NCBI GenBank assembly: GCA_035283685.1 | Contig: DATETJ010000002.1 | Location: 421,362 to 485,361 of the forward strand | From: Candidatus Bathyarchaeia archaeon | GTDB taxonomy: Archaea; Thermoproteota; Bathyarchaeia; Bathyarchaeales; Bathyarchaeaceae | DNA length: 64,000 nt | Direction: 5' to 3' | Part shown: one piece after another, positions 1 to 64,000 of the stretch | How the letters are laid out: every line of letters starts with the position of its first letter | Numbering within the stretch: the first letter of the stretch is position 1 | Position numbers and translations under genes: made by a program | Notes under the pieces: generated by a model | Told to the model about the DNA's origin: nothing | Database searches by the model: none | The model's input: only the letters and a program-made list of their open reading frames with translations

Positions 1-805
1 CGCGAAAGGTAAGTTTGCCCTCGATTACAGTTGTGGGCGTCTCGACTTCGATGTCAAGTGCGACTCTTCGAAATTCGGGAACAGGATACTCCAGCAGCCT
101 TGCCCAGTTCTCGATGGGTTGAAGGAACTCTTTGGGTTCGTTTGTGAACAGAGTCTGAATTTTCCTCACGCTGCTTTCTGCAGCTTCGTCCTTTACAGGG
201 ACAAGTTCGCCTTTCTCGACCTTGTAAATCATGCCCGGCGCCAGTTGATTGTCGTAAATGTAGTTTTGGTAGTATTTGATGGCGGCTTCCCAGACTTTGG
301 CGGGTTGTTTCATGCCCATTTTTTCCCATTGTTGAGGAATGATGTCGCGAAGTGTGCCCTGCGGTTGACCGCCTACAGCCAACGGGTCCTTAGTTACAAG
401 CCTTGTCAATTGCACTTCCCGGTTGAGTAACGGGTCTTTTTTTTCAACGATTTCAAAGTGGTCGAACCCGGGATGTTTAATGACCTGGTCTATCTTCTCC
501 AGTTCTATGGGAGATAGGTTTGTCAACAGGTAGGGTTTGTGCCCTTTGTTGTCGCGCCAGAAGTAGATTCGCTGAGACTTGGGTTCATAGAGTTTGATTA
601 AGGCTTTTCTCTGGTCGCCGTCGTACGTTGCGGAGACAAAATATGAGGCTGGAAGGTTTGGCGGGGCTTCAAAGTCTCTCTTTTGGGATCTCCTTTGCTC
701 AAGCGGGGCGCTCACTGATGGCCTGGGCTCGGTTTTCTCTTCCGTTTTGGCTTCCGCTTTGGGCTTCGCTGCCTCAAAGTACTGGTCGAGTCTGCTTCTG
801 CTCAT
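1..805 (-). CDS. polB: Family B DNA polymerase, N-terminal part (partial; continues beyond window start)
   Basis: It is truncated by the window edge, so it is absent from the ORF track. The minus-strand frame is open from the ATG at 803-805 down to position 2. My translation reads MSRSRLDQYFEAAKPK...ATYDGDQRKALIKLYEPKSQRIYFWRDNKGHKPYLL...PEFRRVALDIEVETP. The layout and the terminal D-I-E (ExoI) motif fit the archaeal PolB N-terminal/exonuclease region. Confidence 0.75.
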   Translation of the reverse strand, partial: MSRSRLDQYFEAAKPKAEAKTEEKTEPRPSVSAPLEQRRSQKRDFEAPPNLPASYFVSATYDGDQRKALIKLYEPKSQRIYFWRDNKGHKPYLLTNLSPIELEKIDQVIKHPGFDHFEIVEKKDPLLNREVQLTRLVTKDPLAVGGQPQGTLRDIIPQQWEKMGMKQPAKVWEAAIKYYQNYIYDNQLAPGMIYKVEKGELVPVKDEAAESSVRKIQTLFTNEPKEFLQPIENWARLLEYPVPEFRRVALDIEVETPTTVIEGKLTFR

Positions 806-883
806 TTTCTGTTTTTATCCCAACCCATATTCGGCTGACTGCCTTAAAATGTTCGCTAACACATCTCTGGCAAAACTCATATC

Positions 884-2266
884 TTGACGCATGGTTTCTG
901 TATCCAATCAAACGGAGCAACGTCATTGCTTAAAGATGCTTGGGCACTTGCCATAGAAACCCTGAGCTGGATCGAACTGCAGAGGCTTGGAGAACGCCTC
1001 GCGTTAGCTAGAGCCTCGAAGCAACTGGCAATCCAAGATCCAAAGGTTGTTGGCTTGGCTCACAAGCTTGTTTTCGAAACTCAGCGACGCCTAAACGTCA
1101 TTGACTCAGCTCTAGCTATTGCCCTGGCTCCAAAATCGCTGGGCGAATACAGACTAGGCGTTCAATCTTTTCTACGCTTGTACGCCTGCAGAGTGCTGTT
1201 CGAAAGCGCTGACCTAGAGGAAGCTGTTGCGATGGCGAGTATGGCACGCTCGATACTCGGTTGGCACCAGTTAAACGATGTTGAAGAGGCTTTAGGGAAA
1301 CTACTAAGCCTCCCGCTGACCGACGTCTACAAGGGCGCTGGAGACGAGGAGACAATGGCGCTTCGAACGTTCAACCCAACATGGTTCGTGAAATATTGCT
1401 TCAAGATGCTTGGAAGAGGCCAAGCACTGAATTTTCTTGAAAGCGCTGCTCTGTCGACACCCACATTCATACGCGTCAATGCACTCAAAGCCTCGGAGGA
1501 AACGTGTCTTCAAATGCTGAGGGAGGAAGGCGTGACCTTGGAGAAGGAGCCCCTCTTGAAACATGCTTACAGAGTGGTTGAGACTCGCAAACCGTTGATG
1601 CGCACTCAGAGCTTTCGCGAAGGCTACTTTTACATACAGGACAAGGCAAGTTCTTTCGCTGCTGAAGTAGCAGACCCCAAACCGGGCGACACAGTCTTGG
1701 ACATCTGTGCGGCGCCTGGAGCCAAGACCACATATCTAGCGCAGTTGATGCAGAATGAAGGCACCATTTACTCCATTGATTATTCTAGGCGGCGGATTCA
1801 GGAGTGGAAACGGGAGACCAAGAGAATGGGCGTCAAGAATTCGGTAGCAATCATTGCGGATGCACAAAGACAACTGCCAATAACCTTAGCTGCAGACCTT
1901 GTGGTTCTAGATCCGCCCTGTACCAGTACTGGAGCGTTCGGCAAAACTCCCTCAGCAAAGTGGCGCTTGACCAAGCGTTCTGTTTTCACAATGGCAGAGA
2001 TTCAATGGAACATGCTTAACAACTGCGCAGGCCAAGTGAAAGATGGCGGGCACCTGCTCTATTCAACCTGCAGCGTTGCGCTAGAGGAGAACGAGATGCT
2101 GATTGAGAGATTCTTGAGATGGCGCCCAGAGTTCAAGCTTGTAACCACGACGCCTCGATTAGGCTTGCCAGGTTTTCGTGGGCTAAGCGAGTGTCAGAGG
2201 TTATACCCACACATTCATGACTGTAATGGTTTTTTTGTGGCAAAACTTGTGAAAGAAGACGCTTGA
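884..2266 (+). CDS. NOL1/NOP2/Sun-family RNA cytosine-C5 methyltransferase (RsmB/Trm4-like)
   Basis: 460-aa ORF with the SAM-binding motif LDICAAPGAKTT and the catalytic Cys motifs DPPCTSTG and YSTCS. The track start is TTG, so the true start is uncertain. Confidence 0.85.
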   Translation: MTHGFCIQSNGATSLLKDAWALAIETLSWIELQRLGERLALARASKQLAIQDPKVVGLAHKLVFETQRRLNVIDSALAIALAPKSLGEYRLGVQSFLRLYACRVLFESADLEEAVAMASMARSILGWHQLNDVEEALGKLLSLPLTDVYKGAGDEETMALRTFNPTWFVKYCFKMLGRGQALNFLESAALSTPTFIRVNALKASEETCLQMLREEGVTLEKEPLLKHAYRVVETRKPLMRTQSFREGYFYIQDKASSFAAEVADPKPGDTVLDICAAPGAKTTYLAQLMQNEGTIYSIDYSRRRIQEWKRETKRMGVKNSVAIIADAQRQLPITLAADLVVLDPPCTSTGAFGKTPSAKWRLTKRSVFTMAEIQWNMLNNCAGQVKDGGHLLYSTCSVALEENEMLIERFLRWRPEFKLVTTTPRLGLPGFRGLSECQRLYPHIHDCNGFFVAKLVKEDA

Positions 2267-2300
2267 CTCCTTAAGCCTCTTTTTCTCAATTCCGCTAATT

Positions 2301-3182
2301 TCAAGAGCTTTCAAGTACGGACAGAATCTCGAATATGGTTCTCGCAGCCTGTATGCTTGTTACACCATTGTCGTATGGAGGCGCGACCTCAACGAGGTCA
2401 AAAGCAATAATCCGTTCGTCGCAGATTTCGCTTAGCAAGTCGTAAAACATGTGCGCGCATAGGCCGTCAGGCTCAGGGTTCTGAACCGCTGGCGCGAAAG
2501 CAGGATCTAACACGTCCATGTCAACAGTCAAGTAGATTTTTTTGATGTCGCCAAGCATTTTGGAGATTTTCTCTGTAGTCTTTTTGATTCCTTCTTCTCG
2601 GATTTGCTGAGTAGTTATGAAGCTGATTCCTGCTTTCTTGGCGTAGTCTAATTCTTCCTTGCAAACCGCGCGAGTGCCTATTTCAACTATCTTGGTGGGC
2701 TTTGCTTGCTCGTTGATGCGTCTCATGAATGTAGTGTGCGAGATCCTCAGATTCATGTACTCATCTCGCAGATCCAGGTGGGCGTCGAAATCGAGTATGG
2801 CGAAGTTTTTGCCCACTGCTTGAGCTGCGCCTAAAGTAATTGTGTGTTCTCCGCCGATCAAGGCTGGAATCTTTTTGGCGCCAACGAGTTCTTTCTCGAC
2901 GAGTTCAAGGCGTCTCAGCGTCTCTTTTACGTCGCTGGTTACGTGCAGGTCGCCTGAGTCGTGAAGGCGGACGTTCTCGATGTCGATTCCCGAGCGGAAA
3001 CTGTAGGTTTCGATGTTCAGAGATGCGTCTCGAATAGCTAGTGGTGCGAATCTGGATCCAGTTCGGTATGTGCTCGTTATGTCGAATGGAACGCCTAAAA
3101 TAACGTAAGGCGCTTGGACAAATGGCTTCTGGACACCACTAAATATTGCTGATGGTGATGAGTAGAGTTCACGATAGCTCAT
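2301..3182 (-). CDS. speB: Agmatinase (arginase/ureohydrolase family)
   Basis: 293 aa with the Mn-binding motifs GGEHTIT, DAHLDLRD and DMDVLDPAFAP. Confidence 0.85.
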   Translation of the reverse strand: MSYRELYSSPSAIFSGVQKPFVQAPYVILGVPFDITSTYRTGSRFAPLAIRDASLNIETYSFRSGIDIENVRLHDSGDLHVTSDVKETLRRLELVEKELVGAKKIPALIGGEHTITLGAAQAVGKNFAILDFDAHLDLRDEYMNLRISHTTFMRRINEQAKPTKIVEIGTRAVCKEELDYAKKAGISFITTQQIREEGIKKTTEKISKMLGDIKKIYLTVDMDVLDPAFAPAVQNPEPDGLCAHMFYDLLSEICDERIIAFDLVEVAPPYDNGVTSIQAARTIFEILSVLESS

Positions 3183-3573
3183 GCCATCTTATTGATATGT
3201 AATTGTTCTAAACTCTTTGCCCGAGTTAGCGGATGTCTGAGCGCAAATGTTAAATATGCCGTATGTCATAGTCTAAGTTGAGCAATGCCCGAAACCGTTG
3301 AGGTCAACGAAGACAAGACCCTGCGTGGATTTCTGTGAAAAGGCGTGCTCCTTTGAAGTGAACGCCCACAACATAACGGTAACTGCTGGCTCTAGCATCC
3401 GATCGAAGTAAACTGATCCTCAACGGCGGGAAATGGCGCGGGCGAGTGATTTTCTCTCTCTTCTTTCCGACTTTCCGATGAGCTCCGCGCCGTCCGCTTT
3501 CCTAACAGCACATAGCCAAGACACCGTAACAGATTTATTAATTCGCATGCACTAGCAATAGGCTAAAAAGAGG

Positions 3574-3963
3574 ATGAACCAGTTGGCTTCATGGTTGAAG
3601 GTCAAACGTCGCGACGCTCTGCTACTTACGGTCTTCTACGCCGCCGTTGGTGTACTACAACTAGCAACATTGGCTTTAGTGGACATTAAAATGGTGTGGA
3701 TAGGCATCTTGGCCATTCTAAGCCTGATCGCAGCGTACGGGTTGTTCACAGTTAAAAAGTGGGTTGTCTGGCTTGTAGTCGCCTTGTTCTTTCCGCAAGT
3801 TGTATTTGGAACAACAACTCTCTACGGCTCAATTTCGCTTTACTCATTTAGCTCAGAACTGACTCTATTACTCTTGGACGTTAGCTTGGTCGTATTCATT
3901 GTTCTTTCATTCGTCTCTTTCGTATATGTTGCAGCCAAGAGGAAAACGTTTCAACCAGCGTAA
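3574..3963 (+). CDS. Small integral membrane protein (about 4 TM), function unknown
   Basis: 129-aa ORF with four hydrophobic helices. I recognise no family. Confidence 0.5.
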   Translation: MNQLASWLKVKRRDALLLTVFYAAVGVLQLATLALVDIKMVWIGILAILSLIAAYGLFTVKKWVVWLVVALFFPQVVFGTTTLYGSISLYSFSSELTLLLLDVSLVVFIVLSFVSFVYVAAKRKTFQPA

Positions 3964-3969
3964 GAACGC

Positions 3970-4665
3970 TTAACGCACTTTCTCGTAGCGTCGCCTCTGT
4001 CTAGCTCTGAAGCTTGTCCACATGCCAGTCAGCCAAGCGACATAAAGCCTGAGTCGTCCCCATTTCTGCAGTCGTCGCGGATTCTCCACAACATAAAAGT
4101 CAAGTAGAAACAAGTATCGTCCAAATCTCAAGGCGCGTCTGACCAGTTCCTGTTCTTCAGCCACAATTATGTTTGGGTTGAAGCCACCAATTTGCTTGAA
4201 GATTGATCTCCTTATGAGCATGCAGTTACCATGGGCACCTCCCAGCCTCAACTTACTTGACGCAAAAGTCGAAAAGTTCACGAACTCGTACATCACGCGG
4301 TCTATTATGCCACCACTCTGCGGGATTTTTCGGCAGCTGACGCCCACTACGCTTTCATCCTTCATTAGTTTGGCAAACCGTTCAAGCGCATCAAAGGGCA
4401 AAAAAGTGTCGGCATCCATGAACACCAAGATCTCGCCGTGCACGTGGCGTGCGCCCTGATTTCTGGCATCTGCCGCGGAGCGGTCTGAAGCAGAAATGAC
4501 TGTGTCTGCCAGTTCCTTCGAGGTTCGTGCGGTTCGATCTTGACTTTTTCCATCTTTTACTATTACTTCATAATCAGTGTAGGTTTGTTTCCTCAGAACC
4601 TGCAGTGTCTTCCTGATGTATTTCTCTTCGTTGTAGGCTGGAATAACAATTGAGAATTTCACCAT
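3970..4665 (-). CDS. Family 2 glycosyltransferase
   Basis: It has the N-terminal FSIVIPAYNEE motif and a DAD acidic motif (VFMDADTF), typical of the GT2 GT-A fold. Confidence 0.8.
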   Translation of the reverse strand: MVKFSIVIPAYNEEKYIRKTLQVLRKQTYTDYEVIVKDGKSQDRTARTSKELADTVISASDRSAADARNQGARHVHGEILVFMDADTFLPFDALERFAKLMKDESVVGVSCRKIPQSGGIIDRVMYEFVNFSTFASSKLRLGGAHGNCMLIRRSIFKQIGGFNPNIIVAEEQELVRRALRFGRYLFLLDFYVVENPRRLQKWGRLRLYVAWLTGMWTSFRARQRRRYEKVR

Positions 4666-4681
4666 TCTTTTCGACGCACGC

Positions 4682-6586
4682 CTACCTTCGGAGACGAAGC
4701 CGCAATTCCGTCTTGACCAATTGGGTAATGTTGTTCTTGGACAGTGTTGGACGGCTGAATTTGCATTTGACCGTGTTTATGTCTTCGCCTACGAAGTGGA
4801 TTCTTTGTGGGTCTATTTCGCCCATGTTTTGCTGATGCGCTCGCCATAGAGGTTCAACGGCATACGGGTTCAATCCGGCGATTTGGCAACATGCGGCGTC
4901 AACTGTCACAGCGTTGCGACCGCTGATGATCAAGCCTAAATCCACTTTGTTGCCTAGAATTGGTCCCAAGCCTTCCATGGCTACTATCCCATCTGTTATG
5001 ATCAAGTCTTGGCGAACAATCTTGTTCAGATACACGACGACTTCGGCGAGACGTGAATGAAGGTATGTTTTCTTCTGGGGAGCCACAAACCCAAACATGT
5101 TCTTCATTGCGATGGAAAGGATGACGTCCATGTTGGTTTTGAACTTTGGCACGTTGATTATGTAGTCGGCTCGCAACGCCATCTTAGGCAAAGCCAAAGT
5201 CAAGCCTGCAACTTTGTGTTCTTCCACATCATCCTTGCTAAGATTGAAGAACTCAGCGCCACATTTCTTGACTACGTCCAAGGTGCCTGTGTTTGATAGT
5301 CGTTTTTCAGCGGTGCCCGAGGCAGCGTCGGACTCGACTACTATTACATTCTTGCTTTTTTTCTTGGCGAGGTCCAAGACAGCCCCTAAGAGTTTCGGGT
5401 CGGTGATTATCATGCCGTCTGGGTTTTTCGGAAAGCAGACGTTCGGCTTGACCAACACTAGGTCGTTTTTCTTGATGCCTAAGCCGCCTAACATGTCAAC
5501 TGATTTTTGCACCGTTGCGTCGATTGTGTCTCCGTTTTCACGCAGAACAACTACCGTGTCTCCTTTGAGCAGTGAAGCACATGCGTTGCCTTGGTAGCAG
5601 TCTGTCACCGTGTTCAAAGCGCGGACGAGTTCTACGCCGTCATCTACTGACACCTGCGGCTCAGTTTCTCCTTGAGCGCACTTGAGAAAGTGCAAATGCT
5701 CATTGGCATAAGAGGGATGCTTGAAACGCAGAACATCTATGTACTGACGCAGCCGTGGCCCCAGACTTATTGAGCGAGATTGACCATTTTCCGTCACAGC
5801 GATATTGTATGGCGTGCGTAGGATGTTCATTTCGATCTCGCCGTTTTCACCAATCACATCAAACTTCAATGTTGGCATAAGTCCAATCCACTTAGCCGTC
5901 AGTTCAGCTTGGGCACCATGCGCTAGCGAGGCTTTAACATCCACAACGCTGACTACGCCGCCTTTCAACTGAGGTTCAATGCAATCAACTTTCTCCAGTG
6001 GGCCGCCCAAACGTTGCACAAGATACAGCAGATGGGGAAACAGGTCTTCTAAAACGCCACATTTGGCTTGATTGCGAAAGTCCGATTTAGCTCCATAGAA
6101 CTGCAAATTGGTGGCGATGCAAGCATCAATTTTCTTTATTTTCCCGATTCTGCCGCTTTCAACTACTTTGAGAGCTTCAACGAAACAAGGCGTGAAAATG
6201 AAGTTGTGCGCAGGCATGAGAAAGAGTTGTTGCGGCGCGGTTTTGCGCTGCATCTCATAGGCTTTCTTCACCGTCAATGCTTCATCAAAGGTTGAAGCAA
6301 GCGGCTTCTCACACAATACATGTTTGCCCCATTCAAGCGAGTCCATAACTACTTGAAAATGGTGTTCAGGCGGCGTGCAAACAAGAACAGCGTCAATGTC
6401 CGCCTTGGCCAGCATGCGCCTGTAATCGTCGTAAGCTTCGTCTATCTCAAACTTTTGCTTGACTTCTTCAAGTCGAGCCTGATTCAAGTCGGAGGCTGCA
6501 ACCAAGTCGTAGCCTTGGATGTGCTTCAGAGAGGGCATGTGTACCGCTGTGGCGATTCGGCCGCAGCCCACAACTCCGACTTTCAC
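4682..6586 (-). CDS. Fusion protein: Gfo/Idh/MocA NAD(P)-dependent oxidoreductase (N-terminal) + DUF362 domain (C-terminal)
   Basis: 634 aa. The N-terminus has the Rossmann motif MKVGVVGCGRIA and the EKP motif (VLCEKPLA). The C-terminal half (VLVKPNVCFPKN...ITDGIVAMEGLGP) resembles DUF362. The GTG start overlaps the upstream MoeA stop (GTGA). Confidence 0.7.
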   Translation of the reverse strand: MKVGVVGCGRIATAVHMPSLKHIQGYDLVAASDLNQARLEEVKQKFEIDEAYDDYRRMLAKADIDAVLVCTPPEHHFQVVMDSLEWGKHVLCEKPLASTFDEALTVKKAYEMQRKTAPQQLFLMPAHNFIFTPCFVEALKVVESGRIGKIKKIDACIATNLQFYGAKSDFRNQAKCGVLEDLFPHLLYLVQRLGGPLEKVDCIEPQLKGGVVSVVDVKASLAHGAQAELTAKWIGLMPTLKFDVIGENGEIEMNILRTPYNIAVTENGQSRSISLGPRLRQYIDVLRFKHPSYANEHLHFLKCAQGETEPQVSVDDGVELVRALNTVTDCYQGNACASLLKGDTVVVLRENGDTIDATVQKSVDMLGGLGIKKNDLVLVKPNVCFPKNPDGMIITDPKLLGAVLDLAKKKSKNVIVVESDAASGTAEKRLSNTGTLDVVKKCGAEFFNLSKDDVEEHKVAGLTLALPKMALRADYIINVPKFKTNMDVILSIAMKNMFGFVAPQKKTYLHSRLAEVVVYLNKIVRQDLIITDGIVAMEGLGPILGNKVDLGLIISGRNAVTVDAACCQIAGLNPYAVEPLWRAHQQNMGEIDPQRIHFVGEDINTVKCKFSRPTLSKNNITQLVKTELRLRLRR

Positions 6587-7854
6587 TTGCGCTCTCCTCT
6601 CAATAGAGAATAATAGGTGCTGGGCTTAAACAATTCTGCATTCACGGTTGCGCCTTTCTCGACAAACTGCTGGCTCTCATGAATGACGATGAAGCCGTCT
6701 GCCTTGGACAGGGTTGTAATCGCTCCTGATAAGCCCGTGGGCACAGGTGTAGCCACAAGTTTGCCGGAACGCCCCTTGCTCAACGTGACTGTAACGTAGG
6801 TTCGTCTGCCTCTAGATGGAAAAAGCCGCTCTGGCACAGTGGCCTTCACGGTTATAGGTGGCGCTTCTTTTCTGCCAGCCATACGCATAAGGATGGGTCG
6901 CACGAAAATATGGAAGATCAACAGCGACGAAGCAGGATGTCCAGGTAGAGAGAAAATAGGCTTCCTATTTACAATCGAAATCGATGTCGGCTTTCCGGGT
7001 CGGATAGCAACCCCATATACTATCACGCCAGGCTTGCCCAACGTATTGAGAACTTTCGGAATAACGTCAGTAGGCCCAACAGACACTCCACCAGAAGTAA
7101 TGACAACATCAGCAGTCTCAAGTGCTTTCCGCAGAGCCGATTTCATTCTCTCAGGCTGGTCTTGAACAATGCCCATGTTCAAAGGCTCGCAGCCACATTC
7201 CAAAACAGCACTGCTCAAAGCATGAGCATTAATATCGAAGATTTTGCCCGACGTCAACGGCTTACCAGGTTCAACCACTTCTGCACCAGTTGAAAATATA
7301 GCAACAAGCGGACGCCTATACACATCAACCTTGGCAGATCCAACAGCAGCCAGAGCGCCGATTTCATAGGTCCAAAGCTCCTTATCCTTCTTCAGTACGA
7401 CTTCGTCCTTGTGGATGTCGGAGCCGGCCTTCATCACATTCTCGCCAACTGACACCGCTTGGCGAATTAGAACAAACTTGTCGTGTCGCTCCGTGTACTC
7501 AACCATAACAACTGCGTCTGCACCCACAGGTACAGGCGCGCCCGTCACAATTTCGGCTAAAGCGCCTTTCTGAATCCTCAGCTTAGGAGCTTCGCCAACG
7601 CTGACCCTTCCAACAAGCCTCAGTCTTAATGGCTGGTCTTCTTCAGCGCCAAACGTGTCCGCAGCCTTAACAGCGTAGCCATCAACTGTTGAACGGTGAA
7701 AAGGCGGAATATCAAACGCTGAGACCACATCTTTGGCTAGGACGCGGCTGTAGGCTTCCGAAAGCGAAACCACTTCGACTCCTACGGGTTTAGGCACATA
7801 GTGCCGATCTAAGATGCTCTTAGCCTCGTCCACTGACACCAGCCTTCTGAACAT
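6583..7854 (-). CDS. moeA: Molybdopterin molybdenum/tungsten transferase MoeA
   Basis: 423 aa with MoeA hallmarks: STVDGYAV, ITSGGVSVGPTD and SLPGHPAS. Confidence 0.85.
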   Translation of the reverse strand: MFRRLVSVDEAKSILDRHYVPKPVGVEVVSLSEAYSRVLAKDVVSAFDIPPFHRSTVDGYAVKAADTFGAEEDQPLRLRLVGRVSVGEAPKLRIQKGALAEIVTGAPVPVGADAVVMVEYTERHDKFVLIRQAVSVGENVMKAGSDIHKDEVVLKKDKELWTYEIGALAAVGSAKVDVYRRPLVAIFSTGAEVVEPGKPLTSGKIFDINAHALSSAVLECGCEPLNMGIVQDQPERMKSALRKALETADVVITSGGVSVGPTDVIPKVLNTLGKPGVIVYGVAIRPGKPTSISIVNRKPIFSLPGHPASSLLIFHIFVRPILMRMAGRKEAPPITVKATVPERLFPSRGRRTYVTVTLSKGRSGKLVATPVPTGLSGAITTLSKADGFIVIHESQQFVEKGATVNAELFKPSTYYSLLRGERK

Positions 7855-7860
7855 GTAATT

Positions 7861-9102
7861 TCACTTCTCCTCATCAGAGACTGAGCTGAAAAGATGCACA
7901 GTTACCATTTCTCCCTCAAGTAGGCCTTCCCTATCTTCAGGAATAATCACATACCCGTTAGCCTTAGTCAGCGAGGACAAAAGCCCTGAACCCTTTGCAA
8001 CCATGGGCTGCACATTAAACGCGCCTTTGCGCAATGAAACCTTGACTCTAAGGTAAACTCGGCGTCCTAAGGCTCCCGCCACACGCCTCGAGAGTTGCGC
8101 TTGAATCATCGGGCGAGTCTCTTTTTCCGCTCCCGACAGCTTTAGCAGAGTTGGTCTCACAAACACCTCGAAACCAACAGCCGCGGCAACTGGATAGCCG
8201 GACAAGACGAAAATTGGCTTGCCTTTGAGCACTCCAAGCGCAGTCGGCATGCCAGGTCGAAGAGCAACGCCGTGTACGACGATTCCCGGCTTACCCAATT
8301 TGCTCACAACAATGGGCACAAGGTCGGCGGCGCCCACGCTTGTTCCACCAGTCGTTATAACGATGTCGGCTTTCTCTAAGCCTTCCTCAATTCTTGACGC
8401 AATGGCGTTTTCGTCATCCTTAACTATGCCCAGATACACTGGGTCAGCGTCCAATTCTCGACACAAACCGGCGATCAAAAAGCGATTAGAGTTCACAATC
8501 TGGTTCGCCGAGGGTTTTTGGCCAATTTCCACTAGCTCATTGCCAGTTGACAATGTGGCTACTCGGGGTTTTCTCACAGCTCTGACTTGGGTTATTCCAA
8601 GCGCAGCCAACAGAGCAAGATGATGCGATTGAAGTCTTGTTCCAGCCCAGACTGCCACTTCGCCTTTCTTAATATCTTCGCCCTTTTTCGAAACATTTTC
8701 GCCGGGCGTAAGAGACGCTGCTATTTCTATGGCGTTTTTTGTTGTTTGAGTATGTTCCAGCATTACGACTGCGTCGGCACCGATGGAAAGCGGGTTGCCA
8801 GTCCATATTTGTCTGCCTTGTCCCTTGCTTATGCTACTCTTAGCGGTTAGCCTGAGGACTTTGGGCTTAAGCTGAGAAGCCTCAAAAGTGTCTTCCGCCT
8901 TGACCGCATAGCCATCGACTGCGGAGCGGTCGAATTGGGGCAGATCAGTAGGCGCAACTATGTTTTCTGCAGCAACGCGTCCAAGCGCGTTCTCAATTGC
9001 GACTGGACCGGCGTTGAGTGTCTTTGGTTTGAGTGCCTTGAAGAAAACGGCTAAGGCTTCGTCTATGCTGGTGAGCTTTTCGAATCCCTTAAGCCTGACC
9101 AA
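7861..9102 (-). CDS. moeA: MoeA paralogue (molybdopterin molybdenum/tungsten transferase)
   Basis: The ORF runs to 9234, but a MoeA-like N-terminus starts at LVRLKGFEKLTSIDEAL (TTG at 9102). A longer start would overlap the divergent gene at 9222. Motifs are SAVDGYAV, ITTGGTSVGAAD and LSGYPVAA. Confidence 0.8.
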   Translation of the reverse strand: MVRLKGFEKLTSIDEALAVFFKALKPKTLNAGPVAIENALGRVAAENIVAPTDLPQFDRSAVDGYAVKAEDTFEASQLKPKVLRLTAKSSISKGQGRQIWTGNPLSIGADAVVMLEHTQTTKNAIEIAASLTPGENVSKKGEDIKKGEVAVWAGTRLQSHHLALLAALGITQVRAVRKPRVATLSTGNELVEIGQKPSANQIVNSNRFLIAGLCRELDADPVYLGIVKDDENAIASRIEEGLEKADIVITTGGTSVGAADLVPIVVSKLGKPGIVVHGVALRPGMPTALGVLKGKPIFVLSGYPVAAAVGFEVFVRPTLLKLSGAEKETRPMIQAQLSRRVAGALGRRVYLRVKVSLRKGAFNVQPMVAKGSGLLSSLTKANGYVIIPEDREGLLEGEMVTVHLFSSVSDEEK

Positions 9103-9221
9103 ATGCTTCTTCCCCGCAAGCGATTGACAACAGTGTCTAAGCAAACCAAAATTTAAACTATTTATCTGGATACGTAAGAGGTATGAGGCAACATTAATGT
9201 TGCTGAAAAGGTCGTGAAGCA

Positions 9222-9560
9222 ATGGGCAAAGCAATCAGTTTCGACGATTTTCTTAGGGTTGACATGAGGGTTGGGCGAATCATCAAGGTTGAAGGCTTCC
9301 CTGAGACTCACAAACCAGCCTACAAGCTTGTCATAGACTTCGGAAAGCTTGGCGTTAAGAAGTCCAGCGCTCAAATAACCCAAAGATACACTAAGGAGCA
9401 GCTTTTGGGGCGACTAGTTGTGGCTGTTGTAAATTTTCCTCCTAAGCAAATAGCCAGCTTTGTCTCTGAAGTCCTGGTTCTCGGCGCTGTGACCAAAAAT
9501 CACGAGGTTGTCCTATTAAAGCCAGATGAGAATGTTGATCTTGGCGACAAGATCGCTTAA
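9222..9560 (+). CDS. tRNA-binding domain protein (CsaA/Trbp111-like OB fold)
   Basis: 112 aa. The stretch FLRVDMRVGRIIKVEGFPETHKPAYKLVIDFG...SSAQIT matches the CsaA/EMAPII-type tRNA-binding domain. Confidence 0.75.
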   Translation: MGKAISFDDFLRVDMRVGRIIKVEGFPETHKPAYKLVIDFGKLGVKKSSAQITQRYTKEQLLGRLVVAVVNFPPKQIASFVSEVLVLGAVTKNHEVVLLKPDENVDLGDKIA

Positions 9561-9564
9561 GAGC

Positions 9565-10452
9565 TCATTCTTTTGGGCTTTTGCGCTTGTGCTTCATTTC
9601 CTGCAATACTGTGTCGCGTAGCTTCTGTGCATCAATGTCTAGGTTGGGAGTCTCACAAGCGACAACCGGGTTCAGGCCGCGTTCAACTATGAGTTTTGCC
9701 AGAAACTTGAAATCCGGTCCATATTCACCTTCATCTATGTTGTGATGTCGCCTCTCGCCCTTATCTGTAAACTCTATATGGCTGTAATGGCAGTGAAGAT
9801 TCCGTAAGGCTTCTGCGCCCAGCTTCTTTTCGATTTCGTCCATGACTTTGCCCAAGTCTTCGATTGTCTTGAATCTTCCGCGCTCCCTCGCATGCAAGTG
9901 CGCCCAGTCAACGTTAGGTTCGGTTAAGTCAACATTTTCACACAAGGCCAACACCTCTTCAACGCTGCCAAACTGAGACGGTTTGCCCATCATTTCAGGA
10001 GCTAGGTGCACTTTTGTGATTCCCATTGAGCGCATCGTTTCGACGACTTCTTTCATCGCTTTGGCGCAGATTTCAAACACATGTTTCGGAGGTCTACCAG
10101 CATATGAGCCGGGATGAAAGACTACTACATGTGCGCCCATCCAGCTGGCGCCTTGGACGCAGGCTAATAGTCGCCTTTTGCTTGCTTCGAGTTTTTCCTT
10201 GTCTGGCGAGGTTAAGTTGATGAAGTAGGAGCCGTGGGCTGTTAACCAAATGTCATGCTCAACTGCTCTTCTGCCCAGCTCTTCAGCCGTCTCCTGTTTG
10301 ATTTGAGGTTTTGGTCCCCAACGCACCATTTCGTATTCAAAAGAGTCTAGGTTTTCAGCCCTTAGGTATCGCGGCATCTCGGTCACAGGTTGCTTCAGAA
10401 GCTTAAATCCCAGCGGCATACCTGCTGGACCGAAACGGGGGTGATCAGCCAC
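9565..10452 (-). CDS. AP endonuclease family 2 / endonuclease IV-like TIM-barrel protein
   Basis: 295 aa. The metal-ligand pattern is HGSYFINL, VVFHPGS, APEMMG, DWAHLHA and HCHYSHIEF. Confidence 0.7.
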   Translation of the reverse strand: MADHPRFGPAGMPLGFKLLKQPVTEMPRYLRAENLDSFEYEMVRWGPKPQIKQETAEELGRRAVEHDIWLTAHGSYFINLTSPDKEKLEASKRRLLACVQGASWMGAHVVVFHPGSYAGRPPKHVFEICAKAMKEVVETMRSMGITKVHLAPEMMGKPSQFGSVEEVLALCENVDLTEPNVDWAHLHARERGRFKTIEDLGKVMDEIEKKLGAEALRNLHCHYSHIEFTDKGERRHHNIDEGEYGPDFKFLAKLIVERGLNPVVACETPNLDIDAQKLRDTVLQEMKHKRKSPKE

Positions 10453-10525
10453 TCAGAACGCGCGCTCCACACGGCTAACTTATCTTTTTTAACGAGGAGT
10501 AAACTTATGAATTGCTTGCTTCTGG

Positions 10526-11398
10526 CTACCGTCCTTTTACTCGACGACGATGACGGGTGGAAACATATGTTCCATATACAAGTGCAAGTATGGCAGGTGT
10601 CCACGCGGCTAGGTTCTGACTCACAGCGTACTTGCCCACAACGTCTAACTGGAAAATAGGTCGTGTGATGGATGTTCCTGTAACTTCAAGTGAATGCCTG
10701 AAACCTGGGGCTCCTTGAATTAAAGCGTTGGTAATAGATGCTCCCAAGTCGCCTATGGGTTGGACAGCCATGCTGACTCCGCGGAGCCATTGGCCAGTGC
10801 CTGAGACAAAGTCAACCAGTGCAGGAGAACCTCTGTAAAGATTCAATGTCACATAATAGATCAGGCTTGGGTATTCAACTAGGAAAAGCCCTAAGGCGAT
10901 CGACCCGAAGATGAACAGAATTGTTATGGCGCTTTTAGCCGCACTTTGAGAGTAGGATAGACGCCGTGAAACGGATGAAATTCCCGGCAGCTTCCCCATT
11001 CCAGTCCTCAAAGATGTGCCGAACCGTTGGATTCTTCGGCTCAGTTTTCTCCAGAAACGCTTCGCTGACTTGAATCTTCCAGTTTCCTGTGCGTGTCGAG
11101 TTGGCGGCGGAAGGCGTCTGGTAGTTCCCTGTCGAGTAATGAAGATCGCGGATTTTGTCATGTATGACCAGCTTGCTAACAGAACAATGATTACGCTGAG
11201 GGGAAAGATGTGGAAAATGAGGCTCACAGATGCCGTAAATGACCAGTTCGTGCCTGGAACGAGTAAGGTTGAGGTCCAAGCGTTTGAATCAGATAGACCC
11301 AGCGTCTGAAACGCGGAGATCAGCAGAACTTCGAATGTTACGCCTATGATAAAGAATAGAATCAAGGCAGCTGAGTTTCTTGGTGCAATCCATTTCAA
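10526..11398 (-). CDS. Polytopic membrane protein, unknown function
   Basis: 290-aa ORF with several TM helices and a basic loop. No family recognised. Confidence 0.5.
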   Translation of the reverse strand: MKWIAPRNSAALILFFIIGVTFEVLLISAFQTLGLSDSNAWTSTLLVPGTNWSFTASVSLIFHIFPLSVIIVLLASWSYMTKSAIFITRQGTTRRLPPPTRHAQETGRFKSAKRFWRKLSRRIQRFGTSLRTGMGKLPGISSVSRRLSYSQSAAKSAITILFIFGSIALGLFLVEYPSLIYYVTLNLYRGSPALVDFVSGTGQWLRGVSMAVQPIGDLGASITNALIQGAPGFRHSLEVTGTSITRPIFQLDVVGKYAVSQNLAAWTPAILALVYGTYVSTRHRRRVKGR

Positions 11399-11523
11399 TG
11401 GCAGGTATCTCCCTTCAATTGCGTCCTATATTCACATACTACCATGGATTTTGGGTCTTATTTGTGTAAAGCATTCGTGTACTTAAGCCAATTGGATACT
11501 GCATACCCTTTCGGCAGTGCTTC

Positions 11524-12795
11524 TTATGGCAGGAAGAGCACCACAAGCCCAGCGGCTAACGGCATAGTCAAGTTGTCATTTAGCGGGGCTGGAAGAGTTT
11601 CAACAATCATTGCGGTCGCTGCCCCAACAACGGCTTTCAACGGGTTCACAAAGACCAATGCCCCGAGCAACGCGAATATGAAGCCGAATACTGTTCCCTC
11701 GACTTTCTTGCCTTTGTTATAAGGGAAAACATGTGTGCCAATGGTTTTTCCGAAGATTGTGGCGAAGCCGTCGCCCAAGGCGAATATTGCGATGGATGCG
11801 TAGCTGACAGGTACGGGGAACAAGAGCAGAGCGAGCATTATGCCAAACGCGAAGAAGATTGGCGCAGTGACGAACTCATAGACTTCCGGGTGTAAGGCGG
11901 CATTCCATGTTATTGTCGACACGATCGGGATGTTTACTCCCAGCATTCTGGATAGTTCGGATACGATGTAAGTCAGCGTAACCATTAATATGACAAACGC
12001 GACCCAGAAATGACTCAACGAGAACCACATCGTAAACAGTGCGACCAGGAAACCTGAAATGTGGATGTTTTCGCGCAGCAGATCTCTTTTCGAAACTGAA
12101 TGCAGCTTGGGCGCGGAATCCTCGGTCAAGGTTGGAAGAATCTCTCTTAGGTCACCTTTGACAACGATGTCTGATTTGTAAGTTAAGAGGAAGTCTGGAT
12201 TGTAGCCAATTCTGATGGAGCATAGGTTAAACATGGGGTAGTTGTTTCGATCGTCTGCAACTAAGACACAGTTTTGGGGGGTTAAGGCTTCTTTTTTCAT
12301 TATGTCCTGCAGCACTAGCGCTTTGCCTCTGGCCTTGATGACATCGCCGCTGATTTTCCCTGTTAATCGTCCATCAGCGACCTCGGGTTCAAAGCCGTAG
12401 GCGTAGTCGCAGTCTAATTTAGCTGCCAAGTCCTCGATGAAGGCTTGGGGCAGACCAGAACTTATCAGTGCGATTTTGAACTCAGCCTGTTTCAATCGGT
12501 GAAAAACCTCTTTCACGCCGGGTATCAGTGGAATTCTTTTGAAAAGCTGGAGCAAATCGTCTGCGGCTAATCCGTGCAGTTGTCGATAGATTCCGCGCAA
12601 CGCTGTTTCCAACGGAGTCAATCCTGCTTCGTAGAGAAGTCCTGCCCACAGCATTTTTATGAAGCTTGAGATGCTGACTCGTCGCGATGCTTCGAAGAGG
12701 AGGTAGCGTCGTTTGGGGATTACTATTCCTTCGACGTCGAAGACGATTAGGCGTCGATTTCTCTGTTGAGTTGGCTGAGTTACTGTTGTTGCCAC
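11524..12795 (-). CDS. Fusion protein: HAD-superfamily (PSP-like) hydrolase + polyprenol/dolichol kinase-CTP transferase-family membrane domain
   Basis: The N-terminus has HAD motif I (VFDVEGIV) and later VADDRNN. The C-terminal TM domain has ALGDGFATIFGKTIG...KKVEGT, typical of the dolichol kinase/phytol kinase/CdsA superfamily. Confidence 0.65.
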   Translation of the reverse strand: MATTVTQPTQQRNRRLIVFDVEGIVIPKRRYLLFEASRRVSISSFIKMLWAGLLYEAGLTPLETALRGIYRQLHGLAADDLLQLFKRIPLIPGVKEVFHRLKQAEFKIALISSGLPQAFIEDLAAKLDCDYAYGFEPEVADGRLTGKISGDVIKARGKALVLQDIMKKEALTPQNCVLVADDRNNYPMFNLCSIRIGYNPDFLLTYKSDIVVKGDLREILPTLTEDSAPKLHSVSKRDLLRENIHISGFLVALFTMWFSLSHFWVAFVILMVTLTYIVSELSRMLGVNIPIVSTITWNAALHPEVYEFVTAPIFFAFGIMLALLLFPVPVSYASIAIFALGDGFATIFGKTIGTHVFPYNKGKKVEGTVFGFIFALLGALVFVNPLKAVVGAATAMIVETLPAPLNDNLTMPLAAGLVVLFLP

Positions 12796-12837
12796 ATGGT
12801 TGTCCTCTGAGGTTAGAGAATGCTGCGAATTTGATTC

Positions 12838-13062
12838 TTATATTCTGTATGTGCTGGGGCTTTTGCCGTATTTCGTATAGGCGTTGGGCTGTTGTCCCGG
12901 AAGAGGGAACTCGTGTCCGCATTTTGGGCACTTAGCCTTGTTGCATTGAACGACTGATGCGCAGCCGCCGCAGGCAAAAGCTCTGCCGTAGCTTATGTCG
13001 AATCTGAAGCTGCATTTTGGACAGCTAACTATATTTCTTCCTTGCGCCATGTCCTGATGCAC
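12838..13062 (-). CDS. Small double zinc-ribbon protein
   Basis: 74 aa with four CxxC pairs: CPKC, CGGC, C..C and CPKC. Confidence 0.5.
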   Translation of the reverse strand: MHQDMAQGRNIVSCPKCSFRFDISYGRAFACGGCASVVQCNKAKCPKCGHEFPLPGQQPNAYTKYGKSPSTYRI

Positions 13063-13245
13063 TCTGTTTTCTAGGGCTTTTAAGACGGTTGGCGTGTGTT
13101 AAAAATGTTGTTGAAACGGCTACGGCTGAAACTGTGTGGAAGAAGAAGGCGCCATACCCTTAAGGCCTTCTTCTACAATGTTGCTGGAGAGTATGCATGG
13201 ATCATGGCGGTAGCGTTTTCCGCCTATTTCTTTCTTGTTGGTGGT

Positions 13246-13860
13246 TTATGTGCAGGGTTTTTCTCGTCGTTGCATCAGGATGCTGTAGAAGAATCTTGTG
13301 GAGCCGTTGCCTTCAACGGATCCAAAATGATCTAGGCTTATGAATCGGAATCTTCCAGCGAAATAACGGGCAAGTCGTTCCTTGGTGAAGTGGTTCCACG
13401 CTACTCCGTTTCTGTCGCTGAAGCAAGTGAGCTGGTAATGGGCTTTTGGCTTCAGGACTTGGCAAATGCCGCGAATGAACTCTTTTCTGTCTTCGATTTC
13501 GACGTGGTGGAAGCAACCCATGTCGAACACAAAGTCAAATGCTGCTTCTTTAAATGGCAACGTGACAAAGCTTGCCAATGCAAACTGAATGTCAACTCTT
13601 GCCTTTCGTGATTTCTGTTTTGCGAGTTTAAGGGCGTGTTTGGAAATGTCAATTGCCACGGCTTGAAAGCCTTTCTCAGCCATGTATACTGTATTGGTTC
13701 CAGTTCCACAGCATAGATCCAGCGACTTTCCAAGCTTGACCGTGCCACTTTCGATCAAGTCGACCAGAGTTTTTCTTGGTCTACCGAGTTCCCAGGGTAG
13801 TACCTCAGCGGGATACTCTCTGTAGACAAGGTTCCAGTCCTTGTAGCTGGAATCCGTCAA
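13246..13860 (-). CDS. Class I SAM-dependent methyltransferase
   Basis: 204 aa with motif I LDLCCGTGTNTVYMA and a post-I acidic residue (AIDIS). Confidence 0.8.
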   Translation of the reverse strand: MTDSSYKDWNLVYREYPAEVLPWELGRPRKTLVDLIESGTVKLGKSLDLCCGTGTNTVYMAEKGFQAVAIDISKHALKLAKQKSRKARVDIQFALASFVTLPFKEAAFDFVFDMGCFHHVEIEDRKEFIRGICQVLKPKAHYQLTCFSDRNGVAWNHFTKERLARYFAGRFRFISLDHFGSVEGNGSTRFFYSILMQRREKPCT

Positions 13861-13947
13861 TGCTTAGACCCTTGAGGAAGTCTGTCTAAGATATCCATTT
13901 CTAAACCTAAGGGAGAATGGAACAGATAAAGAAAGGGGTTTTATGGT

Positions 13948-14280
13948 TTAATGGCAGCCGCCGTTTCCCATGGTTTGCATGCCGTCTGTGCCCATGTGGT
14001 CAGAGTTCATCGTATTGCCATGATTGGAATTGCCCATCATCGAGCCGCCCATCGAGCTGTGATGGTCAGAGTTGTGCATTTCTGCCATCATGGATTCACA
14101 TTGCTCGGCTGTCATGTTCTGCATCATGCTTTCGCATTGCTCTTCAGACATCCCGTTATGTGCGCCGTTGCGTTGTTGGGTCATCATGTTGTTAGCGTAG
14201 GTTGCGGTTGCGGCAGTGGCTATGAAGGCTAGGACTATTACGGATAAGACGACTGCAAGTGTTGTGGTCTTCATTTTCAT
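13948..14280 (-). CDS. Secreted Met/His-rich small protein (putative copper/metal-binding)
   Basis: 110 aa with an N-terminal signal/TM segment. It then has the repeated EQCESMM motif and dense M/H runs (HNSDHHSSMGGSMMGNSNHGNTMNSDHMGTDGMQTMG). Confidence 0.6.
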   Translation of the reverse strand: MKMKTTTLAVVLSVIVLAFIATAATATYANNMMTQQRNGAHNGMSEEQCESMMQNMTAEQCESMMAEMHNSDHHSSMGGSMMGNSNHGNTMNSDHMGTDGMQTMGNGGCH

Positions 14281-14397
14281 GTTACCTCCCGTTGTGTGTT
14301 CTCAACATAGTATATATGTGAAGGTTCTGTTAAGGGTTTTTCCAAGAAATAAGCGTAATTTATGCTTGTTTTCCAGAGAATCCGTTCCAAAGCGTTT

Positions 14398-14946
14398 CTA
14401 GGCGTTTTTAGACTCAGAAACGAGTTTATCTGACAGTTTTATCCAATAAGTCCATTTGTGCTTCTGCCGAGTGATAACGCCCATTGTCTCAAGGCTCTTA
14501 ACCAACTTGCTCACAGTAGCCTTGGAGAAATCTGATTTTTCAGGAAGATCGCTCTGCAAGATCTCACCACCAGCCTTGACAACTTCGTTGACTATGCGCC
14601 GCTCATCATACGTTAATGTGGGTCTAACCAGCTCCAAAGCCTTTCTAAGCTGGTTCGTCTTGGTCGCGGGTTTTTCAACTTCCTGAATTGTGATTTCTGC
14701 CGGGGGGTTCACTATTGGCTGAGTGGGCTGAACTGGTGCAGGTGTTGTTGACGGTGCTCTACGACCCGGGCGTGTTAACAGAAAAAGCGGCACTGTTACA
14801 GCCAAAATCAGAACGACCGCAAAGAGAGCAATCCACACCCACATATCCGCCATGTTCATGGGCATACCCATCTGCAAGGCTGATTTCTGCGTAACGACTT
14901 GAAAGCCGAGCATGGCTGACAGCGAGACCAGCGATGTTATTTCCAT
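14398..14946 (-). CDS. Membrane-anchored winged-helix (MarR/TrmB-like) DNA-binding protein
   Basis: 182 aa with N-terminal TM helices, a Pro-rich linker and a C-terminal wHTH (ILQSDLPEKSDFSKATVSKLVKSLETMGVITR). Confidence 0.6.
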   Translation of the reverse strand: MEITSLVSLSAMLGFQVVTQKSALQMGMPMNMADMWVWIALFAVVLILAVTVPLFLLTRPGRRAPSTTPAPVQPTQPIVNPPAEITIQEVEKPATKTNQLRKALELVRPTLTYDERRIVNEVVKAGGEILQSDLPEKSDFSKATVSKLVKSLETMGVITRQKHKWTYWIKLSDKLVSESKNA

Positions 14947-15139
14947 TCCAATCAGAAAACTATGCCATCCCGTGACTAATTAACCCTTCTCGCGTAACAA
15001 TCCAATCCCCCCTCAAGCCAATCTTTCAGTGGTTGGTACGAGTTCTCTAGAAGTTTGTTTCAGAAATGATTATTAAAAGCGATTGATGAGTAGATTTGGA
15101 AAAGATTATGGAGAAAACTACGATGAGGTCGAGGAAAAA

Positions 15140-16504
15140 ATGAAGAGTGCAATATATGTTACCGTGGTAGCGATCGTTCTTTCATTTGTGCTAGTTACTT
15201 CAACTGTTGCGCGGCCGCCTATGTTGCTTCCTCGCAGAGGAACATGGGACGCTGATACCATAAACGTCGAATCACTCTTTTCTCAGGGAGACACTGGTGA
15301 AGGAGTGCACGTTGCGGTTCTGGACACAGGGCTAGTTCCCAACTGGCGCGACTACTTCCCTAGCGACAGAATAGCGGCACATTTAGGCAAAGGCTTCCGA
15401 GAGCCCGTGCATGTTGACCCAGTAAGTGGCGAGCTTGTCGAAGCAGGCTTTGTCGAAGAAACTTCTTGGGTGGGCTCAACTCTGTCTTCGCATGGAACAC
15501 ATGTGACGAGCACTATCATTGGCTACAATTATTATGCTCCAGCGGATGCAGCCTCTGGTTTGCCGCTTCCACCACTTTACATCGAAGGGATAGCACCAAA
15601 AGCGACTGTAATCCCAGTCAAAGTGTTGAGTACGTATAATCTGCCGCCCTACACGGGGCCGGAGGGTCTAGTCTTTGGCACTTGGGGAGCTGTGGCTGCA
15701 GGCATCTACTACGCAACCGAGCTGAAAATACAGGGTTATAGCCCAATGGTTATTTCAATGAGTCTTGGCGGTGGCGAGCCTTCGCCCGAGATAGAGATTT
15801 CGATCGACTATGCCATAGCTAATGGCGTCATCGTTGTCGCTGCGGCAGGCAATGATGGACTAGAGGGAATGGATTGGCCGGGCGCTTATCCACAGGTGAT
15901 ATCAGCTGGTGCAAGCGGATGGAAGTACGAATGGTATTGGCCGAATCTGACACCGCCTAACCCGCCGTCAGTACCAAGATATAGGCTCTGGTGGCTTCAA
16001 GACCAGACATATGGGTTCAATGACATCGCTGAACCGACACCTGCGTCAGATGTTTACGTCACTGACTTTAGTGGCAGAGAAAACGACACTAGACTCGGAT
16101 TCTTCGTAGATCAAGAACTCGATGTGCTTGCTCCTGGAAGTTGGGTTAGAGGGCCGTTCCCAGGCTATCCAAGCTATCAGCATCTTCCGTGGTGGGCTCC
16201 CGGAAACGGCTGGATTGTGGCTCCTCCGAACCTAGTGAACTTCTTCTATGCAGGCGGCACAAGTATGGCGACGCCGCACGTGTCGGCTGTCGCAGCTTTG
16301 ATGTTGCAGAAGAATCCAACATTGACGCAGGCGCAAGTCGAGGGCATTCTAAAGAGCACGGCTTTGCCCGTTCCACAGAACACTTGGATGATTGTGTTTG
16401 ACATTTCACCAACTCTAGGCTTTTACAATAGAACATGGGGCGGGTTTGAAGCTACAGGCTCAGGTCTTATACAAGCCGACGCAGCAGTTGCAGCAGTTCC
16501 GTAG
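15140..16504 (+). CDS. Subtilisin-like serine protease (peptidase S8), secreted
   Basis: The catalytic triad motifs are VAVLDTGL (Asp), HGTHVTSTI (His) and GGTSMATPHVSAVAAL (Ser). The likely start is MKSAIYV (15140), after a GAGG-like RBS; the track ORF starts at 15083. Confidence 0.85.
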   Translation: MKSAIYVTVVAIVLSFVLVTSTVARPPMLLPRRGTWDADTINVESLFSQGDTGEGVHVAVLDTGLVPNWRDYFPSDRIAAHLGKGFREPVHVDPVSGELVEAGFVEETSWVGSTLSSHGTHVTSTIIGYNYYAPADAASGLPLPPLYIEGIAPKATVIPVKVLSTYNLPPYTGPEGLVFGTWGAVAAGIYYATELKIQGYSPMVISMSLGGGEPSPEIEISIDYAIANGVIVVAAAGNDGLEGMDWPGAYPQVISAGASGWKYEWYWPNLTPPNPPSVPRYRLWWLQDQTYGFNDIAEPTPASDVYVTDFSGRENDTRLGFFVDQELDVLAPGSWVRGPFPGYPSYQHLPWWAPGNGWIVAPPNLVNFFYAGGTSMATPHVSAVAALMLQKNPTLTQAQVEGILKSTALPVPQNTWMIVFDISPTLGFYNRTWGGFEATGSGLIQADAAVAAVP

Positions 16505-16668
16505 CATTCGACCAATACAAAGCCCTGCATCTTCATTTCCCCCTCTTTTATCATTCCTATAATTGAAAGGGCCATAGTCATAGCAGTCCAAAATTCATGT
16601 CCGGTGTTCTAGATTCTACCGCTCACTACAAAGTCTTCAACACGGATATTCATTCCAGATAATATTGT

Positions 16669-16809
16669 TGGCGCCGGGTGTGGGATTTGAACCCACGCGA
16701 CCCTTTCGGGTCACAGGCTACCTGTTGTTCCTAGTTTTTGTGACTCCAGGCTTGAGCTTAAGCTGTGCCCCATGCCTAACTGCTCCCTACCAGACTAGGA
16801 GAACCCGGC
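16669..16809 (-). tRNA. Intron-containing tRNA (141 nt including encoded CCA); best model is class II tRNA-Ser(GGA) with two introns
   Basis: On the minus strand the acceptor stem is GCCGGGT/ACCCGGC. The D-arm is TCCT-AGTCTGGTA-GGGA and the T-arm is GTGGG-TTCAAAT-CCCAC. The discriminator is G, followed by CCA. The gene is about 52 nt longer than the 89-nt mature class II model. In my model the anticodon stem CAG|GC pairs with GCCTG and the loop is CTGGAG|A. The variable arm is GACCC-GAAA-GGGTC. The putative introns lie at 16752-16779 (non-canonical, within the anticodon stem) and 16720-16743 (position 37/38). Confidence 0.85.
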
Positions 16810-16863
16810 GTTTCCATGACTTGATTTACGAATGAAGAGAGTACGTGTTTAAAGGTTTTGAGT

Positions 16864-17880
16864 TTAGTGGCTGGTTTTGCTCCACATTTTTGGATAGACG
16901 CCGCGTGGCATCAGCACTCGTGCGGTTTTCGTGATGATGCCGCGGTTCAGCTCAAGTGCCTCTTCTGCTGAAACCGTTGCTCTAGCTAAAGCGACAGCCT
17001 CTCCCTTCTGTGTCATAACCGCTACTGTGTCTTTGGGTTTGATGTCTGAGTCTAAGGCTAACACACCTGGAGCGGCAAGGTTGGCTCCGTGGCATATTGC
17101 GTCGATGGCTGAGTCTCGGATAATTATTTTTGGCAAAGGGTCCAGCGCTTTCTCCATGGGTTGGACAAATCGGCGTAGCGTTGACGCGTCCTTTGTCTGT
17201 TGCCACAAGTCTTGGTAATACGCAACGTCATGCAAAGTAACCAAGCTGTTGTTTTCTGTGAAAGGCCCAGCTCTTGTCCGCCTCAGCTCTTGCATGTGAG
17301 CGCCTACGCCCAAAGCCTCGCCCATGTCATAGCAGAGCTTGCGTATGTAAGTGCCTGCTTCGCAGCCCACTTGAAACAGCACATTCTTGTTACTGGTTTC
17401 TAACAGGTTGAGGTAGTAGATTTTTCTTATGCGTAGTTGCCGTTTAACCGAAGCCCGAACAGGCGGAAGCTGATAGATTGGACCTGTGAACTCTTCAAAC
17501 GCTGATTTGACGCTGGTCTCAGACGAGTCTCGATGAAGCCGCATTACACAAACATATTCCTTGCCTGAAAGAAGCAAGGCTTGAACGACTTTGGTGGCTT
17601 CCTCCAAGGTTACGGGTAATATGCCGGTTACTTTGGGGTCTAGAGTGCCGCCGTGTCCTGCATGTGTTAGACCTAAGAGCCGTTTAACCCACGCTGTAAC
17701 CTCGTGGCTGCTTGGACCTGACGGTTTGTCTAGGTTTATGACTCCAAACCGCGTGTAGTCTTCAGGCGAGCGATCTTGGGGTTTGCAGCCGAAGCTTAGG
17801 TCGGTTTCCTCTTCAGCCTTAACGAGTAACGTGCGTTTGATCTCCCACGGCGCAACCAGTTTGGGCATTCTTCGGGTCAC
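16864..17880 (-). CDS. cbf5: H/ACA RNP pseudouridine synthase Cbf5 (TruB family with PUA domain)
   Basis: 338 aa. It has the catalytic motif GHGGTLDPKVTG and a C-terminal PUA-like region, as in archaeal Cbf5. Confidence 0.9.
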   Translation of the reverse strand: MTRRMPKLVAPWEIKRTLLVKAEEETDLSFGCKPQDRSPEDYTRFGVINLDKPSGPSSHEVTAWVKRLLGLTHAGHGGTLDPKVTGILPVTLEEATKVVQALLLSGKEYVCVMRLHRDSSETSVKSAFEEFTGPIYQLPPVRASVKRQLRIRKIYYLNLLETSNKNVLFQVGCEAGTYIRKLCYDMGEALGVGAHMQELRRTRAGPFTENNSLVTLHDVAYYQDLWQQTKDASTLRRFVQPMEKALDPLPKIIIRDSAIDAICHGANLAAPGVLALDSDIKPKDTVAVMTQKGEAVALARATVSAEEALELNRGIITKTARVLMPRGVYPKMWSKTSH

Positions 17881-18078
17881 TTGCTTTTGGAAGTCTGATG
17901 CTAAAGACGTTAATAGACTTAGTGTTAATGGAGTTTGACACTGAGTTCGTGCTGGAAGAGTTTAGCCATAGACTTAGCAGATCGTGCTGCTTAAGAAAAC
18001 AGATGCGAAAAGATTAAGGCAGAAGAAGGGAGAAGGGTTGGTCGAGAGGGCTAAAAATCTTTCGGGCGCATCGCCTTC

Positions 18079-18318
18079 CTACTTCGTAATTCTCCTAAAG
18101 AGGGATGTTGCTTGGACTTTTGCTTTCAGTAGCTGCTTTAATGTGGCGTTGCTGACTTTGTAGTACGCCACGAGGAGCGTCAATTTGGGGCTCCGCCTTA
18201 TCAGCTTCGTTTTCCACAGAGTCTCGATTTTATCGACTTTTCGTTGGCGTCGCGCAACCACAGACCAAACATCCACATACATTCTACTCGACCTCATTCC
18301 CTCAACAGCTGGCAGCAA
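18079..18318 (-). CDS. Hypothetical small basic protein (weak call)
   Basis: 79-aa K/R-rich ORF in an otherwise empty 630-bp gap. It has no recognisable motif and may be non-coding. Confidence 0.3.
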   Translation of the reverse strand: MLPAVEGMRSSRMYVDVWSVVARRQRKVDKIETLWKTKLIRRSPKLTLLVAYYKVSNATLKQLLKAKVQATSLFRRITK

Positions 18319-18514
18319 GATTAACTATATAGGAAGACTTAATATAGCAGTTGTTTCAGACTCCGCAACGTTTCCAAAACAGAAAATTCCCATTTCGACA
18401 TATATCCCAAAAGAGTCACATCAATGATGGAAGAAAGCGGCGAGTCCCTGTTTAGAAGAAGAAAGCAGATACCCCTTAAGACACCTTCTACCACATTTCT
18501 GATGGAGCTGTCCT

Positions 18515-19387
18515 CTAGGATTTGGGTGCGAGTTCTCTTGCTCTTTCGGCTGCTTTAGTGACAGCCATTATCATTGCGGCTTTGACTCCACTTCTCTCCA
18601 GCTCCAGCAAGCCTTCAATTGTGGTTCCCGCCGGCGTAACCACCATATCCTTCAGTTTGGCAGGGTGCTCACCTGTCTCAACCACCATCTTTGCAGCGCC
18701 TAACGTGGTCTGCGCAGCCAGTGTCACCGAAACGTCTTTTGGCAACCCAAGTCTGACGCCCGCATCCGCTAAGGCATCGATTATAAGGTAAATGTATGCT
18801 GGTCCGCTACCCACCAAGCCTGTAGCCAGATTCAGGTATTTCTCGTCCAACTGTTTAACCAGTCCAAGTAAGCTGAGCACTTCGATTGTAGTCTTCAGCT
18901 GATCTTTAGTCACGCTTTCGGATGGGCAGAACGTTAGCATTCCTTCGCGAACTTGTACAGCCATGTTTGGCATTACTCGGATGATTGGTACGTGTTTAGG
19001 CAAATGCTGCTTGTAGAAGTCAAGCGTTACGCCTGCAGCGATTGAGACCAGAATTTTTCCAAGTTTCAATGCTGGCGCGATTTCCTGCAAAACCTTTCCC
19101 ACGTCAGCTGGCTTAACTGCAATTATACTGATGTCTGCGAAAGCTACAGCCTTCTTGGCATCAGCAAGGCACTCGATCTTGTATGTTTTCGCCATGTACT
19201 TGGCTCGGTCTTCAAGGATTTCGTAGGCTTTGATTTGCTCTGGGCTGTAGGCACCTGATTTCAGTAGGCCTGCGATTATGCCTTCGCCCATCTTGCCCGC
19301 GCCTATTAAAGCCACTTTGGGCATTTTCCTTGATTTGCTCAAATGGGGTTCGATCTCCTGCGGTGCGTTTGGATTTGTACCGCTCAA
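18515..19387 (-). CDS. proC: Pyrroline-5-carboxylate reductase
   Basis: It has the NADP-binding motif KVALIGAGKMGEGI and the conserved C-terminal region PAGTTIEGL. Confidence 0.85.
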   Translation of the reverse strand: MSGTNPNAPQEIEPHLSKSRKMPKVALIGAGKMGEGIIAGLLKSGAYSPEQIKAYEILEDRAKYMAKTYKIECLADAKKAVAFADISIIAVKPADVGKVLQEIAPALKLGKILVSIAAGVTLDFYKQHLPKHVPIIRVMPNMAVQVREGMLTFCPSESVTKDQLKTTIEVLSLLGLVKQLDEKYLNLATGLVGSGPAYIYLIIDALADAGVRLGLPKDVSVTLAAQTTLGAAKMVVETGEHPAKLKDMVVTPAGTTIEGLLELERSGVKAAMIMAVTKAAERARELAPKS

Positions 19388-19523
19388 GCAATTAAGTCTT
19401 TCATCTCAGAGCCACAGAAGATTGAAAATGCAATCTGGGACTTGCTGGTGAAAAGGTCGGGGTAAAGTGACGACAAACAAAAAAAGAGAAGGAGATGGTG
19501 TTTGTTTTCGATTTTTCGTGTTT

Positions 19524-21479
19524 CTATGGTGTGACTATTTGTCGGCGCATCATTTCGTTGTCTTCGTGGTCGATGATGTGGCAGTGCCAAACGTATCCGG
19601 GTGCAAACGGGTCAGCTGGGTCAAAGGCGTAGAGATTGATTCTTGGCGTTGTGATCACTGCATCTTGAGGTGCGTAGCGGACTCTGATCGTCGTAACTTC
19701 ACCTGGGTTCATTTGAACAGTGTCTTTCCAGCCCATCTCATTTGGTGGCGCTGGAGTCACAGGTCCTTTCAGGTATGGAGCCAGTGGCACATTGATCGTC
19801 GGCTGATCGAGTGGAGGCATCCCGTTAGCTGCCATCCAAGCCATCATGTAGCCGTTGACATCGAATTTTTGGCGGCTGACAACCGTGAACTGCACGAGGT
19901 GCAAGTGTATGGGGTGTGTGTCCGCTGTTGGATTGACTATCACCCAATCCACGGTCGATCCGACGCTTGTGAATTCAGATGTTGGAGCTGCCCACTTTTG
20001 TCCGTCTAGCAGGATTTCTGTTGGTCCTAGTGCGCCCATGACTTCGATTAGAGTTAACTGCTTTGCAACAGTATCTGGAGTCAGAGCTGGCATGGTTATT
20101 GGCCATGGAGTTGGCAAAGGTGTTGCAGGCACTGGTGTCCCGGCGACTGTGAACTGCATGATCTGACCGATAGTTGATCCGTCTGCTGGAGCGCCTGTTG
20201 GAAACGGAGCTTTGGCATTATTCCTGAGCAGGATCTTGCTACCAGCTGGTAGTCCTGAGAAATCAATCAGTATGTCGGCTCTTTCACCTGGCGCAACGGT
20301 CAACGAAGTTAGTGGAGCTGGCGCTGGCAAATAACCGCCGTCGCTTCCAATCTGAACGAACGGAACAACGGCCTTTGTCACTCTGTCTACAAAGGATAGA
20401 CTGTAGAATCTGGCGTTGGAACCGTCGAGAAGTCTGAGCCTGTACTGTCTGGGCTCCACGTTAAGGTTCGGCCACACTCTGCCGTTCACCATGATGGTGT
20501 TGCCGAAGAATTCGGGTTGCCAGTATGGGTGGACTGAGGGATCTAAGCCGACTGGTGGGAACCAGATTGAACCGTCCAGGTTAAACGACCTGTCCTGTAT
20601 CGCAATTGGAACCTCGTATTGCCCGCTGGGTAGAACTGAAGCCAGAGGATCAGCTGGGTCTCTTAGCATGTAGAAGCCTGCGAGCCCCGACATCACGTTA
20701 ATACGAGTGATGCCTAGAGCATGATCATGATACCAGAGAGTAGCTGCTCTTTGCTCGTTCGGATAATAGTAGACTGCTGCGTTGGGGTCAGTAGCCATGA
20801 TTGATCTATAGTCGTTGCCATGCATTCCATCTGGGGTCCACCATTGTTCTGGACCACCGTCAGAGCCAGATGGGACTTCTCCTCCGTGTAGATGTGTTGC
20901 TATAGGAACTGGCGTCTGTGCATCTGGGAAGCCTGGCGGGAAGGCAGGCCAAGGCTGAGGCGGCTCCATCGACATCATGTTTGGATTTGCCCAGTGAAGT
21001 GTAGGATCAACAGGAAACATGTGCGGTAGTGGATTTCCTTGAGCATCTACCAAATTGTTAACCCACTTTACCTGAACTGGAATGTCCCTAGTACCTTCGA
21101 ATGTTCCTGATGGCGAGTGACTGAAGGGAACAATGTTTCCGCCAATGTTGACAAGGCCTTCATAACCCCAGACTTTTGTCGCGGGAAATCCTGTCGGACG
21201 ACCTTTCTCATCAAAGGCTGGAAGAATCTGTTGATAGAATTCGGTGACGTTTATGGTATATTCGTGGCGAATTACTTCGCCTGTTGTCTGGTTTATCACA
21301 ACTGTAGGCTCGTATGGCGGTGGGATAGGTAGCTGATTAACGAACTTCGGAATCGTCTTAGGATTCAATGTGGGCGCTAGTGGCATTGCTGCGTTGGTTG
21401 AGTTGATAATTCCTATCGCTGCCATGCTTGCTATGATCAATAAGACAGTCAACGAGATGCTTACGATTTTACTCCTCAT
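19524..21479 (-). CDS. Secreted multicopper oxidase (CotA/bilirubin-oxidase-like)
   Basis: The copper-ligand motifs are HLHGG, WYHDHA, HPIHLHLV and HCHIIDHEDNEMM. The likely start is MRSKIVSISLTVLL (signal/TM) at 21479; the track ORF extends to 21632. Confidence 0.85.
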   Translation of the reverse strand: MRSKIVSISLTVLLIIASMAAIGIINSTNAAMPLAPTLNPKTIPKFVNQLPIPPPYEPTVVINQTTGEVIRHEYTINVTEFYQQILPAFDEKGRPTGFPATKVWGYEGLVNIGGNIVPFSHSPSGTFEGTRDIPVQVKWVNNLVDAQGNPLPHMFPVDPTLHWANPNMMSMEPPQPWPAFPPGFPDAQTPVPIATHLHGGEVPSGSDGGPEQWWTPDGMHGNDYRSIMATDPNAAVYYYPNEQRAATLWYHDHALGITRINVMSGLAGFYMLRDPADPLASVLPSGQYEVPIAIQDRSFNLDGSIWFPPVGLDPSVHPYWQPEFFGNTIMVNGRVWPNLNVEPRQYRLRLLDGSNARFYSLSFVDRVTKAVVPFVQIGSDGGYLPAPAPLTSLTVAPGERADILIDFSGLPAGSKILLRNNAKAPFPTGAPADGSTIGQIMQFTVAGTPVPATPLPTPWPITMPALTPDTVAKQLTLIEVMGALGPTEILLDGQKWAAPTSEFTSVGSTVDWVIVNPTADTHPIHLHLVQFTVVSRQKFDVNGYMMAWMAANGMPPLDQPTINVPLAPYLKGPVTPAPPNEMGWKDTVQMNPGEVTTIRVRYAPQDAVITTPRINLYAFDPADPFAPGYVWHCHIIDHEDNEMMRRQIVTP

Positions 21480-21660
21480 TCTTTTTCTCTCCTTTCTTTC
21501 TTGCGGTGCTTTACAATATGTAAAGAAAACAGTTATAACAATTATGGAAATCAATACTATAAGGAAATTCTTTTCCGTTTTGCGTGAATTCTGTTGGCTT
21601 TTTGGGCGTTTTTGGCAAGACTTATCAAGCAAATTGTCACAACTGAATGGAGAGGGGCCT

Positions 21661-22230
21661 TTGTTGTCTCACAAACTGGACAAGGTCGACTTGAGAATAA
21701 TGCACTCCTTAGCACAAGACGCAAGAAAGGCAATAACTCAACTATCCGTGGACGCAGGAATTTCCAGGCCGACAGCAATCAACAGGCTAAAGAAGCTGAG
21801 AGAGAACGGCATCCTTAGTGTTCACGCCACAGTCAACATCACAAAGCTTGGATTCAAACTGGCATTGGTTACCTTCAGAACCAAGAGTAACAATGCTGGT
21901 CAAGAACCAAGAACGGGTCTGGCTGTTTGTCCAAGGGTCCTGTTGCTTGTTCAAAAAAGTGGAGACCGTGACTGTTCGGCTCTTCTGTACAGTGAGAACA
22001 CCGAGACTCTCTTGTCTGTGGTTGAATGCGTTAAGAGTGTTTCAGGGGTTGAACTAACCTCGTGGCACCGTTTAAGCCCACCCTTACTGCCCGAAGCATT
22101 TGAACTAAAATTATTTCCTCACAAAGGCAAACTGACACCTTGCGGGAAGAAATGTGGCGTTTGTTCTAACTACCAAAATCAGGAATGCTTGGGCTGCCCT
22201 GCAGTAGTGGAATACAAAGGTCCGTTCTAA
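21661..22230 (+). CDS. Lrp/AsnC-family transcriptional regulator with Cys-rich C-terminal extension
   Basis: The HTH is KLDKVDLRIMHSLAQDARKAITQLSVDAGISRPTAINRLKKLRENGIL, followed by an RAM-like domain. The tail is CGKKCGVCSNYQNQECLGCP. The track ORF (from 21370) overlaps the MCO gene, so I chose the in-frame TTG at 21661. Confidence 0.65.
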   Translation: MLSHKLDKVDLRIMHSLAQDARKAITQLSVDAGISRPTAINRLKKLRENGILSVHATVNITKLGFKLALVTFRTKSNNAGQEPRTGLAVCPRVLLLVQKSGDRDCSALLYSENTETLLSVVECVKSVSGVELTSWHRLSPPLLPEAFELKLFPHKGKLTPCGKKCGVCSNYQNQECLGCPAVVEYKGPF

Positions 22231-22444
22231 GTAAACACAGTTTTCTGTTTTTGAATTCAACTTCGTTTTATTTTGCCAAGAGTTCTTTTTGTACCTGTGA
22301 TGCCAAAGTGCTGTCTAAAGCAAAGAACCCGATGGATCTGTGCACAGAGTTGGCTAGAGCACATGGCGCTATCTTATTTGCTGGTGTAGACCATAAACTG
22401 GGAAGAATCGACATCCGAGAAAGGCATAGATTTCCAGCAACAGC

Positions 22445-24568
22445 TCACAAGTGTTTCTGAAGAACTTCCACCACGCTTGGGAAGTCTATGCCGAGAGATT
22501 TCACTTTCTCAGGAGTTGGCACTCCGTTAGGGGTCCAGCCGCGTCTCTTGTAAACAGCGTCTTTAAGCTTCTCATATTCTGCCTCACGATATTTCCTCAA
22601 AGCCGTCAGTTTCTCCTCAGTTGACTTGCCCTTTGGTTCGAAGCCGACCTTCTCCTTAAGCTGTTTGTCGTAGCGTTCTGCACGACTCTCGTATTCTTTT
22701 ATGGTCACTGGACCAACTGCTCGGTAAGGTATAGCGTCATATTCTCGTGTTCCGAAGCCCATCCTCAAATTGAAGATGCGCTGCAAATTGTAGACTCGCT
22801 CGCTCATCGAGATGATGTCGTCAACAGTGATTTTTCTGCCGGTCACGGCTGAGAAGAAGTTCATGTAGTTTTCAACGTGCCCCATAATCTTCGCTGGCTC
22901 TTTTGTCTGCTTGTTGTCCAAGGGAATGACATCGTTCCACGGAAGTTTGCACAAACCATTTAGACCAAACCACGTTCGGAACATGGGGAACCAATGTAGG
23001 TTTTCTGCTTTCTGCTCGAACGTTGGCATTTCGTTGCGCACCATGTCCGAGAATATAAGCCACGCTTCATCATGTTGTGGTCCCTTTAGGGCTAAGCCAT
23101 AACCGCCTTGCTGAGCCAATGACTCCTTGGTGACGTATTCTGAGAATTCCAAACCTTTGGCCTCCATGCCGATGTCCTGCATAATCTTGGGATCAGCGCC
23201 ATATTTCTCGGCGAAGAGCTTCTTCATCCTCTTTATACCTTGCCCAACCACAACGCCGAAACCCTCCCCCTTCGCCATCTGGTGAACCAGCTCAAGCGCG
23301 GCTGCGGCGTTGCCAAATCGAAGGTCCATTCCGCCAGTTGCTTTTTTGTCAATCAAGCCCATCTCGTAACATTCCATGGCGAAAGCCGTGGCTGTGCCCA
23401 CAGAAATCGTATCCAAACCATAGATGTCGCAGTAAAAGTTCATCTCAATCACATAGTCTGCGTCAAAAATGCCACAGCTGCTACCAACTCCAGCAATCGT
23501 CTCATACTCTGGACCGTTAACGAAAACCTTCTGCCCTTTGTACGGGCCAGTCTTAAGTTCGAAGTCTTTGACGCCGTGAGCGCACGCCAATGCGCAGCCC
23601 ATCCAGCAGCCATCGAAGCCCTTATGAAACTTCTTTCTATACACCTCTCTGCCCAAATTCTCAGCTTCCGAGTGACTGCCAAATCTAAAGTTGTTAGTTG
23701 GCAGAAGATCAAAATCATTCATAATCAAGACCAGATGCGTGGTGCCAATTGTCGCCATCTCATTCTGCTTGGGGTCAAGAGCCCTAATCTCTTGACTGTG
23801 CGTGTGACCAACCTGCTTAATCGATTCAGGGTCAGCTGGGCCGTTGCTGTCCACGGATATTTTGCCCGAATACTTGACCGCTATTGCCTTTATTTTCTTG
23901 TTGCGCAGAACACTGCCTATCCCGCCTCTTCCCGCTTGCTTAAATCGATGGATCTTGCGGCCCACATCAAACCACGAGGAGTTCAAGCACCCAAAACGTG
24001 TGTACTCGGCTCCTGGACCAGAAGAAAGCACAGATATGCATTGGTCTTTATCTTTCGAATACTTCTTCGCCATCCAATCCGTGATCAAATGTGTCTCCGA
24101 AGACAGTTTCGATGCGTCTTCAACCAGAACCTTGCCCTCGTCTCCGTCGATGAGGATAGCCACCTCGGACTTCGGCTTTCCCTGAACTTCCAACGCGTCC
24201 CACCCAGCAAACTTCAAGTACGGCCCGAAGTACCCACCGACGTTTGAATCCACGACAGTGTCAGTTAACGGCGAGATTGTGACCGCTATGCTCTTTCCAC
24301 TTCCCGGATAAACAGGCGTTCCTCCCAGCGGGCCAGCGGCCATGCAAATCTCGTTCTCAGGATCATCCCACTTCGCAACGCGGTTTCTTGGCAGGGCATT
24401 CCAGAGCAGCCACAGGTTGAAGCCGCGTCCGCCTGTGAATTTTTCTTTCATCTCATCTGAAACAGGTTTGCTGGCGATTTTCATGTTTGAGAGGTCTATG
24501 TGCAGTGTTCGATTGTTGTAACCTCTGACAACTTTGCCCAATTGATAATTGAACTCGGCAAGCGCCAT
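22445..24568 (-). CDS. Aldehyde:ferredoxin oxidoreductase-family tungstoenzyme (long form)
   Basis: About 707 aa, with an AOR N-terminal domain (GYNNRTLHIDLS...GGRGFNLWLL) and a pterin/4Fe-4S region (CWMGCALACAH, GPEYETIAGVGSSCG). The start is taken at MALAEFNY (24568); the track ORF extends to 24676. Confidence 0.85.
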   Translation of the reverse strand: MALAEFNYQLGKVVRGYNNRTLHIDLSNMKIASKPVSDEMKEKFTGGRGFNLWLLWNALPRNRVAKWDDPENEICMAAGPLGGTPVYPGSGKSIAVTISPLTDTVVDSNVGGYFGPYLKFAGWDALEVQGKPKSEVAILIDGDEGKVLVEDASKLSSETHLITDWMAKKYSKDKDQCISVLSSGPGAEYTRFGCLNSSWFDVGRKIHRFKQAGRGGIGSVLRNKKIKAIAVKYSGKISVDSNGPADPESIKQVGHTHSQEIRALDPKQNEMATIGTTHLVLIMNDFDLLPTNNFRFGSHSEAENLGREVYRKKFHKGFDGCWMGCALACAHGVKDFELKTGPYKGQKVFVNGPEYETIAGVGSSCGIFDADYVIEMNFYCDIYGLDTISVGTATAFAMECYEMGLIDKKATGGMDLRFGNAAAALELVHQMAKGEGFGVVVGQGIKRMKKLFAEKYGADPKIMQDIGMEAKGLEFSEYVTKESLAQQGGYGLALKGPQHDEAWLIFSDMVRNEMPTFEQKAENLHWFPMFRTWFGLNGLCKLPWNDVIPLDNKQTKEPAKIMGHVENYMNFFSAVTGRKITVDDIISMSERVYNLQRIFNLRMGFGTREYDAIPYRAVGPVTIKEYESRAERYDKQLKEKVGFEPKGKSTEEKLTALRKYREAEYEKLKDAVYKRRGWTPNGVPTPEKVKSLGIDFPSVVEVLQKHL

Positions 24569-24728
24569 TTCCTTTTTTCTCCAAGGAAATTTGAGAGTAG
24601 CAACCTTCGCCAAGCATATTAATAGACTTTGTGGAGTAATGTAGGCGGATGTTACTTTTGTTTTGAAAGAAAACAACTAATATCAGAAAACTGGAATATC
24701 TATAGCAAAACCCTTGAAGGTGAGGACG

Positions 24729-26564
24729 ATGCATGGTTGGACAGGAAAAATCTTGCGTGTAAATCTCACAAAGAAGAAAGCAGTCTTCCAAGAGTTCGAT
24801 GCGGATTTTGCCCAAACTTGGATAGGTGGAAGAGGCTTTGCCGCAAAAATCCTCTGGGACGAACTGAAACCCGGCACAGACGCGCTCTCTCCTGAGAACA
24901 GGCTGATTTTCGCAACTGGACCCTTAACTGGCGCGTCGTTGCCCAGTAGCGGCAAGCTGGTTGTAGCAGCGAAAAGCCCCTTAACAGGCGGCTATGGCGA
25001 CGGCAATGTTGGCACATGGGTCTGCGTGAACATGCGCAAGGCGGGATACGAAGCCATGGTTTTCGAAGGCAAAGCTGAAAAACCCACAGTTCTACTCGTC
25101 GAAAACGACAAAATCGAATTTCTCGACGGCAAAGACTACTGGGGAAGAGGGGTCTTCGAAACCGAAAAAGACCTCAAGAAAAGATACGGCAACGTCACAG
25201 GCGTTGTTTCAATCGGTAAAGCGGGCGAGAACAAAGTCAAATTCGCCAACATGATTTCGCAGGAGGGTCGAGGAGGCGGAAGACCAGGCATCGGCGCCGT
25301 CATGGGTTCCAAAAACCTGAAAGCAGTTGCAGTGAAAGGAACTAAAGAGTTGCCTGCAGCCAACATGACCGAGTTGAAGAAACTCGGGTTAGACGGGTAC
25401 AAGGAAATCTTGGCTAAACCCAATTACAAGTTCTGGAAGCGACAAGGCACGGTGTCAACGATTGAGTGGAGCCAAGAGAACAGTTGCCTGCCGACCTGCA
25501 ACTTCAGAGAAGGAGTCTTTGACCAAGCAGAAGCGATCGGCGGCTTCGCAATGGAGAAATTGAAAATCTCAAACCGCGGATGCCCGCAATGCAATATGAC
25601 CTGTGGCAATGTGATACCCGACATTGACAACGAGCCCGTGGAAGTGGACTACGAGAACGTCACATTGTTGGGATCAAACATCGGCTTAGGCAATTTGAAG
25701 CAAGTGGCTCACTTGAATCGCTTATGCGACGATTACGGATTGGACACGATTTCAATGGGCAACGCAATCGGCTTCGCCATGGAAGCCTCAGAGAAGAAGC
25801 TTATTCCAGAGAAGATTGAATGGGGAGATTTCGAAAAGGCGAAGGAGTTAGTTGAAAAAGTGGCTGACAACAAAGGCGAAATGGGCACACTATTGGCGCA
25901 AGGCGTGCGTCATGCTTCAGAAAAAATCGGCAAAGACTCGAAAAACTGGGCAATGCACGTGAAAGGCTTAGAGATCTCAGCATACAACTGTCACACAACA
26001 CCCGCTATGGCATTAGCCTATGGAACCGCAGCCTCAGGCGCACACCACAAAGATGCATGGGTCATTTCGTGGGAAGTCAAATACGGACGCGAAAGCTACG
26101 ACGAAACCAAAGTCGACAAGATCATAGAGTTGCAGCGCCTCAGAGCAGGCATGTTTGAGCTTTTGACCATCTGCCGATTGCCATGGGTTGAAGTTGGCTT
26201 CGAACTGGACTGGTACCCGCGCTACATTAAGGCGGCAACAGGCCTGACCCTGACGCTGGAAGACATGTACAAAGTCGCTGACAGAACATTCACGCTGATT
26301 AGAGCATTCTGGGTTCGCGAATTTGGCGAGCAGTGGAACAGCAACATGGACATGGTGCCAAACAGGTGGTTCTTTGACCCCTTAACTAAAGGTCCACTTA
26401 AAGGTGCAAAACTCGACAAATCGAAATACGAAGCCATGCTGCAAATGTACTGCAAAAAGCGAGGCTGGGACAGCAGAGGCATACCCACAAGATCCACGCT
26501 GACGAAACTTGGCTTATCGGACGTAGCTCAAGAACTAGGCTCACATGTGCCATTGACAGCCTAA
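24729..26564 (+). CDS. aor: Aldehyde:ferredoxin oxidoreductase
   Basis: It has the classic N-terminus MHGWTGKILRVNLT, then GGRGFAAKILWDE, RGCPQCNMTC and YENVTLLGSNIG. The start is taken at 24729. Confidence 0.9.
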   Translation: MHGWTGKILRVNLTKKKAVFQEFDADFAQTWIGGRGFAAKILWDELKPGTDALSPENRLIFATGPLTGASLPSSGKLVVAAKSPLTGGYGDGNVGTWVCVNMRKAGYEAMVFEGKAEKPTVLLVENDKIEFLDGKDYWGRGVFETEKDLKKRYGNVTGVVSIGKAGENKVKFANMISQEGRGGGRPGIGAVMGSKNLKAVAVKGTKELPAANMTELKKLGLDGYKEILAKPNYKFWKRQGTVSTIEWSQENSCLPTCNFREGVFDQAEAIGGFAMEKLKISNRGCPQCNMTCGNVIPDIDNEPVEVDYENVTLLGSNIGLGNLKQVAHLNRLCDDYGLDTISMGNAIGFAMEASEKKLIPEKIEWGDFEKAKELVEKVADNKGEMGTLLAQGVRHASEKIGKDSKNWAMHVKGLEISAYNCHTTPAMALAYGTAASGAHHKDAWVISWEVKYGRESYDETKVDKIIELQRLRAGMFELLTICRLPWVEVGFELDWYPRYIKAATGLTLTLEDMYKVADRTFTLIRAFWVREFGEQWNSNMDMVPNRWFFDPLTKGPLKGAKLDKSKYEAMLQMYCKKRGWDSRGIPTRSTLTKLGLSDVAQELGSHVPLTA

Positions 26565-26665
26565 TCCTTACCCCTTTGACTTTCCGTGAATTAAGAATCT
26601 CAAGATAGCAACGTTTAAACACATCAAAGACCAATTCGCAGAGAAAACAGAGAAGAAGAGCACGC

Positions 26666-27289
26666 TTGCAACTCGAGGAATTTTTCAACGGTGTTTGGCA
26701 GCTCTTAATGCAGTATGGTTACCTTGGAATCTTTGCAATTAGCTTTATCGGAACCGCTTCAATAATCATTCCTGTGCCCTACACGCTCATTATTTTCTCA
26801 CTTAGCACAACGGGTCAGTGGGACCCAGTTCTGCTCATAATTGCTGGCGGCACGGGCTCCGCAGTAGGCGAACTATCTGGGTACGCATTAGGATACTTTG
26901 GAAGAAGAATAGTGAGCGAAGAACGACAAAGAAAAATGACCTACTTAGTTAAACTGTTTGACCGCTACGGACCACTCGCCATCTTCGCCTTCGCTATGAC
27001 GCCCTTGCCAGACGATGTGCTGTTCATACCGTTAGGAATTCTGCGGTACAAGCTCTACAAGGTGTTCATTCCGGCACTTATCGGAAAAATATTGATGATT
27101 TCCCTCTTGGTGTATTTCGGAGGAGTATGGGGCAACATCCTTCTTCAGGCTTTTGGAGACAGTGGAAGTCTGTATGGCATGGTAATCACAACTGTATTGT
27201 TGGTAATCGTTATAATCGCCCTATACCGTATTGACTGGGAGAACGTTCTCAAAAAATACGTCGGCGAAAAAGGCGAACCGAAAAATTGA
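26666..27289 (+). CDS. DedA/VTT (SNARE-associated) family membrane protein
   Basis: 207 aa. It has the GYLGIFAISFIGTASIIIPVPY and TPLPDDVLFIPLG motifs typical of DedA. Confidence 0.75.
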   Translation: MQLEEFFNGVWQLLMQYGYLGIFAISFIGTASIIIPVPYTLIIFSLSTTGQWDPVLLIIAGGTGSAVGELSGYALGYFGRRIVSEERQRKMTYLVKLFDRYGPLAIFAFAMTPLPDDVLFIPLGILRYKLYKVFIPALIGKILMISLLVYFGGVWGNILLQAFGDSGSLYGMVITTVLLVIVIIALYRIDWENVLKKYVGEKGEPKN

Positions 27290-28572
27290 GAGTAATCACA
27301 GATCTGCATGTTCACAGTAGATTCAGCCGAGCCACAAGCGAAAAGATGACCATTGGTGAAATCACGCGGTTCGCTCGCATTAAGGGCTTGCAGCTTGTCG
27401 GCACGGGTGACTTCACTCATCCCAAATGGCTAGAGGAACTTCGGCAGAACCTAGTTGAAGTCCCAGGCGCAAACCTCTACAAACCCGTAGGTCCACCAGA
27501 GTCTAACGTCAGCTTCATGGCTACAGGCGAAGTTGCCACCATTTTCACTTTTGAAGGCGAGATCAAAAAGATACATCATGTCATCTTGACTCCGAATTTC
27601 GAGACTGCGCTTCAAATCAACGATCGACTGAAGCGATATGGCAACTTGGGAAGCGATGGTAGACCAATACTCGACATGTCTGCACCACAGCTCGTGGACG
27701 AAATAATGAAAGTCAGCTCACAAAATGCTGTTATTCCCGCTCACGTTTGGACACCTTGGTTCAGTTTGTTCGGAGCCTTCAGCGGCTTCAACCGCATAGA
27801 AGACTGCTACCAAGATGCGACAAAACACATTTTCGCACTTGAAACAGGCTTATCCTCTGACCCACCCATGAACTGGCGGCTAAGCAGCCTAGACAAATAT
27901 ACGCTGGTTTCAAACAGCGACAGCCACAGCCACTGGCCATGGAGAATAGGAAGGGAAGCCAACGTATTCGAGCTGGAGAATGTAACCTACGGGGAAGTTG
28001 TAGACGCCGTGCGCACAAAAGACAACCGACGTTTCAAATTCACTATTGAAACTGACCCCGCCTATGGAAAATATCACTGGACAGGACACAGAAACTGCAA
28101 GGTCTCACTCTCACCTCAAGAAGCAATTAAGTTTGGAAACCGCTGCCCCATGTGCCGCAGAAGTCTGACCAAAGGCGTCGAGCAAAGAGTCGAAGAACTA
28201 GCCGACAGACCACCCAAGTTTAAGCCACCAAACGCAATAGGCTTCAAACATTTAATGCCCCTCTCAGAAATAATTGCAGCTGTGCTTGGTGCGAGTTATC
28301 CAAGCGTTCTGAAGGTCTGGGACGTTTACAACTTGCTAGTTGGGAAGTTCGGCGACGAATACACCGTGCTTATGGACGCGCCTATGGAAGAGTTGGCTGG
28401 GATCGTCGAACAACGAATCGCCGACGCTATAGTACGCGTGAGAGAAGAGAAAGTGCATGTGACGCCCGGCTACGATGGCGTGTACGGTCAACTTGTCCTG
28501 TCTGAACAACCGAATGAAACGGAACTGAAGAAAGAATCGATCAAACAGCGAAGCTTAGCGGACTTCGTATAG
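27286..28572 (+). CDS. Endonuclease Q (PHP-like fold plus Zn finger)
   Basis: The N-terminus is VITDLHVHSRFSRATS...GLQLVGTGDFTHPKW. Further motifs are PAHVWTPWFSLFG, SNSDSHS, GKYHWTGHRNC and CPMCRR. The sequence is colinear with Pyrococcus EndoQ as I recall it. The TTG start overlaps the DedA stop (TTGA). Confidence 0.8.
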   Translation: MRVITDLHVHSRFSRATSEKMTIGEITRFARIKGLQLVGTGDFTHPKWLEELRQNLVEVPGANLYKPVGPPESNVSFMATGEVATIFTFEGEIKKIHHVILTPNFETALQINDRLKRYGNLGSDGRPILDMSAPQLVDEIMKVSSQNAVIPAHVWTPWFSLFGAFSGFNRIEDCYQDATKHIFALETGLSSDPPMNWRLSSLDKYTLVSNSDSHSHWPWRIGREANVFELENVTYGEVVDAVRTKDNRRFKFTIETDPAYGKYHWTGHRNCKVSLSPQEAIKFGNRCPMCRRSLTKGVEQRVEELADRPPKFKPPNAIGFKHLMPLSEIIAAVLGASYPSVLKVWDVYNLLVGKFGDEYTVLMDAPMEELAGIVEQRIADAIVRVREEKVHVTPGYDGVYGQLVLSEQPNETELKKESIKQRSLADFV

Positions 28573-28592
28573 TGCAAAAAAAGGAAGGGAGT

Positions 28593-31391
28593 TTAGAGGT
28601 AGCGCTTCTTTTCTTTTCGCCAAAGCAACAGCATGCCGCCGATGAGCCCTATAGAAGCTATTGACAAAGCAGCCATCTTCGGAGTCTCACGTTCCCATGT
28701 GGATTTGACAACGAAGGTCCTAATGTTTGTTCCAGAAGCCAACATCGTCTCTGTTGCTTGACTGGCTCCAACAATCAGAGTGTAAGTTCCTGTCATTGAA
28801 CCTTTTCCCTCGATGACGCACTTGACGCTGTAAAGACCCACTGCAACTCTGTTAGGCGTCAGCTCTTGAGTTGTTCCATCTGGTTTCTGAAGTTGAACAT
28901 TAAGAGACGTGACATCGATTGCAGTTCCTTTGAACACTGTTTGTATGTGGAATTCAGCTGTCTCGCCTTTGAAGTAGATGGCGCCGACGTCCAAATTGAC
29001 ATCTATGGGTGAGGTTTCAATTACTGTAAATGCTGCTTCAACTGTATAGTAACGTGTTGGGTAAGTGTAGGACATCAGGAGCGCTTTGATGACGTGAAGG
29101 CCGGGTGAAGCAGGCGGCACATTGATCGTGGCTTGTAGGTTTCCGCGCTCATCAACTATTGCAAACGAGTAAAACTGATCGTCGAACAACAGCAGTTGTG
29201 TGATTCCATAGCTATAGTATGGAAAACCAGTGCCCATAACCCTAACTGTCGTAGCGGCGGGGCCTGAAGTTGGGTCTATGCTGAGATAGGGAATGACTTC
29301 GAAGGCTCTTTCGGCGACAGCTCTAGTTGTCACATCTTGAACTCGCGTATACTGCACACCCTCGATCGAGGGTGGAACGTTGAAAGAGAACCCAAAGTCC
29401 CCGTTTGGGTTTGCCGTAGCTGTACCTATTAAGGTGTAGTTGTAGAACCAGCCGCCGTAAGGGGTAAAGGCACGTGAGCCCCAGTAGATATTCACGTAGC
29501 CATTTGGGGTGGCACGGGAACCCGTAATGGAGACCAAAGTGCCCACGATTCCCTTTTCTGGCATGATTGAAACCTCTATCCTTGGCAAGACAACTAGTAG
29601 AGCTTGAACTGTAACTGTAAATCCATCGTTGTCGATGGCTGTTAAAGTCACTGTGTAAGTTCCAGCGGTAGCATAGATGTGGGACGCGCTGGGGCCAGAG
29701 CCAAATGCTCCGTCGCCGAAGTTCCATGAGTAACTGACGATCCAACCGTCTGGGTCATAAGCATTAGCAATGAAAACTACTGTCTCATTTTCCACTGGGT
29801 TCTGTGGCATCCATTCAGGAGATAGCGTTGGCTGAGCGTACACTCGTACCATTTTCCGTATACTGCTCGTCTTTTCCTCGTTGTCAACAACTGTCAGGGT
29901 GACCCAGTAGTAACCCATCGCGCCAAAGGCGTGGGCGACTTCAGGAGTCGACCTGACCGCTGTGGTTCCATCATTGAAGTCCCAGATGTATCTCTCTATC
30001 ATGCCGTCAAGATCGTAACTGAGTGAGGCATCAAATGCTATCGTTTCATTCAAGAGCGGTTTTGACGGGGCGTACGCGTAGTTTGCTATTGGCACACCAG
30101 ACGGTGCTTCTGAAATAACGTAGCCGTCAGTTGCTGTATGTTCAATTGGATTCGGAATAGAATCTCTCAGCTTGGTATCAAAGAGATCCAAAACACTGTT
30201 GCCAACATCGCTCACAAAGAATCGAACCGTGGCTAACGTTCCGCTTCCGCTCACCCCTTGAACGCCTGCGCCGAGCCTAGTGCATCCGACTACAACGTAG
30301 TCACTTCCAATCTGATCTTCGTAGGTCGCGCTTATGAAATATGTTGCTTGCTGCTCGATTCCTTTGAGGAAGTCGCCTTCCTCGACGCTGACAAAGTCAA
30401 GCAGACGGGCCTCCCAACCAAGTTTTATTTCCCACGCGAAGACGTTTGTGGCATTTGCTATTCGTATGTCGACCGTGAAGAACTCATGGGGAATCGTGGT
30501 TACTGAAGAGGGAGCAATATAGATTGATGTCAGGGGGCTAGGCGGCGGCTCAGTTGTGACAGTTATGAGAGCTGTTGCATTATCGGTGAATCCATCATTG
30601 TCGGTGACAGTCAAGGTCACAAGGTAAGTGTCTGCAATTGCATAAGCATGAGTCGTGATTGGATCAGCTTCAGCTGAATAAGTGGTATCGCCAAAATTCC
30701 AGATGTAAGTAGCGATTGTTCCATCTGCATCGTAGCTCAATGAGGCGTCGAAGACTACCGTGACACCCACACTTGGAGCGAGAGGTGAGTAAGTGAAAAC
30801 AGCTTGAGGTGCGCTGCCGATGAAGTATCCATCGGCTACATCGTGGGGTATCCCTGCGCTGGTTGAGTCTAGGAGTATGGTGTCGTGGAGGTCGAGTGGG
30901 CTTTCGCCACCTCCAACCACTTCAAAGATCACTGTTGCTAACCAGCCGTCTCCGTAGACACCCCCCACTTGGCCAAGGATAGTGGCGGCGGCTCGAACCA
31001 AGCCAGCGGCATTGTTAGTGTTCCAGGTGAAGTAGGTTGTGCCACCTATCATCAGGAAGTCGCCCTCAATGACGTCGGTGACACTCAACACTCCGTCGAT
31101 AAGGCCGCTGAACGACATTTGGAACTGCCACGATTTCAAGTCCATGACTGCCTCTATCATAATGTTAACTGCAAAGACATCGCCAGGCACCAGACCTTCC
31201 GTCAATTGTGGATCAACATAAACTCTTGTCAAAGCTTGAGCTGAAGCCGGAGGAACAAAAGAGCCAGGAATCATCGTGCTTGCGTGCATTGTTGCTGGGA
31301 AGATGGTTACAATCAGGATCACAAGCCACAGAAACTTGCGACAAATTATCTTGTTTAGCATTCTTTTGTACATTCCTTTTTCTCTCTCCAA
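28593..31391 (-). CDS. Membrane-anchored surface protein with two cohesin-like modules, three PKD domains and Ig-like repeats (scaffoldin-like)
   Basis: 932 aa with a signal/TM segment. Cohesin class 1 covers aa 57-192 (nt 30816-31223; VYVDPQ...KSWQFQMSF...GDGWLATVIF). Cohesin class 2 covers aa 289-427 (nt 30111-30527; NVFAWEIKLGW...GSGTLATVRF). The PKD motifs are FDASLSYDxDG...WNFGD/WDFND. A C-terminal TM helix plus KEKKRYL follows. Confidence 0.8.
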   Translation of the reverse strand: MEREKGMYKRMLNKIICRKFLWLVILIVTIFPATMHASTMIPGSFVPPASAQALTRVYVDPQLTEGLVPGDVFAVNIMIEAVMDLKSWQFQMSFSGLIDGVLSVTDVIEGDFLMIGGTTYFTWNTNNAAGLVRAAATILGQVGGVYGDGWLATVIFEVVGGGESPLDLHDTILLDSTSAGIPHDVADGYFIGSAPQAVFTYSPLAPSVGVTVVFDASLSYDADGTIATYIWNFGDTTYSAEADPITTHAYAIADTYLVTLTVTDNDGFTDNATALITVTTEPPPSPLTSIYIAPSSVTTIPHEFFTVDIRIANATNVFAWEIKLGWEARLLDFVSVEEGDFLKGIEQQATYFISATYEDQIGSDYVVVGCTRLGAGVQGVSGSGTLATVRFFVSDVGNSVLDLFDTKLRDSIPNPIEHTATDGYVISEAPSGVPIANYAYAPSKPLLNETIAFDASLSYDLDGMIERYIWDFNDGTTAVRSTPEVAHAFGAMGYYWVTLTVVDNEEKTSSIRKMVRVYAQPTLSPEWMPQNPVENETVVFIANAYDPDGWIVSYSWNFGDGAFGSGPSASHIYATAGTYTVTLTAIDNDGFTVTVQALLVVLPRIEVSIMPEKGIVGTLVSITGSRATPNGYVNIYWGSRAFTPYGGWFYNYTLIGTATANPNGDFGFSFNVPPSIEGVQYTRVQDVTTRAVAERAFEVIPYLSIDPTSGPAATTVRVMGTGFPYYSYGITQLLLFDDQFYSFAIVDERGNLQATINVPPASPGLHVIKALLMSYTYPTRYYTVEAAFTVIETSPIDVNLDVGAIYFKGETAEFHIQTVFKGTAIDVTSLNVQLQKPDGTTQELTPNRVAVGLYSVKCVIEGKGSMTGTYTLIVGASQATETMLASGTNIRTFVVKSTWERETPKMAALSIASIGLIGGMLLLWRKEKKRYL

Positions 31392-31628
31392 TTAAATCTG
31401 TTGATGCGTTCTCATGAGAGCAGCGCATCGCTTAATCATTGATCAAGTTGATATTTATGGCTTGTGAAAATGTGTTCTATAAGGGCATTCTTGGCAGTTT
31501 CCGAAAACTGGCGTCAACTAGCCTCTGTGCAAACAGTTTTAAGTTGCCAGATCGCTCTAGCTCTTCTCACATGTTGAAGAATGCGCGAACGCTCACTTTC
31601 AAAACGTGAAACAGATGGGGGAGAGAGG

Positions 31629-31916
31629 ATGGATTACAATTACCTCGTTGGAATTGTGGACAAATCAAAATGGCAACCTCTTTCAGACAAGCTCGTTGAT
31701 CTGATCCTCACAACAAAGAACGATGAAAAGATACCAAGCAATCTGGCCAATAACGTTCTTCATCTCTGGAAACAAGACCGTCTAGTCAGCGAGTCGGGCT
31801 TAGCCGCATTGCTAGAGGCAGCACTTAAACTGGAGCCCGAAAAAACCTTGCTTGCCATATCTGATCTTCAACTCGCGGAACTCGGATTCAAAATCAAAGA
31901 GGCCTTGCAACCCTAA
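31629..31916 (+). CDS. Hypothetical protein
   Basis: The start is taken at MDYNYLVG, after a GGGGGAGAGAGG RBS-like stretch. It is 96 aa with no recognisable family. Confidence 0.45.
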   Translation: MDYNYLVGIVDKSKWQPLSDKLVDLILTTKNDEKIPSNLANNVLHLWKQDRLVSESGLAALLEAALKLEPEKTLLAISDLQLAELGFKIKEALQP

Positions 31917-31935
31917 GTGGGAGATGTAGCAAAAA

Positions 31936-32931
31936 ATGGTCAAATTTGGAATCGAGTTTGTCCCTCGAGAACCCTATTGGAAGATCATGTACTATGCTAT
32001 CCAAGCTGAACGCGGCGACTTCAGCAACCTGTGGATAACGGATCACTTTAACAACCGAAACGTATACGCCACACTGGCAACAGCCGCGATCTATACGAAT
32101 AAGATAACGTTTGGTCCGGGCGTAACTAACCCGTACATGGTGAATCCCGTTTTAACTGCACAGGCCATCGCCACACTGGACGAGATGGCGCCGGGCAGAG
32201 TGGTGCTTGGAATTGGCGCGGGAGACAAGACGACCCTTGACACAGTGGGCGTTGAAATGCGGAAGCCACTAACAGCCATTCAAGAATCAATCGCCATCAT
32301 AAGACAAATGATCAAAGGCGAAACAGTAGCCTATCAAGGCGAAGTTTTCAAGACTGCAGGTGCCAAATTCCTTTTCAAACCTCGCGGCAAGATTTCCGTA
32401 TATGTGGGTGCTCAGGGTCCAAAAATGCTGGCGCTTGCTGGAAAAATCGGTGACGGCGTACTCATCAACGCCTGCCACCCAAGAGACGTGGAATACGCTG
32501 TGAACTGCGTAAAGGAAGGCGTCAGCGAAGCAGGTAAACAGCTAGGTGAAGTGGATGTTGCTGCCTACACATCCTTTAGTGTGCACGAAGACATAAAGAA
32601 AGCCAACAAAGCAGCAATACCAGTAGTATCCTTCATCGTGGCTGGGAGCCCGCCCCAGTTGCTGGAGCGCCACGGCATAGACGTGAAAAAAGCAGAAGAA
32701 ATCAAAGAAGCGCTTAAAGCGAATGATTGGGGGCGAGCCTTTGGAGGAGTAACGCCTGAAATGATAGGTGCATTTTCGGTGTGCGGCACTCCAGACATGT
32801 GTGCAGAGCGCATAGCCGAACTCTTAAAGTCAGGTATATCTCAATTCGTGGTAGGTTCGCCGATAGGCGTCAATGTCAGAGAAGCCATAAAACTCATCAG
32901 CGAGAAAATAATTCCGCACTTCAAAACGTGA
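31936..32931 (+). CDS. Luciferase-like (LLM) F420-dependent oxidoreductase, Mer-like (methylene-H4MPT reductase family)
   Basis: 331 aa. The stretches MVKFGIEFVPREP...LWITDHFNNRNVY, LGIGAGD and VGAQGPKML are characteristic of the Mer/LLM family. Confidence 0.75.
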   Translation: MVKFGIEFVPREPYWKIMYYAIQAERGDFSNLWITDHFNNRNVYATLATAAIYTNKITFGPGVTNPYMVNPVLTAQAIATLDEMAPGRVVLGIGAGDKTTLDTVGVEMRKPLTAIQESIAIIRQMIKGETVAYQGEVFKTAGAKFLFKPRGKISVYVGAQGPKMLALAGKIGDGVLINACHPRDVEYAVNCVKEGVSEAGKQLGEVDVAAYTSFSVHEDIKKANKAAIPVVSFIVAGSPPQLLERHGIDVKKAEEIKEALKANDWGRAFGGVTPEMIGAFSVCGTPDMCAERIAELLKSGISQFVVGSPIGVNVREAIKLISEKIIPHFKT

Positions 32932-32942
32932 CTATGAACGCG

Positions 32943-34133
32943 CTATTTGAAGCAGTATTTGATTTCTCGAAACTCTTTAACAAACCTCGCCACTTCCTTC
33001 CTGACTCTTGCGGGCTCTTCGCGGTCTTTAACCACTCGCTTGATGAACTCAGCAACTCTATGCATTTCTTTCTGTTTCATGCCTCTCCGTGTGATCTCGC
33101 CTAGGCCAAGTCTTACACCGCAATCAGCGATTATGTTAGCTCTTTCCAGTTTTCCAGCGATTCTTCGACCATTTCCGAAGCCTCCGTAGTTCAGAAAGAT
33201 CTGATGAGACTTGGTGAATCCCAGACCTGCTCCAGCGACTGGAAAGTCGTACTCTGCAAGAGTCTTAGCCAATGCCCTTGCGTTACTGACAACTTGCGAG
33301 GCGTATTCCTCTCCAAACCTCTTCATCTCTGCCAGAGACAGAGTCAGTGCGGCAATGCGATTCCAGTGGGCATTGTCGACCAAACCGGGGAAGATGTGAC
33401 GCTTCAAGATCTCGCCGTGCTCTTTGTCCGCCAGAATTATCCCTCCTTGAGGTCCAAAGAAGCTCTTATGGGTCGATCCGAACAACATTGTGGCGCCTTC
33501 GCGAAGTGGGTCTTGAAACTTCTTGCCGGCAATCAAGCCTAGCACATGGGAGCCGTCATAGGCAACCTCAGCGTTTACTTCGCGCGCCACTTTTGCCAAC
33601 GCCCTGATTGGATGGGGAAATAGGAAGAGGCTAGCTCCAAAAACAACCAAGCGCGGTCTCTTCTTCGTAATAAGCTCAATGGCCTCGTCTACTGCTATGT
33701 TCATCTGGTCTTTCAAAAAGGGAAACCCGGCTACCTTGATTTGTAGAAAGCGTGGAATCCCCTGTTTCCAGATTCCTGGATATCCCCCATCCTTTGCTGA
33801 AACGCACATCACTGTGTCGTTCGGTTTTGTGAACAAGGAAAGCACTATCAGGTCAGCGATGTGCCCTGATAGTGGGCGCAGGTCAGCGGTTTCAGCGCCG
33901 AAGACCTGTTTTGCCAGTTCTTCGCCGTGTGATTCGATTTCGTCAATGAAGCGTGTACCTTTGTAGAACTTGTCTTTTGAGGTGTACCTGTGTCCAAGGT
34001 CTGATGACAAAAGCGAACGAACCATGGGGCTTGTGACGTTTTCGGAAGGAATGAGGTTGAGGGTTTCTTCTTCACGCCATTCCTCATGTCGCCTAGTGAG
34101 AGAGATCACTTCATCAATCATATGGCTACCCAC
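32943..34133 (-). CDS. glyA: Serine hydroxymethyltransferase
   Basis: It has LNLIPSENVTSPMV and GSTHKSFFGPQGG (PLP lysine motif), with overall SHMT colinearity. Confidence 0.9.
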   Translation of the reverse strand: MGSHMIDEVISLTRRHEEWREEETLNLIPSENVTSPMVRSLLSSDLGHRYTSKDKFYKGTRFIDEIESHGEELAKQVFGAETADLRPLSGHIADLIVLSLFTKPNDTVMCVSAKDGGYPGIWKQGIPRFLQIKVAGFPFLKDQMNIAVDEAIELITKKRPRLVVFGASLFLFPHPIRALAKVAREVNAEVAYDGSHVLGLIAGKKFQDPLREGATMLFGSTHKSFFGPQGGIILADKEHGEILKRHIFPGLVDNAHWNRIAALTLSLAEMKRFGEEYASQVVSNARALAKTLAEYDFPVAGAGLGFTKSHQIFLNYGGFGNGRRIAGKLERANIIADCGVRLGLGEITRRGMKQKEMHRVAEFIKRVVKDREEPARVRKEVARFVKEFREIKYCFK

Positions 34134-34558
34134 GCAGTTTGGGAAGCATGTTCCGCTCTATTTATGTTTTATTTAAAACTGGAACCGATCGAAAGGGACA
34201 GAAAGATGGAAACGGTGTGGAGGCTACTTTGAACGCTGTCTTCTTACGGCGTCTACAGTTGCGGCGCCCAGAGTCAACAGTGCAAACAGTGACCAAATGG
34301 CTATGGTTCTGACGATCTCATTGTTCAATCCTAAGAAGAGGCTGAAAACATACCAAAGCGCGACCACTGCTGATGGAATTGCTGCAACGAGCCAAAGCTC
34401 CCACCAAGTGTAGATCTCAAGTAGGTCTCTGAGCCACCCGAGGATGAAAAGCCCTCCCTTTCAGTGAAGTTACAAAAGTGAAATGAGTATTTTTAGCTTT
34501 CTGTTAGTCTAAACCATAATTGCATATAGTGCCAACGCGGGACATCAGAAAATCGTTC

Positions 34559-36886
34559 TCATGCTTTTCTGCGAATTCTGAAGAAATAGACTAAGATGGC
34601 TATTACTGCGATGATTATTGCCGAGATTGTTATGATGACCCATGTTGGTGGAAATGGTGTTGGTGGCGGTTCTTCCGTGGCTTCTATGGTGAAAACCCTT
34701 TTTTCGGATGCTCCTGCGTTTCCAACGGCATCCAGAGCATAGACTGTAATGCTGTGAAAGCCTATGGGTAAATTGGTCAGCGTGATATTGCCTGTGACGG
34801 TTACGTTTGGTCGGTTGTCGAGGCTGTATGCCATCCATGTCGCTGGTTCGTTTACTGTGAAGGTCAATGGTATGTCAATTGTGTCTTGGGTTGTAGTGTA
34901 GGTTTTGTTTTCCGGGGAAACAATCGTGATTATTGGAGGCGACGTGTCGTTGGATGTAACTAAGATGGTGAAGTAAGTTCTTTCTGAGTAGCCCATGTTT
35001 CCCAGCGTGTCGTTTGCGTAGATTGCAACTGCGTGGGTTCCGTTCGACAGGTTGGTTATTGTGGTGTTGCCGCTTATTGACAGGTTCGCAGTGCTGTCTA
35101 AGCTGTAGCCAATCCACGCCGTAGTTTCACTAATGGTGAATGTTAACGGAACGCCTCTTGCGTTGTAAGTTGCGTTCTGAGGTGACAGTATCTGAATGAA
35201 GGGTGGTGTGGCGTCGACTGAAAAATTGATTGTTGTGGAGTTGCCGAAGTTTCCTGCCGTGTCATTTGCGTAGACTGCTATTGTGTGTGGTCCATCCGTT
35301 AAACTAGTAAGAGTTGTGTTACCGCTTATGGTTGCGTTGCCTTGGCCGTTTAGGCTGTAGCCTATCCACGAGGCTGGTTCGTTTACTGTGAAGGTTAGTG
35401 GAACGTCTCTTGTGTTGTAAGCCTTAGGTTGGGGTGAGAGTATCGAGATGCTTGGCGATGTAATATCTGGCGGTATGCCTTGAATTGATATCTCGTGCGT
35501 TGAGTGCGGATATGCGAAGTAGATCCATCTGTGAGTTGCATTGTCGTACAATGTACCATTCAGAACAAGCGGAACAGTCTGTCCGTTGTCGATTAGGATC
35601 GTGTAAGGTGGGCCTATCAGAGCCTTTTGAATGGTCACGCGTATGAAGCCAGATAACTGAGTTTGAGACGAATTAGTAACGCGCATTTTGATCGTCCCAT
35701 TATCGTTAAAGTAGGCGAAGTCCTCGATTGTTGAGTTTGAAATTGTATTAACGCGGCGGTCTGGAAATGGCTGAAAACTTGAAAACCGCCCGACCAAAGG
35801 ATAGGTGTCATTGTTGTTTGCATCTACTGCATGCGAGGTGTCTCCTATTCCATCGCTCCCAGTCACATTTCGGCCTGCACCGCTGTAAAAATCGACTCCA
35901 ACGTAGTTGTCCCAGAAGTTGCCGCCAACAGGATAGTCATCATCGAAAAGATTGGAGTAAATGGAAAAGCTAGGGGGATTTACATGGATGCTGTTGTCGA
36001 TGAAATTGTTTTGGGCGATTCTGTTGTTGGATGAGTTGACGATCTGAAGTCCATACGGGTTGTTGATTAGTGTGTTTCCTGAGATGGTGTTGTTGTTTGA
36101 TGTAGGCAAAAAGTAGATACCGCCAAACGTGTTATTTGCTATGGTATTTCCGATGATCGTGTTGTTGAACGATGAAGAAAGATAAATGCTCCACTGGCTG
36201 CCTGTCATCATGTTCTCGGAGATCGTGTTAAGAGATGTGAGTCGGAACCAGACGCCGAACGAGTTTCGTCTCAGTGTGTTATTATGAAAGGTATTGTAAT
36301 TTGATGCTCCGTCAAACGTTGCGCCGAAGTATGTGTCTGTTATGTTGTTTTCAAAAATTCTGTTAAAGGTCGAGGAGGACAGGCACTCGATGCCGTTGGT
36401 TTGAACTATCGCAGTGGCGTTTCCGGCAATTGTATTCTTGGCGATGATGTTGTAAGAGGAGTCGGTCAGCTGCACGCCATGCATGCCATAGAGAGCGCGC
36501 GATTGTATGTAGTTTCCTGTGATGTTGTTGTTATTTGAGATGTCAAGGGAAATTCCAAACTCGAAATTAATGATTCTGGTTTTCCTGATTGTTACATTGT
36601 TTACTTGGTCTATAGTGAAGCCGACTCCTATGCCGACTCCATTCAGCGCGTAGCCGTTGCCGTCGATTATGATATTGCTCCTCTGGATTATAATTTCGTC
36701 AGAAATGTTAGCGGTCAAGGCGTACAAGTCGCCGACTCGTTGAATGGCGGAGGTTGGGGGTTCAACCAAGCCGTTGGATCTGATAAAAATAGCTGGGCTC
36801 GCTCTCGCTACGTTGATTCTAGCTGTGGTGAATAGAATAGAACAGGCAAGCGTGAGAATAATTAGTCCTGATGATGTTTTGTTCAT
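34559..36886 (-). CDS. Surface protein: right-handed parallel beta-helix (PbH1/NosD-like) repeats + three tandem Ig-like modules + C-terminal TM anchor
   Basis: 775 aa with a signal peptide. It has many N-x-I-x-G-N/NNTI repeats and numerous N-x-S/T sequons. The C-terminus is a Pro-rich linker, a TM helix and RIRRKA. Confidence 0.75.
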   Translation of the reverse strand: MNKTSSGLIILTLACSILFTTARINVARASPAIFIRSNGLVEPPTSAIQRVGDLYALTANISDEIIIQRSNIIIDGNGYALNGVGIGVGFTIDQVNNVTIRKTRIINFEFGISLDISNNNNITGNYIQSRALYGMHGVQLTDSSYNIIAKNTIAGNATAIVQTNGIECLSSSTFNRIFENNITDTYFGATFDGASNYNTFHNNTLRRNSFGVWFRLTSLNTISENMMTGSQWSIYLSSSFNNTIIGNTIANNTFGGIYFLPTSNNNTISGNTLINNPYGLQIVNSSNNRIAQNNFIDNSIHVNPPSFSIYSNLFDDDYPVGGNFWDNYVGVDFYSGAGRNVTGSDGIGDTSHAVDANNNDTYPLVGRFSSFQPFPDRRVNTISNSTIEDFAYFNDNGTIKMRVTNSSQTQLSGFIRVTIQKALIGPPYTILIDNGQTVPLVLNGTLYDNATHRWIYFAYPHSTHEISIQGIPPDITSPSISILSPQPKAYNTRDVPLTFTVNEPASWIGYSLNGQGNATISGNTTLTSLTDGPHTIAVYANDTAGNFGNSTTINFSVDATPPFIQILSPQNATYNARGVPLTFTISETTAWIGYSLDSTANLSISGNTTITNLSNGTHAVAIYANDTLGNMGYSERTYFTILVTSNDTSPPIITIVSPENKTYTTTQDTIDIPLTFTVNEPATWMAYSLDNRPNVTVTGNITLTNLPIGFHSITVYALDAVGNAGASEKRVFTIEATEEPPPTPFPPTWVIITISAIIIAVIAILVYFFRIRRKA
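34679..35467 (-). repeat. Three tandem in-frame modules of about 85-90 aa inside the beta-helix surface protein
   Basis: The repeated pattern is I(S/Q/T)ILSPxN.TY....(V/I)PLTFT(V/I).E...W(I/M).YSL......(I/V)(S/T)GN(T/I)T(L/I)TNL..G.H...(V/I)YA.D..GN, seen at aa 474-558, 559-645 and 646-736. Confidence 0.7.
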
Positions 36887-37114
36887 CGTTGAAGACCGAT
36901 TAAACGTTCTCTTTCTGATTCTTATGAGTTGTGGAAGAGTATTCCAGAAGCGTGCAACTTAGAACTAGGCTAATCGCTTCGCATCATTTATGCATTCCAG
37001 CATTCAGATCACGGTGAACTATGGAATCATTAATCACAGCATGTCATGCTCAGCCACATCAAAGTATATTAACCTCTTTAAAGTTACATAGAAATCCCGG
37101 GAGAGAGAAGCAGC

Positions 37115-37303
37115 ATGGCTGCATGGCGGTACATAACGATACAGCCTAATCTGTACAGCCGTTTTGAAGGCGAAATCAAGTGTTCACGATGCGGCCACAA
37201 TATGGCTTTAGGCGAAAAGGCGTGGGCGCACATGTGCCCGAGAAAACAGGAGTCGTACACGGAGTATTTCTGTTTGCTTTGCTTCAAGAAACTGTGGATA
37301 TAA
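37115..37303 (+). CDS. Small Cys-rich (zinc-ribbon-like) protein
   Basis: 62 aa with CSRC...C and CLLC pairs. It lies directly upstream of the CcdA-like gene. This is a weak call. Confidence 0.4.
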   Translation: MAAWRYITIQPNLYSRFEGEIKCSRCGHNMALGEKAWAHMCPRKQESYTEYFCLLCFKKLWI

Positions 37304-37361
37304 GAGTATCAAGTGATCACCTGTTACATCTCCTGAGCGCAGGTCCATTTGGAGGAGAATT

Positions 37362-38633
37362 ATGAAACTAAAGATATTCACTGTGCTTCTCGTTGTGGTC
37401 ACTTTCTTCGTTCTCATCGGGCACACGCGCTCTGCGGACCCAGTGAGAATTGAATACTTTTACGTTGGTGTTTCCGACAGTTGTCCAACATGCCCTAGAG
37501 ATCTTGATGAGAAACGTGTCACAGAAGAAGTCGTCAGACCTCTTCAAACAGAATACAGCGATCAGATAACTGTAGAAGAAATAAACATCGTGACATCTCA
37601 GGGCTTGGAGAGATGGAACGTTTACAAGTCCGCCTATGGTCTAACGTTGCCTCGTCCCACTGTAGTAGTTAGCCCAACCGCCGCGGTCAACAGCACATTG
37701 GTAAAACAGGATTTCCCCCAAGACCCAATAACAAAAGACTGGCTTGCAGCCACAATCGACCAGTATCTCGGAAAAGTCGACACTAATCCCTTCAAACCAG
37801 TTGTAGGTTCGTTTCAACGCTTGCTTTCTTCACCTGGGTTTGTTGCTTTTTCCATGGGCTTTATCAACGGCTTTTCACCGTGTTTGATGGCGATGTTAGC
37901 CTTCATTCTCACATACAGCGCAGGCACCAGTAAAGGCCTTAAGAGCGGCATCAGCAGAACTATGATTTTTGGGCTGGGTCTAGTGACAGCAATCATGATT
38001 GTGGGCATTTCGATTCTTCTTTTGCAAGTCCCATTGCATCCAGTGCTAATCTACTTGCATTCGCTCACTTGGATCTCCGCAATCATCATGGTGATCATTG
38101 GCTTGAACCTAATGGGTCTGCTCAACCTGCCTATTAGCACCAAGCCCTTTATACAACGGTTAACTGGCAAATTCGGTCATAGTCAAACGGGGCTCTTCTT
38201 TTTCGGTATAATATTCTTTTTTGTTAAGGCGCCGTGCGCTTTCCCCTTGTTTATTTTGCTCTTAGCCAATATCATGGTGGAAGCCAGCCTGGCAAGCGTA
38301 GGCTATTTTCTGGCATTTAGCCTCGGTCTACTGATCCCCTTCATTGCCGTTGGCATTATCGGTGGCGGGACACCAGAACTGGCCAAAGCGATTCGCGAGA
38401 AGCATCGGCTTAAGATTCGCGCTCTCAGCGGATTTATCCTCATAGTTTACGCTGTACTTCTGGTTTTATCTGTCGCAGGTTACCCTGTATTTGGCGATTC
38501 AACAAGCTCATTAATCATAAGCTGGTTTCCCGCTACGTTGTTGCTGGTTGCAGCAATCATCCTAGGTTATCTGGTGTTAGTCAGACTAGCTAGAAGGAGA
38601 AAACAGTCTTTGCCACCTGCAACTGTAGCTTGA
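37362..38633 (+). CDS. CcdA/DsbD-family thiol-disulfide transporter with N-terminal CxxC domain
   Basis: It has a GGAGGAG RBS and a signal peptide. An extracytoplasmic domain carries CPTCP. The membrane domain has NGFSPCLMAMLAFIL and KAPCAFPLF (the two conserved Cys of CcdA). Confidence 0.75.
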   Translation: MKLKIFTVLLVVVTFFVLIGHTRSADPVRIEYFYVGVSDSCPTCPRDLDEKRVTEEVVRPLQTEYSDQITVEEINIVTSQGLERWNVYKSAYGLTLPRPTVVVSPTAAVNSTLVKQDFPQDPITKDWLAATIDQYLGKVDTNPFKPVVGSFQRLLSSPGFVAFSMGFINGFSPCLMAMLAFILTYSAGTSKGLKSGISRTMIFGLGLVTAIMIVGISILLLQVPLHPVLIYLHSLTWISAIIMVIIGLNLMGLLNLPISTKPFIQRLTGKFGHSQTGLFFFGIIFFFVKAPCAFPLFILLLANIMVEASLASVGYFLAFSLGLLIPFIAVGIIGGGTPELAKAIREKHRLKIRALSGFILIVYAVLLVLSVAGYPVFGDSTSSLIISWFPATLLLVAAIILGYLVLVRLARRRKQSLPPATVA

Positions 38634-38689
38634 GGTTTTGATGCGCAAGCGCAGAGCGAGTTGATATGTCCCTTGGAGACCTCGCAATT

Positions 38690-39100
38690 CTAGTCATGCT
38701 CAATCTCTGAAAACGCGTCGCCAACAAAACAGCCAGCGAAGACCCCTATCATGAGAAACGGCACGCTAACTACAAAGAGCTTCGAAATAGCTGACAGTGC
38801 CACGCTGACTGAAGCATCAATTCCTCCTGCACTTTCTGCAAGTATTGCAGGCATTGCAATTAGGATGGTTGCAAGGCCAATTCCCATGATGATAGACCCG
38901 ATTGTGTAGAACAAGGTTCTTTTGATATCAACGATGAGCGATCCAAACAGTAGGCTGACAACGAGCATCACTAGAAGGTGGACGTACAGTTCGGAGTCTG
39001 GATCTGGCCAATTCCAGATAAACGCTATTACCCAAGCCCCGGCGTAGTTGACGCCTAATGCTAGCATAGCGCCGAGCTCAAGCAATGTTCTCCTGGTCAT
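38690..39100 (-). CDS. Integral membrane protein, unknown function
   Basis: 136 aa with 4 TM helices. It is co-oriented with, and downstream of, the opp genes. Confidence 0.5.
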   Translation of the reverse strand: MTRRTLLELGAMLALGVNYAGAWVIAFIWNWPDPDSELYVHLLVMLVVSLLFGSLIVDIKRTLFYTIGSIIMGIGLATILIAMPAILAESAGGIDASVSVALSAISKLFVVSVPFLMIGVFAGCFVGDAFSEIEHD

Positions 39101-39104
39101 TTCG

Positions 39105-39569
39105 TCACAGCATCCTCGTGCAGTATATGTAAAACACTATCTCAGAAATGCCCATTCCCGCCGCCACACCGGCCAAGATTATGAACCAACTGTAGATGTC
39201 AAGGCTTCCCGCAGAAAGGAAAAGCAGGAATGGAAGCAAGATAATTGCGGCAAACGCGGCTACCAAGAGATAGAACTTTCTTCGACTCAGCGACTCTGCA
39301 GGGCTTGCTTGTTGATGTGGCCTTTGGACGTTGATAACTGGCCGTATCTTCAGGACAAACAATGCGACTGTTACGAGAGATGTTAACCCGAGAAAGATCA
39401 AAAAGAGGGTGGGTTCAGCCAAGAGCACTGCCGCCATGAAAAAAGCCAAAAACGTCGTGGCAATGTTCACGTATAACCTGCTTGTTTTGAACGGATACTT
39501 CTTCTCTTTGCTGATTCGTTCATCTTGATCCATCAATGGGTCCTCATTAGAACGTGTTGGCACTTCCAA
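39105..39569 (-). CDS. Integral membrane protein, unknown function
   Basis: 154 aa with 4 TM helices. It sits 4 nt upstream of the next gene. Confidence 0.5.
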   Translation of the reverse strand: MEVPTRSNEDPLMDQDERISKEKKYPFKTSRLYVNIATTFLAFFMAAVLLAEPTLFLIFLGLTSLVTVALFVLKIRPVINVQRPHQQASPAESLSRRKFYLLVAAFAAIILLPFLLFLSAGSLDIYSWFIILAGVAAGMGISEIVFYIYCTRML

Positions 39570-40068
39570 AAGTGGAGAGTTTGAATCTGCCCACGAGGGG
39601 GCCTTCGCAGAAGACGTCTATGAATGTAACCCAGTTTTTGTTTATTGTCGGGTCTAAGAGCCATTCTGCCTGTTCTGGTTCAACAAACAGGTTAAGAATA
39701 TTTATGTTAAGTCGTAACGTGTAGTTTGTGTTTGGATTTGAGAGGACTCGTAGCGGATTGGTTTGCGAGAAAGTGGCTCTAGTGGTTCCTGCATATGTCT
39801 CGTTTACATACACTTGTTGTTCAATAAATAAGACAGTGAACACAAACGAGGAAGTATTGTTGACAGTGATCTCTGTGCTCACTACTATGTGCGTCTCATC
39901 TACAAGTTCAACATCGAAGTCGAGAATGGACGTGGACAACGAACGAATTGCGAGTGAAACTTGGACATAGTGCGTTGACGAATAGGCAATCACAACCGCT
40001 GACAGTGCTGTAGCGATAATAAAAGCTACTGCAATTGCTTTCTGAGACCTGCTCGCCATCTCAATCAT
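39547..40068 (-). CDS. N-terminally anchored extracytoplasmic protein, unknown function (LEA-2/NDR1-like beta-sandwich is possible)
   Basis: 173 aa with a single N-terminal TM helix and then a beta-rich domain. It overlaps the next gene by 23 nt. Confidence 0.5.
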   Translation of the reverse strand: MIEMASRSQKAIAVAFIIATALSAVVIAYSSTHYVQVSLAIRSLSTSILDFDVELVDETHIVVSTEITVNNTSSFVFTVLFIEQQVYVNETYAGTTRATFSQTNPLRVLSNPNTNYTLRLNINILNLFVEPEQAEWLLDPTINKNWVTFIDVFCEGPLVGRFKLSTFGSANTF

Positions 40069-40098
40069 CTAACAATCAAAAAATGAAGAGGTTGGAGG

Positions 40099-41127
40099 CT
40101 ACTTGCCGGTGCCATAGGTGTATTTGTGGCATGCCACGATTCTTTTTTCTTCAGTGGGAAGCAGCTTTGGTTCTTCTTTCTTGCAGCGGTCCCACGCGTA
40201 GGGGCATCTTGTGTGGAATCGGCATCCCGGGGGAGGATTAACAGCGCTTGGGACTTCGCCCTTAATCACAACCTCAGTTCGACGAGCTGTCGGATCTGGA
40301 ACTGGCACGGCTGCAATTAGGGCTTCTGTGTATGGGTGTTGGGGTTTTTGAATGACGTTTTCCGCAGGTCCTTGCTCCACAATCTGTCCTAAGTACATGA
40401 CTGCTATGCGGTTACACATGTATCTGGCCAAAGCGATGTCGTGTGTGATGTACAGAAAAGAGCAGTGGAACTTCTTCACAATGCCTAGCAGTAGTCGAGC
40501 AACTTCACTGCGTATTGATGCGTCAAGCATTGAAAGCGGTTCGTCAGCGACCATGAACTCTGGCTTCAGGACGAATGCTCTCGCAATTGCAATTCTTTGC
40601 CTCTGTCCGCCACTCAACTCGTGGGGAAATCGATAGATATATTCCTCGGGGGGAACTAGGTCCAGATCTTCGAGCACATTGACGACCCTCTCGTGGACTT
40701 CACTCTCGCTTTTTGCCACTCTCTGGATTCGCACTGGTTCAGAAACTATGTCAAAGATGCTCATTCGCGGATTTAGCGACTCGTAGGGATCTTGGAATAT
40801 TATCTGCATTTTGCGCCGCATCTTCCTCATTTCATCCGGCGTCATCGCAGTAACGTCTGTTCCCTTGAAGATAATCTTGCCATCGGTGGGTTCGATCAGC
40901 CTGAGCAACAGTCTGCCTGTAGTCGTCTTGCCGCAGCCACTCTCGCCTACCAAGCCAAAGACTTCCTCTTTTCCTAGGGAGAGGTTTACGTTCTCAACCG
41001 CATGAACATATGGAACAGATTTGGACATCAACGTCTTCATGAAACCCATCTTCAACTGAAAGTACTTCTTCAAGTTGTGTGCTTCTAGAATTGTGTCTTC
41101 ATTGTGTGTTTCGATTTTTTCTTTCAT
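40099..41127 (-). CDS. oppF: Oligopeptide/dipeptide ABC transporter ATP-binding protein (OppF-like)
   Basis: It has Walker [10 protein letters not shown], signature LSGGQRQR and Walker B MVADEP. The C-terminal oligopeptide domain is [12 protein letters not shown]. The start is taken at MKEKIETH (41127). Confidence 0.85.
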   Translation of the reverse strand: MKEKIETHNEDTILEAHNLKKYFQLKMGFMKTLMSKSVPYVHAVENVNLSLGKEEVFGLVGESGCGKTTTGRLLLRLIEPTDGKIIFKGTDVTAMTPDEMRKMRRKMQIIFQDPYESLNPRMSIFDIVSEPVRIQRVAKSESEVHERVVNVLEDLDLVPPEEYIYRFPHELSGGQRQRIAIARAFVLKPEFMVADEPLSMLDASIRSEVARLLLGIVKKFHCSFLYITHDIALARYMCNRIAVMYLGQIVEQGPAENVIQKPQHPYTEALIAAVPVPDPTARRTEVVIKGEVPSAVNPPPGCRFHTRCPYAWDRCKKEEPKLLPTEEKRIVACHKYTYGTGK

Positions 41128-41132
41128 GTTTT

Positions 41133-42065
41133 TCACTTTCCTACAAGGTGGCATGCTACGAGATGCTGTGAGCCGTCGACTTCGGTTACCTCTGGTTCTT
41201 TGCGTTTGCATATATCCATCGCGTAGGGGCATCTTGGGTGGAATCTGCATCCTGGTGGCGGGTTAAGCAAGTCTGGTGGAAAGCCAGGAATTGACTGCAG
41301 TTCTCTTTTAACGCCTAGAATGCTGGGAAAGGCACCAATCAGTTTCTGCGTGTACGGATGCAAGGGTTCTTTGTAGAGGGGCGCACTTTCACCGTACTCA
41401 GCGATTTTTCCTGCATACATAATTGCAACTTTGTTACAAGTGTCCGCGATCATCGACAAGTCATGTGAAATCAATATGAGTGAAAGGTCTAGCTTCTTTT
41501 GAAGCTCCTTCATGACTTTTAGCACCTGAGCCTCAATGATCACGTCAAGGGCTGTCGTTGGTTCGTCCGCGATAACAAGTGTCGGGTTACAGGCCAAAGC
41601 CATCGATATCATTGAGCGCTGCTTCATGCCTCCGCTCAGCTCGTGTGGATAGCGAGCGAATTTGGAGGCGCCTATTCCTACAAGGTCTAGTAAGCGCTCA
41701 GTTCTCTTTCTCGCTTCGTCTTTGCTTACATCTTCGTGGGCAAGTATTGGTTCAGCAATCTGACTCCCGATGCTCTTGTTGGGGTGAAGCGCGTTCATGG
41801 CTCCTTGGAAAACAACTGAGATTTTCTTCCACCGAATTTCTTTGTTGAATTTGTCTGGAGGCATTTTCAGGATTTCTTCGCCGCCAAATCGTATGTTGCC
41901 GCCGTAGATTTTTCCGTTCCATGGCAGAAGCTTCAAAATCGAGAGTGCAGCGCTGGTTTTGCCGCAGCCTGACTCTCCGGCTAATCCAATTGCGTCTCCT
42001 TTCTGGACTTCGAAGCTGACATCGTCTACTGCTTTAACTTCTCCTCTCATTGTGTGGAAATACAT
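41133..42065 (-). CDS. oppD: Oligopeptide/dipeptide ABC transporter ATP-binding protein (OppD-like)
   Basis: It has Walker [10 protein letters not shown], signature LSGGMKQR, Walker [11 protein letters not shown] and C-terminal [12 protein letters not shown]. The N-terminus may extend a few codons. Confidence 0.85.
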
Positions 42066-42097
42066 TCTCAGGTTGTTGACTTCTAAGAGTGCCAGTT

Positions 42098-43558
42098 CTA
42101 ACGTCTCCTTCTAAGTCGCGGGTTCACGATTTCGTCAATTGCGAATCCCATGAACACGAATGTCAAGCTCAACATAGTAATGGCAATTCCCGGCGGCACA
42201 AACCACCACCAGGCGCCGTTTTCGAATGCGCCGTGTCCGAATGCGTAGTTCAGCATTTTTCCCCATGTGGGGACTCGCGGATCGCCGAATCCAAGGAAGC
42301 TCAGCGCGGCTTCTGCGAGTACCGCTCCTGGAACGCTTAGCACTAGTGAAGCTAGGGCTACTGGAAAGATGTTGGGGACAAGATGTCGAGCCATAATATA
42401 GGGTTTGCTTGCTCCCGAAGCGAAAGCGGATTCTACAAAAGTTGTCTCTCGGAGGTAAAGAACTTGTGACCTAATTACTCTAGCCAAGCCGAGCCAGCCG
42501 AAGATTGCTATGAAGAGAACGATGTAGAAGATGTTTTTCCCAAACAGTCTAACTAGGGTTAGAAGTAATGGGAGTCCTGGAAGGCAGAGCAATACGTCCA
42601 CGATTCGCATGGTAACTTCGTCAACTGCTCCCCCCAAATATCCTGCCACTGTGCCAACAATGACGCCGATGGATGTCGAAATGGCTGCCGCCATTAGCCC
42701 AATAACCAGTGATATTCGCGATCCGTAGACGAGCTGTGAAAAAACGTCTGTGCCAAGATAGTCTGCACCTAATATGCCATGAATGAGCCCTGGGATGAAG
42801 AACTTGAATCTTGTGAGACTTACATCAGCCTTCATTGATTCAGAGTCTTCGGCAGGTCTCATGGCTACGCGGAAGGTAAGGCGGTAGAGACTTTTCGTTG
42901 GGTTTGAGAAGATTATGTGCGCGAGGTTTGTAGCTCCAACTTCTATGTACCCTATTTTCTTGAGTAACCAATAGTCATTTGAGTCGCCTTCCACGCCTAG
43001 ATTGATGTTCTGATCCGTATACGGTTCGAACCAGATTCGGGTGGAGGAGCCATTAAGTTCGTTCGTCAATATGAGTTCGGCTGACCACCACACATTTGAA
43101 AGATTCTGAACGCTCCAAGCGAATGAGGAAACGAATCTCATTGGAGGCACATCGTGCGGGTACTCGAAGGTTGTGGAGGCAGTGACTTCTATTGCTCTCG
43201 CATTTCTTGCGGGTATGCTAATCTGTGTCTCCACGTTTTTTCCGCCAGCTGTGTGAATTTCGGGTGGGCTCTCGCCTCCTGTGATGTTCCAGGAGGGGGT
43301 GATTTCCATGGTGTAGGGGTGATCTTGGTATTGTGGAAGGGCTTGCATGAAGCTTGGCATCGCATAGCTTTCAGCGACACGGGTTGATGATAGCGGATCG
43401 TATGGTGTCAGCCATGGAGAAAAGACTGCCATTATAATGTATCCGGCGAGAAGCAGCAGCCCTACGAAACCGATTCTGTTGTGGCTGAATTCATCCCAGA
43501 ATCCCCTTATTCGACGCGAATATATCTTTCGTGTATCTTCTGAAATCAAAGGTGACAC
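42098..43558 (-). CDS. oppC: ABC peptide transporter permease (OppC-like) with an extracytoplasmic insertion of about 200 aa
   Basis: The C-terminal half has the BPD-transporter permease core (EAA-like region ESAFASGASKPYIMARHLVPN). About 200 non-TM residues follow the first TM helix. Confidence 0.85.
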   Translation of the reverse strand: MSPLISEDTRKIYSRRIRGFWDEFSHNRIGFVGLLLLAGYIIMAVFSPWLTPYDPLSSTRVAESYAMPSFMQALPQYQDHPYTMEITPSWNITGGESPPEIHTAGGKNVETQISIPARNARAIEVTASTTFEYPHDVPPMRFVSSFAWSVQNLSNVWWSAELILTNELNGSSTRIWFEPYTDQNINLGVEGDSNDYWLLKKIGYIEVGATNLAHIIFSNPTKSLYRLTFRVAMRPAEDSESMKADVSLTRFKFFIPGLIHGILGADYLGTDVFSQLVYGSRISLVIGLMAAAISTSIGVIVGTVAGYLGGAVDEVTMRIVDVLLCLPGLPLLLTLVRLFGKNIFYIVLFIAIFGWLGLARVIRSQVLYLRETTFVESAFASGASKPYIMARHLVPNIFPVALASLVLSVPGAVLAEAALSFLGFGDPRVPTWGKMLNYAFGHGAFENGAWWWFVPPGIAITMLSLTFVFMGFAIDEIVNPRLRRRR

Positions 43559-43572
43559 TGATCATCTCTCCT

Positions 43573-44565
43573 TTATCTTCTGAATCCAACGCGTATTCTC
43601 GGGTCCAATATTCCGTACAGTATGTCTGCGGCAAGGTTGCAGATGATGGTAAGCACAGCGTATATGAAGAGCACTGCTTGGACAACTGGATAATCATCTG
43701 CTTGGAGAGCACTTATATACCAAGATCCGATTCCTGGCCACGTGAATATGTACTCGGTTATGATTGCTCCGGTCACTAAGCCTGGTATGGCGAGAGTGAT
43801 CATTGTGGCGATGGGTGGCAGCACGCTTCTGAAAGCATGTCGGTAGAGAACTGTTCGTTCACTTAGTCCTTTGGCTCGTGCTGTGAGCACATAATCTTGT
43901 GTGAGAGCGTCTATCATCAGGTTTCTGACGTACAGTGCGTATCCTCCGAAGCCTGCTAATATGAGTGTTAATGCGGGCATTGTCATGTGCCATGCAATGT
44001 CTGCCATGAGAGCTAAAGATTCAGTGGGAGCTGGAACGCTGACCATTCCACGAGGTGGGAACACTTGGATGCCGAACCACATCACGAAGAAGTAGGAAAA
44101 GAAGAGTAAAAATATCATTTGGATGAAGAATGTCGGCACTCCGTCTGCAAAGAGTCCGGCTGCCATTGAGACCATGTCCGTTTTGGATCCTCTTCTGGAT
44201 CCTGCGAGTATTCCCACGGGTGTGCCTAGCAGAATCGAGCCTATTAGCACTGTTCCCAGAAGTAGAAGCGTGTTTGGCAGTCGTAGGGCGAGGCCTTCGT
44301 TTATGGGTTCTCTTGTTTTGAATGAGAAGCCGAAGTTCCAGGTGAATACGCTCTGAATGTATAGACCGTACCGGGTCGTTAGAGTCTCATTCAGTCCGTA
44401 TTGGAGAAACAGTTGGTCTTTTTGTTCTTTTGTGAAGTTTGGATCAATGATGGTTCTGGTTGGGTCTCCTGCGTAGACGACTTGGAATATTACGAAAGTG
44501 AGTGTTGCGATGATGTAAAGTGTAACTAGTCCAATTGCAACTCTTTTTAGCAGATAACCTCTCAA
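43573..44565 (-). CDS. oppB: ABC peptide transporter permease (OppB-like)
   Basis: 330 aa. The N-terminus is MRGYLLKRV and the EAA motif region is LTARAKGLSERTVLYRHAFRS. Confidence 0.85.
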   Translation of the reverse strand: MRGYLLKRVAIGLVTLYIIATLTFVIFQVVYAGDPTRTIIDPNFTKEQKDQLFLQYGLNETLTTRYGLYIQSVFTWNFGFSFKTREPINEGLALRLPNTLLLLGTVLIGSILLGTPVGILAGSRRGSKTDMVSMAAGLFADGVPTFFIQMIFLLFFSYFFVMWFGIQVFPPRGMVSVPAPTESLALMADIAWHMTMPALTLILAGFGGYALYVRNLMIDALTQDYVLTARAKGLSERTVLYRHAFRSVLPPIATMITLAIPGLVTGAIITEYIFTWPGIGSWYISALQADDYPVVQAVLFIYAVLTIICNLAADILYGILDPRIRVGFRR

Positions 44566-44618
44566 GTTGGGTATTCTCCTTTATTATTGAGTTTTCCAAA
44601 ATTTCTGATGTCTGAAAC

Positions 44619-44666
44619 CATTTAAAGTTATCTTCGATGGTTAGAGAATGGCATTTAAAATTATCT
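44619..44666. promoter_or_regulatory. Direct repeat CATTTAAARTTATCT x2 in the divergent opp / cohesin-operon control region
   Basis: The copies are at 44619-44633 (catttaaagttatct) and 44652-44666 (catttaaaattatct), with 14/15 identity. Their starts are 33 bp apart. Each contains a TTTAAA TATA-like core. Confidence 0.4.
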
Positions 44667-44706
44667 GGGAGTGTAGAGGTGGCTTCTATGTGTCTGTTAT
44701 ATAGAA

Positions 44707-44719
44707 CTTTATATAATAA
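44707..44719 (+). promoter_or_regulatory. Candidate archaeal TATA box for the cohesin/dockerin operon
   Basis: The sequence ctttatataataa lies about 70 nt upstream of the ATG at 44787. A Shine-Dalgarno-like GGAGAAGGG sits at 44769-44777. Confidence 0.35.
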
Positions 44720-44786
44720 CTCTTATATTTCTGCTTGAAGTAGTTAATGGTGCTGAAAAAAAGAGATAGGAGAAGGGAAAATACTT

Positions 44787-46832
44787 ATGGACAATAGTAT
44801 GTTGAAGCGAGTATGCTTGACAGTGATTTGCATATCGATGCTCGCAGCAATGTTCTCCATTAGCCCCGCGTTTGCGCAACAGAGAGGTCCAAAACTAGAT
44901 CTCTATCGACTTAAGGTCACGAGGTCTCCGGCTGCTCAGTTGATTGAGATGACTACGGGTGCCAGTGAAGCGTGGGATGGTCTCATCCGACCCACTGACA
45001 TTGAAGAGATGGACCGCCAGGGTAAAGTTATCAGTTCTCGTGGTGGCTTCCACTACTGCCGTATCATCTTGAACTACAGGGTGCATCCACTTGACGATGC
45101 GAACTTCAGGCACGCCTTGTTCCATTTGGTGCCTAAAGACCGCATCATCGGCAACCTATTCAAGTACATCGTTGTGAAGGTTGACACTCCAGTGCCTCCA
45201 GCTCAAGCGTTGTGGTACAACCCCGCGGTTGACCCCCACGCCTACAGCCCTACAGAAGCAGAAGCAATTCTGGCTGCTGCAGGCTACCAGAAGATTGGAG
45301 GCGAGTGGAAGGACACGGATGGCTCAAACCTGCCTACTCTGCGCTTCTTCGTGCCGCTTGAAGTTGTGGCGCCTACGTCCTACACTATCGGTAGGATGGT
45401 GGTTGAGGAAGCTCAGGGCATCGGCTTGAACAACATTGACCTTCAACCAACTGACTTCGCCACGTACGTTGACAAGACTTTCAACCTGTGGGACTATGAG
45501 ATGTCGTGGGTTTGCCACGGTTTGGGCAGGTTCCCAACCCACTTGTTCTACCAGTTTAGTTCTGAAGAGAACTATCTGGGAAGCGGCAACCCTCACGGCA
45601 TAGTCTACCCAGCCCTGGATGCTAAGTTGTCCACTTTGTTGAGGAGCTTGAACCACGCGGACAAAGTTATTGCCGTGCGTGAGGCTCAGGTTCTCTTGAT
45701 GGGTGGATCAAGCAGCAGTCCAATGCCTCAAAATGTGCCGGCTACAGACCAAGCTTTGCCAACAGTTCCAATCTACTCTAGAAACTACTATGACATTCAA
45801 CAGCCCTACTTGCGCGGCGCCGTCAACATGTTCGGCTATGGCATTGCCAACGGCTGGACAATGTTGAACATTGAGAAAACCGCTGATCCTAACGGTCACG
45901 GAGCCAAAACCCTTGTGTGGATTGAGGACGAGTTCCCGGAGAGGTTGAACCCAACCTGGGCGTCAACGGTCTACGCGTGGGATTTCATGGAGAATTCATT
46001 TGACGGCTTGATGGCAACCAACCCATTCACTCACCGAGATGAGCCTTGGCTTGCCTCGAATGTAAGCGGATGGTCGTACGCGACTGAGCCGGGCGGCATG
46101 GCAGTAACCTTTAACATTAGGCTGAATGACCTGCACGGTTCACCAGTCCAATGGGCTGACGGTGATCCAGTTCAAGTGAGCGACATCAAGTTCTCGTGGG
46201 ACTTCCTCAAGAACAACACTATTCCAGCCTACTGGGGTGCTTTCAGGTTCTTCAAGAACGCCACTATCGTGGACGCGGACACTATTGTGGCTCACATGAC
46301 CACGACGAGCCAGTGGCTGGTCTACGATTTGGCTGGCACTGCTTACCTACTGCCGCCTCAAGTGTGGACTGTGGATCCACGTGATGGCTTGCCATGGGTT
46401 AACACCGCTGAGATAACAAGCTTTGACCCGTCTGCGCTGGCGTATCCTGATCCGGATGGTGGTGGACCGCTTCGTGCGCTTCCAAACCACTTGTTCGGGA
46501 CAGGCCCGTTCATACTGCAGCACTCAACCGCGTTCATGGCGACTAACGCTTACGGTGACCAGACTGCTAACCGCAACTACTGGTTAACTACGGCTGACAT
46601 CGATGCCATTATTGAGGACATGTTCTGGAGATCAGGTGACACCGTTGACAACGACGAAGTTGACATCACCGACCTAGACTTGATCGCCACATGGTTTGGC
46701 CAAAACGTGCCCCCAGCGCCTGTAAACGCTGACATCACCCGAGCTGCAGGTGGACCACCAGACACACTAGTAGACATCGACGACCTCGCAACAACTGGCA
46801 AATACTTCGGTGAAACCGAATCAGTGCCGTAA
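44787..46832 (+). CDS. ABC transporter substrate-binding protein (family 5, OppA/DppA-like) with C-terminal dockerin-like module
   Basis: 681 aa with a signal peptide (MLAAMFSISPAFA). The body is SBP_bac_5-like. The last 66 aa (nt 46632-46829) form two dockerin-type segments: GDTVDNDEVDITDLDLIATWFG and PPDTLVDIDDLATTGKYFG. Confidence 0.8.
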   Translation: MDNSMLKRVCLTVICISMLAAMFSISPAFAQQRGPKLDLYRLKVTRSPAAQLIEMTTGASEAWDGLIRPTDIEEMDRQGKVISSRGGFHYCRIILNYRVHPLDDANFRHALFHLVPKDRIIGNLFKYIVVKVDTPVPPAQALWYNPAVDPHAYSPTEAEAILAAAGYQKIGGEWKDTDGSNLPTLRFFVPLEVVAPTSYTIGRMVVEEAQGIGLNNIDLQPTDFATYVDKTFNLWDYEMSWVCHGLGRFPTHLFYQFSSEENYLGSGNPHGIVYPALDAKLSTLLRSLNHADKVIAVREAQVLLMGGSSSSPMPQNVPATDQALPTVPIYSRNYYDIQQPYLRGAVNMFGYGIANGWTMLNIEKTADPNGHGAKTLVWIEDEFPERLNPTWASTVYAWDFMENSFDGLMATNPFTHRDEPWLASNVSGWSYATEPGGMAVTFNIRLNDLHGSPVQWADGDPVQVSDIKFSWDFLKNNTIPAYWGAFRFFKNATIVDADTIVAHMTTTSQWLVYDLAGTAYLLPPQVWTVDPRDGLPWVNTAEITSFDPSALAYPDPDGGGPLRALPNHLFGTGPFILQHSTAFMATNAYGDQTANRNYWLTTADIDAIIEDMFWRSGDTVDNDEVDITDLDLIATWFGQNVPPAPVNADITRAAGGPPDTLVDIDDLATTGKYFGETESVP

Positions 46833-46849
46833 ACTTGGAGGTGAATAGA

Positions 46850-48256
46850 GTGAGAGGAAAAAGCATTTTGTGGTTGGCTCTTGCTGCGTTGCTGTTGGCT
46901 ATGCCTGCAGTTAACGTGCGGGCGCAGACCACAACTGTATATATAGATCCTCCATTGACCACTGGCCTAATGCCTGGCGACATCTTTGCGGTGAACCTGA
47001 TGGTGATGGGTGCTGTTGATCTGAAGTCATGGCAGGTTGAGTTGTCCTTCTCGAAGTACATGGCCACGCTAGCTGTCACCGACGTCATTGAGGGCGACTT
47101 CATGATGATTGGTGGCGATACCTTCATGGCTAAGTACGTGGATGCGTTCCACGGCTTGCTGAAGGTTGGTGTCACTATCCTCGGACAAGTCGGCGGCGTC
47201 TACGGTGATGGATGGCTAGCTACAATAATCTTCACTGTGCTAGAAGCAGGCGAAACTCCATTAGACCTACATGACACTATACTGTTGGACTCCATGGGCG
47301 TTGAGATGGCGCACGATGCAGTTGACGCCTATTATCTTGGACTCACTGCGGATATGTACAACGTGCCTGGCAGCAACCAGACAAGAGAAGGTGGCTGGAA
47401 GGCAGGAGACACCCGCAAGTTCAAGATGATAGTCCAAAACACAGGCTATGCACCACTCTATGTGCGTGCAAAGCACTCAACTGTGCGCGGCTCAGACAAC
47501 AAGGTGTTCAACCTGTACAGCGGCCAACACATGTACACAACAGTGCCTAGACCAACAACGTACTACAACGTGAGTGGCTACACACCCGCAGGCTTCTCTG
47601 ATTGGACAACAGTCGGTACAAGTCCATTCCTAGCCCCATGGGGACCAGCGGCAGGTGCTGGCGCGGACGGTAGCTACGTTCAAGCGAGCGACTACAGCCA
47701 GTTGACAGGCATAATTGACTTCCAGGACATCAGCTTGAACCCAGGAGACGTCATCCTGAGTGTAACGCTTGAAGCGTTCACAAAGGCAGACAGCACTGCA
47801 ATTGATATGGACGTCTACACGTATCCAGACTTTGCTTGGCTAGGTTCCTTGTGGGGTTCTGGAAGCTACGGCTGGAAGACTCAGAGATGGATAACAGGTC
47901 CAATTTCCGACTCTATGCCGTCGCTCAAGACCGCCGCAGGATTCAATAGCCTGAAGCTAGTGATTCACTACTGGACAGAAACTGGCGCTACGATGGGCAA
48001 CGCTTTCATGGAAGCGATCAGATTGAGAGTGGCTTTCACTGGAATTGATCCGTTGACTCCAGGCTTCTACACTATCATGCCAGGCGAACAGAAAGTCCTG
48101 CCAGCAGCGTTATGGGATCTATGGGCATTCGACGCAAACACCTACACAACAACTTCAACCCTTGAGTATCGATACAACTTCCCAGACCCACGATTCCCAA
48201 TGGTTTGGCAAACTGGTCAGCATACCAAAACGTTCACTTGGTGGGTCCGACCGTAA
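46850..48256 (+). CDS. Secreted cohesin-domain protein (class-1 cohesin + uncharacterised C-terminal module)
   Basis: GGAGGTG precedes the GTG at 46850 (the track ORF starts at 46835), and a signal peptide follows. The cohesin is at nt 46937-47341 (VYIDPP...KSWQVELSF...GDGWLATIIF). There is no TM anchor and no dockerin. Confidence 0.75.
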   Translation: MRGKSILWLALAALLLAMPAVNVRAQTTTVYIDPPLTTGLMPGDIFAVNLMVMGAVDLKSWQVELSFSKYMATLAVTDVIEGDFMMIGGDTFMAKYVDAFHGLLKVGVTILGQVGGVYGDGWLATIIFTVLEAGETPLDLHDTILLDSMGVEMAHDAVDAYYLGLTADMYNVPGSNQTREGGWKAGDTRKFKMIVQNTGYAPLYVRAKHSTVRGSDNKVFNLYSGQHMYTTVPRPTTYYNVSGYTPAGFSDWTTVGTSPFLAPWGPAAGAGADGSYVQASDYSQLTGIIDFQDISLNPGDVILSVTLEAFTKADSTAIDMDVYTYPDFAWLGSLWGSGSYGWKTQRWITGPISDSMPSLKTAAGFNSLKLVIHYWTETGATMGNAFMEAIRLRVAFTGIDPLTPGFYTIMPGEQKVLPAALWDLWAFDANTYTTTSTLEYRYNFPDPRFPMVWQTGQHTKTFTWWVRP

Positions 48257-48354
48257 ACGGATTCATCACGTGACGTCCCAAACTCCCTTTTTTCTTTTCT
48301 TGTAAATTAACACAATGTCACAGGAGACCCCACCCTACGAGAAGACAGAAACTC

Positions 48355-50265
48355 GTGCTTCTGACGATGCTCGTTTCTTCGGTTTTGTTACTCGCAAATA
48401 TACATTCTGTGTCGCCCATTGTTTGGTCAAGCGAGAAACCGCTCCCAACTAACACGTCGTACTATGATGGATCTGCTTCGGTTACCCAGACATCGGATGG
48501 AAAAATTTGGGTAGTCTGGGACAAGGAGGTGCAGTCGCGCTGGTCTATTTTCTATACGACGTCGTCTGATTACGGCGCGACTTGGGCGCTTGAGCAAAAC
48601 CTCACCGCGGTTCCAAGTCAAGACTTTAACAAAGATCCGTCAATTGTTCAGCTGTCGAACGGAACAATAATAGTTGTGTGGGCAGCGCAGAAGAATCCGC
48701 CGCTTCTTCCCAATGATTTTGAAATGAGTGCATCGCCTAACGCGCTCACAATTCCTAGGGGAAGTTCAGGTTTTTCCAATATCACAGTCCATTCGCTGAA
48801 CGGCTTCAGTGACTTGGTGAGTTTGTCAACGAGGATTGGACCACCCACTCCACATATTACTACGGGTTTTAGCCCTCCTCAAGTGACGCCTCCGCCGAAC
48901 GGGAACGCTTATTCAGGTCTTACAATAAATGTTGGCGTGCAGACCCCTGTGGGCACGTACACTGTAACAGTGAGAGGCTACAACCAGGCGCTCGACGTAA
49001 CTCGAACCACGATTGTCACTGTGACTGTTCCTTCCACCTTAAGTTCACCTTCTTCGATGGTTAGCGACTTCTCGCCTGCGGCTGAGCCTACACAGTCTCC
49101 TTATGAACTTGTCTACAGAACCTCGTCAGATAATGGAACCACCTGGTCAGCTGAAAAGAAGCTTCCGCTTGACGATGCTTCTGGGGATAATTTGGCGCCT
49201 TCCATAATGCAGGCTGCTAATGGCTCTATTTGGCTTGTCTGGGTTTCTGGTCGGACGGGTAATTCCGAATTATATTATAAGACTTCGCCGGATGGGATTT
49301 CTTGGTCTAGTGATTTTCGGCTCACGTATAATGCGAGTGTGGATGGCAGCCCATCCATTGCGCAAATGCAAAATGGCAACATATGGGTTGTTTGGTCTAC
49401 GGACAGGTTTGGGTTAAACGAAGAGCTGATTTACAACGTTTACAATGGAACATCTTGGCTGGGTGAACAGCGGCTCACTAGCACCGTAGATTACATTGAC
49501 GTGTATCCCGCGATTCTTCAGGCATGGAATGGAACGATACGCGTATTCTGGACTATAATTGGTGTTCCAGGCGATGGCACAGGCGACATTTACTATGTGG
49601 AGTCAAATAACAATGGAACTTCGTGGTCAAGTCCGATTCCATTTACAACCGACACTCGGGAGGACCAGTGGGTTGCTGTGGCTGAGTCTGTGGACACGCG
49701 TATGTGGGTTGTGTGGACTTCGAATCGAACTGGTGGCTTTGACCTTTATTACAGAACTTCGCTTGTGCACAACTTGGCTGTCACTGTAGTTGATCCTTCG
49801 CCGCTCAGAGTCTACCAGAAAGAAAATGTGACGATAGATGTGACTGTGCGGAATTGGGGTGACTTTGGTGAATCCTTCACTTTGTCCTGTTACGCTAATA
49901 CTACCTTGGTATATTCTCGTCCAGTTACTTTAGCGTCTGGGGCTTGGACAACAGTGACTTTTGGATGGAATACGTCTGGTTTTGAGCGGGGCAACTACTA
50001 TGTGACCGCAGTGGCAAGCGTGGTCCTAGGTGAGATTTATGCTGGAGATAATTCTCTGACGCATTCAACTATTCGTGTGAAGCTTTTAGGTGACGTAGAT
50101 GACAGTGGGTTGGTCAACACGCGTGACATGTTTAATCTGGGAAAGGCTTTCGGATCTGTGCCTGGAAACCCTAATTGGAATGAAGAGGCAGACATGAACG
50201 GAGACAACGCAGTCAACACTGTTGATTTGTCGGAGTTAGTCGGCAACTTCGGCGCAACTGGCTAA
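48355..50265 (+). CDS. BNR/Asp-box repeat beta-propeller protein + Ig-like insert + CARDB + C-terminal dockerin
   Basis: The Asp-box motifs are SSDYGATW, SSDNGTTW, SPDGISW and SNNNGTSW. The CARDB region is HNLAVTVVDPSP...VTVRNWGD. The dockerin is at nt 50083-50262 (GDVDDSGLVNTRDMFNLGKAFG / ADMNGDNAVNTVDLSELVGNFG). Confidence 0.8.
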   Translation: MLLTMLVSSVLLLANIHSVSPIVWSSEKPLPTNTSYYDGSASVTQTSDGKIWVVWDKEVQSRWSIFYTTSSDYGATWALEQNLTAVPSQDFNKDPSIVQLSNGTIIVVWAAQKNPPLLPNDFEMSASPNALTIPRGSSGFSNITVHSLNGFSDLVSLSTRIGPPTPHITTGFSPPQVTPPPNGNAYSGLTINVGVQTPVGTYTVTVRGYNQALDVTRTTIVTVTVPSTLSSPSSMVSDFSPAAEPTQSPYELVYRTSSDNGTTWSAEKKLPLDDASGDNLAPSIMQAANGSIWLVWVSGRTGNSELYYKTSPDGISWSSDFRLTYNASVDGSPSIAQMQNGNIWVVWSTDRFGLNEELIYNVYNGTSWLGEQRLTSTVDYIDVYPAILQAWNGTIRVFWTIIGVPGDGTGDIYYVESNNNGTSWSSPIPFTTDTREDQWVAVAESVDTRMWVVWTSNRTGGFDLYYRTSLVHNLAVTVVDPSPLRVYQKENVTIDVTVRNWGDFGESFTLSCYANTTLVYSRPVTLASGAWTTVTFGWNTSGFERGNYYVTAVASVVLGEIYAGDNSLTHSTIRVKLLGDVDDSGLVNTRDMFNLGKAFGSVPGNPNWNEEADMNGDNAVNTVDLSELVGNFGATG

Positions 50266-50353
50266 CTGAGACCTGTCTCCTTCAATTATGGATAAGTTTA
50301 AATGTTTTATCTTCTCTGTTTTCCTACGAATCCTATTCACGCCTAAAGAGGAA

Positions 50354-51634
50354 ATGAGGATGCCGAAGCCTAAACATGTGTTGCTTTTGTTGAGTTTGTT
50401 TGTTTTGAGTCTTTCAGCTTTGAGTTTGGTCCCTTCGTCTGTGGAGCAGGTGAAGCCGCTTGTTTATGTTGATCCGACTCCTATTGATTTTGAGCCTGGC
50501 GAAAGTTTCAATATAAATATCACAATCAAGTCTGCTGTGAACGTGTTTGCTTGGGAGTTCAAGTTGTTGTGGAATGCGTCAGTTCTTAATTACACTGGAG
50601 CTGTTGAAGGCGACTTTCTTAAGGGTTTTCAAAACGCGTCCACTTATTGGGTTAACCCGGTGCTGACTCAAAACGTCAGTGACAAATATCGTGTTCTTCT
50701 TGGGGTTACTCGTTTAGGCGCTGATATTCCTGGGGTTAGCGGAAGTGGTAAGCTTGCTATGATAAGTTTTGATGTTTTGACCAAGGGCGAAACAACCTTA
50801 GATTTGGTGGAAACCAAATTGAGAGACAGCGTTCCAAATCCAATTGATCACGATTCGCGGGATGGTTTGTTCTCGAATACAGCTGGTTTTCCGCGACCTG
50901 ATTTTTCGTTCACTCCTGCTAAAGCGAATATTAATGAGACCATTACGTTTGATGCCAGCAATTCGACTGATGTTGATCAGGGCGTAGATCATTACATTGT
51001 TCTTTATTCTTGGAATTTCAGCGATGGCACTCCCGTCGTGGAGGAGGCTGGCGCCATTACTTATCATGCTTATTCTGAGGGTGGCACTTATGACGTGACT
51101 TTGACTGTTATGGACAATGATCGCTGGAACAGGTCGATTACTAAGGCGGTGAAGGTTCGGTTCACGTACGATGTCAAGGTCGCCGAGGTTAAAGCTGCGG
51201 TTGAGTCTGCTACAATTGGCGACAAAGTGGCTATTACGGTGAAGGTTAGCAATGAGGGTTCAGGCGATTTGACGAGTGTGAGTGTCACGGCTTATTATAG
51301 TGTAGGGTTGCAGTTGGGTACTGCTTTGGGTCCAGCGCAGACTACGTCGTTAGTTGTTGATCAGACTAAGACTTTGTCTTTCGAGTGGGACACTTCAGGT
51401 GTGGCTAAGGGCAGCTACCGAATTAACGCGGCGGTTGCTCCTGTTGCAGGTGAGCCTGAACAAGCTCAGGAGGATAATACGAGCCGGGGTGGCACGGTTA
51501 CGTTGGTTGAGGTTCAGGAGACTCCTTGGCTCTTGTACGGTGGCATTATCGCCGGAGTTGCCGTGGTGGCTGTTGTCGGTTTCCTGTTTATGAGGCGCCG
51601 AGGCGGCGGTGGCAAGCAAACTCCAATTCGCTAG
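50354..51634 (+). CDS. Membrane-anchored cohesin (class 2) - PKD - CARDB surface protein
   Basis: The start is taken at MRMPKPKHVLLLL (the track ORF starts at 50288). The cohesin is at nt 50459-50875 (NVFAWEFKLLW...GSGKLAMISF). The PKD motif is FDASNST...YSWNFSDGT and the CARDB motif is VTVKVSNEGSGD. A C-terminal TM helix plus RRRGGGG follows. Confidence 0.8.
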   Translation: MRMPKPKHVLLLLSLFVLSLSALSLVPSSVEQVKPLVYVDPTPIDFEPGESFNINITIKSAVNVFAWEFKLLWNASVLNYTGAVEGDFLKGFQNASTYWVNPVLTQNVSDKYRVLLGVTRLGADIPGVSGSGKLAMISFDVLTKGETTLDLVETKLRDSVPNPIDHDSRDGLFSNTAGFPRPDFSFTPAKANINETITFDASNSTDVDQGVDHYIVLYSWNFSDGTPVVEEAGAITYHAYSEGGTYDVTLTVMDNDRWNRSITKAVKVRFTYDVKVAEVKAAVESATIGDKVAITVKVSNEGSGDLTSVSVTAYYSVGLQLGTALGPAQTTSLVVDQTKTLSFEWDTSGVAKGSYRINAAVAPVAGEPEQAQEDNTSRGGTVTLVEVQETPWLLYGGIIAGVAVVAVVGFLFMRRRGGGGKQTPIR

Positions 51635-51848
51635 ACCCGGAAACTTCTAGCATCTCTTTTTTCTTGTGGTCTTTTTGGAAATCTGTTTCTTAGTAGAGGC
51701 AAGTTCTGGCGTTTGATGCGCCTTTTTCCATTATAGTGTGGTTACAATAATCGTCTAGTATTGTGTTTAGTAGATGTGTTCAGCAACTTTTAAATTGTGT
51801 CTTGCATTTAGTTTCACATGTTCAACGTTGGAGAGAGAAGGCGAGGAC

Positions 51849-54761
51849 ATGAAGAAACCTAATCCGCGTCAGGTTTACGGCATAATTGTTTTACTCACGG
51901 TTTTGATCACTCCATTTCTGCCATTAGTACCAACGGCGAAATCACAAGCTTCAACAATCGTGTATGTCGATCCCCCTTCCACTACGGGCTTATTGCCCGG
52001 AGACATTTTCGCTGTTAACATAATGATCTCGGGCGCTGTCGATCTGAAATCATGGCAGTTCAAAATGTCTTTTCAAGGAGTCATCGACGGAGTGCTAATG
52101 GTCACCGATGTCATTGAAGGCGACTTCCTGATGATAGGAGGCACAACCTACTTCACCAAGAACATTAACAATGACGCTGGCTGGGTTCAAGCCGCCGCCA
52201 GCATTCTGGGTCAGGTGGGCGGCGTGTACGGAGACGGCTGGTTGGCAACAGTGATCTTTAAAGTTGTTGGAGGCGGCGAAAGCCCGCTCGACCTGCATGA
52301 CACGATACTTCTTGATTCAAACAGTGCTGCGATTCCGCATGATGTAACTGACGGGAGTTATGTTGGTGCTGCACCTTATGCCTCTTTCAGTTACCGTCCG
52401 TATGAGGTGATTGATGGCTATGAGCCTGCAGCTAATCAAACAGTCACGCTTAATGCTACTGACAGCTACGATCCAGAAGGAACGATTATAGCAGACTATG
52501 CCTGGAACATCACCACAGCTGATTTGGCGGAAGTTATCGCAGCTTTCAGTACAACTGATAAAATCTCAACGCACAGCTTCACAAAAGAAGGGCTATACCT
52601 TGTGAAACTCAATGTTACTGACAGCGATTCGCCGAATCCCCATTGGGATGCGACTAACAAGACTATTAACATTGTAAGAAGAGACATAAACGTCACTAAG
52701 GTCGAAGTCGTGCCCATTGGAGAGATCATACCTGGGACTTTGATAAGCATCAATGTTACTGTCCAAAACATTGGAACTGGACAAGAAGACTTCGGTGTAA
52801 CCACATTCTATAATGGCGTTCCAATAAGCACCACGCAGATAATAGGACTGAGCCCGAAAACTCCCGGGACACCATATTTGCAGTACACTAAAAGCACAGT
52901 GCATACTTGGGATACAACGGGCATCCCAGAAGCTGTATACGCCATAAAAGGCGTGGCAATCACAGACCCCGGCGAGAACAACATAACAAACAACGAGCTT
53001 GTTGGCGGAAGCGTAACGATTGCATCCGCGAGCAGGCTCATATACAATATTCCAGTTTTTGGCAGAACGTTCACAGTCGGGATACGCACGGACTCGCTGG
53101 CGTCTGCTGATGCGAATGAAATGTTTGTTCACGGCGAGAAAAAATTGACCTTTAACGTCACAGGACAACAAGGAATCTTACGCTTCTCAAACGTAACATT
53201 ACCGCATGATCTACTGAACGCCTCAAGTCCAACAGCGTGGATTGTTAAACTAAACGGCTCCAACACCAACTACATGGCAATATTCAACAGCACTCATTAC
53301 TTCATATACCTCAACTACACATTCGCAAGCGCTTACACAGTGAGTATAATAGGAGAAAGCGTTGCCGACCCACCACAGCCTATCCTAATAATCACACCAA
53401 CACGAGGGGTCGCCGGTCAACCTGTGACACTTGATGCCTCCTCGAGCACAGATCCTGACGGTCACGGTTTCACCGAGTTCTTTTACTGGGCTTACAGGGT
53501 TTCTGCGCAGGGTGACAAAATCAATTTCTGGAACAAAACCACGACCGACGATTCAGTTACCGTGGTGTTTAACCAGTCTGCCCTCAGTCTGAACTCGCTA
53601 CGAGTGACCTTGACCATTACGGACAGCTGGGGAATGGAGAACACGACTCAAGAGCAAATTCTCGACGTGTTGTGGCCGTTTGACATAGCCTTAGTAGACA
53701 TTGACGTCTCCAAGGACTCCATCAACATAGGTGAAGCAATTTTCATCAATGTGACAGTGACAAGTGTCCTCGATACTCATGGCGACAAAGTGCTGTTCAA
53801 AGTCACAATATATGGCAATGATACCACATTGACGACGAAGCTGGTCAAACCTAACATACAACCTCCGGAAATCCAAGTGCCCGAAGTTGGCATTAATGCA
53901 CGAGCGGATTTCGAATGGAACACAACAAGCTTGGCAATCGGCACTTACACGCTGAAAGCAACTGTAACAGTCGTCGAGTATTCCACTATACGCACGAATC
54001 TTCCTGCGGAAATCAACATCACAGATAACATGCTGACTTACGGCGAGGTAACAATAAAGAAATGGGGAAGTCTAGTAACCATGGTACTGTCGCCTTCAAC
54101 AATTAACATAGGACAAGACACCAAGATCAGCGGGGCGGTAACTCGTTCAGCAACTTCGCTTACAGATGTCCCCGTAACCGTTCAGTACAGAGGCTCTGGA
54201 CAAACCGGCGCATGGACTGACGCTGCAACAGTGAACACAAACGTTCAAGGACAATATCAATACACATGGAAGCCCCTCTTGGCTGGCAACTATGACATAA
54301 GAGCTAGTTGGGCTGGAGACAGCATCACGTCGGCTAACGTGAGCACAACCAGAGCTTTAGTAGTTCGTCAAGCAATAAGTGAGATAACCATCGAGGTCAC
54401 AGCCAGATCAGCAACTGCAGGCTCCACAATAACCATTAGTGGCACAATCACCCCTTATGCGCCTGCTGTATCAGTGACAATTAATGTGCGGAAAGACGGC
54501 GGAACTTGGACAACGCTGGTTACAGTGACAACTGACGCTCAAGGCAACTATCAGTATGGATGGAAGCCAGGCGAAGCTGGAAGCTACGAACTGCAAGCAA
54601 CATGGGAAGGTAACGTTAACGCCGGGGCGAGCGAAAGCGACATCAAAACCGTGTCAGTGTCCGCTGATGGATTACAAAGCATCTACATATACATCGCTGT
54701 GGGAGCAATCATACTTATCGCTGTGGTTGCGGCAGTGTTCTTCCTTAGAAAGAGAAAATAA
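51849..54761 (+). CDS. Large membrane-anchored cohesin (class 1) protein with PKD/CARDB/Ig-like array
   Basis: The start is taken at MKKPNPRQ (the track ORF starts at 51774). The cohesin is at nt 51960-52367 and is close to the module at 30816-31223. It has PKD-like motifs (LDASSSTDPDG), CARDB-like segments and two tandem Ig-like repeats (NVQGQYQYTWKP / DAQGNYQYGWKP). A C-terminal TM helix plus FLRKRK follows. Confidence 0.8.
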   Translation: MKKPNPRQVYGIIVLLTVLITPFLPLVPTAKSQASTIVYVDPPSTTGLLPGDIFAVNIMISGAVDLKSWQFKMSFQGVIDGVLMVTDVIEGDFLMIGGTTYFTKNINNDAGWVQAAASILGQVGGVYGDGWLATVIFKVVGGGESPLDLHDTILLDSNSAAIPHDVTDGSYVGAAPYASFSYRPYEVIDGYEPAANQTVTLNATDSYDPEGTIIADYAWNITTADLAEVIAAFSTTDKISTHSFTKEGLYLVKLNVTDSDSPNPHWDATNKTINIVRRDINVTKVEVVPIGEIIPGTLISINVTVQNIGTGQEDFGVTTFYNGVPISTTQIIGLSPKTPGTPYLQYTKSTVHTWDTTGIPEAVYAIKGVAITDPGENNITNNELVGGSVTIASASRLIYNIPVFGRTFTVGIRTDSLASADANEMFVHGEKKLTFNVTGQQGILRFSNVTLPHDLLNASSPTAWIVKLNGSNTNYMAIFNSTHYFIYLNYTFASAYTVSIIGESVADPPQPILIITPTRGVAGQPVTLDASSSTDPDGHGFTEFFYWAYRVSAQGDKINFWNKTTTDDSVTVVFNQSALSLNSLRVTLTITDSWGMENTTQEQILDVLWPFDIALVDIDVSKDSINIGEAIFINVTVTSVLDTHGDKVLFKVTIYGNDTTLTTKLVKPNIQPPEIQVPEVGINARADFEWNTTSLAIGTYTLKATVTVVEYSTIRTNLPAEINITDNMLTYGEVTIKKWGSLVTMVLSPSTINIGQDTKISGAVTRSATSLTDVPVTVQYRGSGQTGAWTDAATVNTNVQGQYQYTWKPLLAGNYDIRASWAGDSITSANVSTTRALVVRQAISEITIEVTARSATAGSTITISGTITPYAPAVSVTINVRKDGGTWTTLVTVTTDAQGNYQYGWKPGEAGSYELQATWEGNVNAGASESDIKTVSVSADGLQSIYIYIAVGAIILIAVVAAVFFLRKRK

Positions 54762-54894
54762 GGCGGGCATTGAACTCGTAGACGCTTTCTCCCATCTTTC
54801 TGTATGCTCTGGCTTATAGACGACAATTACACAAACGATTTATATTTGACTGCAGTTTTATTACGTGTAGTTGGCAGTAGAGGGAGAGAAAGAG

Positions 54895-56076
54895 ATGAAA
54901 CGTGTACTAGCAATAGCACTATTTATGATTATAGGTTTCAGCGCAGTTTTCAGCATGGTAAAAATAACTTCAGCAACAACAATCATAACTTTGAGTATTG
55001 ACCCCCTGAAAGTTCCTGGAAAAGTCGGAAGAAACATCACATTCGACATCGCCATCAGCGGAGTCAACTCATCCGTCCTTGACTTGTGGGCGTGGGAACT
55101 CAAACTCAACTGGACAGACATTGACTTCAACTACGTCAGCGCAGTGCAAGGTTCGTTCCTTGCACAAAGCGGCACCACCTTCTGGGTCTCACCAATTAGG
55201 AGCGGCACAGGAGGCAACGAAACTTTGACTTTGGCTTGCACGCGTACGGGAGCCGGATCAGGCTCCTTGGGTAGCGGTGTTCTAGCCACCATAACCCTAT
55301 ATGTGGTCGGTGGAACATCAGGATCCAAATTTGACCTTTACTCCATCAAGCTGCGGAACAGCCTCCTTAATCCAATTGAGCCGCCAACATACGATGTAAG
55401 CGTGCTCGATCAAGTGGGCGAGTTTGCACGACCAAGAAGCTATGATCTCGAACCGGTGTTTGGCGAGGTTGACATTTATGATCTAGCGGTCGTAGGAGTG
55501 AACTACGGAACAAACGTTATCCGCGTCACAAAGATTGCCACACAATGGGCAGTAGCAGGTGGAGCTGGATGGCTCAATCCAGAGTTTGTGGGATCTTCTG
55601 ATGACACTCGGGCATCCGAAACGACTCTCAACGATGCACATAGATGGACTAACTTCGGCTTCAACACAACATCTTGGACGGGAGTGAGTAAAGTCGAAGT
55701 GGGGCTGGAGAGAATGGTTGACAGCAGCTTCAGATTGATAACCGTTGCAATGTCCAACGACAATGGCGGAACTTGGAGCGCCACGACGTTTACTCACAAC
55801 GCCTCTGACCAATTTGACACTCTCGTCTGGGTCGATGTAACCACAGCATACGCTTGGACCAAAGCAATGGTGAATAACATCGCGGTCAGACTGACCTATG
55901 CTTCGGCTACAGGAACAACATTCCGTCTTGACTACTTGGCTATTAGGGTCACTCCGTCTCCAGTGCTTTTGCCGCCAGAGGTATTTGATCCAGAAGCGGA
56001 TGTAGACAACGACCTTAACGTTGACATTGATGACTTGGTCAGAGTGGCGACCAATTATGGGGAGTACGAACTATAA
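54895..56076 (+). CDS. Cohesin + split-dockerin protein (putative adaptor)
   Basis: The start is taken at MKRVLAIALF (the track ORF starts at 54871). The cohesin is at nt 54982-55425 (LWAWELKLNW...GSGVLATITL). The dockerin half-sites are at nt 55441-55512 (GEVDIYDLAVVGVNYG) and 55978-56073 (DVDNDLNVDIDDLVRVATNYG). They are separated by about 155 aa. Confidence 0.75.
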   Translation: MKRVLAIALFMIIGFSAVFSMVKITSATTIITLSIDPLKVPGKVGRNITFDIAISGVNSSVLDLWAWELKLNWTDIDFNYVSAVQGSFLAQSGTTFWVSPIRSGTGGNETLTLACTRTGAGSGSLGSGVLATITLYVVGGTSGSKFDLYSIKLRNSLLNPIEPPTYDVSVLDQVGEFARPRSYDLEPVFGEVDIYDLAVVGVNYGTNVIRVTKIATQWAVAGGAGWLNPEFVGSSDDTRASETTLNDAHRWTNFGFNTTSWTGVSKVEVGLERMVDSSFRLITVAMSNDNGGTWSATTFTHNASDQFDTLVWVDVTTAYAWTKAMVNNIAVRLTYASATGTTFRLDYLAIRVTPSPVLLPPEVFDPEADVDNDLNVDIDDLVRVATNYGEYEL

Positions 56077-56092
56077 TTTGGAGGGAGCGTGA

Positions 56093-57685
56093 ATGAACAA
56101 AGCAATCAAGATTATGTTGCTTCTGCTTGCACTTGCACTAGCTTCAGTCCTTACAGCTTCAGACAAAGTTGCGCCTTTCCAAATCGAAAGCGCTAGCGCA
56201 CCTCCAGTTACCGGTACGTATGCTTCCCGCCCCAGCAATTACACATTTAGTAGTGGGGTATTCGCGAGATTCCCAGACAGAGCGTACGATGGCAGCAACG
56301 CAACAACAAACGTTGCCAATTGGGCCCACACCAACGGAGCAGGTTACGGCACATCTAACGGCTACTTTGAGCTAAACGTCTACGGTCCGAGGGCAGCACC
56401 GCCTAGGGGTTCAAGAATCACGCGGGTTGATCTGCATGTTGTTTTCTTTGTGGTATCGCAGACGTCAGATACCGGAGCCACAATGTACATCAACTATCGG
56501 GTAAGTCCGAGCACTACTAACACTACTCTTCAATCGTGGACTCGAGCACAGCTAAACGTTAGTGCTCCCTGGCATAACAGAACTTATACCAATCAAGCAG
56601 ATCCCAACGGCGGCGGATGGGCTTGGGAAGACTTATCCAACCTGAAGTTCCGGTTCAACAGACAAGACCCGAGTACGCCAAGCACCAGCGGCGTCTTACG
56701 AATCCATGAGGTTTGGGCAACTGTTTACTACGAGTTTACGCAAACAGTCGCCATCTATCCAAAGATTCAATCGCCTATTCCTTCCCAAGTCAAAATAAAC
56801 GTCACAGGAATAGAGGAGCTGTACGGCTTTGAGTTTAAGATGACCTACAACGCAACAGCGATAACTGTGACAAGCGTCCAATTAGGACCATATCTGAACA
56901 CCACGGCTGGTGCAGGAAACACTTATGGCGCTCTACTCAAACTGAATGACACAGCAGGCTTCGTTTGGGCTACACAATCAATTCGAGGAAACATTAGAGG
57001 CGGAAACATAGCTTACGGAACTTGGCAAACGCTAGCCACAATAAACATCGCTACCCAATCTGGTGGACCAACCAACCTCAACTTCGAAGTCAAACTCGCA
57101 GGACACAACTACCTCATAAAGAAGGCATACCCCGGTTCCTTCACACTAATCCAGCCTGGACATGACGTTGCAGTAACAAACATCGTTCCAACACCAACAA
57201 CGGTAACGCGAGGAGACAACGTAACAGTTGACGTCACAGTCAGAAACGACGGCGACTACATCGAAACATTCTACCTATCAACCTACGCTAACACATCAGC
57301 CGCAACCTCGCTAATAGAAACCAAAACCGTGAGCGGCTTAGGCTTAGGCGCAACCCAAGTAGTGTCCTTCACATGGAACACCCGCGACTTCCCGAGAGGC
57401 AACTACACAGTCAGCGCAGTAGCAGCTACAATAGGCGTACTAGACACAGACTCAACTGACAACACACTATACAACCTAGCCTCAGTAGTAGAAGTCAACC
57501 CACTCTTCGGCGACATAAACGAAGACGGCTGGGTAAGCAGCGCCGACCTCGCAGCCATCAACTTCTCATGGGGAACCCAACCCGGAGACCTACTCTGGAA
57601 CTTGAACGCTGACCTAAGCAGCGACAGCTTCATAGACGCTGAAGACCTCAGACTACTCGGCGAAGCCTGGGAACCACCAGCATAA
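56093..57685 (+). CDS. Unknown N-terminal module + cohesin + CARDB + C-terminal dockerin protein
   Basis: It has a GGAGGGAG RBS and a signal peptide. The cohesin is at nt 56744-57151 (LYGFEFKMTY...WQTLATINI). The CARDB region is HDVAVTNIVP...VTVRNDGD. The dockerin is at nt 57500-57673 (GDINEDGWVSSADLAAINFSWG / ADLSSDSFIDAEDLRLLGEAW). Confidence 0.8.
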   Translation: MNKAIKIMLLLLALALASVLTASDKVAPFQIESASAPPVTGTYASRPSNYTFSSGVFARFPDRAYDGSNATTNVANWAHTNGAGYGTSNGYFELNVYGPRAAPPRGSRITRVDLHVVFFVVSQTSDTGATMYINYRVSPSTTNTTLQSWTRAQLNVSAPWHNRTYTNQADPNGGGWAWEDLSNLKFRFNRQDPSTPSTSGVLRIHEVWATVYYEFTQTVAIYPKIQSPIPSQVKINVTGIEELYGFEFKMTYNATAITVTSVQLGPYLNTTAGAGNTYGALLKLNDTAGFVWATQSIRGNIRGGNIAYGTWQTLATINIATQSGGPTNLNFEVKLAGHNYLIKKAYPGSFTLIQPGHDVAVTNIVPTPTTVTRGDNVTVDVTVRNDGDYIETFYLSTYANTSAATSLIETKTVSGLGLGATQVVSFTWNTRDFPRGNYTVSAVAATIGVLDTDSTDNTLYNLASVVEVNPLFGDINEDGWVSSADLAAINFSWGTQPGDLLWNLNADLSSDSFIDAEDLRLLGEAWEPPA

Positions 57686-57710
57686 AAAACACCAGCTCTC
57701 ACACATCATC

Positions 57711-57720
57711 TTCTTTTTTC
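57711..57720 (+). terminator. Oligo-T tract; candidate archaeal terminator of the cohesin/dockerin operon
   Basis: The sequence ttcttttttc lies about 25 nt after the stop codon at 57683-57685. Confidence 0.35.
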
Positions 57721-57972
57721 GTTACACGCAGAACAGCAGAGAGCCTTAAACAACCTGAATCTAGCCAGCGCCTCCAAAGCAACACACGCTGGCATCTGCA
57801 CACCCAAACCACACTCCTGCAACACAAGACTTGACGACGACACTACAACGAATACCTAGCCATCAACACGCACACAGCAAAGAAGACCCTGCAACAAAGG
57901 AAGCAGTTGTGGCAAAAGCACGAGCGCCCTTCAACAAGCTCCCACACAGCCACACAGGCGCACTCAAAAAGG

Positions 57973-58017
57973 TCGTTATTATTACGGTTTCTAAGCGGAA
58001 GTTAATAACACCTGAAA
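57973..58017. repeat. Copy 1 of an intergenic repeat of about 45 bp (22-nt exact core ttctaagcggaagttaataaca at 57989-58010)
   Basis: The core is identical to 58290-58311, and the flanks are similar (tcgttattatt.. / ..ctgaaa). The copy contains the GTTATTA/TAATAAC inverted repeat. Confidence 0.8.
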
Positions 58018-58215
58018 CAGAAACCAGCCCCCCACGCCATCCCTTGGCGAAACCATGCCCAAACAGTGACAAAACTTGACACAAGACACCAGGCAAACAG
58101 CGCCCAAAACACCATACAAAGACCCAAACAGACCCCAAAACACAACGCTCAAACCTTGTTGATGACACTAAGAACGATTGGGCATCAACACCCACACAGC
58201 CAGACGCCTACAACA

Positions 58216-58260
58216 TAGAAGTAGTAGTCAACGTACACGCGGCGCAGACTACTACTTCTA
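58216..58260. other. Perfect 14-bp inverted repeat (stem-loop) in non-coding region
   Basis: The arm tagaagtagtagtc (58216-58229) pairs with gactactacttcta (58247-58260). The loop is 17 nt. Confidence 0.8.
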
Positions 58261-58273
58261 AACCTGAAGCACC

Positions 58274-58318
58274 TCGGTATTATTGCTTGTTCTAAGCGGA
58301 AGTTAATAACATCTGAAA
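58274..58318. repeat. Copy 2 of an intergenic repeat of about 45 bp (22-nt exact core at 58290-58311)
   Basis: It has the same 22-nt core and similar flanks as 57973-58017. The cores are 301 bp apart. Confidence 0.8.
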
Positions 58319-58496
58319 AGAAACCCACCTCCAACATCCAAGATGTTGTTGTGGCAAACCCTTCAACGTCAACAACAACTTCAAAACAGCCACAGCCCTT
58401 AACACGTAACATTGAGAGGCGTTAATGCCACCGGGAACAGTCGTATGACGACATCCACGCAGCTTTCAGCCTCTAAACGCATCCGCAACACTGTTA

Positions 58497-58545
58497 GAAG
58501 AAGGTATAAGAGGCTAACCGCCTTCTTCTTTTGAAATTTCTTTTT
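58497..58545 (+). terminator. Hairpin followed by a T-rich tract (intrinsic-terminator-like, + strand)
   Basis: The arm gaagaagg (58497-58504) pairs with ccttcttc (58521-58528). It is followed by ttttgaaatttcttttt. Confidence 0.4.
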
Positions 58546-58592
58546 CCGCAGAGCCACATGCACCCTAACATAGAGGCTCAGCAACAGTCAGT

Positions 58593-58626
58593 TGTTAGTG
58601 TTTCTTAGGCAACGTCAACACTAACA
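58593..58626. other. 10-bp perfect stem-loop just downstream of the minus-strand gene that ends at 58680
   Basis: The arm tgttagtgtt (58593-58602) pairs with aacactaaca (58617-58626). The loop is 14 nt. Confidence 0.7.
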
Positions 58627-58679
58627 TCCACGCAAATGCAACCGCACAAACCGACAATTCATAAAGCTGGAAACTACGC

Positions 58680-59246
58680 TTACTTTCTCTTAACCTTCAT
58701 CGGCTTCCTAGACTTCGCAACCAACCCAAAAATCATGACAACCACACCCAACAAAGCCGCCAACGTTCCCACAACTGAATACGGGGAACCAACACGATTC
58801 TTAGCCACATTCTCCTTCGCATACACATTACTGCCAGGCAAAACATCAACTGGAACCGCGCCCTCATTCACCAAATCCACCTGATACGTACCATTCCCAC
58901 CCACATCCACCCTCTGACCAAAAACCGCTCCAACCTCACTAAAAACGGGAACCAAAGTCTGACTACCCTCCGCATCCCTCTGCACACTCGACACCGACAC
59001 CCTAACAACCCCAGAAAAACTCAAATTCAACTTAAACCACGAACTCCTCGACATAAACCTACCCCAAAACCCCCTGTCCCCAGAACTCCCCGACGCATTC
59101 AACCGCGAAGGCCAAATAGGCCTCACAACAGAACCCCAAACCTCAACCACATTCTCCTCAAAATAAACCTCACGAACCGAATACAACGTCAACGCAACAC
59201 CCACAATAACCAGAACCAAACCTGCAACAACAAATAACCGCCTCAA
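58680..59246 (-). CDS. Hypothetical membrane protein (N- and C-terminal TM helices, extracytoplasmic middle)
   Basis: 188 aa with MRRLFVVAGLVLVIVGVAL at the N-terminus and LLGVVVMIFGLV plus a basic tail at the C-terminus. Codon usage is GT-rich. Confidence 0.45.
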   Translation of the reverse strand: MRRLFVVAGLVLVIVGVALTLYSVREVYFEENVVEVWGSVVRPIWPSRLNASGSSGDRGFWGRFMSRSSWFKLNLSFSGVVRVSVSSVQRDAEGSQTLVPVFSEVGAVFGQRVDVGGNGTYQVDLVNEGAVPVDVLPGSNVYAKENVAKNRVGSPYSVVGTLAALLGVVVMIFGLVAKSRKPMKVKRK

Positions 59247-59261
59247 CCCAACCGCCTCATC

Positions 59262-59759
59262 CTAACTCTGCTTCACAACCGCCGAACCCCTAAGCTCAAC
59301 CACTTGCTTATCAACATACTCCCAGAACAAACTTTCAAACTCGCTCATCGCCTCTTGCAGCCTCACATCCCTCAAAAAAAGCCCTCCCCCACCAAAAACC
59401 GAACCAACATAACCCAAAACCATCCCCAACGAAAACCCACTAGTCTTCCTCCCAGGCACAAACTCCACCTTAAAAAACTCCGGACTACCAAAAACCCTCA
59501 CATTAACCCGGAAATGAACATTCACCGCCTCTATTTTGAAACCCGAGCCAAAACGCTCCAACTTAGTCTCAAACTTGTTGTCAACGAAAAAACGCTCTAC
59601 ACCCTCACTGAACAACCGGAGATCCACATTCTGATCAGACCACTCATCTTTCACAGTTTCAATCCCTACATAACCAGAAAGCAGAAACGATGTTTTAAAA
59701 CCTTTTTGACGCCGACCAACGTCACTTAGACTTCCTCCGCTTCCGCCAAAAAACAACAA
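59262..59759 (-). CDS. Hypothetical protein
   Basis: 165-aa ORF whose 5' end overlaps the upstream gene by 38 nt, so the start is uncertain. No family recognised. Confidence 0.4.
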   Translation of the reverse strand: MLFFGGSGGSLSDVGRRQKGFKTSFLLSGYVGIETVKDEWSDQNVDLRLFSEGVERFFVDNKFETKLERFGSGFKIEAVNVHFRVNVRVFGSPEFFKVEFVPGRKTSGFSLGMVLGYVGSVFGGGGLFLRDVRLQEAMSEFESLFWEYVDKQVVELRGSAVVKQS

Positions 59760-61716
59760 TCACAACAAAAGCCACAGCCGCTACAACCACAATCACCAGA
59801 CCAGTAAGCCACACATCCAAAAACCTAGGCGACACAACCACATCTCGCTGACTCTGACCACTCCAATAACCATCCTTAGACGCATTCACCACTAGCTCAA
59901 CAACCTGCCGCTCAGCGATCGAGGGCACCGTGAACTTCACCTGAAAACTCCCCTCCAAATCAGTTACACCCCTCTGCAGAGAGAAAACCCCAGACGCATT
60001 AGAAAAAAACGTAATATTAACTCCAGCAACCGCACTCAAACCATCAGTAACATAAACGTCAATAATCAACTCGCCACCCACACTCACACTCGGAGCATTA
60101 AGAACCATCGCGACAACCAAAGTTGGCAACGCCCTCAAAACCAGAGAGGCATTACTGCCACTCCCAAACCCTAAATCATCAATCACACTCAAAAACACCG
60201 TGAAATTGCCAGGCAACACATACGCATGAATCACGGTGGGCTCAAAAACCCAGCCACTGTCAGAACCGTCGCCAAAATCAAAAAAATAACGCTCAATTCG
60301 CCCATCATCACCTGACTTGGACGCATTAAAAGTAACCGCTTCGTTAACAGCCAACAAACTCTTATCCGCTTCCAACAATGCAAAGGGTCGCTCATTAGCC
60401 ACTGCACTCAAGAGAAACGGCGTGAAATCCAAATCCACGCCATTGCCGTCCACAGGATTCCCCTTTCCACCAGGGTTTAGAGCTGGGTGATATGGACCGC
60501 TGGCGTCACCCCAGAAATTGAACTCCGCATTCACAACAGCCTCGTCAGTAACGTTCATCCCGTAAACATTGCCATAAATGTCGTTCATGCCAGCAACATT
60601 ATACGTGTCACCAGTAACATTGACCCCGTAACCATTGTACGAAATCGAATTCCCTGCAATCTTGGTTTTAACCCCCTCCTCAACAGGTCTCGACCGTCCT
60701 CCAGAAATAAAAATCCCAAAACCCACATTCTCAGAAATGACGTTCTCAGACACCAGCACATCAAACTCAGAACTCACATGGTGGAAATTTGCGTAAACAT
60801 AAAGCCCAGCTTGGTTGAAAACCACTCGATTACCTAAAACAGATGCATTGTAAATGGAGCCAAACCACGGTCCACCGCTGTACAAGTAGATCCCATCAAA
60901 ATTGTAAGCCACAGTATTGTTCGAGATCACGACATTCAGAATTCGACTTATGTCATAATCAAAGAAGCCCGCCCAAATGAAAAAGTACAAACCCCGCCCA
61001 TTGTGAACAACATTGTTGCCAATGATCGCCACATCTGAAATAGTTGCACCTCGCGTGGCCCACGCCTCAAGACGAATCCCATTCTCATTATGCTGAATTA
61101 CACTATCGACGATGCTTAGACCCGAGACGATGTCACCGCTACTTGACACACCGTTTCCATTGATTTCGATCAGCGAATCTCTTATGTTAACATGATTTCT
61201 GCCTTCGACATGGACGCCGCTGATCAGACAGTGGGCGATTTTGGAGCTTTCGATTTCAGCTGTTCCCAGACTTTGCACAGTAATCCCGTACCGGGCATAT
61301 TCCACGACTGCGTTTCTCATTTGAAATCGCTCGTTTTGTGTGCCGTTGAATTTTATTGTGCCCCAGTCTCCTGGCGTCGGTTGAGGCTTGCCTGACGTGA
61401 AAACTATAGAGCTGGTCTCGGTTCCGAGGGCTTGCAGACTTCCGCTCACTATCAGAGAGTAGTTGCCTTGAAACTTGATTTCAACCCCGGGTTCGATCGT
61501 GAGTGTGGCACCGCCCTCTACGAGGATGTCGCTTGTGATTATGTAAGGGCTGCCAGAAACCGTCCACGTAGTGTTTTGGGATATTTGAGCTCCAATCAAA
61601 CCTGAGCTCAGGCCAGCTGCATTCATGAATAGGGGTACGCCGGCAAGAGAGCTGAAGAGCAACGCAGCCTGCAAGATTAACAAAACTGGTTTCATGACTT
61701 TGCTTGGAATCGACAT
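59722..61716 (-). CDS. Surface protein: parallel beta-helix (PbH1/NosD-like) + PKD + Ig-like + C-terminal TM anchor
   Basis: 664 aa with a signal peptide and beta-helix repeats (VISNNTVAYN, VLGNRVVFNQ, ISENVISEN). The PKD motif is FNASKSGDDGRIERYFFDFGDGS. A C-terminal TM helix plus WRKRRKSK follows. Confidence 0.75.
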   Translation of the reverse strand: MSIPSKVMKPVLLILQAALLFSSLAGVPLFMNAAGLSSGLIGAQISQNTTWTVSGSPYIITSDILVEGGATLTIEPGVEIKFQGNYSLIVSGSLQALGTETSSIVFTSGKPQPTPGDWGTIKFNGTQNERFQMRNAVVEYARYGITVQSLGTAEIESSKIAHCLISGVHVEGRNHVNIRDSLIEINGNGVSSSGDIVSGLSIVDSVIQHNENGIRLEAWATRGATISDVAIIGNNVVHNGRGLYFFIWAGFFDYDISRILNVVISNNTVAYNFDGIYLYSGGPWFGSIYNASVLGNRVVFNQAGLYVYANFHHVSSEFDVLVSENVISENVGFGIFISGGRSRPVEEGVKTKIAGNSISYNGYGVNVTGDTYNVAGMNDIYGNVYGMNVTDEAVVNAEFNFWGDASGPYHPALNPGGKGNPVDGNGVDLDFTPFLLSAVANERPFALLEADKSLLAVNEAVTFNASKSGDDGRIERYFFDFGDGSDSGWVFEPTVIHAYVLPGNFTVFLSVIDDLGFGSGSNASLVLRALPTLVVAMVLNAPSVSVGGELIIDVYVTDGLSAVAGVNITFFSNASGVFSLQRGVTDLEGSFQVKFTVPSIAERQVVELVVNASKDGYWSGQSQRDVVVSPRFLDVWLTGLVIVVVAAVAFVVIVVFWRKRRKSK

Positions 61717-61872
61717 TGGTCAGCCTTCAGCCTACCATAATTCACTGTGGATTCCGCGGGTATTATTCTTAGCGACGCAAGAGATCGTCATCGCTAGGCT
61801 GGCTTCCGATGGCTGTTTATAGATTTGTTTAAATGGTTTCTCTCGAAAGCAATATTTTTGGAGGTTGCAACA

Positions 61873-63372
61873 GTGAAGAGGTTGCCGATTCTTGTTGTTA
61901 ATCTGCTGATTCTGGTTTGTGTTCTTCCCTCGGTGTTTGTGAAAGCTGCGGCTGATGGCACGTTTAGTGGTCCAATGGACGTGGCTCAGGTTGCGCCAAA
62001 TCCGGTTGTCGAGACCAACTCGACTAGTTTGATAGTTTTGGTTCTTGTGAATTCTACAATTTATGGTGGTGTTGAGGCGTCGTTGATGCGGTACAGGGCG
62101 GATTTGGTTGGCTTCGGTTTTGAGGATGTTAAGGTTTTGAACTGGTCAGAGCCGAATCCTGCTCTTATCCGGGGGACTTTGCAGGATTTCTATTTGAATA
62201 GTAGCTTGGCTGGGGTGCTTTTGGTTGGCGATTTGCCCGCTGCTGAGTATGAGATGTTCACTGAGTGGGATTATGAAAGGTTTCCAATGGATTTGTATTA
62301 CATGGACCTAGACGGCAACTGGACCGACAGCGACAGAGATGGCATATTAGATACGCATTCCGGGAGGAAAGTGGCGCCTGAGATTTGGGTTGGCAGAATA
62401 AAGGCTTCGAACTTAGGGGAGGACGAGGTTTCGTTGGTGAACAACTATTTTGCTAGGAATCATCAGTACCGGTCAGGTTTGCTTTCGGTTCCAAAGAGAG
62501 CGTTGATGTACATTGACGATGACTGGGCTGATTACGCGACCATGGATAGTTACTCTCTGGGTCTGTTGTACGATAACGTCACTGAGGTTTTTGATAAGCG
62601 AACTACCAGTGTGGCTGATTTCAAGGAGCGACTGAATCAAGGTTACGAGTGGATTCATTTGCGCGCTCACGGCGATTGGAAGCAGACTGGTTTTTTGGTG
62701 CCCGGCGAAAGTGGTGGTCTGATTTATTCAACCGAATATAAGGCTCTTAATCCTCAGGCATTGTTTTATCAGCTGTTTGTGTGTTACGCCGCTAGGTTCA
62801 CTGAGCCGAACTATCTCGCGGGTGAGATTGTGTTCAACACGGATTCTGCATTGATGGCTATTAGCTCTACGAAGCTTGGCGGCATGTTGATGTATTGGAC
62901 TTTTTATGAAGCTTTAGCGAACGGCAAAACTGTTGGCGACGCTTTCAAAGAATGGTTTGTCAAGTGGGGAGAAGGGAAACTTTCGATTTCTAGTAATTGG
63001 ATTGGCAGAAAATGGTTCTATGGATTAACTGTTATTGGTGATCCGACGCTTAGGCTGCGTTGGCTTGGGGAGAAGGAAATTGCAGATTTGCAGAGAAGGG
63101 AGGAGGAGGTTATTGACGATTTGCCGCTTGTTCAAGGGCTGTTTGAGCAGATTGAGAATTCGGAGTCAAGTTACGATTCGTTGAACGCGCAGTATAATAA
63201 TTTGAAGGATTCTCATTTGGCTTTGCGTTTGACTTATGACGGAGTAATCGTTCAGTTGGGTGATATTCGTGATTTGGTGTATTTCTTTCTGTTAGTCGTT
63301 GGCGGGCTTGCGGTTTCCAATGTGTATTTGGTTAGGACGAGGCCTAAACCTAAGAGGTTAAATTTGGATTAG
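61873..63372 (+). CDS. Gingipain-like (peptidase C25 / clan CD) cysteine peptidase homologue with C-terminal coiled-coil and TM anchor
   Basis: GGAGGT precedes the GTG at 61873 (the track ORF starts at 61825). The C25-like landmarks are LLVGDLPAAEY, DLYYMDLDGNW, EIWVGRI, WIHLRAHGDW (His-Gly), LFVCYAARF (Cys) and VIGDPTLRL. Confidence 0.6.
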   Translation: MKRLPILVVNLLILVCVLPSVFVKAAADGTFSGPMDVAQVAPNPVVETNSTSLIVLVLVNSTIYGGVEASLMRYRADLVGFGFEDVKVLNWSEPNPALIRGTLQDFYLNSSLAGVLLVGDLPAAEYEMFTEWDYERFPMDLYYMDLDGNWTDSDRDGILDTHSGRKVAPEIWVGRIKASNLGEDEVSLVNNYFARNHQYRSGLLSVPKRALMYIDDDWADYATMDSYSLGLLYDNVTEVFDKRTTSVADFKERLNQGYEWIHLRAHGDWKQTGFLVPGESGGLIYSTEYKALNPQALFYQLFVCYAARFTEPNYLAGEIVFNTDSALMAISSTKLGGMLMYWTFYEALANGKTVGDAFKEWFVKWGEGKLSISSNWIGRKWFYGLTVIGDPTLRLRWLGEKEIADLQRREEEVIDDLPLVQGLFEQIENSESSYDSLNAQYNNLKDSHLALRLTYDGVIVQLGDIRDLVYFFLLVVGGLAVSNVYLVRTRPKPKRLNLD

Positions 63373-63417
63373 TGCATGTGTCTTCGGTTTGGTGGGTGGG
63401 AGATTGGTGTGGGTTTC

Positions 63418-64000
63418 ATGAGTTGCAGAGCTGTTCGCTTGACCCTTGTGCTGTGTCTTGGTTTGTCTATGGCGTTTGCTGGTTTCCTGACTAGTTTCGT
63501 TGTTGCTGAACCTGTTGAGCGTGTTGTTGGGGTTCAGGTTGGAGCTTGGGTTAAGTATGGGGGTTTTTTGGCTTTGTGGGATTCTGAGAATCCTGCGGCT
63601 TATCCGACGTTGGATATTTTGGATATTAACAATACTCTTTCGGTTGTTAATACTGTGCTTAATGTTTCTGGGTCTGCGGTGACTTTTGATGTTTCGACTC
63701 GTTATAGGAATGGTAGTGTTGTTTCCAGTGTGGTGGAGGTTGATGTGCGGACTGGTGTGGGTGAGGGTAATTTGACTTTTGTGTCTGCTGGGCTTGTTGC
63801 TGATGACAGGGTTTATACGTCCGGTGAGTTGGCGGTAGCGCGTGTTAATTCAACTATGCTTAGTGGGTTTGCTGGGGTTTTTAGGGAGACGAATTTGTTG
63901 AATGTGACTCAGACGTCTATTGGGCTTGAGAGTTCGTCGGCGTATTGGGCTGAGTATTTTTGGGATAGGTTGACGGGTGTTTTGGTTAGGCAGTTTTGGA
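63418..64000 (+). CDS. Secreted hypothetical protein (partial; continues past window end)
   Basis: It is truncated by the window edge and absent from the track. The frame is open from the ATG at 63418 to 64000. The translation reads MSCRAVRLTLVLCLGLSMAFAGFLTSFVVAEP... (signal peptide), then a V/G/N-rich beta-type sequence with N-x-S/T sequons. Confidence 0.55.
   Translation, partial: MSCRAVRLTLVLCLGLSMAFAGFLTSFVVAEPVERVVGVQVGAWVKYGGFLALWDSENPAAYPTLDILDINNTLSVVNTVLNVSGSAVTFDVSTRYRNGSVVSSVVEVDVRTGVGEGNLTFVSAGLVADDRVYTSGELAVARVNSTMLSGFAGVFRETNLLNVTQTSIGLESSSAYWAEYFWDRLTGVLVRQFW

Follow-up and report, generated by a model that had tools for sequence, protein, structure and literature searches.

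A dockerin interrupted by a predicted CBM-like module is conserved in a family of cohesin-containing proteins

A dockerin is viewed as a compact module of some 60 to 70 residues, and domain searches expect its two repeats to be adjacent. Monovalent adaptor scaffoldins combine one such dockerin with one cohesin, as in ScaC of R. flavefaciens and the cohesin-plus-dockerin protein of Archaeoglobus fulgidus. Canonical type I dockerins, for instance, those of C. thermocellum Xyn10B (1OHZ_B) and B. cellulosolvens Cel48 (2Y3N_B), consist of two F-hand repeats of about 22 residues, in each of which a Ca2+ loop precedes a helix. EF-hand-type motifs require pairing for stability, and helices 1 and 3 of a dockerin are packed in antiparallel orientation (PMC12484212). 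An interrupted copy of the duplicated F-hand motif is described in R. flavefaciens, in the type III dockerins (CttA XDoc, group 4a) and the ScaA dockerin, where an insert in the Ca2+ loop changes coordination and the fold survives (PMC4266597, PMC5934362). Insertion of carbohydrate-binding modules (CBMs) into catalytic domains is known, though uncommon, from a few xylanases and a GH5 (PMC12484212). Our search of the literature on split, atypical, nested, long-linker, or domain-insertion dockerins turned up no account of one with a whole domain nested in it.

The protein analyzed here (the target) likewise has two repeats of about 22 residues, each with a loop and a predicted helix, and, as is usual for type I dockerins, they are located at the C terminus of a putatively secreted protein with cohesin-bearing proteins encoded nearby. 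The canonical inter-repeat linker has 8 to 12 residues; in the target it is replaced by a predicted folded domain of 148 residues, here termed module X, and once X is removed the repeats of the family are collinear with those of solved type I dockerins. The R. flavefaciens dockerins are the only described ones that share an insert-interrupted F-hand motif with the target, but their inserts are flaps of 12 to 13 residues that buttress a preceding X module, whereas the target carries an apparently autonomous domain and no preceding X module. The target resembles the monovalent adaptor scaffoldins (ScaC, A. fulgidus) in being a small, putatively secreted protein with one cohesin and one dockerin, yet their dockerins are contiguous and contain no nested CBM-like module. 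Its setting is non-cellulosomal and probably archaeal, similar to the cases in PMC9012536. CBM insertions are known in enzymes, whereas the host of X is a 60-residue dockerin. The inter-repeat linker of a dockerin can thus house a whole folded domain.

The gene lies in a stretch of 64,000 nucleotides (the window) and runs on the plus strand from an ATG at position 54895 to a stop at 56076, encoding 393 residues. Both the open reading frame (ORF) listing and public gene calls start farther upstream, at a TTG (54871; 401 residues); we prefer the ATG because most full-length homologues begin with an M(K/R) aligned to it. From the N terminus, the protein comprises a putative signal peptide, a cohesin, the first dockerin repeat (aa 184 to 206), module X (aa 208 to 355), and the second repeat (aa 369 to 390). 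The signal-peptide-like N terminus (MKRVLAIALFMIIGFSAVFSMVKITSA, aa 1 to 27, nt 54895 to 54975, plus strand) was assigned by sequence inspection, and a helix is predicted at aa 2 to 19 in AlphaFold2 (AF2) model 1; the protein, from an uncultured microbe, is presumably secreted. The cohesin module (aa 28 to 178, nt 54976 to 55428, plus strand) gives the only Pfam match found for the target, which is below every Pfam threshold: Cohesin (PF00963) scores 15.4 bits (E = 0.022) against a gathering cutoff of 24.1 bits, and the homologue P0028 passes with 27.1 bits. Model 1 places a β-sandwich at aa 29 to 178 (pLDDT of about 74 to 92), and cohesins dominate the top 50 Foldseek matches of this module in the PDB (TMt 0.6 to 0.73); top matches include 1aoh, 1ohz_A, 6kgf, and A. 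fulgidus 2xdh (TMt of about 0.7), and 5lxv is also among them. The predicted N-terminal domain therefore has the nine-stranded β-sandwich fold of cohesins, in agreement with the first-pass annotation.

That annotation had further quoted two dockerin half-sites, nt 55441 to 55512 (YDLEPVFGEVDIYDLAVVGVNYGT, aa 183 to 206) and nt 55978 to 56073 (EVFDPEADVDNDLNVDIDDLVRVATNYGEYEL, aa 362 to 393), and both sets of coordinates are right. Homologue-guided alignment delimits a degenerate repeat 1 at aa 184 to 206 (DLEPVFGEVDIYDLAVVGVNYGT, nt 55444 to 55512, plus strand). Alignment to unsplit relatives defines a return linker at aa 356 to 368 (PVLLPPEVFDPEA, nt 55960 to 55998, plus strand), followed by a near-canonical repeat 2 at aa 369 to 390 (DVDNDLNVDIDDLVRVATNYGE, nt 55999 to 56064, plus strand), which is recognized by its ligand pattern and profile matches. 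The halves align without gaps (VDIYDLAVVGVNYG and VDIDDLVRVATNYG; 9 identities over 14 aligned residues), and the best match to half 2 within the whole protein is half 1; their local BLOSUM62 score of 41 was reached by 12 of 20,000 shuffles (about 6e-4). Taken alone this score is modest; strong support for the proposed duplication comes from the conservation of both halves in every homologue. Equivalent positions of the two halves are 184 residues apart; 162 residues (aa 206 to 368) separate G205 from D369, and the excised module measures 148 residues, so that the earlier figure of about 155 aa was a fair one.

The two loops differ in how closely they follow the canonical pattern. In loop 1, homologue-guided alignment assigns the loop positions to D184 (position 1), E186 (position 3), G190 (position 6), D193 (position 9), and D196 (position 12), and the loop differs from that of type I dockerins in a one-residue insertion and in the absence of a ligand at position 5 (V188/F189). 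Of the decay previously described for this loop, only the loss of position 5, through the extra residue, stands; position 1 is kept (D184), and the statement that most ligands were lost was overstated. Loop 1 may bind Ca2+. Loop 2 has acidic residues at positions 1, 3, 5, 9, and 12 (D369, D371, D373, D377, and D380), but, in contrast to type I dockerins, it has no Gly at position 6.

The same architecture, a cohesin followed by half 1, X, and half 2, was sought elsewhere as the first-pass annotation had proposed, and more than 30 homologues were found among metagenomic relatives; no relative was found among the GTDB species-representative genomes, which were scanned once with alignment patterns and once with the single protein. 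Twenty full-length homologues, 32 to 73% identical to the target, retain both halves and X. Invariant among these 20 sequences are D184, G190, D193, Y195, D196, A368, D369, D380, L381, A385, and G389, and D184, D193, and D196 are invariant in 36 of 36 sequences. The more distant P0026 to P0029 and P0031 to P0040 (about 30 to 36% identity) have the same organization, with canonical DxNxDGxxDxxD loops on both sides of X, and the split arrangement is thus stable over deep divergence, to about 30% identity. The Dockerin_1 cutoff (22.9 bits) is passed by P0026 (30.0), P0027 (25.0), P0028 (30.5), P0077 (25.3), and P0081 (28.3); two stretches of P0028 match this profile, with aa 176 to 201 corresponding to profile positions 2 to 24. 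Repeat 1 of the target aligns to the canonical EDINxDGxxDIFDL repeats of split relatives as well as to repeat 1 of the unsplit P0045, P0046, and P0055. At the level of sequence, both halves are homologous to dockerin repeats.

About 23 cluster representatives, 222 to 1,029 residues long, contain the whole half1-X-half2 unit, which has been reused with different N-terminal parts, including those of subtilase (P0071) and CARDB (P0068) fusion proteins. The connections within the unit have conserved lengths, about 6 to 8 residues from helix 1 to X and 8 to 13 residues from X to loop 2. Of the 346 six-frame ORFs in the window, the target alone matched the corresponding profile HMM, and searches of the window for Rfam families and tRNAs gave no matches. 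The precomputed Pfam field is empty ("-") in 22 of 22 close homologues. Split dockerins are thus invisible to Pfam-style annotation, and cohesin-dockerin networks are consequently under-counted in uncultured, probably archaeal lineages.

Deletion of X in silico gave a family profile (A6) that matched 22 PDB chains, almost exclusively dockerins, at E ≤ 0.01. The match to 2y3n_B (E = 6.2e-10) is one stretch across both repeats of this solved dockerin (profile positions 7 to 59, chain positions 8 to 63), and a family-profile match to both repeats of this chain likewise supports the assignment of repeat 2; 5lxv_B, 2b59_B, and 3kcp_A are matched as well, so that the spliced repeats run collinearly with solved dockerins. 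The spliced profile of the target clade (A5) is too weak against the PDB and Pfam to count by itself: it reaches 2y3n_B, through repeat 2, with an E value of 2e-4, and it covers both repeats of 8ajy_B with an E value of 0.46. An initial AF2 run on the full-length protein with 20 sequences left both halves at pLDDT values below 50 and gave no information on their packing, whereas a second run on aa 179 to 393 with a 36-sequence alignment reached a mean pLDDT of 87 and a pTM of 0.73. The deeper alignment lifted both halves to moderate confidence (pLDDT of about 60 to 85), and helices were predicted at aa 194 to 202 (block-mean pLDDT 71 to 76) and aa 378 to 386 (75 to 85). We infer that these two dockerin helices pack in cis.

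The unsplit relatives P0045, P0046 (241 residues), and P0055 have a contiguous dockerin, and their alignment gap falls exactly over X; the PPE..PEA stretch of the return linker corresponds in the alignment to KGPGDEIKPPEA, the short connection between the repeats of P0045 and P0046. P0046 (unsplit) and P0036 (split) occupy the same syntenic slot, and the neighboring cohesin genes of the two loci share 68% identity. In a neighbor-joining tree built with the X columns excluded, the unsplit forms nest in two separate split clades (bootstrap values of 89 and 99 out of 100), and their monophyly was recovered in 0 of 100 replicates, which indicates that X was cleanly removed, or added, more than once. 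Such a removal would have left a working dockerin behind, and such a gain would have made use of one; read as losses, the two placements amount to at least two reversions to a contiguous dockerin. For engineering, the linker offers an insertion site already validated in nature, at which designer-cellulosome or affinity-tag dockerins could take up a payload or a sensor domain. Together with the canonical halves of distant relatives and the spliced-profile match, the unsplit relatives support the split dockerin with an inserted module that had been proposed for this locus.

Module X (aa 208 to 355, nt 55516 to 55959, plus strand) falls exactly in the gap of the unsplit relatives and was characterized by AF2 and Foldseek. 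Measured against the unsplit relatives, the excised segment is 148 residues in the target and 142 to 156 residues over 33 split members. The second AF2 run modeled X with a pLDDT of 88 to 98, and its best Foldseek match in the PDB was the CBM36 structure 7ay3 (E = 4.4e-6, TMt 0.67), followed by members of CBM61, CBM11, CBM32, CBM35, CBM22, CBM6, and CBM4, with which the model shares its fold class. Most of the 147 matches at E ≤ 1e-3 are CBMs, and the predicted fold is a CBM-like β-jelly roll. Identity to the structural matches is 8 to 17%; X of the target matched no Pfam family and by sequence belongs to none of the defined CBM families. It contains an Asp-box motif (SxDxGxTW; SNDNGGTW at aa 287 to 294, nt 55753 to 55776, plus strand, by sequence inspection) whose S287 and G291 are invariant across the family. 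X of P0005 gives sub-threshold Pfam matches to BNR/Asp-box, Reelin_subrepeat-B, and F5_F8_type_C_2, the BNR and Reelin_subrepeat-B matches falling on the equivalent Asp-box motif. A profile comprising X and both dockerin halves (A3) retrieved 351 cluster representatives (50% identity clusters) at E ≤ 1e-10, and among the matches listed most cover the X portion alone; X is a widespread module. It is nested inside a cohesin in P0024 and occurs as two tandem copies between the dockerin halves in P0005. X probably binds a glycan.

Taken together, we favor with reasonable confidence the reading that the target is a secreted monovalent cohesin-dockerin adaptor, in which X is inserted between the F-hand repeats of a dockerin that assembles in cis. 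X would fold independently with its N and C termini close together; this proximity would allow repeats 1 and 2 to meet again and rejoin in the usual two-helix EF-hand-pair dockerin. One could instead suppose that half 1 merely resembles a dockerin repeat by chance and belongs to another domain, either the C terminus of the cohesin or the start of X, given that the within-protein repeat spans just 14 aligned residues with the shuffle statistic quoted above. The first-pass annotation had itself named this outcome as the one that would overturn it, and the relatives exclude it: the canonical repeat 1 of P0028 passes Dockerin_1, unsplit relatives align across repeat 1, and the spliced profile covers both repeats of solved dockerins. 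We therefore reject this explanation, which has hardly any probability left.

It is unlikely, in our estimate, that the halves of the target clade are dockerin-derived relics that no longer pair, with repeat 1 turned into a clasp helix or linker and only the cohesin and X still functional. Such decay would fit the degenerate loop 1, with its lost position 5 and one-residue insertion, the low confidence of both halves in the first AF2 model, and the failure of the target to match Pfam Dockerin_1 (PF00404) at E ≤ 1, whether X is present or spliced out. However, one would expect drift in a relic, and in the target clade conservation is as strong in repeat 1 as in repeat 2: D184, G190, D193, Y195, D196, and V200 are invariant in its 16 sequences, conservation extends to surface positions 10 and 11 (I-Y), which contact the cohesin in type I dockerins, and both halves gain confidence together when the alignment is deepened. 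Still less probable is pairing in trans, by which repeat 1 would join repeat 2 of another molecule in a domain swap and create a dimerization or polymerization device. An EF-hand motif needs a partner that need not come from the same chain, and in P0005 two X modules lengthen the path between the halves; the short linkers of conserved length, the constant size of X, its nesting in the P0024 cohesin, which implies adjacent termini and favors closure in cis, the pTM of the monomer model, and the ordinary monomeric dockerin sequences of unsplit relatives all argue against it.

In the cis-assembled adaptor, the dockerin would dock into a cohesin of a neighboring cluster protein, the N-terminal cohesin would offer the next docking site, and X, probably glycan binding, would be held rigidly at the junction; we infer an adaptor role in a cell-surface cohesin-dockerin complex. 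Because of the X insertion and the decay of loop 1, the dockerin is asymmetric, and a single binding orientation is likely; this asymmetry makes the family a natural system in which to compare single and dual binding modes. Since both termini of X are tied to dockerin halves, it is conceivable, although we regard it as a long shot, that binding of a ligand (glycan or Ca2+) to X alters the geometry of the F-hand pair and thereby switches or orients cohesin binding. If true, this would be a natural ligand-gated cohesin-dockerin connector, through which the surface complex assembles only on substrate.

The surrounding cluster is syntenically conserved and encodes further cohesins and canonical dockerins, and four plus-strand ORFs may provide binding partners. 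The ORF at 48355 to 50265 combines a BNR propeller (Pfam BNR_2), CARDB, and a canonical C-terminal dockerin (Dockerin_1, 28.2 bits, above the cutoff) and is syntenic in loci L001, L003, and L004. It is followed by a cohesin/PKD/CARDB protein (50288 to 51634; Pfam Cohesin 25.9 bits, above the cutoff) and by a large PKD/CARDB/Big_3_5 surface protein (51774 to 54761; Pfam) with a cohesin-like N terminus, whose L003 ortholog has a weak Cohesin match and whose C-terminal hydrophobic anchor, IYIYIAVGAIILIAVVAAVFFLRKRK, was recognized by sequence inspection. Downstream of the target, the ORF at 56093 to 57685 encodes an unassigned N-terminal domain, a cohesin (23.0 bits), CARDB, and a contiguous canonical dockerin (21.9 bits), the Pfam Cohesin and Dockerin_1 scores being just under their cutoffs. 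No X-like domain was found in this neighbor by BLASTP or hhalign with the target or the X profile, and its dockerin repeats alone matched. These repeats are joined by a linker of 10 residues, which shows that ordinary dockerins are in use in this genome as well.

The target ORF runs from an ATG at window position 54895 to the stop at 56076 on the + strand and encodes 393 aa; gene callers start it at an upstream TTG (54871), which gives 401 aa. A signal-peptide-like segment (aa 1-27), recognized from its sequence, precedes a cohesin (aa 28-178) that is sub-threshold in Pfam (E 0.022) and is modeled by AF2 as a confident β-sandwich. The PDB neighbors of this sandwich are cohesins (TMt about 0.7), one of them the archaeal 2xdh of A. 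fulgidus. Dockerin repeat 1 (aa 184-206), delimited by comparative alignment, is followed by module X (aa 208-355; pLDDT 88-98), a return linker (aa 356-368) that aligns with the linker of unsplit relatives, i.e., those without X, and dockerin repeat 2 (aa 369-390), which has a near-canonical Ca2+ loop. X is a CBM-type β-jelly-roll with CBM36 (7ay3; E 4e-6, TMt 0.67) and also CBM61, 11, 32, 35, 22, 6, and 4 as structural neighbors; it carries an Asp-box (SNDNGGTW, aa 287-294), and the Pfam search of the target returned no family for it. Both half-sites lie exactly where the first-pass annotation had placed them (aa 183-206, YDLEPVFGEVDIYDLAVVGVNYGT; aa 362-393, EVFDPEADVDNDLNVDIDDLVRVATNYGEYEL). 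Its view of them as mutual duplicates is borne out: they align without gaps (VDIYDLAVVGVNYG / VDIDDLVRVATNYG), and no other part of the protein matches half 2 better than half 1 does, but the within-protein statistic is modest (local BLOSUM62 score 41, reached by 12 of 20,000 shuffles). The repeat similarity is thus real but modest, and the case rests on comparative data.

Five independent lines of sequence evidence, namely, conservation, canonical relatives, unsplit relatives, phylogeny, and in silico splicing, argue that the two halves constitute one dockerin, split by an inserted module as had been proposed from the sequence alone. The same architecture, which the first-pass annotation had suggested seeking in other genomes, is kept in 20 full-length homologues (32 to 73% identity to the target, about 373 to 565 aa), all metagenomic and annotated as hypothetical proteins, among which D184, G190, D193, Y195, D196, A368, D369, D380, L381, A385, and G389 are invariant. 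Profile searches added a deeper branch (P0026 to P0029 and P0031 to P0040; about 30 to 36% identity) with the layout signal peptide, cohesin, half, X, half and with textbook repeats in both halves (e.g., EDVNADGVVDIFDLASVAL ... TDINGDGKVRVLDLTLVSMQYG in P0028); Pfam Dockerin_1 is above cutoff in P0026, P0027, and P0028. Three cohesin-dockerin members of the family, P0045 and P0046 (241 aa) and P0055 (331 aa), lack X (in P0045, ...EDINMDGFVDAMDLASVAINYGKGPGDEIKPPEADVNGDGYVNIVDLSMVAIKYG...), and in the 36-sequence alignment they span both halves with a clean gap precisely at X. The piece excised by alignment to these unsplit relatives measures 142 to 156 aa in all 33 split members. Unsplit P0046 and split P0036 occupy the same gene slot, after an 896-aa PKD protein, a BNR-dockerin protein, and a 288-aa cohesin protein, the last sharing 68% identity across the two loci. 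Once X is deleted from it, the family profile picks out 22 chains in the PDB (E≤0.01), almost all of them dockerins, and covers both repeats in a single alignment in 2y3n_B (E 6.2e-10) and also in 5lxv_B, 2b59_B, and 3kcp_A. The spliced target clade alone gives weak matches only, so it is homology, and not a direct model hit, that places the target among the dockerins.

In a neighbor-joining tree from which the X columns were excluded, leaving the cohesin and both halves, P0045 and P0046 cluster with split P0036 and P0064 (bootstrap 89), and P0055 is nested in the split group of P0074, P0077, P0073, P0023, and P0070 (bootstrap 99); monophyly of the unsplit forms receives 0 bootstrap support. 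Because unsplit forms fall in two split groups, X must have been cleanly lost more than once or, less parsimoniously, inserted repeatedly at the very same site; either way, contiguous and split dockerins interconvert.

The earlier assignment of L to loop position 1 and F to position 5 of repeat 1 came from a gapless register: homologue-guided alignment instead reveals a one-residue insertion in this loop of the target clade. Position 1 is then D184 (invariant in 36/36 sequences), position 3 is E186 (E/D/Q/K across the family), position 5 is lost (V188/F189), and positions 6, 9, and 12 are G190, D193, and D196. Short inserts are tolerated in the Ca2+ loops of R. flavefaciens dockerins (PMC5934362). 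An intermediate clade (P0023, P0025, and P0063; YDTQPNGLIDVYDL) lacks the extra residue, its position 5 being N, and other members display various partial decays of repeat 1; family-wide, this repeat is thus the more labile of the two. Within the target clade, residue conservation indicates purifying selection on repeat 1 as strong as that on repeat 2.

When the half1-X-half2 profile was run against the full set of 1.84 billion cluster representatives, 2,418 matched at E 1e-3, 351 at 1e-10, and 42 at 1e-30. On its own, X is widespread and frequently forms tandem arrays, with as many as nine stretches matched. About 23 representatives (222 to 1,029 aa) match the entire profile in a single stretch and so carry the complete unit, which is almost always C-terminal; among them are subtilase-cohesin (P0071) and CARDB-cohesin (P0068) fusions. 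P0005 (565 aa) has two tandem X copies between the halves (columns about 355 to 500 of alignment A1), so how many modules are nested can vary. In P0024 (612 aa), the cohesin itself is split by X plus a second segment of ~170 aa (HSPs to P0036 at aa 99-139, 161-305, 479-579, and 589-610), and its own dockerin is contiguous; X thus behaves as a general "insertable" module. P0041, P0043, and P0044 (345 to 381 aa) contain an insert of ~200 aa in X, just before its last strand (YVDWLPVRVTY). This insert has no Pfam match, starts with sequence that looks Hint/intein-like (e.g., GCFAPDTEV), and is a possible intein or Hint domain.

The full-length AF2 model, based on 20 sequences, gives pLDDT <50 for both halves. 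When aa 179-393 are modeled from the 36-sequence alignment, canonical and unsplit relatives included, the mean pLDDT is 87 and the pTM 0.73, with helix 1 at aa 194-202 (pLDDT blocks 76 and 71), helix 3 at aa 378-386 (blocks 75 and 85), and isolated β-bridge residues on either side of both. Short segments of invariable length join the halves to X, whose own size is constant; its nesting in the P0024 cohesin and its tandem duplicate in P0005 mean that X behaves as a domain with adjacent termini. An EF-hand-type motif requires a second one to pair with, and in dockerins helices 1 and 3 run antiparallel (PMC12484212). Packing of the halves in cis is indirectly supported by this constancy of linkers and X, by the behavior of X, and by the EF-hand pairing rule. 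Beyond the architecture, we infer a mechanism in which the target would act as a one-cohesin, one-dockerin adaptor displaying a glycan-binding-like module at its joint.

Among known dockerins, the type III and ScaA dockerins of R. flavefaciens come closest, with an F-hand duplication interrupted by inserts of 12 to 13 aa. CBMs are inserted into catalytic domains now and then (PMC12484212), and a full-text literature search found neither a "split dockerin" nor a domain nested in a dockerin. The parts are familiar (cohesin, dockerin, CBM-like jelly-roll); the topology is unfamiliar and would surprise a cellulosome specialist. It marks the interrepeat linker as a site naturally shown to tolerate insertion, in dockerins that annotation pipelines overlook.

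The target belongs to a syntenically conserved cluster (window 44787-63372) that recurs at loci L001, L003, and L004, with oligopeptide-type ABC permease genes upstream. The cluster encodes, in order, an SBP_bac_5 solute-binding protein; a 473-aa ORF (46835-48256) without a Pfam family at E≤0.01, matched by a 472-aa syntenic gene in L001; a BNR/CARDB/dockerin protein; a cohesin/PKD/CARDB protein; a large PKD/Big_3_5 protein with a cohesin-like N terminus and a C-terminal membrane anchor; the target; a protein with a no-Pfam N-domain, cohesin, CARDB, and dockerin; NosD-like β-helix/PKD proteins; and a C25 peptidase. Neighboring genes of the same genome encode ordinary contiguous dockerins. The cluster looks like a surface substrate-capture complex tied to peptide or oligosaccharide uptake, and is read most economically as a membrane-anchored, scaffoldin-less cohesin-dockerin network, resembling the noncellulosomal archaeal systems discussed for ANME archaea (PMC9012536).

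The N-terminal domain of ~190 aa in the downstream ORF (window 56093-56700, aa 30-215) has no Pfam match and no similarity to X in hhalign. Segments like it were seen by eye in P0024 (aa about 310-470) and in P0067 (693 aa), whose C-terminal ~130 aa past repeat 2 resemble aa 30-120 of this neighbor (56093-57685), reflecting either a fusion of two adjacent genes or gene-call read-through. Across its full 64 kb (GC content, 48%), the window contains no tRNA gene, no rRNA, and no Rfam family at gathering score, and scans of GTDB representative genomes yielded no relative. The gene content of the window, which includes AOR-type oxidoreductases, a Nop2p-type methylase, and matches to archaeal models below threshold, is no more than suggestive of an archaeon. 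Two MoeA-type molybdopterin molybdotransferase paralogues lie side by side, as do two divergently oriented aldehyde:ferredoxin oxidoreductase-like genes (6583-9234 and 22445-26564); these genes hint that tungsten or molybdenum enzymes have a part in the metabolism of the source organism.

Follow-up and report, generated by a model that had tools for sequence, protein, structure and literature searches.

The cohesin-dockerin gene cluster

Judged from its predicted protein sequences, the locus is a conserved seven-gene cell-surface cohesin-dockerin cluster within the window (the whole stretch of 64,000 nucleotides analysed), in which one module recurs on three cohesin-bearing adaptors. The three module regions are termed M1 (47567-48043), M2 (55513-55965) and M3 (56210-56731). 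The modules and the genes around them are arranged as follows:

44787..46832, + strand: oligopeptide-type solute-binding protein with C-terminal dockerin-like repeat pair (SBP_bac_5 1.4e-30; helix motifs 37 aa apart)
46961..47296, + strand: cohesin-like domain of ORF 46835 (aa 43-154; weak Pfam Cohesin match, E 0.21)
47567..48043, + strand: M1, probable highly diverged module copy (aa 245-403 of ORF 46835-48256)
48355..50265, + strand: protein with BNR/Asp-box propeller, CARDB and dockerin (Pfam BNR_2, CARDB and Dockerin_1)
50288..51634, + strand: cohesin, PKD and CARDB protein with C-terminal hydrophobic stretch (Pfam and translation)
51774..54761, + strand: large surface protein with PKD, Big_3_5 and C-terminal hydrophobic stretch (translation and Pfam)
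55513..55965, + strand: M2, predicted jelly-roll module with Asp-box SNDNGGTWS (aa 215-365 of ORF 54871-56076)
56210..56731, + strand: M3, probable diverged module copy of its own subfamily (aa 40-213 of ORF 56093-57685)
56786..57658, + strand: rest of ORF 56093 (partial cohesin, aa 232-291; CARDB, aa 367-458; contiguous dockerin, aa 473-522)

Five ORFs of the cluster (46835, 50288, 51774, 54871 and 56093) count as putative cohesin carriers, and four dockerins are recognised. The AOR gene, 64-67 % identical to Bathyarchaeota MAGs, points to an uncultured archaeal host, probably of the Bathyarchaeia. The synteny of the cluster is kept in contigs L045 and L048. The L045 orthologue of ORF 46835 carries a faint cohesin flag, and the N-terminus of ORF 51774, the L045 orthologue of which has a weak Pfam cohesin match, is apparently paralogous to the cohesin of ORF 46835. 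ORF 46835 (473 aa) has no exact record; at its position, the identical contig L003 is annotated with a gene of 462 aa. Both the C-terminus of ORF 50288, where a hydrophobic stretch is followed by basic residues, and the C-terminal hydrophobic stretch of ORF 51774 were read by eye as putative transmembrane anchors. In ORF 56093, Pfam detects CARDB (7e-7), Cohesin (9.7e-5) and Dockerin_1 (2.1e-4). With its surface cohesins and dockerins, the cluster resembles the non-cellulosomal systems of A. fulgidus and ANME, where archaeal cohesin-dockerin proteins include dockerin-tagged OppA/NikA-type binding proteins according to the consulted sections of the published account (PMC9012536); neither the module nor a split dockerin is mentioned in those sections.

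Relationship of the three regions

The original prediction described, by eye, a module of some 150 aa that is colinear across M1, M2 and M3 and defined by four peptide blocks, (a) to (d). All 12 quoted peptides were found in frame at the coordinates given, and the block positions are colinear (63/101/126/148 in M1, 58/85/120/138 in M2 and 70/107/142/164 in M3). Direct comparison of the three regions gave no computed similarity: pairwise BLASTP remained at chance level (best E 0.16-5), local and global alignments scored z = -0.4 to +0.9 (500 shuffles) and hhalign of thin profiles returned probabilities below 2 %. An iterated M2 HMM run against all 346 ORFs of the window matched ORF 54871 only, and neither M1 nor M3. 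Word-indexed homologue searches with M1 and M3 came back empty, and a pattern scan of metagenome and genome contigs with one M1 sequence or a two-sequence alignment found no further M1 relatives. The kinship of the three regions is visible solely with family profiles and not with single sequences of the window, M1 and M3 being tied to the M2 family by profile-profile comparison only (91-95 %).

The M2 family profile comprises about 146 columns and retrieved 260 family clusters at E<=1e-3, counted as cluster representatives; with clusters defined at 50 % identity, this number is a lower bound. M2 itself matches the profile with E 1e-84, M2 being the seed, so that this match holds by construction. 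The M3 family aligned to the M2 family with an hhalign probability of 94.6 % (E 6.6e-8) and, in a second run, 91.1 % (E 1.1e-6), and the single M3 sequence outscored 163 of 163 decoys. Of the 151 proteins retrieved, 17 or more contained modules of the M3 type, which repeatedly adjoin M2-type modules within the same protein.

For M1, two orthologues were found by synteny, in contigs L045 and L048, while the contigs of P0006, P0009, P0016 and P0004 lack an orthologue of ORF 46835. The resulting orthologue triplet matched the M2 family at 91.2 % (E 9.8e-7) and, with a second alignment, at 94.7 % (E 6.3e-8, 123 columns), the two independent alignments being colinear from end to end over 115-136 columns. 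Support for M1 climbed with the number of sequences, from P 0.013 with one via 3.4e-5 with two to 1e-6 with three. The triplet (hhalign score 41.3) ranked above 23 of 23 matched orthologue-triplet decoys, which reached at most 31.0 (an Asp-box protein) or, for decoys devoid of an Asp-box, 17.8; since likeness in the Asp-box alone can thus score 31, values in the 40s carry considerable but not overwhelming weight. An HMM of the triplet gave weak matches, almost solely to M2-family domains and in register. The single M1 sequence, compared with 229 family domains by phmmer and sub-family HMMs, did no better than decoys, and profile-profile comparison of M1 with M3 was not significant (P 0.07-0.095); the M2 family is therefore the hub of the relationship.

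Such noise-level results of pairwise and thin-profile comparison, the rank of single M1 among decoys and the insignificant M1-M3 comparison are what would be expected if only M2 belonged to the family and the likeness of M1, perhaps also of M3, reflected a chance pattern of amphipathic β-strands in secreted archaeal proteins rich in Trp and Thr. This explanation is very unlikely in view of the steady rise in support with added orthologues, the two independent end-to-end alignments, the ranking of M1 above all matched triplet decoys, the in-register matches of the triplet HMM to M2-family domains and the recurrence of M2-type and M3-type modules as neighbours within single proteins.

The first reading of the three regions is thus confirmed as an observation: family-profile hhalign (91-95 %) bears out a shared, colinear unit of about 150 aa. 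It overturns the outcome of direct comparison, which, taken literally, fulfils the condition for refutation set with the original prediction (computed alignments devoid of significant similarity). Blocks (a), (c) and (d) are in register in all three regions. Block (b) holds for M2 and M3 but has to be shifted in M1, where profile alignments place 'GSLW' opposite the M2 motif 'GGTW', some 8 residues N-terminal to the quoted 'YGWKTQRW'.

The surroundings of M1 were also inspected for a host domain. After in-silico excision of M1 and joining of its flanks, Pfam yielded no CARDB; the spliced flanks of the orthologue triplet aligned with a local CARDB (PF07705) profile at an hhalign probability of 12 % (P 0.0025) over 76 columns spanning the junction, and by this weak match M1 may be nested within a CARDB-like Ig domain.

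Composition of the module family

No Pfam or NCBIfam model covers the module, and all members looked up are unnamed or annotated as 'hypothetical', in agreement with its initial description as uncharacterised. A restriction of the module to the cohesin/dockerin system, as had also been proposed, does not apply to a family of 260 clusters in which cohesin/dockerin proteins account for about 14 % of the members. Among 105 members scanned, Pfam cohesin was detected in 15 and dockerin in 13; despite this minority share, both are the commonest partners of the module, others being PKD, CARDB, LamG, subtilase, a KaiC-type ATPase and a T9SS sorting tail. Proteins contain one to six module copies, and many members are tandem arrays of two to six. 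Nested as well as tandem variants occur in orthologues P0015 and P0003, and one orthologue harbours an M2-type copy nested within an M3-type copy.

At mid-domain, members of the M2 family carry an Asp-box hairpin (S-x-D-x-G-x-(T/S)-W), of which S81 and G85 are nearly invariant. M2 has SNDNGGTWS at this site; M1 (FAWLGSLWGS) and M3 (TNTTLQSWT) retain the Trp alone and lack the motif, yet both are kept in orthologues. PDB sequence searches with M1, M2 and M3 revealed no relative except via the Asp-box motif. Likewise, the sole Pfam models with sub-threshold matches on the module are reelin subrepeat B and other Asp-box sandwiches: Reelin_subrepeat-B (PF21471) reached at best 24.1 bits (in P0003; gathering threshold 27 bits), confined to positions 50-80, and did not match ORF 54871. 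Reelin subrepeat B and the Mo-co dimerisation domain of sulfite oxidase resemble M2 in combining a sandwich or jelly-roll with a single Asp-box; the matches to these non-propeller Asp-box sandwiches are limited to some 30 residues at the motif and stay under the gathering score, and reelin is not among the best 50 structural matches of M2. A relationship to reelin or BNR was dismissed, as the Asp-box motif by itself accounts for the matches.

Fold of the module

The AF2 model of M2 (pLDDT 96.3, pTM 0.90) was assigned with Foldseek to the β-jelly-roll fold with about 10 strands; M1 and M3, judged by homology, would share this fold. The best Foldseek matches of M2 in the PDB are CBM36, CBM61, CBM32, CBM22, CBM35, CBM6 and CBM4 (E 4e-5 to 1e-3, TM 0.5-0.67), at 8-15 % identity and an rmsd of 4-6 Å. 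The module is like CBMs in fold class and size and differs from them in its Asp-box hairpin, and Pfam CBM models neither matched the proteins of the window nor stood among the families listed for the 105 members.

Structurally closer to M2 than the CBMs are phage tail-type proteins in BFVD (TMq 0.70-0.78, rmsd 2.8-4.5 Å, 13-18 % identity), all uncharacterised and represented by predicted structures. They include A0A516MDM0, A0A6J7XSE0 and proteins of Sphingomonas phage Kharn and of Methanobacterium virus Drs3 (tail protein). Searched at the tblastn level, 50,697 phage genomes contained no match to a consensus-like member of the family.

A probable dockerin split by the module

In ORF 54871, M2 is flanked by the following features:

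54973..55428, + strand: cohesin domain (aa about 35-186; AF2, Foldseek and family profile)
55432..55512, + strand: dockerin repeat 1 (PRSYDLEPVFGEVDIYDLAVVGVNYGT; helix kept, Ca-loop degenerate)
55984..56067, + strand: dockerin repeat 2 (FDPEADVDNDLNVDIDDLVRVATNYGEY; canonical Ca-loop and helix)

The full-length AF2 model (pLDDT 86.8) yielded Foldseek matches dominated by cohesins, and the cohesin domain superimposes on 1g1k (TMt 0.77) and on 2xdh of A. fulgidus (TMt 0.71). The family profile matched PDB cohesins with E 2.7e-6, and the single sequence reached a sub-threshold 15.3 bits with PF00963. Dockerin helix motifs are located at aa 200-213 and 384-397, i.e. with a spacing of 184 aa, and AF2 places helices at both repeats (202-210 and 386-394). 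Versus PDB dockerins, the family profile scored E 0.04-0.3 on the side of repeat 1 and E 1.6e-5 (2y3n_B) on that of repeat 2. The same architecture, a module nested between two dockerin repeats, was detected in 15 proteins (at least 14 relatives besides ORF 54871), with a repeat spacing of 171-187 aa versus 33-37 aa in contiguous dockerins. The stretch between the repeats comprises about 158 aa, a whole folded domain, or about 300 aa and two modules in P0003. The spliced halves aligned with contiguous dockerins from end to end at 98.6 %, a value that holds partly by construction, as the same regular expression picked both sets.

Two independent, possibly vestigial half-sites on either side of M2, which would render ORF 54871 a cohesin and a module with degenerate tails, are an unlikely reading of these flanks. 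It draws on the lack of a Pfam dockerin in ORF 54871, whether intact or with M2 excised in silico, and on the loss of Ca-ligand positions 1, 3 and 5 in repeat 1 (LEPVF vs DxNxD). Against it stand the conservation of the arrangement in 15 proteins, most of which have canonical DxNxDGxID Ca-loops in both halves, the alignment of the spliced halves, the profile matches to PDB dockerins on both flanks and the relative P0021, which passes the Pfam Dockerin_1 threshold (24.1 vs 22.9 bits). The split dockerin proposed initially for the host protein is upheld by the helix motifs, the PDB dockerin matches on both flanks and the spliced-half alignment.

Type I dockerins (PF00404) share with ORF 54871 two C-terminal F-hand repeats of Ca-loop plus helix; ORF 54871 reaches neither the contiguity nor the gathering score of this family. 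Repeats and cohesin reside on one protein, with profile matches to PDB dockerins. X-module-dockerin (XDoc) dyads of type II and III systems likewise tie an accessory β-sandwich closely to a dockerin; there, an Ig-like X-module lies ahead of the dockerin, whereas in ORF 54871 a predicted jelly-roll lies inside the dockerin, and M2 gave no match to X-modules by sequence or fold (Foldseek). In the dockerin survey of R. flavefaciens FD-1, the longest inter-repeat regions span 37-45 aa (PMC2930009), and the linkers of these long-linker group 1 dockerins contrast with the folded domain of about 158 aa in ORF 54871. No earlier description of a dockerin with a whole domain between its repeats was found.

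Probable origin and possible function of the module

M1, M2 and M3 are most probably anciently diverged copies of one unnamed superfamily of extracellular β-jelly-rolls, a plug-in cassette that decorates three adaptors. M2 would represent the large core family bearing the Asp-box hairpin, M3 a sister subfamily and M1 a small, fast-evolving, lineage-specific branch. The cassette occurs alone at the N-terminus (M3), in tandem arrays and nested within other domains; where it is nested in a dockerin, the two dockerin halves may fold back onto each other at its foot.

CBMs also serve as accessory modules of cellulosomal scaffoldins and enzymes. The CBM-like fold renders a binding role plausible for the module, which was put forward at first as a candidate functional or recognition unit of the system, and by this analogy the module may function in binding or adhesion; as no CBM family matches by sequence, ligand binding is an analogy only. 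In the way a scaffoldin CBM serves a cellulosome, the module could bind a glycan or another polymeric or surface ligand and thereby target or anchor the complex.

Alternatively, a homologous module could act structurally, as a buttress or spacer comparable to an X-module that supports dockerin or cohesin interfaces or sets inter-domain geometry, with the Asp-box providing contacts. This role is possible, albeit rather doubtful. The Asp-box of jelly-roll and Ig-like sandwiches is exposed at the surface and often contributes to contacts between domains (PMC2716378). Nesting within a dockerin recalls the XDoc dyads, arrays of up to six copies resemble stalks, and a conserved CBM-type binding motif was not identified. 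Conversely, the solved structures closest in fold are, with few exceptions, CBMs that bind ligands or toxin and phage modules that bind receptors, M1 and M3 are kept in orthologues despite lacking the Asp-box, and the very fast divergence of the copies fits a surface under diversifying selection better than a buttress.

A more speculative and highly improbable variant of the binding role would make the nested jelly-roll a ligand sensor that renders cohesin binding conditional: binding of ligand or Ca would shift the F-hand geometry and thereby activate or silence the dockerin, or select between its two binding modes. If so, the archaeal surface complex would assemble in response to substrate, and the cassette nested in other domains would provide similar control elsewhere.

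Independent of function, a colinearity recognised by eye that failed all direct statistics was rescued only via orthologues fetched by synteny. The nested dockerin matters for dockerin detection, because Pfam misses it, and suggests that a folded domain can be accommodated in the loop between the repeats, which may be of relevance for engineering. A sizeable domain family unnamed in current domain libraries, comprising at least 260 clusters and two diverged sister branches, is newly delineated and receives a confidently predicted fold; it is, among the unexplained portions of archaeal cohesin-dockerin proteins, the most frequent. For the cohesin-dockerin systems of non-cellulolytic archaea, a CBM-like module present on three adaptors of one conserved cluster, next to a peptide-binding protein with a dockerin tag and to a BNR propeller, offers a testable point, namely what the complex sticks to.

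Gene cluster and module positions

The original prediction had aligned by eye, in four peptide blocks (a) to (d), three window regions of about 150 amino acids (M1, M2 and M3) located in the cohesin-bearing proteins ORF 46835, ORF 54871 and ORF 56093, each named by its start nucleotide. Their genes belong to a cluster of seven (window 44787–57685, + strand) beside oligopeptide ABC transporter permease and ATPase genes.

Modules (in-frame translation) and gene products of the cluster in conserved order
M1: nt 47567–48043, + strand, aa 245–403 of ORF 46835–48256
M2: nt 55513–55965, + strand, aa 215–365 of ORF 54871–56076
M3: nt 56210–56731, + strand, aa 40–213 of ORF 56093–57685
Gene 1, + strand: dockerin-tagged solute-binding protein (SBP_bac_5)
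Gene 2, + strand: cohesin and M1 (ORF 46835-like)
Gene 3, + strand: dockerin-tagged BNR propeller (BNR-CARDB-dockerin)
Gene 4, + strand: cohesin-type protein (cohesin-PKD-CARDB), putative transmembrane anchor
Gene 5, + strand: large cohesin-type protein (~950 aa), putative transmembrane anchor
Gene 6, + strand: cohesin and split dockerin (ORF 54871-like)
Gene 7, + strand: M3, cohesin, CARDB and dockerin (ORF 56093-like)

The putative anchors of genes 4 and 5 are C-terminal hydrophobic stretches recognized by eye. Two of the three module-carrying cohesin proteins also possess a dockerin. According to Pfam, ORFs 46835 and 54871 begin with a cohesin-like domain, and ORF 56093 contains cohesin, CARDB and dockerin domains. 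The order of the seven genes is kept in L045 and L048, two metagenomic archaeal contigs, at ~30–45 % protein identity, and the cluster looks like a dedicated surface-complex operon. Dockerin-tagged OppA/NikA and multi-cohesin proteins, of unknown function there, are recorded for ANME archaea (PMC9012536).

Further surface-protein genes flank the cluster at 28593–31391 (−), 34559–36886 (−), 59722–61716 (−) and 61825–63372 (+), the last two of which are next to the cluster in L048 as well; these four encode a protein with three PKD domains and a cohesin, two proteins of the NosD/right-handed beta-helix type that also contain PKD or Ig domains, and a gingipain-like peptidase C25. Elsewhere in the window (19467–24676), long ORFs overlap on opposing strands: 19467–20009 (+) and 21370–22230 (+) with 19524–21632 (−), and 23240–24247 (+) with 22445–24676 (−). 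The minus-strand ORFs match NCBIfam models (multicopper oxidase, aldehyde ferredoxin oxidoreductase), and the plus-strand ORFs may be spurious. The DNA is of archaeal origin: the window's aldehyde:ferredoxin oxidoreductase shares 64–67 % identity with Bathyarchaeota MAGs, and of the 35 further relatives of this protein, 34 carry archaeal titles. The window sequence also recurs unchanged within an 802-kb ENA metagenome contig. The 473-aa, TTG-start version of ORF 46835–48256 has no record in the protein collection, and the gene at the same position in the identical contig L003 encodes 462 aa; the true start is therefore probably ~11 codons downstream.

Direct comparison of the modules

All peptides quoted in the original prediction were found in frame, with the four blocks in identical order and at similar spacing. 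Alignment with hhalign retained the register of blocks (a), (c) and (d) in all three modules and of block (b) in M2 and M3, but replaced 'YGWKTQRW' by 'GSLW' as block (b) of M1. Direct alignment revealed no significant similarity, an outcome that on its own wording would have refuted the original prediction: pairwise BLASTP yielded E 0.16–5, alignment scores (Smith-Waterman and semi-global, two matrices) were ≤1 standard deviation from 500 shuffles, and thin profiles from few close homologues (M2 with P0001 and P0002; M3 with its L001 orthologue) gave hhalign probabilities <2 %. Significance was attained by family profiles; the observation was right, but the three sequences alone could not have demonstrated the relationship.

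The M2 family and its fold

Exhaustive HMMER searching of 1.84 billion cluster representatives matched the M2 profile to 260 proteins at E ≤ 1e-3 (51 at E ≤ 1e-10). Local iteration yielded 230 domain copies in 151 proteins, with one copy in 112 and two to six, often head to tail, in 40. The consensus is W-x-N-P-x-x-A-Y-x-S-D-x-x-Y-A ... Y-x-x-Y-G-F ... I-x-x-V-E-V ... S-x-D-G-G-x-x-W ... W-x-D-V-T ... W-T ... N-F-x-V-R ... L-D-W-x-P-V-x-V-T-Y. In a scan of 105 members, the module fell under no Pfam family; likewise, Pfam has no model for M1, M2 or M3 in the window ORFs, NCBIfam returned nothing for the three, and sequence searches of the PDB with each gave no meaningful match. The few sub-threshold Pfam matches (Reelin_subrepeat-B, BNR, Mo-co_dimer) all fell on the Asp-box (S-x-D-x-G-x-(T/S)-W), a hairpin motif recurring in unrelated folds (PMC2716378). 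All ten members looked up were unnamed or 'hypothetical'. Cohesin (15 of 105) and Dockerin_1 (13 of 105) are the commonest Pfam partners, but most members have neither; KaiC-type ATPase, PKD and CARDB (three each) follow, and Laminin_G_3, Big_3_5, a subtilase and a T9SS tail are rarer. The module is thus uncharacterized, as proposed, but its family is not private to cohesin/dockerin proteins.

AlphaFold2 modelled full-length ORF 54871 (50-row alignment) at a mean pLDDT of 86.8, with 92–97 in the module. Its N-terminal domain is, according to the model, a genuine cohesin (Foldseek TM 0.71–0.77 to solved cohesins, including Archaeoglobus fulgidus 2xdh). M2 alone (63-row alignment; pLDDT 96.3, pTM 0.90) was confidently predicted as a jelly-roll of about ten strands and two short helices. 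Among solved structures, it is matched best by jelly-roll carbohydrate-binding modules (CBM36 7ay3, CBM61 2xom, CBM32 5xnr/7d29, CBM22, CBM35, CBM6, CBM4, CBM11); Cry-toxin domain III and a phage baseplate protein come next, and these matches have E 4e-5 to 1e-3, TM 0.5–0.67 and 8–15 % identity. The modelled fold class is clear, with no close solved relative among the PDB matches, and M2 represents a new unnamed family inside a well-known fold class. Predicted viral structures (BFVD), mostly of unnamed phage proteins but including a tail protein of Methanobacterium virus Drs3, match the model better (TM 0.70–0.78); no BLAST-level similarity to the module was detected in phage genomes. These structural matches hint that the M2 or a sister family may be used in viral host-recognition proteins.

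Probable homology of M1, M2 and M3

HMM-HMM comparison linked the M2–M3 and M2–M1 families at hhalign probabilities of 91–95 %. In phmmer searches of the 151 retrieved proteins, M3-type modules (E 1e-7 to 1e-46) were found adjoining M2-type modules in the same proteins without overlap (P0004, P0015, P0016, P0093, P0101, P0111, P0009 and others). The M3 profile (17 sequences) matched the M2-family profile at 94.6 % (E 6.6e-8 over 83 columns; the global mode covers 143), and independent MAFFT alignments of 14 M3 and 63 M2 sequences did so at 91.1 % (E 1.1e-6, 110 columns). Even single M3 outscored 163 of 163 decoy windows cut from other window ORFs. On these profiles, M3 is assigned to a sister subfamily of the M2 family.

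Sequence searches found no relatives of M1, and single M1 aligned colinearly with the M2 family but scored no better than decoys (P 0.013–0.024). ORF 46835 orthologues recovered by synteny from L045 and L048, contigs of close ORF 54871 relatives, have modules 33 % and ~44 % identical to M1. The signal grew with sequence number, from P 0.013 (one) via 72 % and P 3.4e-5 (two) to 91.2 % for the orthologue triplet (E 9.8e-7 local; E 1.9e-7 over 136 columns global); a second run gave 94.7 % (E 6.3e-8, 123 columns). As a matched control, orthologue triplets of all other parts of the seven syntenic genes (23 windows) were scored alike. The M1 triplet reached 41.3, the best controls 31.0, 24.8, 23.2 and 20.3, all from the BNR protein, which really does share the Asp-box with the M2 family; all other windows scored ≤17.8. 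This BNR-CARDB-dockerin protein (window 48355–50265) cross-matches the M2-family profile via Asp-box repeats only (hhalign score ≤31, P 7e-5), which gauges how far one common hairpin motif inflates profile scores. Weak matches of the M1-triplet HMM fell almost all on M2-family domains, in register, among them that of the ORF 54871 orthologue P0005. Direct M1–M3 profile comparison was not significant (P 0.07–0.095), making the M2 family the hub joining them; linkage through a hub family is usual for very remote homologues. It is highly probable that all three modules are homologous.

Split dockerin and nested modules

The dockerin helix motifs of ORF 54871, VDIYDLAVVGVNYG at aa 200 and VDIDDLVRVATNYG at aa 384, are 184 residues apart, versus 33–37 in the window's three contiguous dockerins, and coincide exactly with AlphaFold helices. 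Fourteen cluster representatives share this arrangement (171–187 residues), most with a canonical D-x-N-x-D-G-x-I-D loop in each half. Once the module is removed in silico, the joined halves match contiguous dockerins along their whole length (98.6 %, E 7e-16), partly by construction as one helix regex picked both sets, but the loops beyond the regex match too. The family profile also matches PDB dockerins on either flank of the module (C-terminal E 1.6e-5, N-terminal 0.04–0.3); Pfam recognized no dockerin in ORF 54871. The split dockerin, as originally predicted, is real and conserved. No description of a dockerin with a module between its repeats was found in the literature consulted, the longest inter-repeat region reported for Ruminococcus flavefaciens FD-1 dockerins being 37–45 aa (PMC2930009). 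The first repeat of ORF 54871 (55432–55512) no longer has the Ca ligands at positions 1, 3 and 5 (YDLEPVFGEVDIYDL), and the second (55984–56067) is canonical (DVDNDLNVDIDDL). This asymmetry recurs in the orthologues P0001 and P0005, both loops being kept in more distant split dockerins, and may entail a single binding mode.

In P0003, the L045 orthologue of ORF 54871 (L045:10001–11698), two tandem M2 modules (aa 229–379 and 379–529) occupy the place of M2 before the C-terminal dockerin repeat; copy number inside the dockerin thus differs among close relatives. The L048 orthologue of ORF 56093 (P0015; L048:10001–12040) carries a complete M2-type module (aa 110–262) inside an M3-type module, after the block (a) strand (M3 positions 4–96 = aa 43–135; 85–174 = aa 273–362), i.e. 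one jelly-roll nested within another. Domain nesting needs termini near each other, which is typical of CBM-type jelly-rolls. The sequences flanking M1 (window 47360–47566, …GDTRKFKMIVQNTGYAPLYVRAKH…; 48044–48253, …YTIMPGEQKVLPAALWDL…TYTTTSTLEY…) are suggestive of one CARDB-type Ig domain cut in two by M1; the spliced orthologue triplet matched a local CARDB profile at 12 % (P 0.0025), and Pfam found no CARDB match in the flanks.

Functional implications

As scaffoldin CBMs and the receptor-binding modules of phages suggest by analogy, the module may be a binding unit which would tether the cohesin-dockerin assembly, including the peptide-binding protein and the BNR propeller, to a glycan, a polymer or the cell's own envelope. 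The main alternative, a structural X-module-like buttress with the Asp-box making domain contacts, a role known for this motif (PMC2716378), appears less likely. The very rapid divergence between module copies would suit a binding unit with diversified specificities. A new unnamed family in a known fold class and an apparently undescribed dockerin architecture are combined here.

Follow-up and report, generated by a model that had tools for sequence, protein, structure and literature searches.

The 994-nt gap between two convergent genes of a Bathyarchaeia genome probably belongs to a high-copy, lineage-specific family of intergenic repeats, interspersed and mosaic in nature, that resembles BIME and BOX elements. 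Approximately 800 nt of the gap (57831–58631) is a head-to-tail chain of 11 modules that all share one orientation. The modules recur in other combinations at many other loci. Arrays of this kind gain, lose and duplicate modules faster than their flanking genes diverge. Coordinates refer to the window, which is the whole stretch of 64,000 nt that was analyzed.

Module architecture of the gap

The gap is bordered by a plus-strand gene (56093–57685), which encodes a 530-aa protein with CARDB, cohesin and dockerin domains, and by a minus-strand gene (58680–59246), which encodes a 188-aa protein with two transmembrane helices. The initial annotation had singled out this 1-kb interval between convergent genes and the A/C richness of its plus strand. 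The interval is present as described, and the strand bias is borne out by a GC skew of −0.22 to −0.33 and an AT skew of +0.18 to +0.47 on the plus strand in 300-nt windows. A plus-strand T6 run read from the sequence at 57714–57719, 29 nt past the stop codon of the 530-aa gene, probably serves that gene itself as an archaeal-type terminator signal and lies outside the repeat array; oligo-T acts as a termination signal in archaea. Ten contigs that carry the neighboring gene are 100% identical across the gap and thus provide no covariation information, and three contigs terminate inside the gap. The sole relative found for the 188-aa gene exhibits 50% identity and retains the gene order, with a gap of 74 nt. 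A search of the GTDB representative genomes with the 188-aa protein gave no match.

The gap contains two exact copies of the 22-mer TTCTAAGCGGAAGTTAATAACA, at 57989 and 58290, and shuffled sequences contain none even when up to three mismatches are permitted. Each 22-mer resides in a 59-nt block (57973–58031 and 58274–58332), and the two blocks share 80% identity. The two repeats of about 45 bp with an exact 22-nt core that had been reported are confirmed and correspond to two copies of one module, M2. Repeated short motifs had also been noted, and CCCACACAGCCA is indeed found exactly at 57941 and 58191, with four matches in the window at up to one mismatch against 0.41 expected.

All of the stem-loops listed in the initial annotation are present. 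The repeat search recovered a perfect 14-bp hairpin at 58216–58260, a perfect 10-bp hairpin at 58593–58626 and, at 58340–58381, a 12-bp hairpin that had been overlooked. A 9-bp hairpin (58496–58504/58521–58529) followed by TTTT was read from the sequence and also appears in the RNA fold, which contains the GTTGATG/CATCAAC hairpin at 58158–58189 as well. The hairpin GTTATTA/TAATAAC (57975–58011) was read from the sequence, as was the 7-bp hairpin GCCAGCG/CGCTGGC (57764–57793), whose strand is undefined. Neither the 12 module profiles nor the matches from other loci cover this last hairpin, which sits in the stretch that separates the gene from the array. The RNA fold of 57820–58640 gave z = −4.7 against shuffles for the A/C-rich strand and z = −1.4 for the G/U-rich strand.

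To delineate the modules, we built 12 module profiles and located their matches with nhmmer, with E-values that apply within the gap. The order in the window is M9′-HPB′-M2-M7-M9-M1-M2-HPB-M5-M6-M10, with M9′ and HPB′ denoting decayed copies. All of the modules are on the plus strand and measure approximately 40–115 nt, and seven of the 11 contain hairpins of 7–14 bp. The chain begins with the decayed M9 copy (57831–57878; E = 3e-4), which has a broken hairpin and aligns with 58155–58200, and the decayed HPB copy (57900–57937; E = 1.4e-3). The first M2 copy (57973–58025; E = 6e-20; core at 57989–58010) is followed by M7 (58040–58152; E = 7e-21), an A/C-rich, hairpin-less module of approximately 113 nt in which the repeat search found the internal short repeat CAAACAGnnCCCAAAACAC and which has 14 distinct copies at other loci. 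M9 (58155–58200; E = 2e-19) contains the GTTGATG/CATCAAC hairpin and then CCCACACAGCC, and M1 (58213–58263; E = 7e-21) consists of CAACATA and the perfect 14-bp hairpin TAGAAGTAGTAGTC/GACTACTACTTCTA. The second M2 copy (58274–58325; E = 2e-18; core at 58290–58311) precedes HPB (58334–58390; E = 4e-21), in which CAACATCCAA, an approximately 12-bp hairpin GATGTTGTTGTG/CAACAACAACTTC and AAAACAGCC succeed one another. M5 (58419–58463; E = 5e-12) is partial, covering profile positions 8–52 with the arm GTCGTATGACGAC and then ATCCACGCAGC. M6 (58494–58551; E = 1e-18) comprises the 9-bp hairpin AGAAGAAGG/CCTTCTTCT with a 16-nt loop and then TTTTGAAATTTCTTTTTCCGCAGAGCC, and M10 (58591–58631; E = 8e-16) comprises the perfect 10-bp hairpin TGTTAGTGTT/AACACTAACA. 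The presence of two M2 modules in the window is the outcome of a partial internal duplication. Outside the gap, a solitary M6 (13138–13179, minus strand; E = 1.6e-9) is covered by 15 short matches from other loci and is located 67 nt downstream of a 204-aa gene (13246–13860), on the same strand as the gene.

Dispersal, polarity and turnover of the arrays

Is the core confined to this gap? The initial annotation had raised the possibility of a dispersed element, and the search for the core elsewhere proved decisive: a 20-mer of the core is found in more than 115 metagenome contigs of related archaea among the matches listed, nearly all of which contain a single copy. A single window would not have revealed this dispersal. 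Alignment of the flanks of these matches revealed the same modules in differing combinations, with variable loops and fixed stems, and window positions 57941–58571 are covered by up to 136 short matches from other core-bearing loci. The same genome contains a third core copy approximately 6 kb farther on, inverted relative to those of the window. Because an exact match to the core served to pick the loci, M2 looks better conserved than it is. Beyond these ascertained sites, 395,526 nt of sequence contained 15 more module clusters, corresponding to 3.8 per 100 kb. The core 20-mer had no match in the GTDB representatives or in IMG/VR, indicating that the family is not viral and that its hosts lie outside the species representatives. 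The M1 and M6 patterns likewise had no match in IMG/VR. A literature search found no paper that joins Bathyarchaeia with intergenic repeats and hairpins.

The arrays are polar. Among 148 M2 copies from 117 sources, 145 are in the same orientation and three in the opposite one, and the corresponding ratios are 47:0 for HPB, 37:0 for M9 and 21:0 for M12. The order is also constrained: M2 comes directly after M1 in 51 of 56 cases, and among the 67 arrays that contain M6 it is the last recognized module in 54; M10 comes next after M6 in six arrays besides that of the window. The resulting layout places M9 or M1-M2 at one side, a variable middle, and M6 with a pyrimidine/T-rich tail at the other side. 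At least 12 module types exist, and they include M7, which spans 113 nt without a hairpin, and M2, the core of which is not palindromic. A typical module is a 7–14-bp hairpin with a constant stem sequence that usually starts with GAAG and ends with CTTC. CAACAT often stands before the stems and CACACAGCC after them, and CAACAT-type words are found 5′ of the stems of M1, HPB, M9, M10 and M5. CAACAT occurs 208 times against 34 expected, and its reverse complement occurs only 19 times. The linkers between the hairpins are A/C-rich and unable to pair with one another.

Orthologous sites document the turnover of the arrays. The site of one other locus that is orthologous to window positions 12854–13256 (flanks 70–74% identical) contains M2 and M9, not M6. 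At another site, three species with flanks of 81–86% identity display M2-M1, M1-HPB-M2-M4 and M2-M7-M5-M4-M2, respectively, and module order is not strictly collinear between arrays. The stems are constant across species whose coding flanks are 70–86% identical, which suggests recognition by a putative factor.

All array sites are located between predicted genes. The genomic context was counted with stricter genes from a home-made codon model and with extended array borders, excluding spurious ORFs on the G/T-rich strand. On this basis, 15 of the 35 arrays with robust flanking genes are at convergent-gene sites (p = 0.016 versus 25% expected), five are at divergent-gene sites, and 23 are co-oriented with the upstream gene (p = 0.09). 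The genes beside the arrays are of ordinary, unrelated housekeeping types. The 648 predicted proteins near arrays yielded no recurrent neighbor family or transposase (clustering and inspection of ten, without Pfam scans). We found no target-site duplication, terminal inverted repeat or mobilizing enzyme for the arrays, and comparison of syntenic loci yielded no insertion polymorphism, the indels there being gene gains or losses, and no empty/filled pair close enough to reveal duplications.

We propose that the modules would be non-coding, non-autonomous repeat DNA. Recombination between copies, a putative trans-acting protein specific for the invariant stems and the words beside them, or both may mediate their spread and reshuffling, and the repeats would persist where insertions are harmless, at gene 3′ ends. 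Read-through from a neighboring gene would present the A/C-rich strand as a row of stable hairpins with a T-rich end, and such a row is predicted to be able to stop or stabilize transcript 3′ ends. This RNA-level role of the arrays is purely conjectural. Moreover, a T6 run that belongs to the upstream gene itself precedes the array in the window, and read-through into the array is thus not assured.

Known repeat systems and alternative explanations

REPs and BIMEs, known from Escherichia coli, Pseudomonas and others, are described as short, strictly intergenic palindromes that exceed 100 copies per genome and are often located at gene 3′ ends, where they form mosaic arrays of unit types and linkers with a proposed function in 3′-end stabilization or termination (PMC2817692, PMC3733652). 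The Bathyarchaeia arrays resemble them in these respects, with intergenic stems of 7–14 bp at approximately 3.8 sites per 100 kb. The palindromes of REPs are imperfect and measure 20–40 nt. They differ in the archaeal host, the fixed first and last modules, the strong A/C strand bias and the range of at least 12 module types, including the 113-nt hairpin-less M7 and a non-palindromic core. Furthermore, their units all point one way, and the alternating orientation of REPs was not observed. A GTAG tag is found on M6 only, and the M6 copy of the window has GTTAG instead.

BOX elements of Streptococcus pneumoniae have the structure boxA-(boxB)n-boxC, with three module types and partly complementary ends. 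The likeness to BOX extends to the modular organization with conserved end modules and variable internal modules, approximately 100 copies, intergenic location, a stable predicted fold, the non-coding nature and the lack of a known transposase. However, the two families have no sequence relation, BOX has a bacterial host, and the present arrays have at least 12 module types, non-complementary ends and a strand bias. Archaea harbor MITEs, including the Sulfolobus SM elements, and haloarchaea harbor PATEs, palindrome-associated elements derived from IS200/IS605 with subterminal hairpins and no terminal inverted repeats. The arrays share with these archaeal elements a non-autonomous, non-coding, multi-copy and intergenic character. 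However, no terminal inverted repeat, target-site duplication or parent insertion sequence with matching ends was seen, and length and content change one module at a time, in contrast to simple internal deletions from a single master copy. In the array of the window, no inverted repeat joins the two ends and the only inverted pairs are the internal hairpins; M9/M1 or M2 at one end of an array is unrelated in sequence to M6 at the other. An IS200/IS605-derived PATE or omega-RNA region would have subterminal hairpins at both ends, a tnpA/tnpB parent with the same ends and insertion 3′ of a fixed tetra- or pentanucleotide. The arrays agree with this in having hairpins and in lacking terminal inverted repeats, and CAACAT recurs 5′ of the stems; no tnpA- or tnpB-like family was evident among the 648 predicted neighboring proteins on clustering and inspection of ten. 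The arrays are also reminiscent of CRISPR in their short palindromic repeats, single orientation and non-coding stretch, but repeats and spacers do not alternate at a regular period, every segment and not the repeat alone recurs at other loci, and no cas genes are nearby. A distance of 301 nt, with other common modules in it, separates the two M2 copies.

It is possible, if unlikely, that the modules are REP- or PATE-like DNA hairpins moved as single-stranded DNA by an HUH tyrosine transposase of the RAYT or IS200/IS605 TnpA type. The enzyme would be encoded elsewhere in the genome, and arrays would grow by repeated insertion beside earlier copies. The short perfect palindromic stems of constant sequence with conserved short flanking words point to sequence recognition beyond the fold alone, and high copy number, intergenic location, preference for convergent sites and the absence of terminal inverted repeats are consistent with such an enzyme. 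The strict array polarity fits the strand-specific single-strand mechanism of IS200/IS605. However, clustering of the 648 predicted proteins near arrays and inspection of ten turned up no transposase-like family, although RAYT genes are single-copy and need not adjoin their repeats, and the analysis covered 64 kb plus 3.6 kb of this genome. We know of no RAYT in this lineage. In addition, no insertion polymorphism was found, and a hairpin-only element would fit neither M7, with its 113 nt and no hairpin, nor M2, the core of which is not a palindrome. REPs are described as GTAG- or CGTC-tagged palindromes (PMC3733652) that alternate in orientation within BIMEs (PMC2817692). GTAG is usual directly 5′ of the M6 stem, with GTAGAAGAAG in 43 arrays versus 53 with GAAGAAGG, but most modules have neither the GTAG nor the CGTC tag, and the modules here all point one way.

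The initial annotation had considered one or more structured ncRNAs, and in that form the idea is not supported, given that there was no Rfam match, compensatory changes were almost absent and the suspected pseudoknot did not covary. The window had no Rfam match at the gathering score, and the gap had none at E ≤ 10, the best score there being 17.8 bits against a gathering score of 50. Ten other full-array loci had none at the gathering score bar a tRNA elsewhere, and the array-bearing locus L034 had none at E ≤ 1. No tRNA or tmRNA genes were found. Archaeal C/D guide RNAs have C (RUGAUGA) and D (CUGA) boxes spaced 50–70 nt apart, and the TGATGA and CTGA words in hairpin stems or flanks do not show this C...D arrangement; the Rfam result likewise gave no sign of H/ACA guide RNAs. 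The interleaved helix GGTTTCT/AGAAACC of the proposed pseudoknot does exist in M2 copy 1, but across 102 distinct M2 copies it forms 5.0 bp versus 5.07 ± 0.07 bp with randomly reassigned partners. Two or more Watson-Crick types are found in 16 of 152 predicted pairs, mostly ill-defined inner pairs, and in none of the main stems. These counts were taken on the fold of each module consensus; RNAalifold gave no structure for most modules, with ragged nhmmer rows. Such invariant pairs are evidence neither for nor against structure. Comparison of G·U with A·C mismatches gave a mixed strand signal, favoring the A/C-rich strand for M5 and M1 and not for HPB, M6 and M9, and was not used.

A broader version, in which each array would be an independent gene, with its own promoter and an M6 terminator, for a polar A/C-rich ncRNA of many hairpins, is distinctly unlikely. 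The products would be protein-sponge RNAs or precursors cut at CAACAT and CACACAGCC into small hairpin RNAs. Strict orientation and order, a constant 3′ module that has a T-rich tail, and separate hairpins in non-pairing A/C linkers, with z = −4.7 on that strand only, are all compatible with such genes. M5 stems accept G·U on the A/C-rich strand (144 G·U versus 40 A·C cells), and 12 of the 35 arrays are opposite to the gene upstream and cannot be its 3′ UTR. Two loci (L017 and L078) have a common TATA-like box approximately 25–30 nt before M1, but no common promoter motif emerged from 80-odd aligned array starts, and a TATA consensus derived from gene upstream regions was too noisy. Many arrays start 0–30 nt past, or a few nt before, the upstream stop codon, leaving no room for a promoter. 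Furthermore, compensatory base changes are nearly absent, Rfam has no match, orthologous sites differ in module content, variable loops with fixed stems are the reverse of a loop-binding sponge, and it would be unusual for one genome to have approximately 100 near-identical RNA genes.

The terminator or insulator array suggested in the initial annotation is a possible reading. M6 resembles an intrinsic terminator on the strand where it closes the array, with a 9-bp hairpin followed by TTTTGAAATTTCT; in the window, its stem includes three G-C pairs and is followed by TTTT. The M6 tail contains 39% T versus 21% across arrays, and the arrays are enriched at convergent sites. However, M6 has a 16-nt loop, and a T-run of at least four follows in 40% of its copies (31 of 77), no richer than ordinary gene ends (125 of 348). 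A generic terminator scan was not above shuffles and did not single out M6. A strong terminator function of M6 is unsupported by these T-run statistics and the scan, and archaeal RNA polymerase is not known to require hairpins.

Very improbably, M2 and other modules are double-stranded DNA sites for a regulator or chromatin protein, or promoter elements, with a role in initiation or chromosome organization. M2 contains two A/T-rich boxes, TTATTAC and TTAATAAC. Its core is conserved as sequence rather than structure and has TATA-like A/T-rich octamers in otherwise A/C-rich surroundings, and a palindrome, GAAATTTC, follows M6. Nonetheless, the distance from array to start codon is inconsistent (84–717 nt on the divergent side and −4 to 901 nt downstream), arrays are depleted between divergent genes (5 of 35) and usually closed by a terminator-like module, and duplex binding sites would not be expected to show strand asymmetry and hairpins.

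It is scarcely credible that the gap is a frameshifted pseudogene or encodes minus-strand proteins of 110 aa (57863–58195) and 75 aa (58185–58412). The decayed-gene option of the initial annotation is refuted at the level of sequence analysis: comparison of the gap with the rest of the window by blastn and tblastx gave a best hit of only E = 0.07, tblastn with a relative's 1131-aa orthologue of the upstream gene gave no match inside the gap, a 1-nt indel separates the two M2 copies 8 nt before the core, and codon periodicity is absent from M7, the longest hairpin-less module. The variability of M7 by phase is 0.148/0.111/0.134, with no third-position pattern, and its indels are of 1, 10 and 11 nt, mostly 1 nt. 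Both minus-strand ORFs do read the repeat in one frame (VINFRLE) and have homologous stop codons, they are annotated as genes in three of the ten identical contigs, and related ORFs occur in 19 protein clusters. However, the minus strand is A-poor, which opens long frames by chance, and the peptides contain much C, W, F and V but hardly any D, E, K and N. The ORFs called over arrays are found only in metagenomes, are 46–111 aa long and cover just 36–95% of the query. Small minus-strand proteins were thus ruled out by composition, the frame-breaking indel, uneven ORF lengths and absent periodicity.

Implications for Bathyarchaeia

Bathyarchaeia are abundant uncultivated archaea of sediments and aquifers. 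To our knowledge, nothing is known of their transcript 3′-end formation, RNA stability or mobile DNA. Were the family no more than junk repeat DNA, the finding would be ordinary and its interest local. Even so, gene callers place spurious ORFs of 46–111 aa on the arrays and assemblies break within them, and a module library would therefore improve the annotation and binning of Bathyarchaeia.

An extrapolated number of approximately 100 arrays of invariant hairpins per genome implies an active copying mechanism or a common binding factor. As a tentative possibility, the arrays may be the substrate or product of a dedicated machinery, either an enzyme that copies or moves GAAG...CTTC hairpins with CAACAT and CACACAGCC flanks or an RNA-processing pathway. 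If true, the former would give Archaea their first REP-RAYT-like or comparable system. In the latter, polar A/C-rich multi-hairpin transcripts would be cut into a new class of archaeal small RNAs. Either form would explain the identity of the stems and the M2 core across species with genes that are 70–86% identical. The family offers a concrete handle on this biology in the form of defined motifs for metatranscriptome searches and in vitro tests.

An array of modules between two convergent genes

The gap between two convergent genes in the window, initially described as gene-free, is a 994-nt non-coding stretch. On its left is a + strand gene (56093-57685) whose 530-aa product carries CARDB, cohesin and dockerin domains; this gene has its own T6 run ahead of the array. 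On its right is a - strand gene (58680-59246) whose 188-aa product has two TM helices; NCBI assigns this flanking protein to a Candidatus Bathyarchaeia MAG. Across the gap, A and C predominate on the + strand, with a GC skew of -0.22 to -0.33 and an AT skew of +0.18 to +0.47. A profile search recognized 11 modules at 57831-58631, namely M9' (57831-57878), HPB' (57900-57937), M2 copy 1 (57973-58025), M7 (58040-58152), M9 (58155-58200), M1 (58213-58263), M2 copy 2 (58274-58325), HPB (58334-58390), M5 (58419-58463), M6 (58494-58551) and M10 (58591-58631), where the prime marks a decayed copy. The two repeats of ~45 bp listed in the initial annotation correspond to the two M2 copies; their exact 22-nt core (57989 and 58290), for which shuffles gave 0 matches, sits within a 59-nt block whose two copies are 80% identical. 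The repeated motif and the six stem-loops of that annotation are likewise present: CCCACACAGCCA has exact copies at 57941 and 58191, and the stem-loops are joined by an additional one of 12 bp at 58340-58381. A weaker similarity to the left of the first M2 copy is the trace of an M9-x-M2 segment that was partly duplicated; at least two M2 copies occur in 18 of 122 arrays. The same genome carries a solitary M6 (13138-13179) and, ~1 kb beyond the window end, a second array in the opposite orientation.

Ten other assemblies, some from Rifle-type JGI samples, are 100% identical to the window across the gap and are thus uninformative for comparison. Three of these terminate within the gap, at 57965 (contig locus L008), 58044 (L007) and 58153 (L006), and such breaks in three independent assemblies of one population are consistent with graph collapse on dispersed repeats. 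The breaks fall at or near module borders (just 5' of M2, just 3' of M2 and the M7/M9 junction). The sole relative found for the 188-aa gene lies on another metagenome contig (L011; 50% identity) with gene order kept. There, the orthologue of the upstream gene encodes 1131 aa, with about seven CARDB repeats versus one in the window protein, stops 74 nt from the convergent gene and shows no similarity to the gap. Given this spacing and lack of similarity, the ~920 extra nt belong to the window's lineage alone.

The 188-aa gene is real, and its 50%-identical syntenic homologue indicates that G/T skew represents true codon and amino-acid bias, not non-coding DNA. Right of the gap (58650-60300 and 61800-64000), genes have extremely G/T-rich coding strands, with a + strand GC skew down to -0.64 over 58800-59550 and of +0.4 over 62850-63900. 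These genes (58680-59246, 59262-59759 and 59722-61716 on the - strand; 61825-63372 on the + strand) encode V/G/F/S-rich proteins. The 165-aa ORF at 59262-59759 (-) has no Pfam match and shares 38 nt with the 3' end of the 664-aa gene at 59722-61716 (-); it is called as 130 aa in other assemblies (L001 13170-13562), and its start is therefore uncertain. More broadly, the genes of 44787-63372 encode clustered secreted or surface proteins that carry PKD, CARDB, Big_3_5, cohesin and dockerin domains, together with a NosD/beta-helix protein and a C25 (gingipain-type) peptidase; the cluster resembles a cellulosome-like cohesin-dockerin surface system, here in an archaeon. Elsewhere, at 6583-9234 and 22445-26564, a pair of adjacent MoeA-type molybdopterin molybdotransferase paralogues (-) and two divergent aldehyde:ferredoxin oxidoreductase-like genes fit a tungsten- or molybdenum-dependent metabolism.

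Copies, polarity and hairpins of the module family

Is the core a dispersed element, as the initial annotation asked? Its 20-nt version occurs on more than 115 JGI metagenome contigs from many samples, with a single copy on almost all contigs among the matches listed. Alignment of the flanks identified the core as part of one module (M2) among short units that recur in varied combinations. Profiles for 12 modules, searched against all loci, gave same:opposite orientation counts of 145:3 (M2), 50:3 (M4), 47:0 (HPB), 46:3 (M5), 37:0 (M9), 23:1 (M10), 21:0 (M12), 15:0 (M8), 14:1 (M7) and 11:3 (M11), as well as 89:21 (M6) and 69:17 (M1), for which at least some opposite-strand matches are palindromic self-hits, a case seen for each of the two in the window. 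Arrays span 31-673 nt of recognized modules and have a composition, on the strand shown, of A 0.34, C 0.28, G 0.17 and T 0.21. Their order is polar: the module after M1 is M2 in 51/56 cases and the one after M9 is M1 in 14/26, and M6 is the final module in 54 of 67 arrays and final or penultimate in 64. Past M6, many arrays run on with an additional type of module, two to three tandem units of ~27-28 nt, CCAACAT-N3-AAACGTCACGC, as at L001 18520-18590 (-; ~600 nt beyond the window end) and on the contigs L052, L082, L045 and L091. A further conserved non-coding element, CTCATATTTGGATCATATAGTGAACCTAGGGGGTAGGCTGAGAGAAAAC, lies upstream of some arrays (oriented copies at L031 ~2560-2620, L059 ~6150-6210 and L084); on its 5' side lie a stretch rich in A and C and a CAACATAGAAAGTG unit.

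The majority of modules are hairpins whose stem sequence is the same everywhere. The stems consist of GNN triplets (GAAGTAGTAGTC, GAAGTTGTTGT, GAAGAAGG, GAAGAAGAAGT and GATGTCGTC): 5' arms are runs of GAA, GTA, GTT, GAT and GTC, and 3' arms are complementary NNC triplets, as noted at 58216-58260, 58340-58381, 58496-58529 and other loci. This arm pattern suggests that the different hairpin modules all diverged from a single ancestral triplet-repeat hairpin. CAACAT often lies 5' of the stems (208 occurrences versus 34 expected; 19 for its reverse complement) and CACACAGCC often lies 3' of them, and loops differ from copy to copy. Compensatory change is nearly absent (16/152 pairs; zero in the main stems). 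M2 is conserved as sequence, with no consistent pairing among its variants, which for this comparison were second copies not selected by the core search.

Genomic setting and turnover

Beyond the ascertained sites, 15 more module clusters were found in 395,526 nt (3.8 per 100 kb), which extrapolates to roughly a hundred sites in each genome. The neighbours are unrelated housekeeping genes (methyltransferase, ABC transporter, RadA, acyl-CoA synthetase and regulators), with no recurring family and no transposase seen near the arrays. When genes were called more strictly, convergent pairs flank 15 of 35 arrays (p = 0.016 versus 25%), co-directional pairs flank 8 in sense and 7 in antisense orientation, and divergent pairs flank 5. 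Usually just 10-55 nt separate the M6/M10 end from the converging gene's stop codon (35 loci, including 58631-58680 in the window). Between the upstream gene and the first recognized module the spacing varies far more (13-800 nt), a spread that is probably due in part to decayed, unrecognized modules.

Module turnover at orthologous sites is quick. The site after a 204-aa gene holds M6 in the window and M2+M9 in its counterpart L068, with flanks 70-74% identical, and one site in three species, with flanks 81-86% identical, holds three different module sets. The core has 0 matches in 185,579 GTDB species representatives and 0 in IMG/VR, from which the M1 and M6 patterns are also absent; the family is therefore chromosomal and limited to a clade that is poorly sampled.

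In the portions of the literature drawn on here, bacterial REP/BIME elements (PMC2817692, PMC3733652) come closest. The family resembles REP/BIME and BOX elements in copy number, location and mosaic build; however, its arrays do not show the alternating orientation of BIMEs, and the GTAG tag of REPs is found on M6 alone, in most of its copies. Pneumococcal BOX elements are also among the closest analogues. Unlike MITEs, the arrays have no terminal inverted repeats, and unlike CRISPR arrays, they have no periodicity. Generic predictions of REP-like palindromes exist for archaea (PMC12306157), and our literature search found nothing on such repeats in Bathyarchaeia.

Nature and possible mechanism of the arrays

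The arrays might be independent RNA genes, a reading that we consider improbable. A third of them cannot be 3' UTRs of their upstream gene; however, a shared promoter was looked for and none was found. The structured RNA initially envisaged found no counterpart in Rfam, with zero matches in the window, zero in the gap with the cut-off relaxed to E <= 10, and none in other loci with the same elements; the window has no tRNA genes. The 110-aa and 75-aa minus-strand ORFs that some gene callers annotate over the gap are rejected as proteins and are by-products of an A-poor strand, because their peptides are C/W/F/V-rich, the two M2 copies differ by a 1-nt indel beside the core, related ORFs at other loci (46-111 aa) are alignable only in part, and the longest hairpin-less segment has 1-nt indels and no codon-phase pattern. 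The suggested decayed gene fails, as no other part of the window resembles the gap at the DNA or six-frame level. The GGTTTCT/AGAAACC helix of the proposed pseudoknot scores no better than with shuffled partners.

The arrays constitute a non-coding repeat family that is dispersed, polar and mosaic; its hairpins are invariant in sequence, its modules turn over rapidly, and it is tolerated mainly at gene 3' ends. We propose in the first place that the family may spread and reshuffle by recombination between copies, by a putative factor that recognizes the stems and flanking words, or by both. RNA folding of 57820-58640 gave z = -4.7 versus shuffles for the A/C-rich strand and z = -1.4, not clearly better than shuffles, for the G/U-rich strand. 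A role at transcript 3' ends is weakened by the M6 tail, in which T-runs are no more frequent than in ordinary gene ends, by the T6 run that the upstream gene has here before the array, and by co-orientation with the upstream gene in only 23/35 arrays. In second place, an A/C-rich transcript would form isolated hairpins in non-pairing linkers and end in the T-rich M6 tail, and these hairpins and tail could block or stabilize 3' ends.
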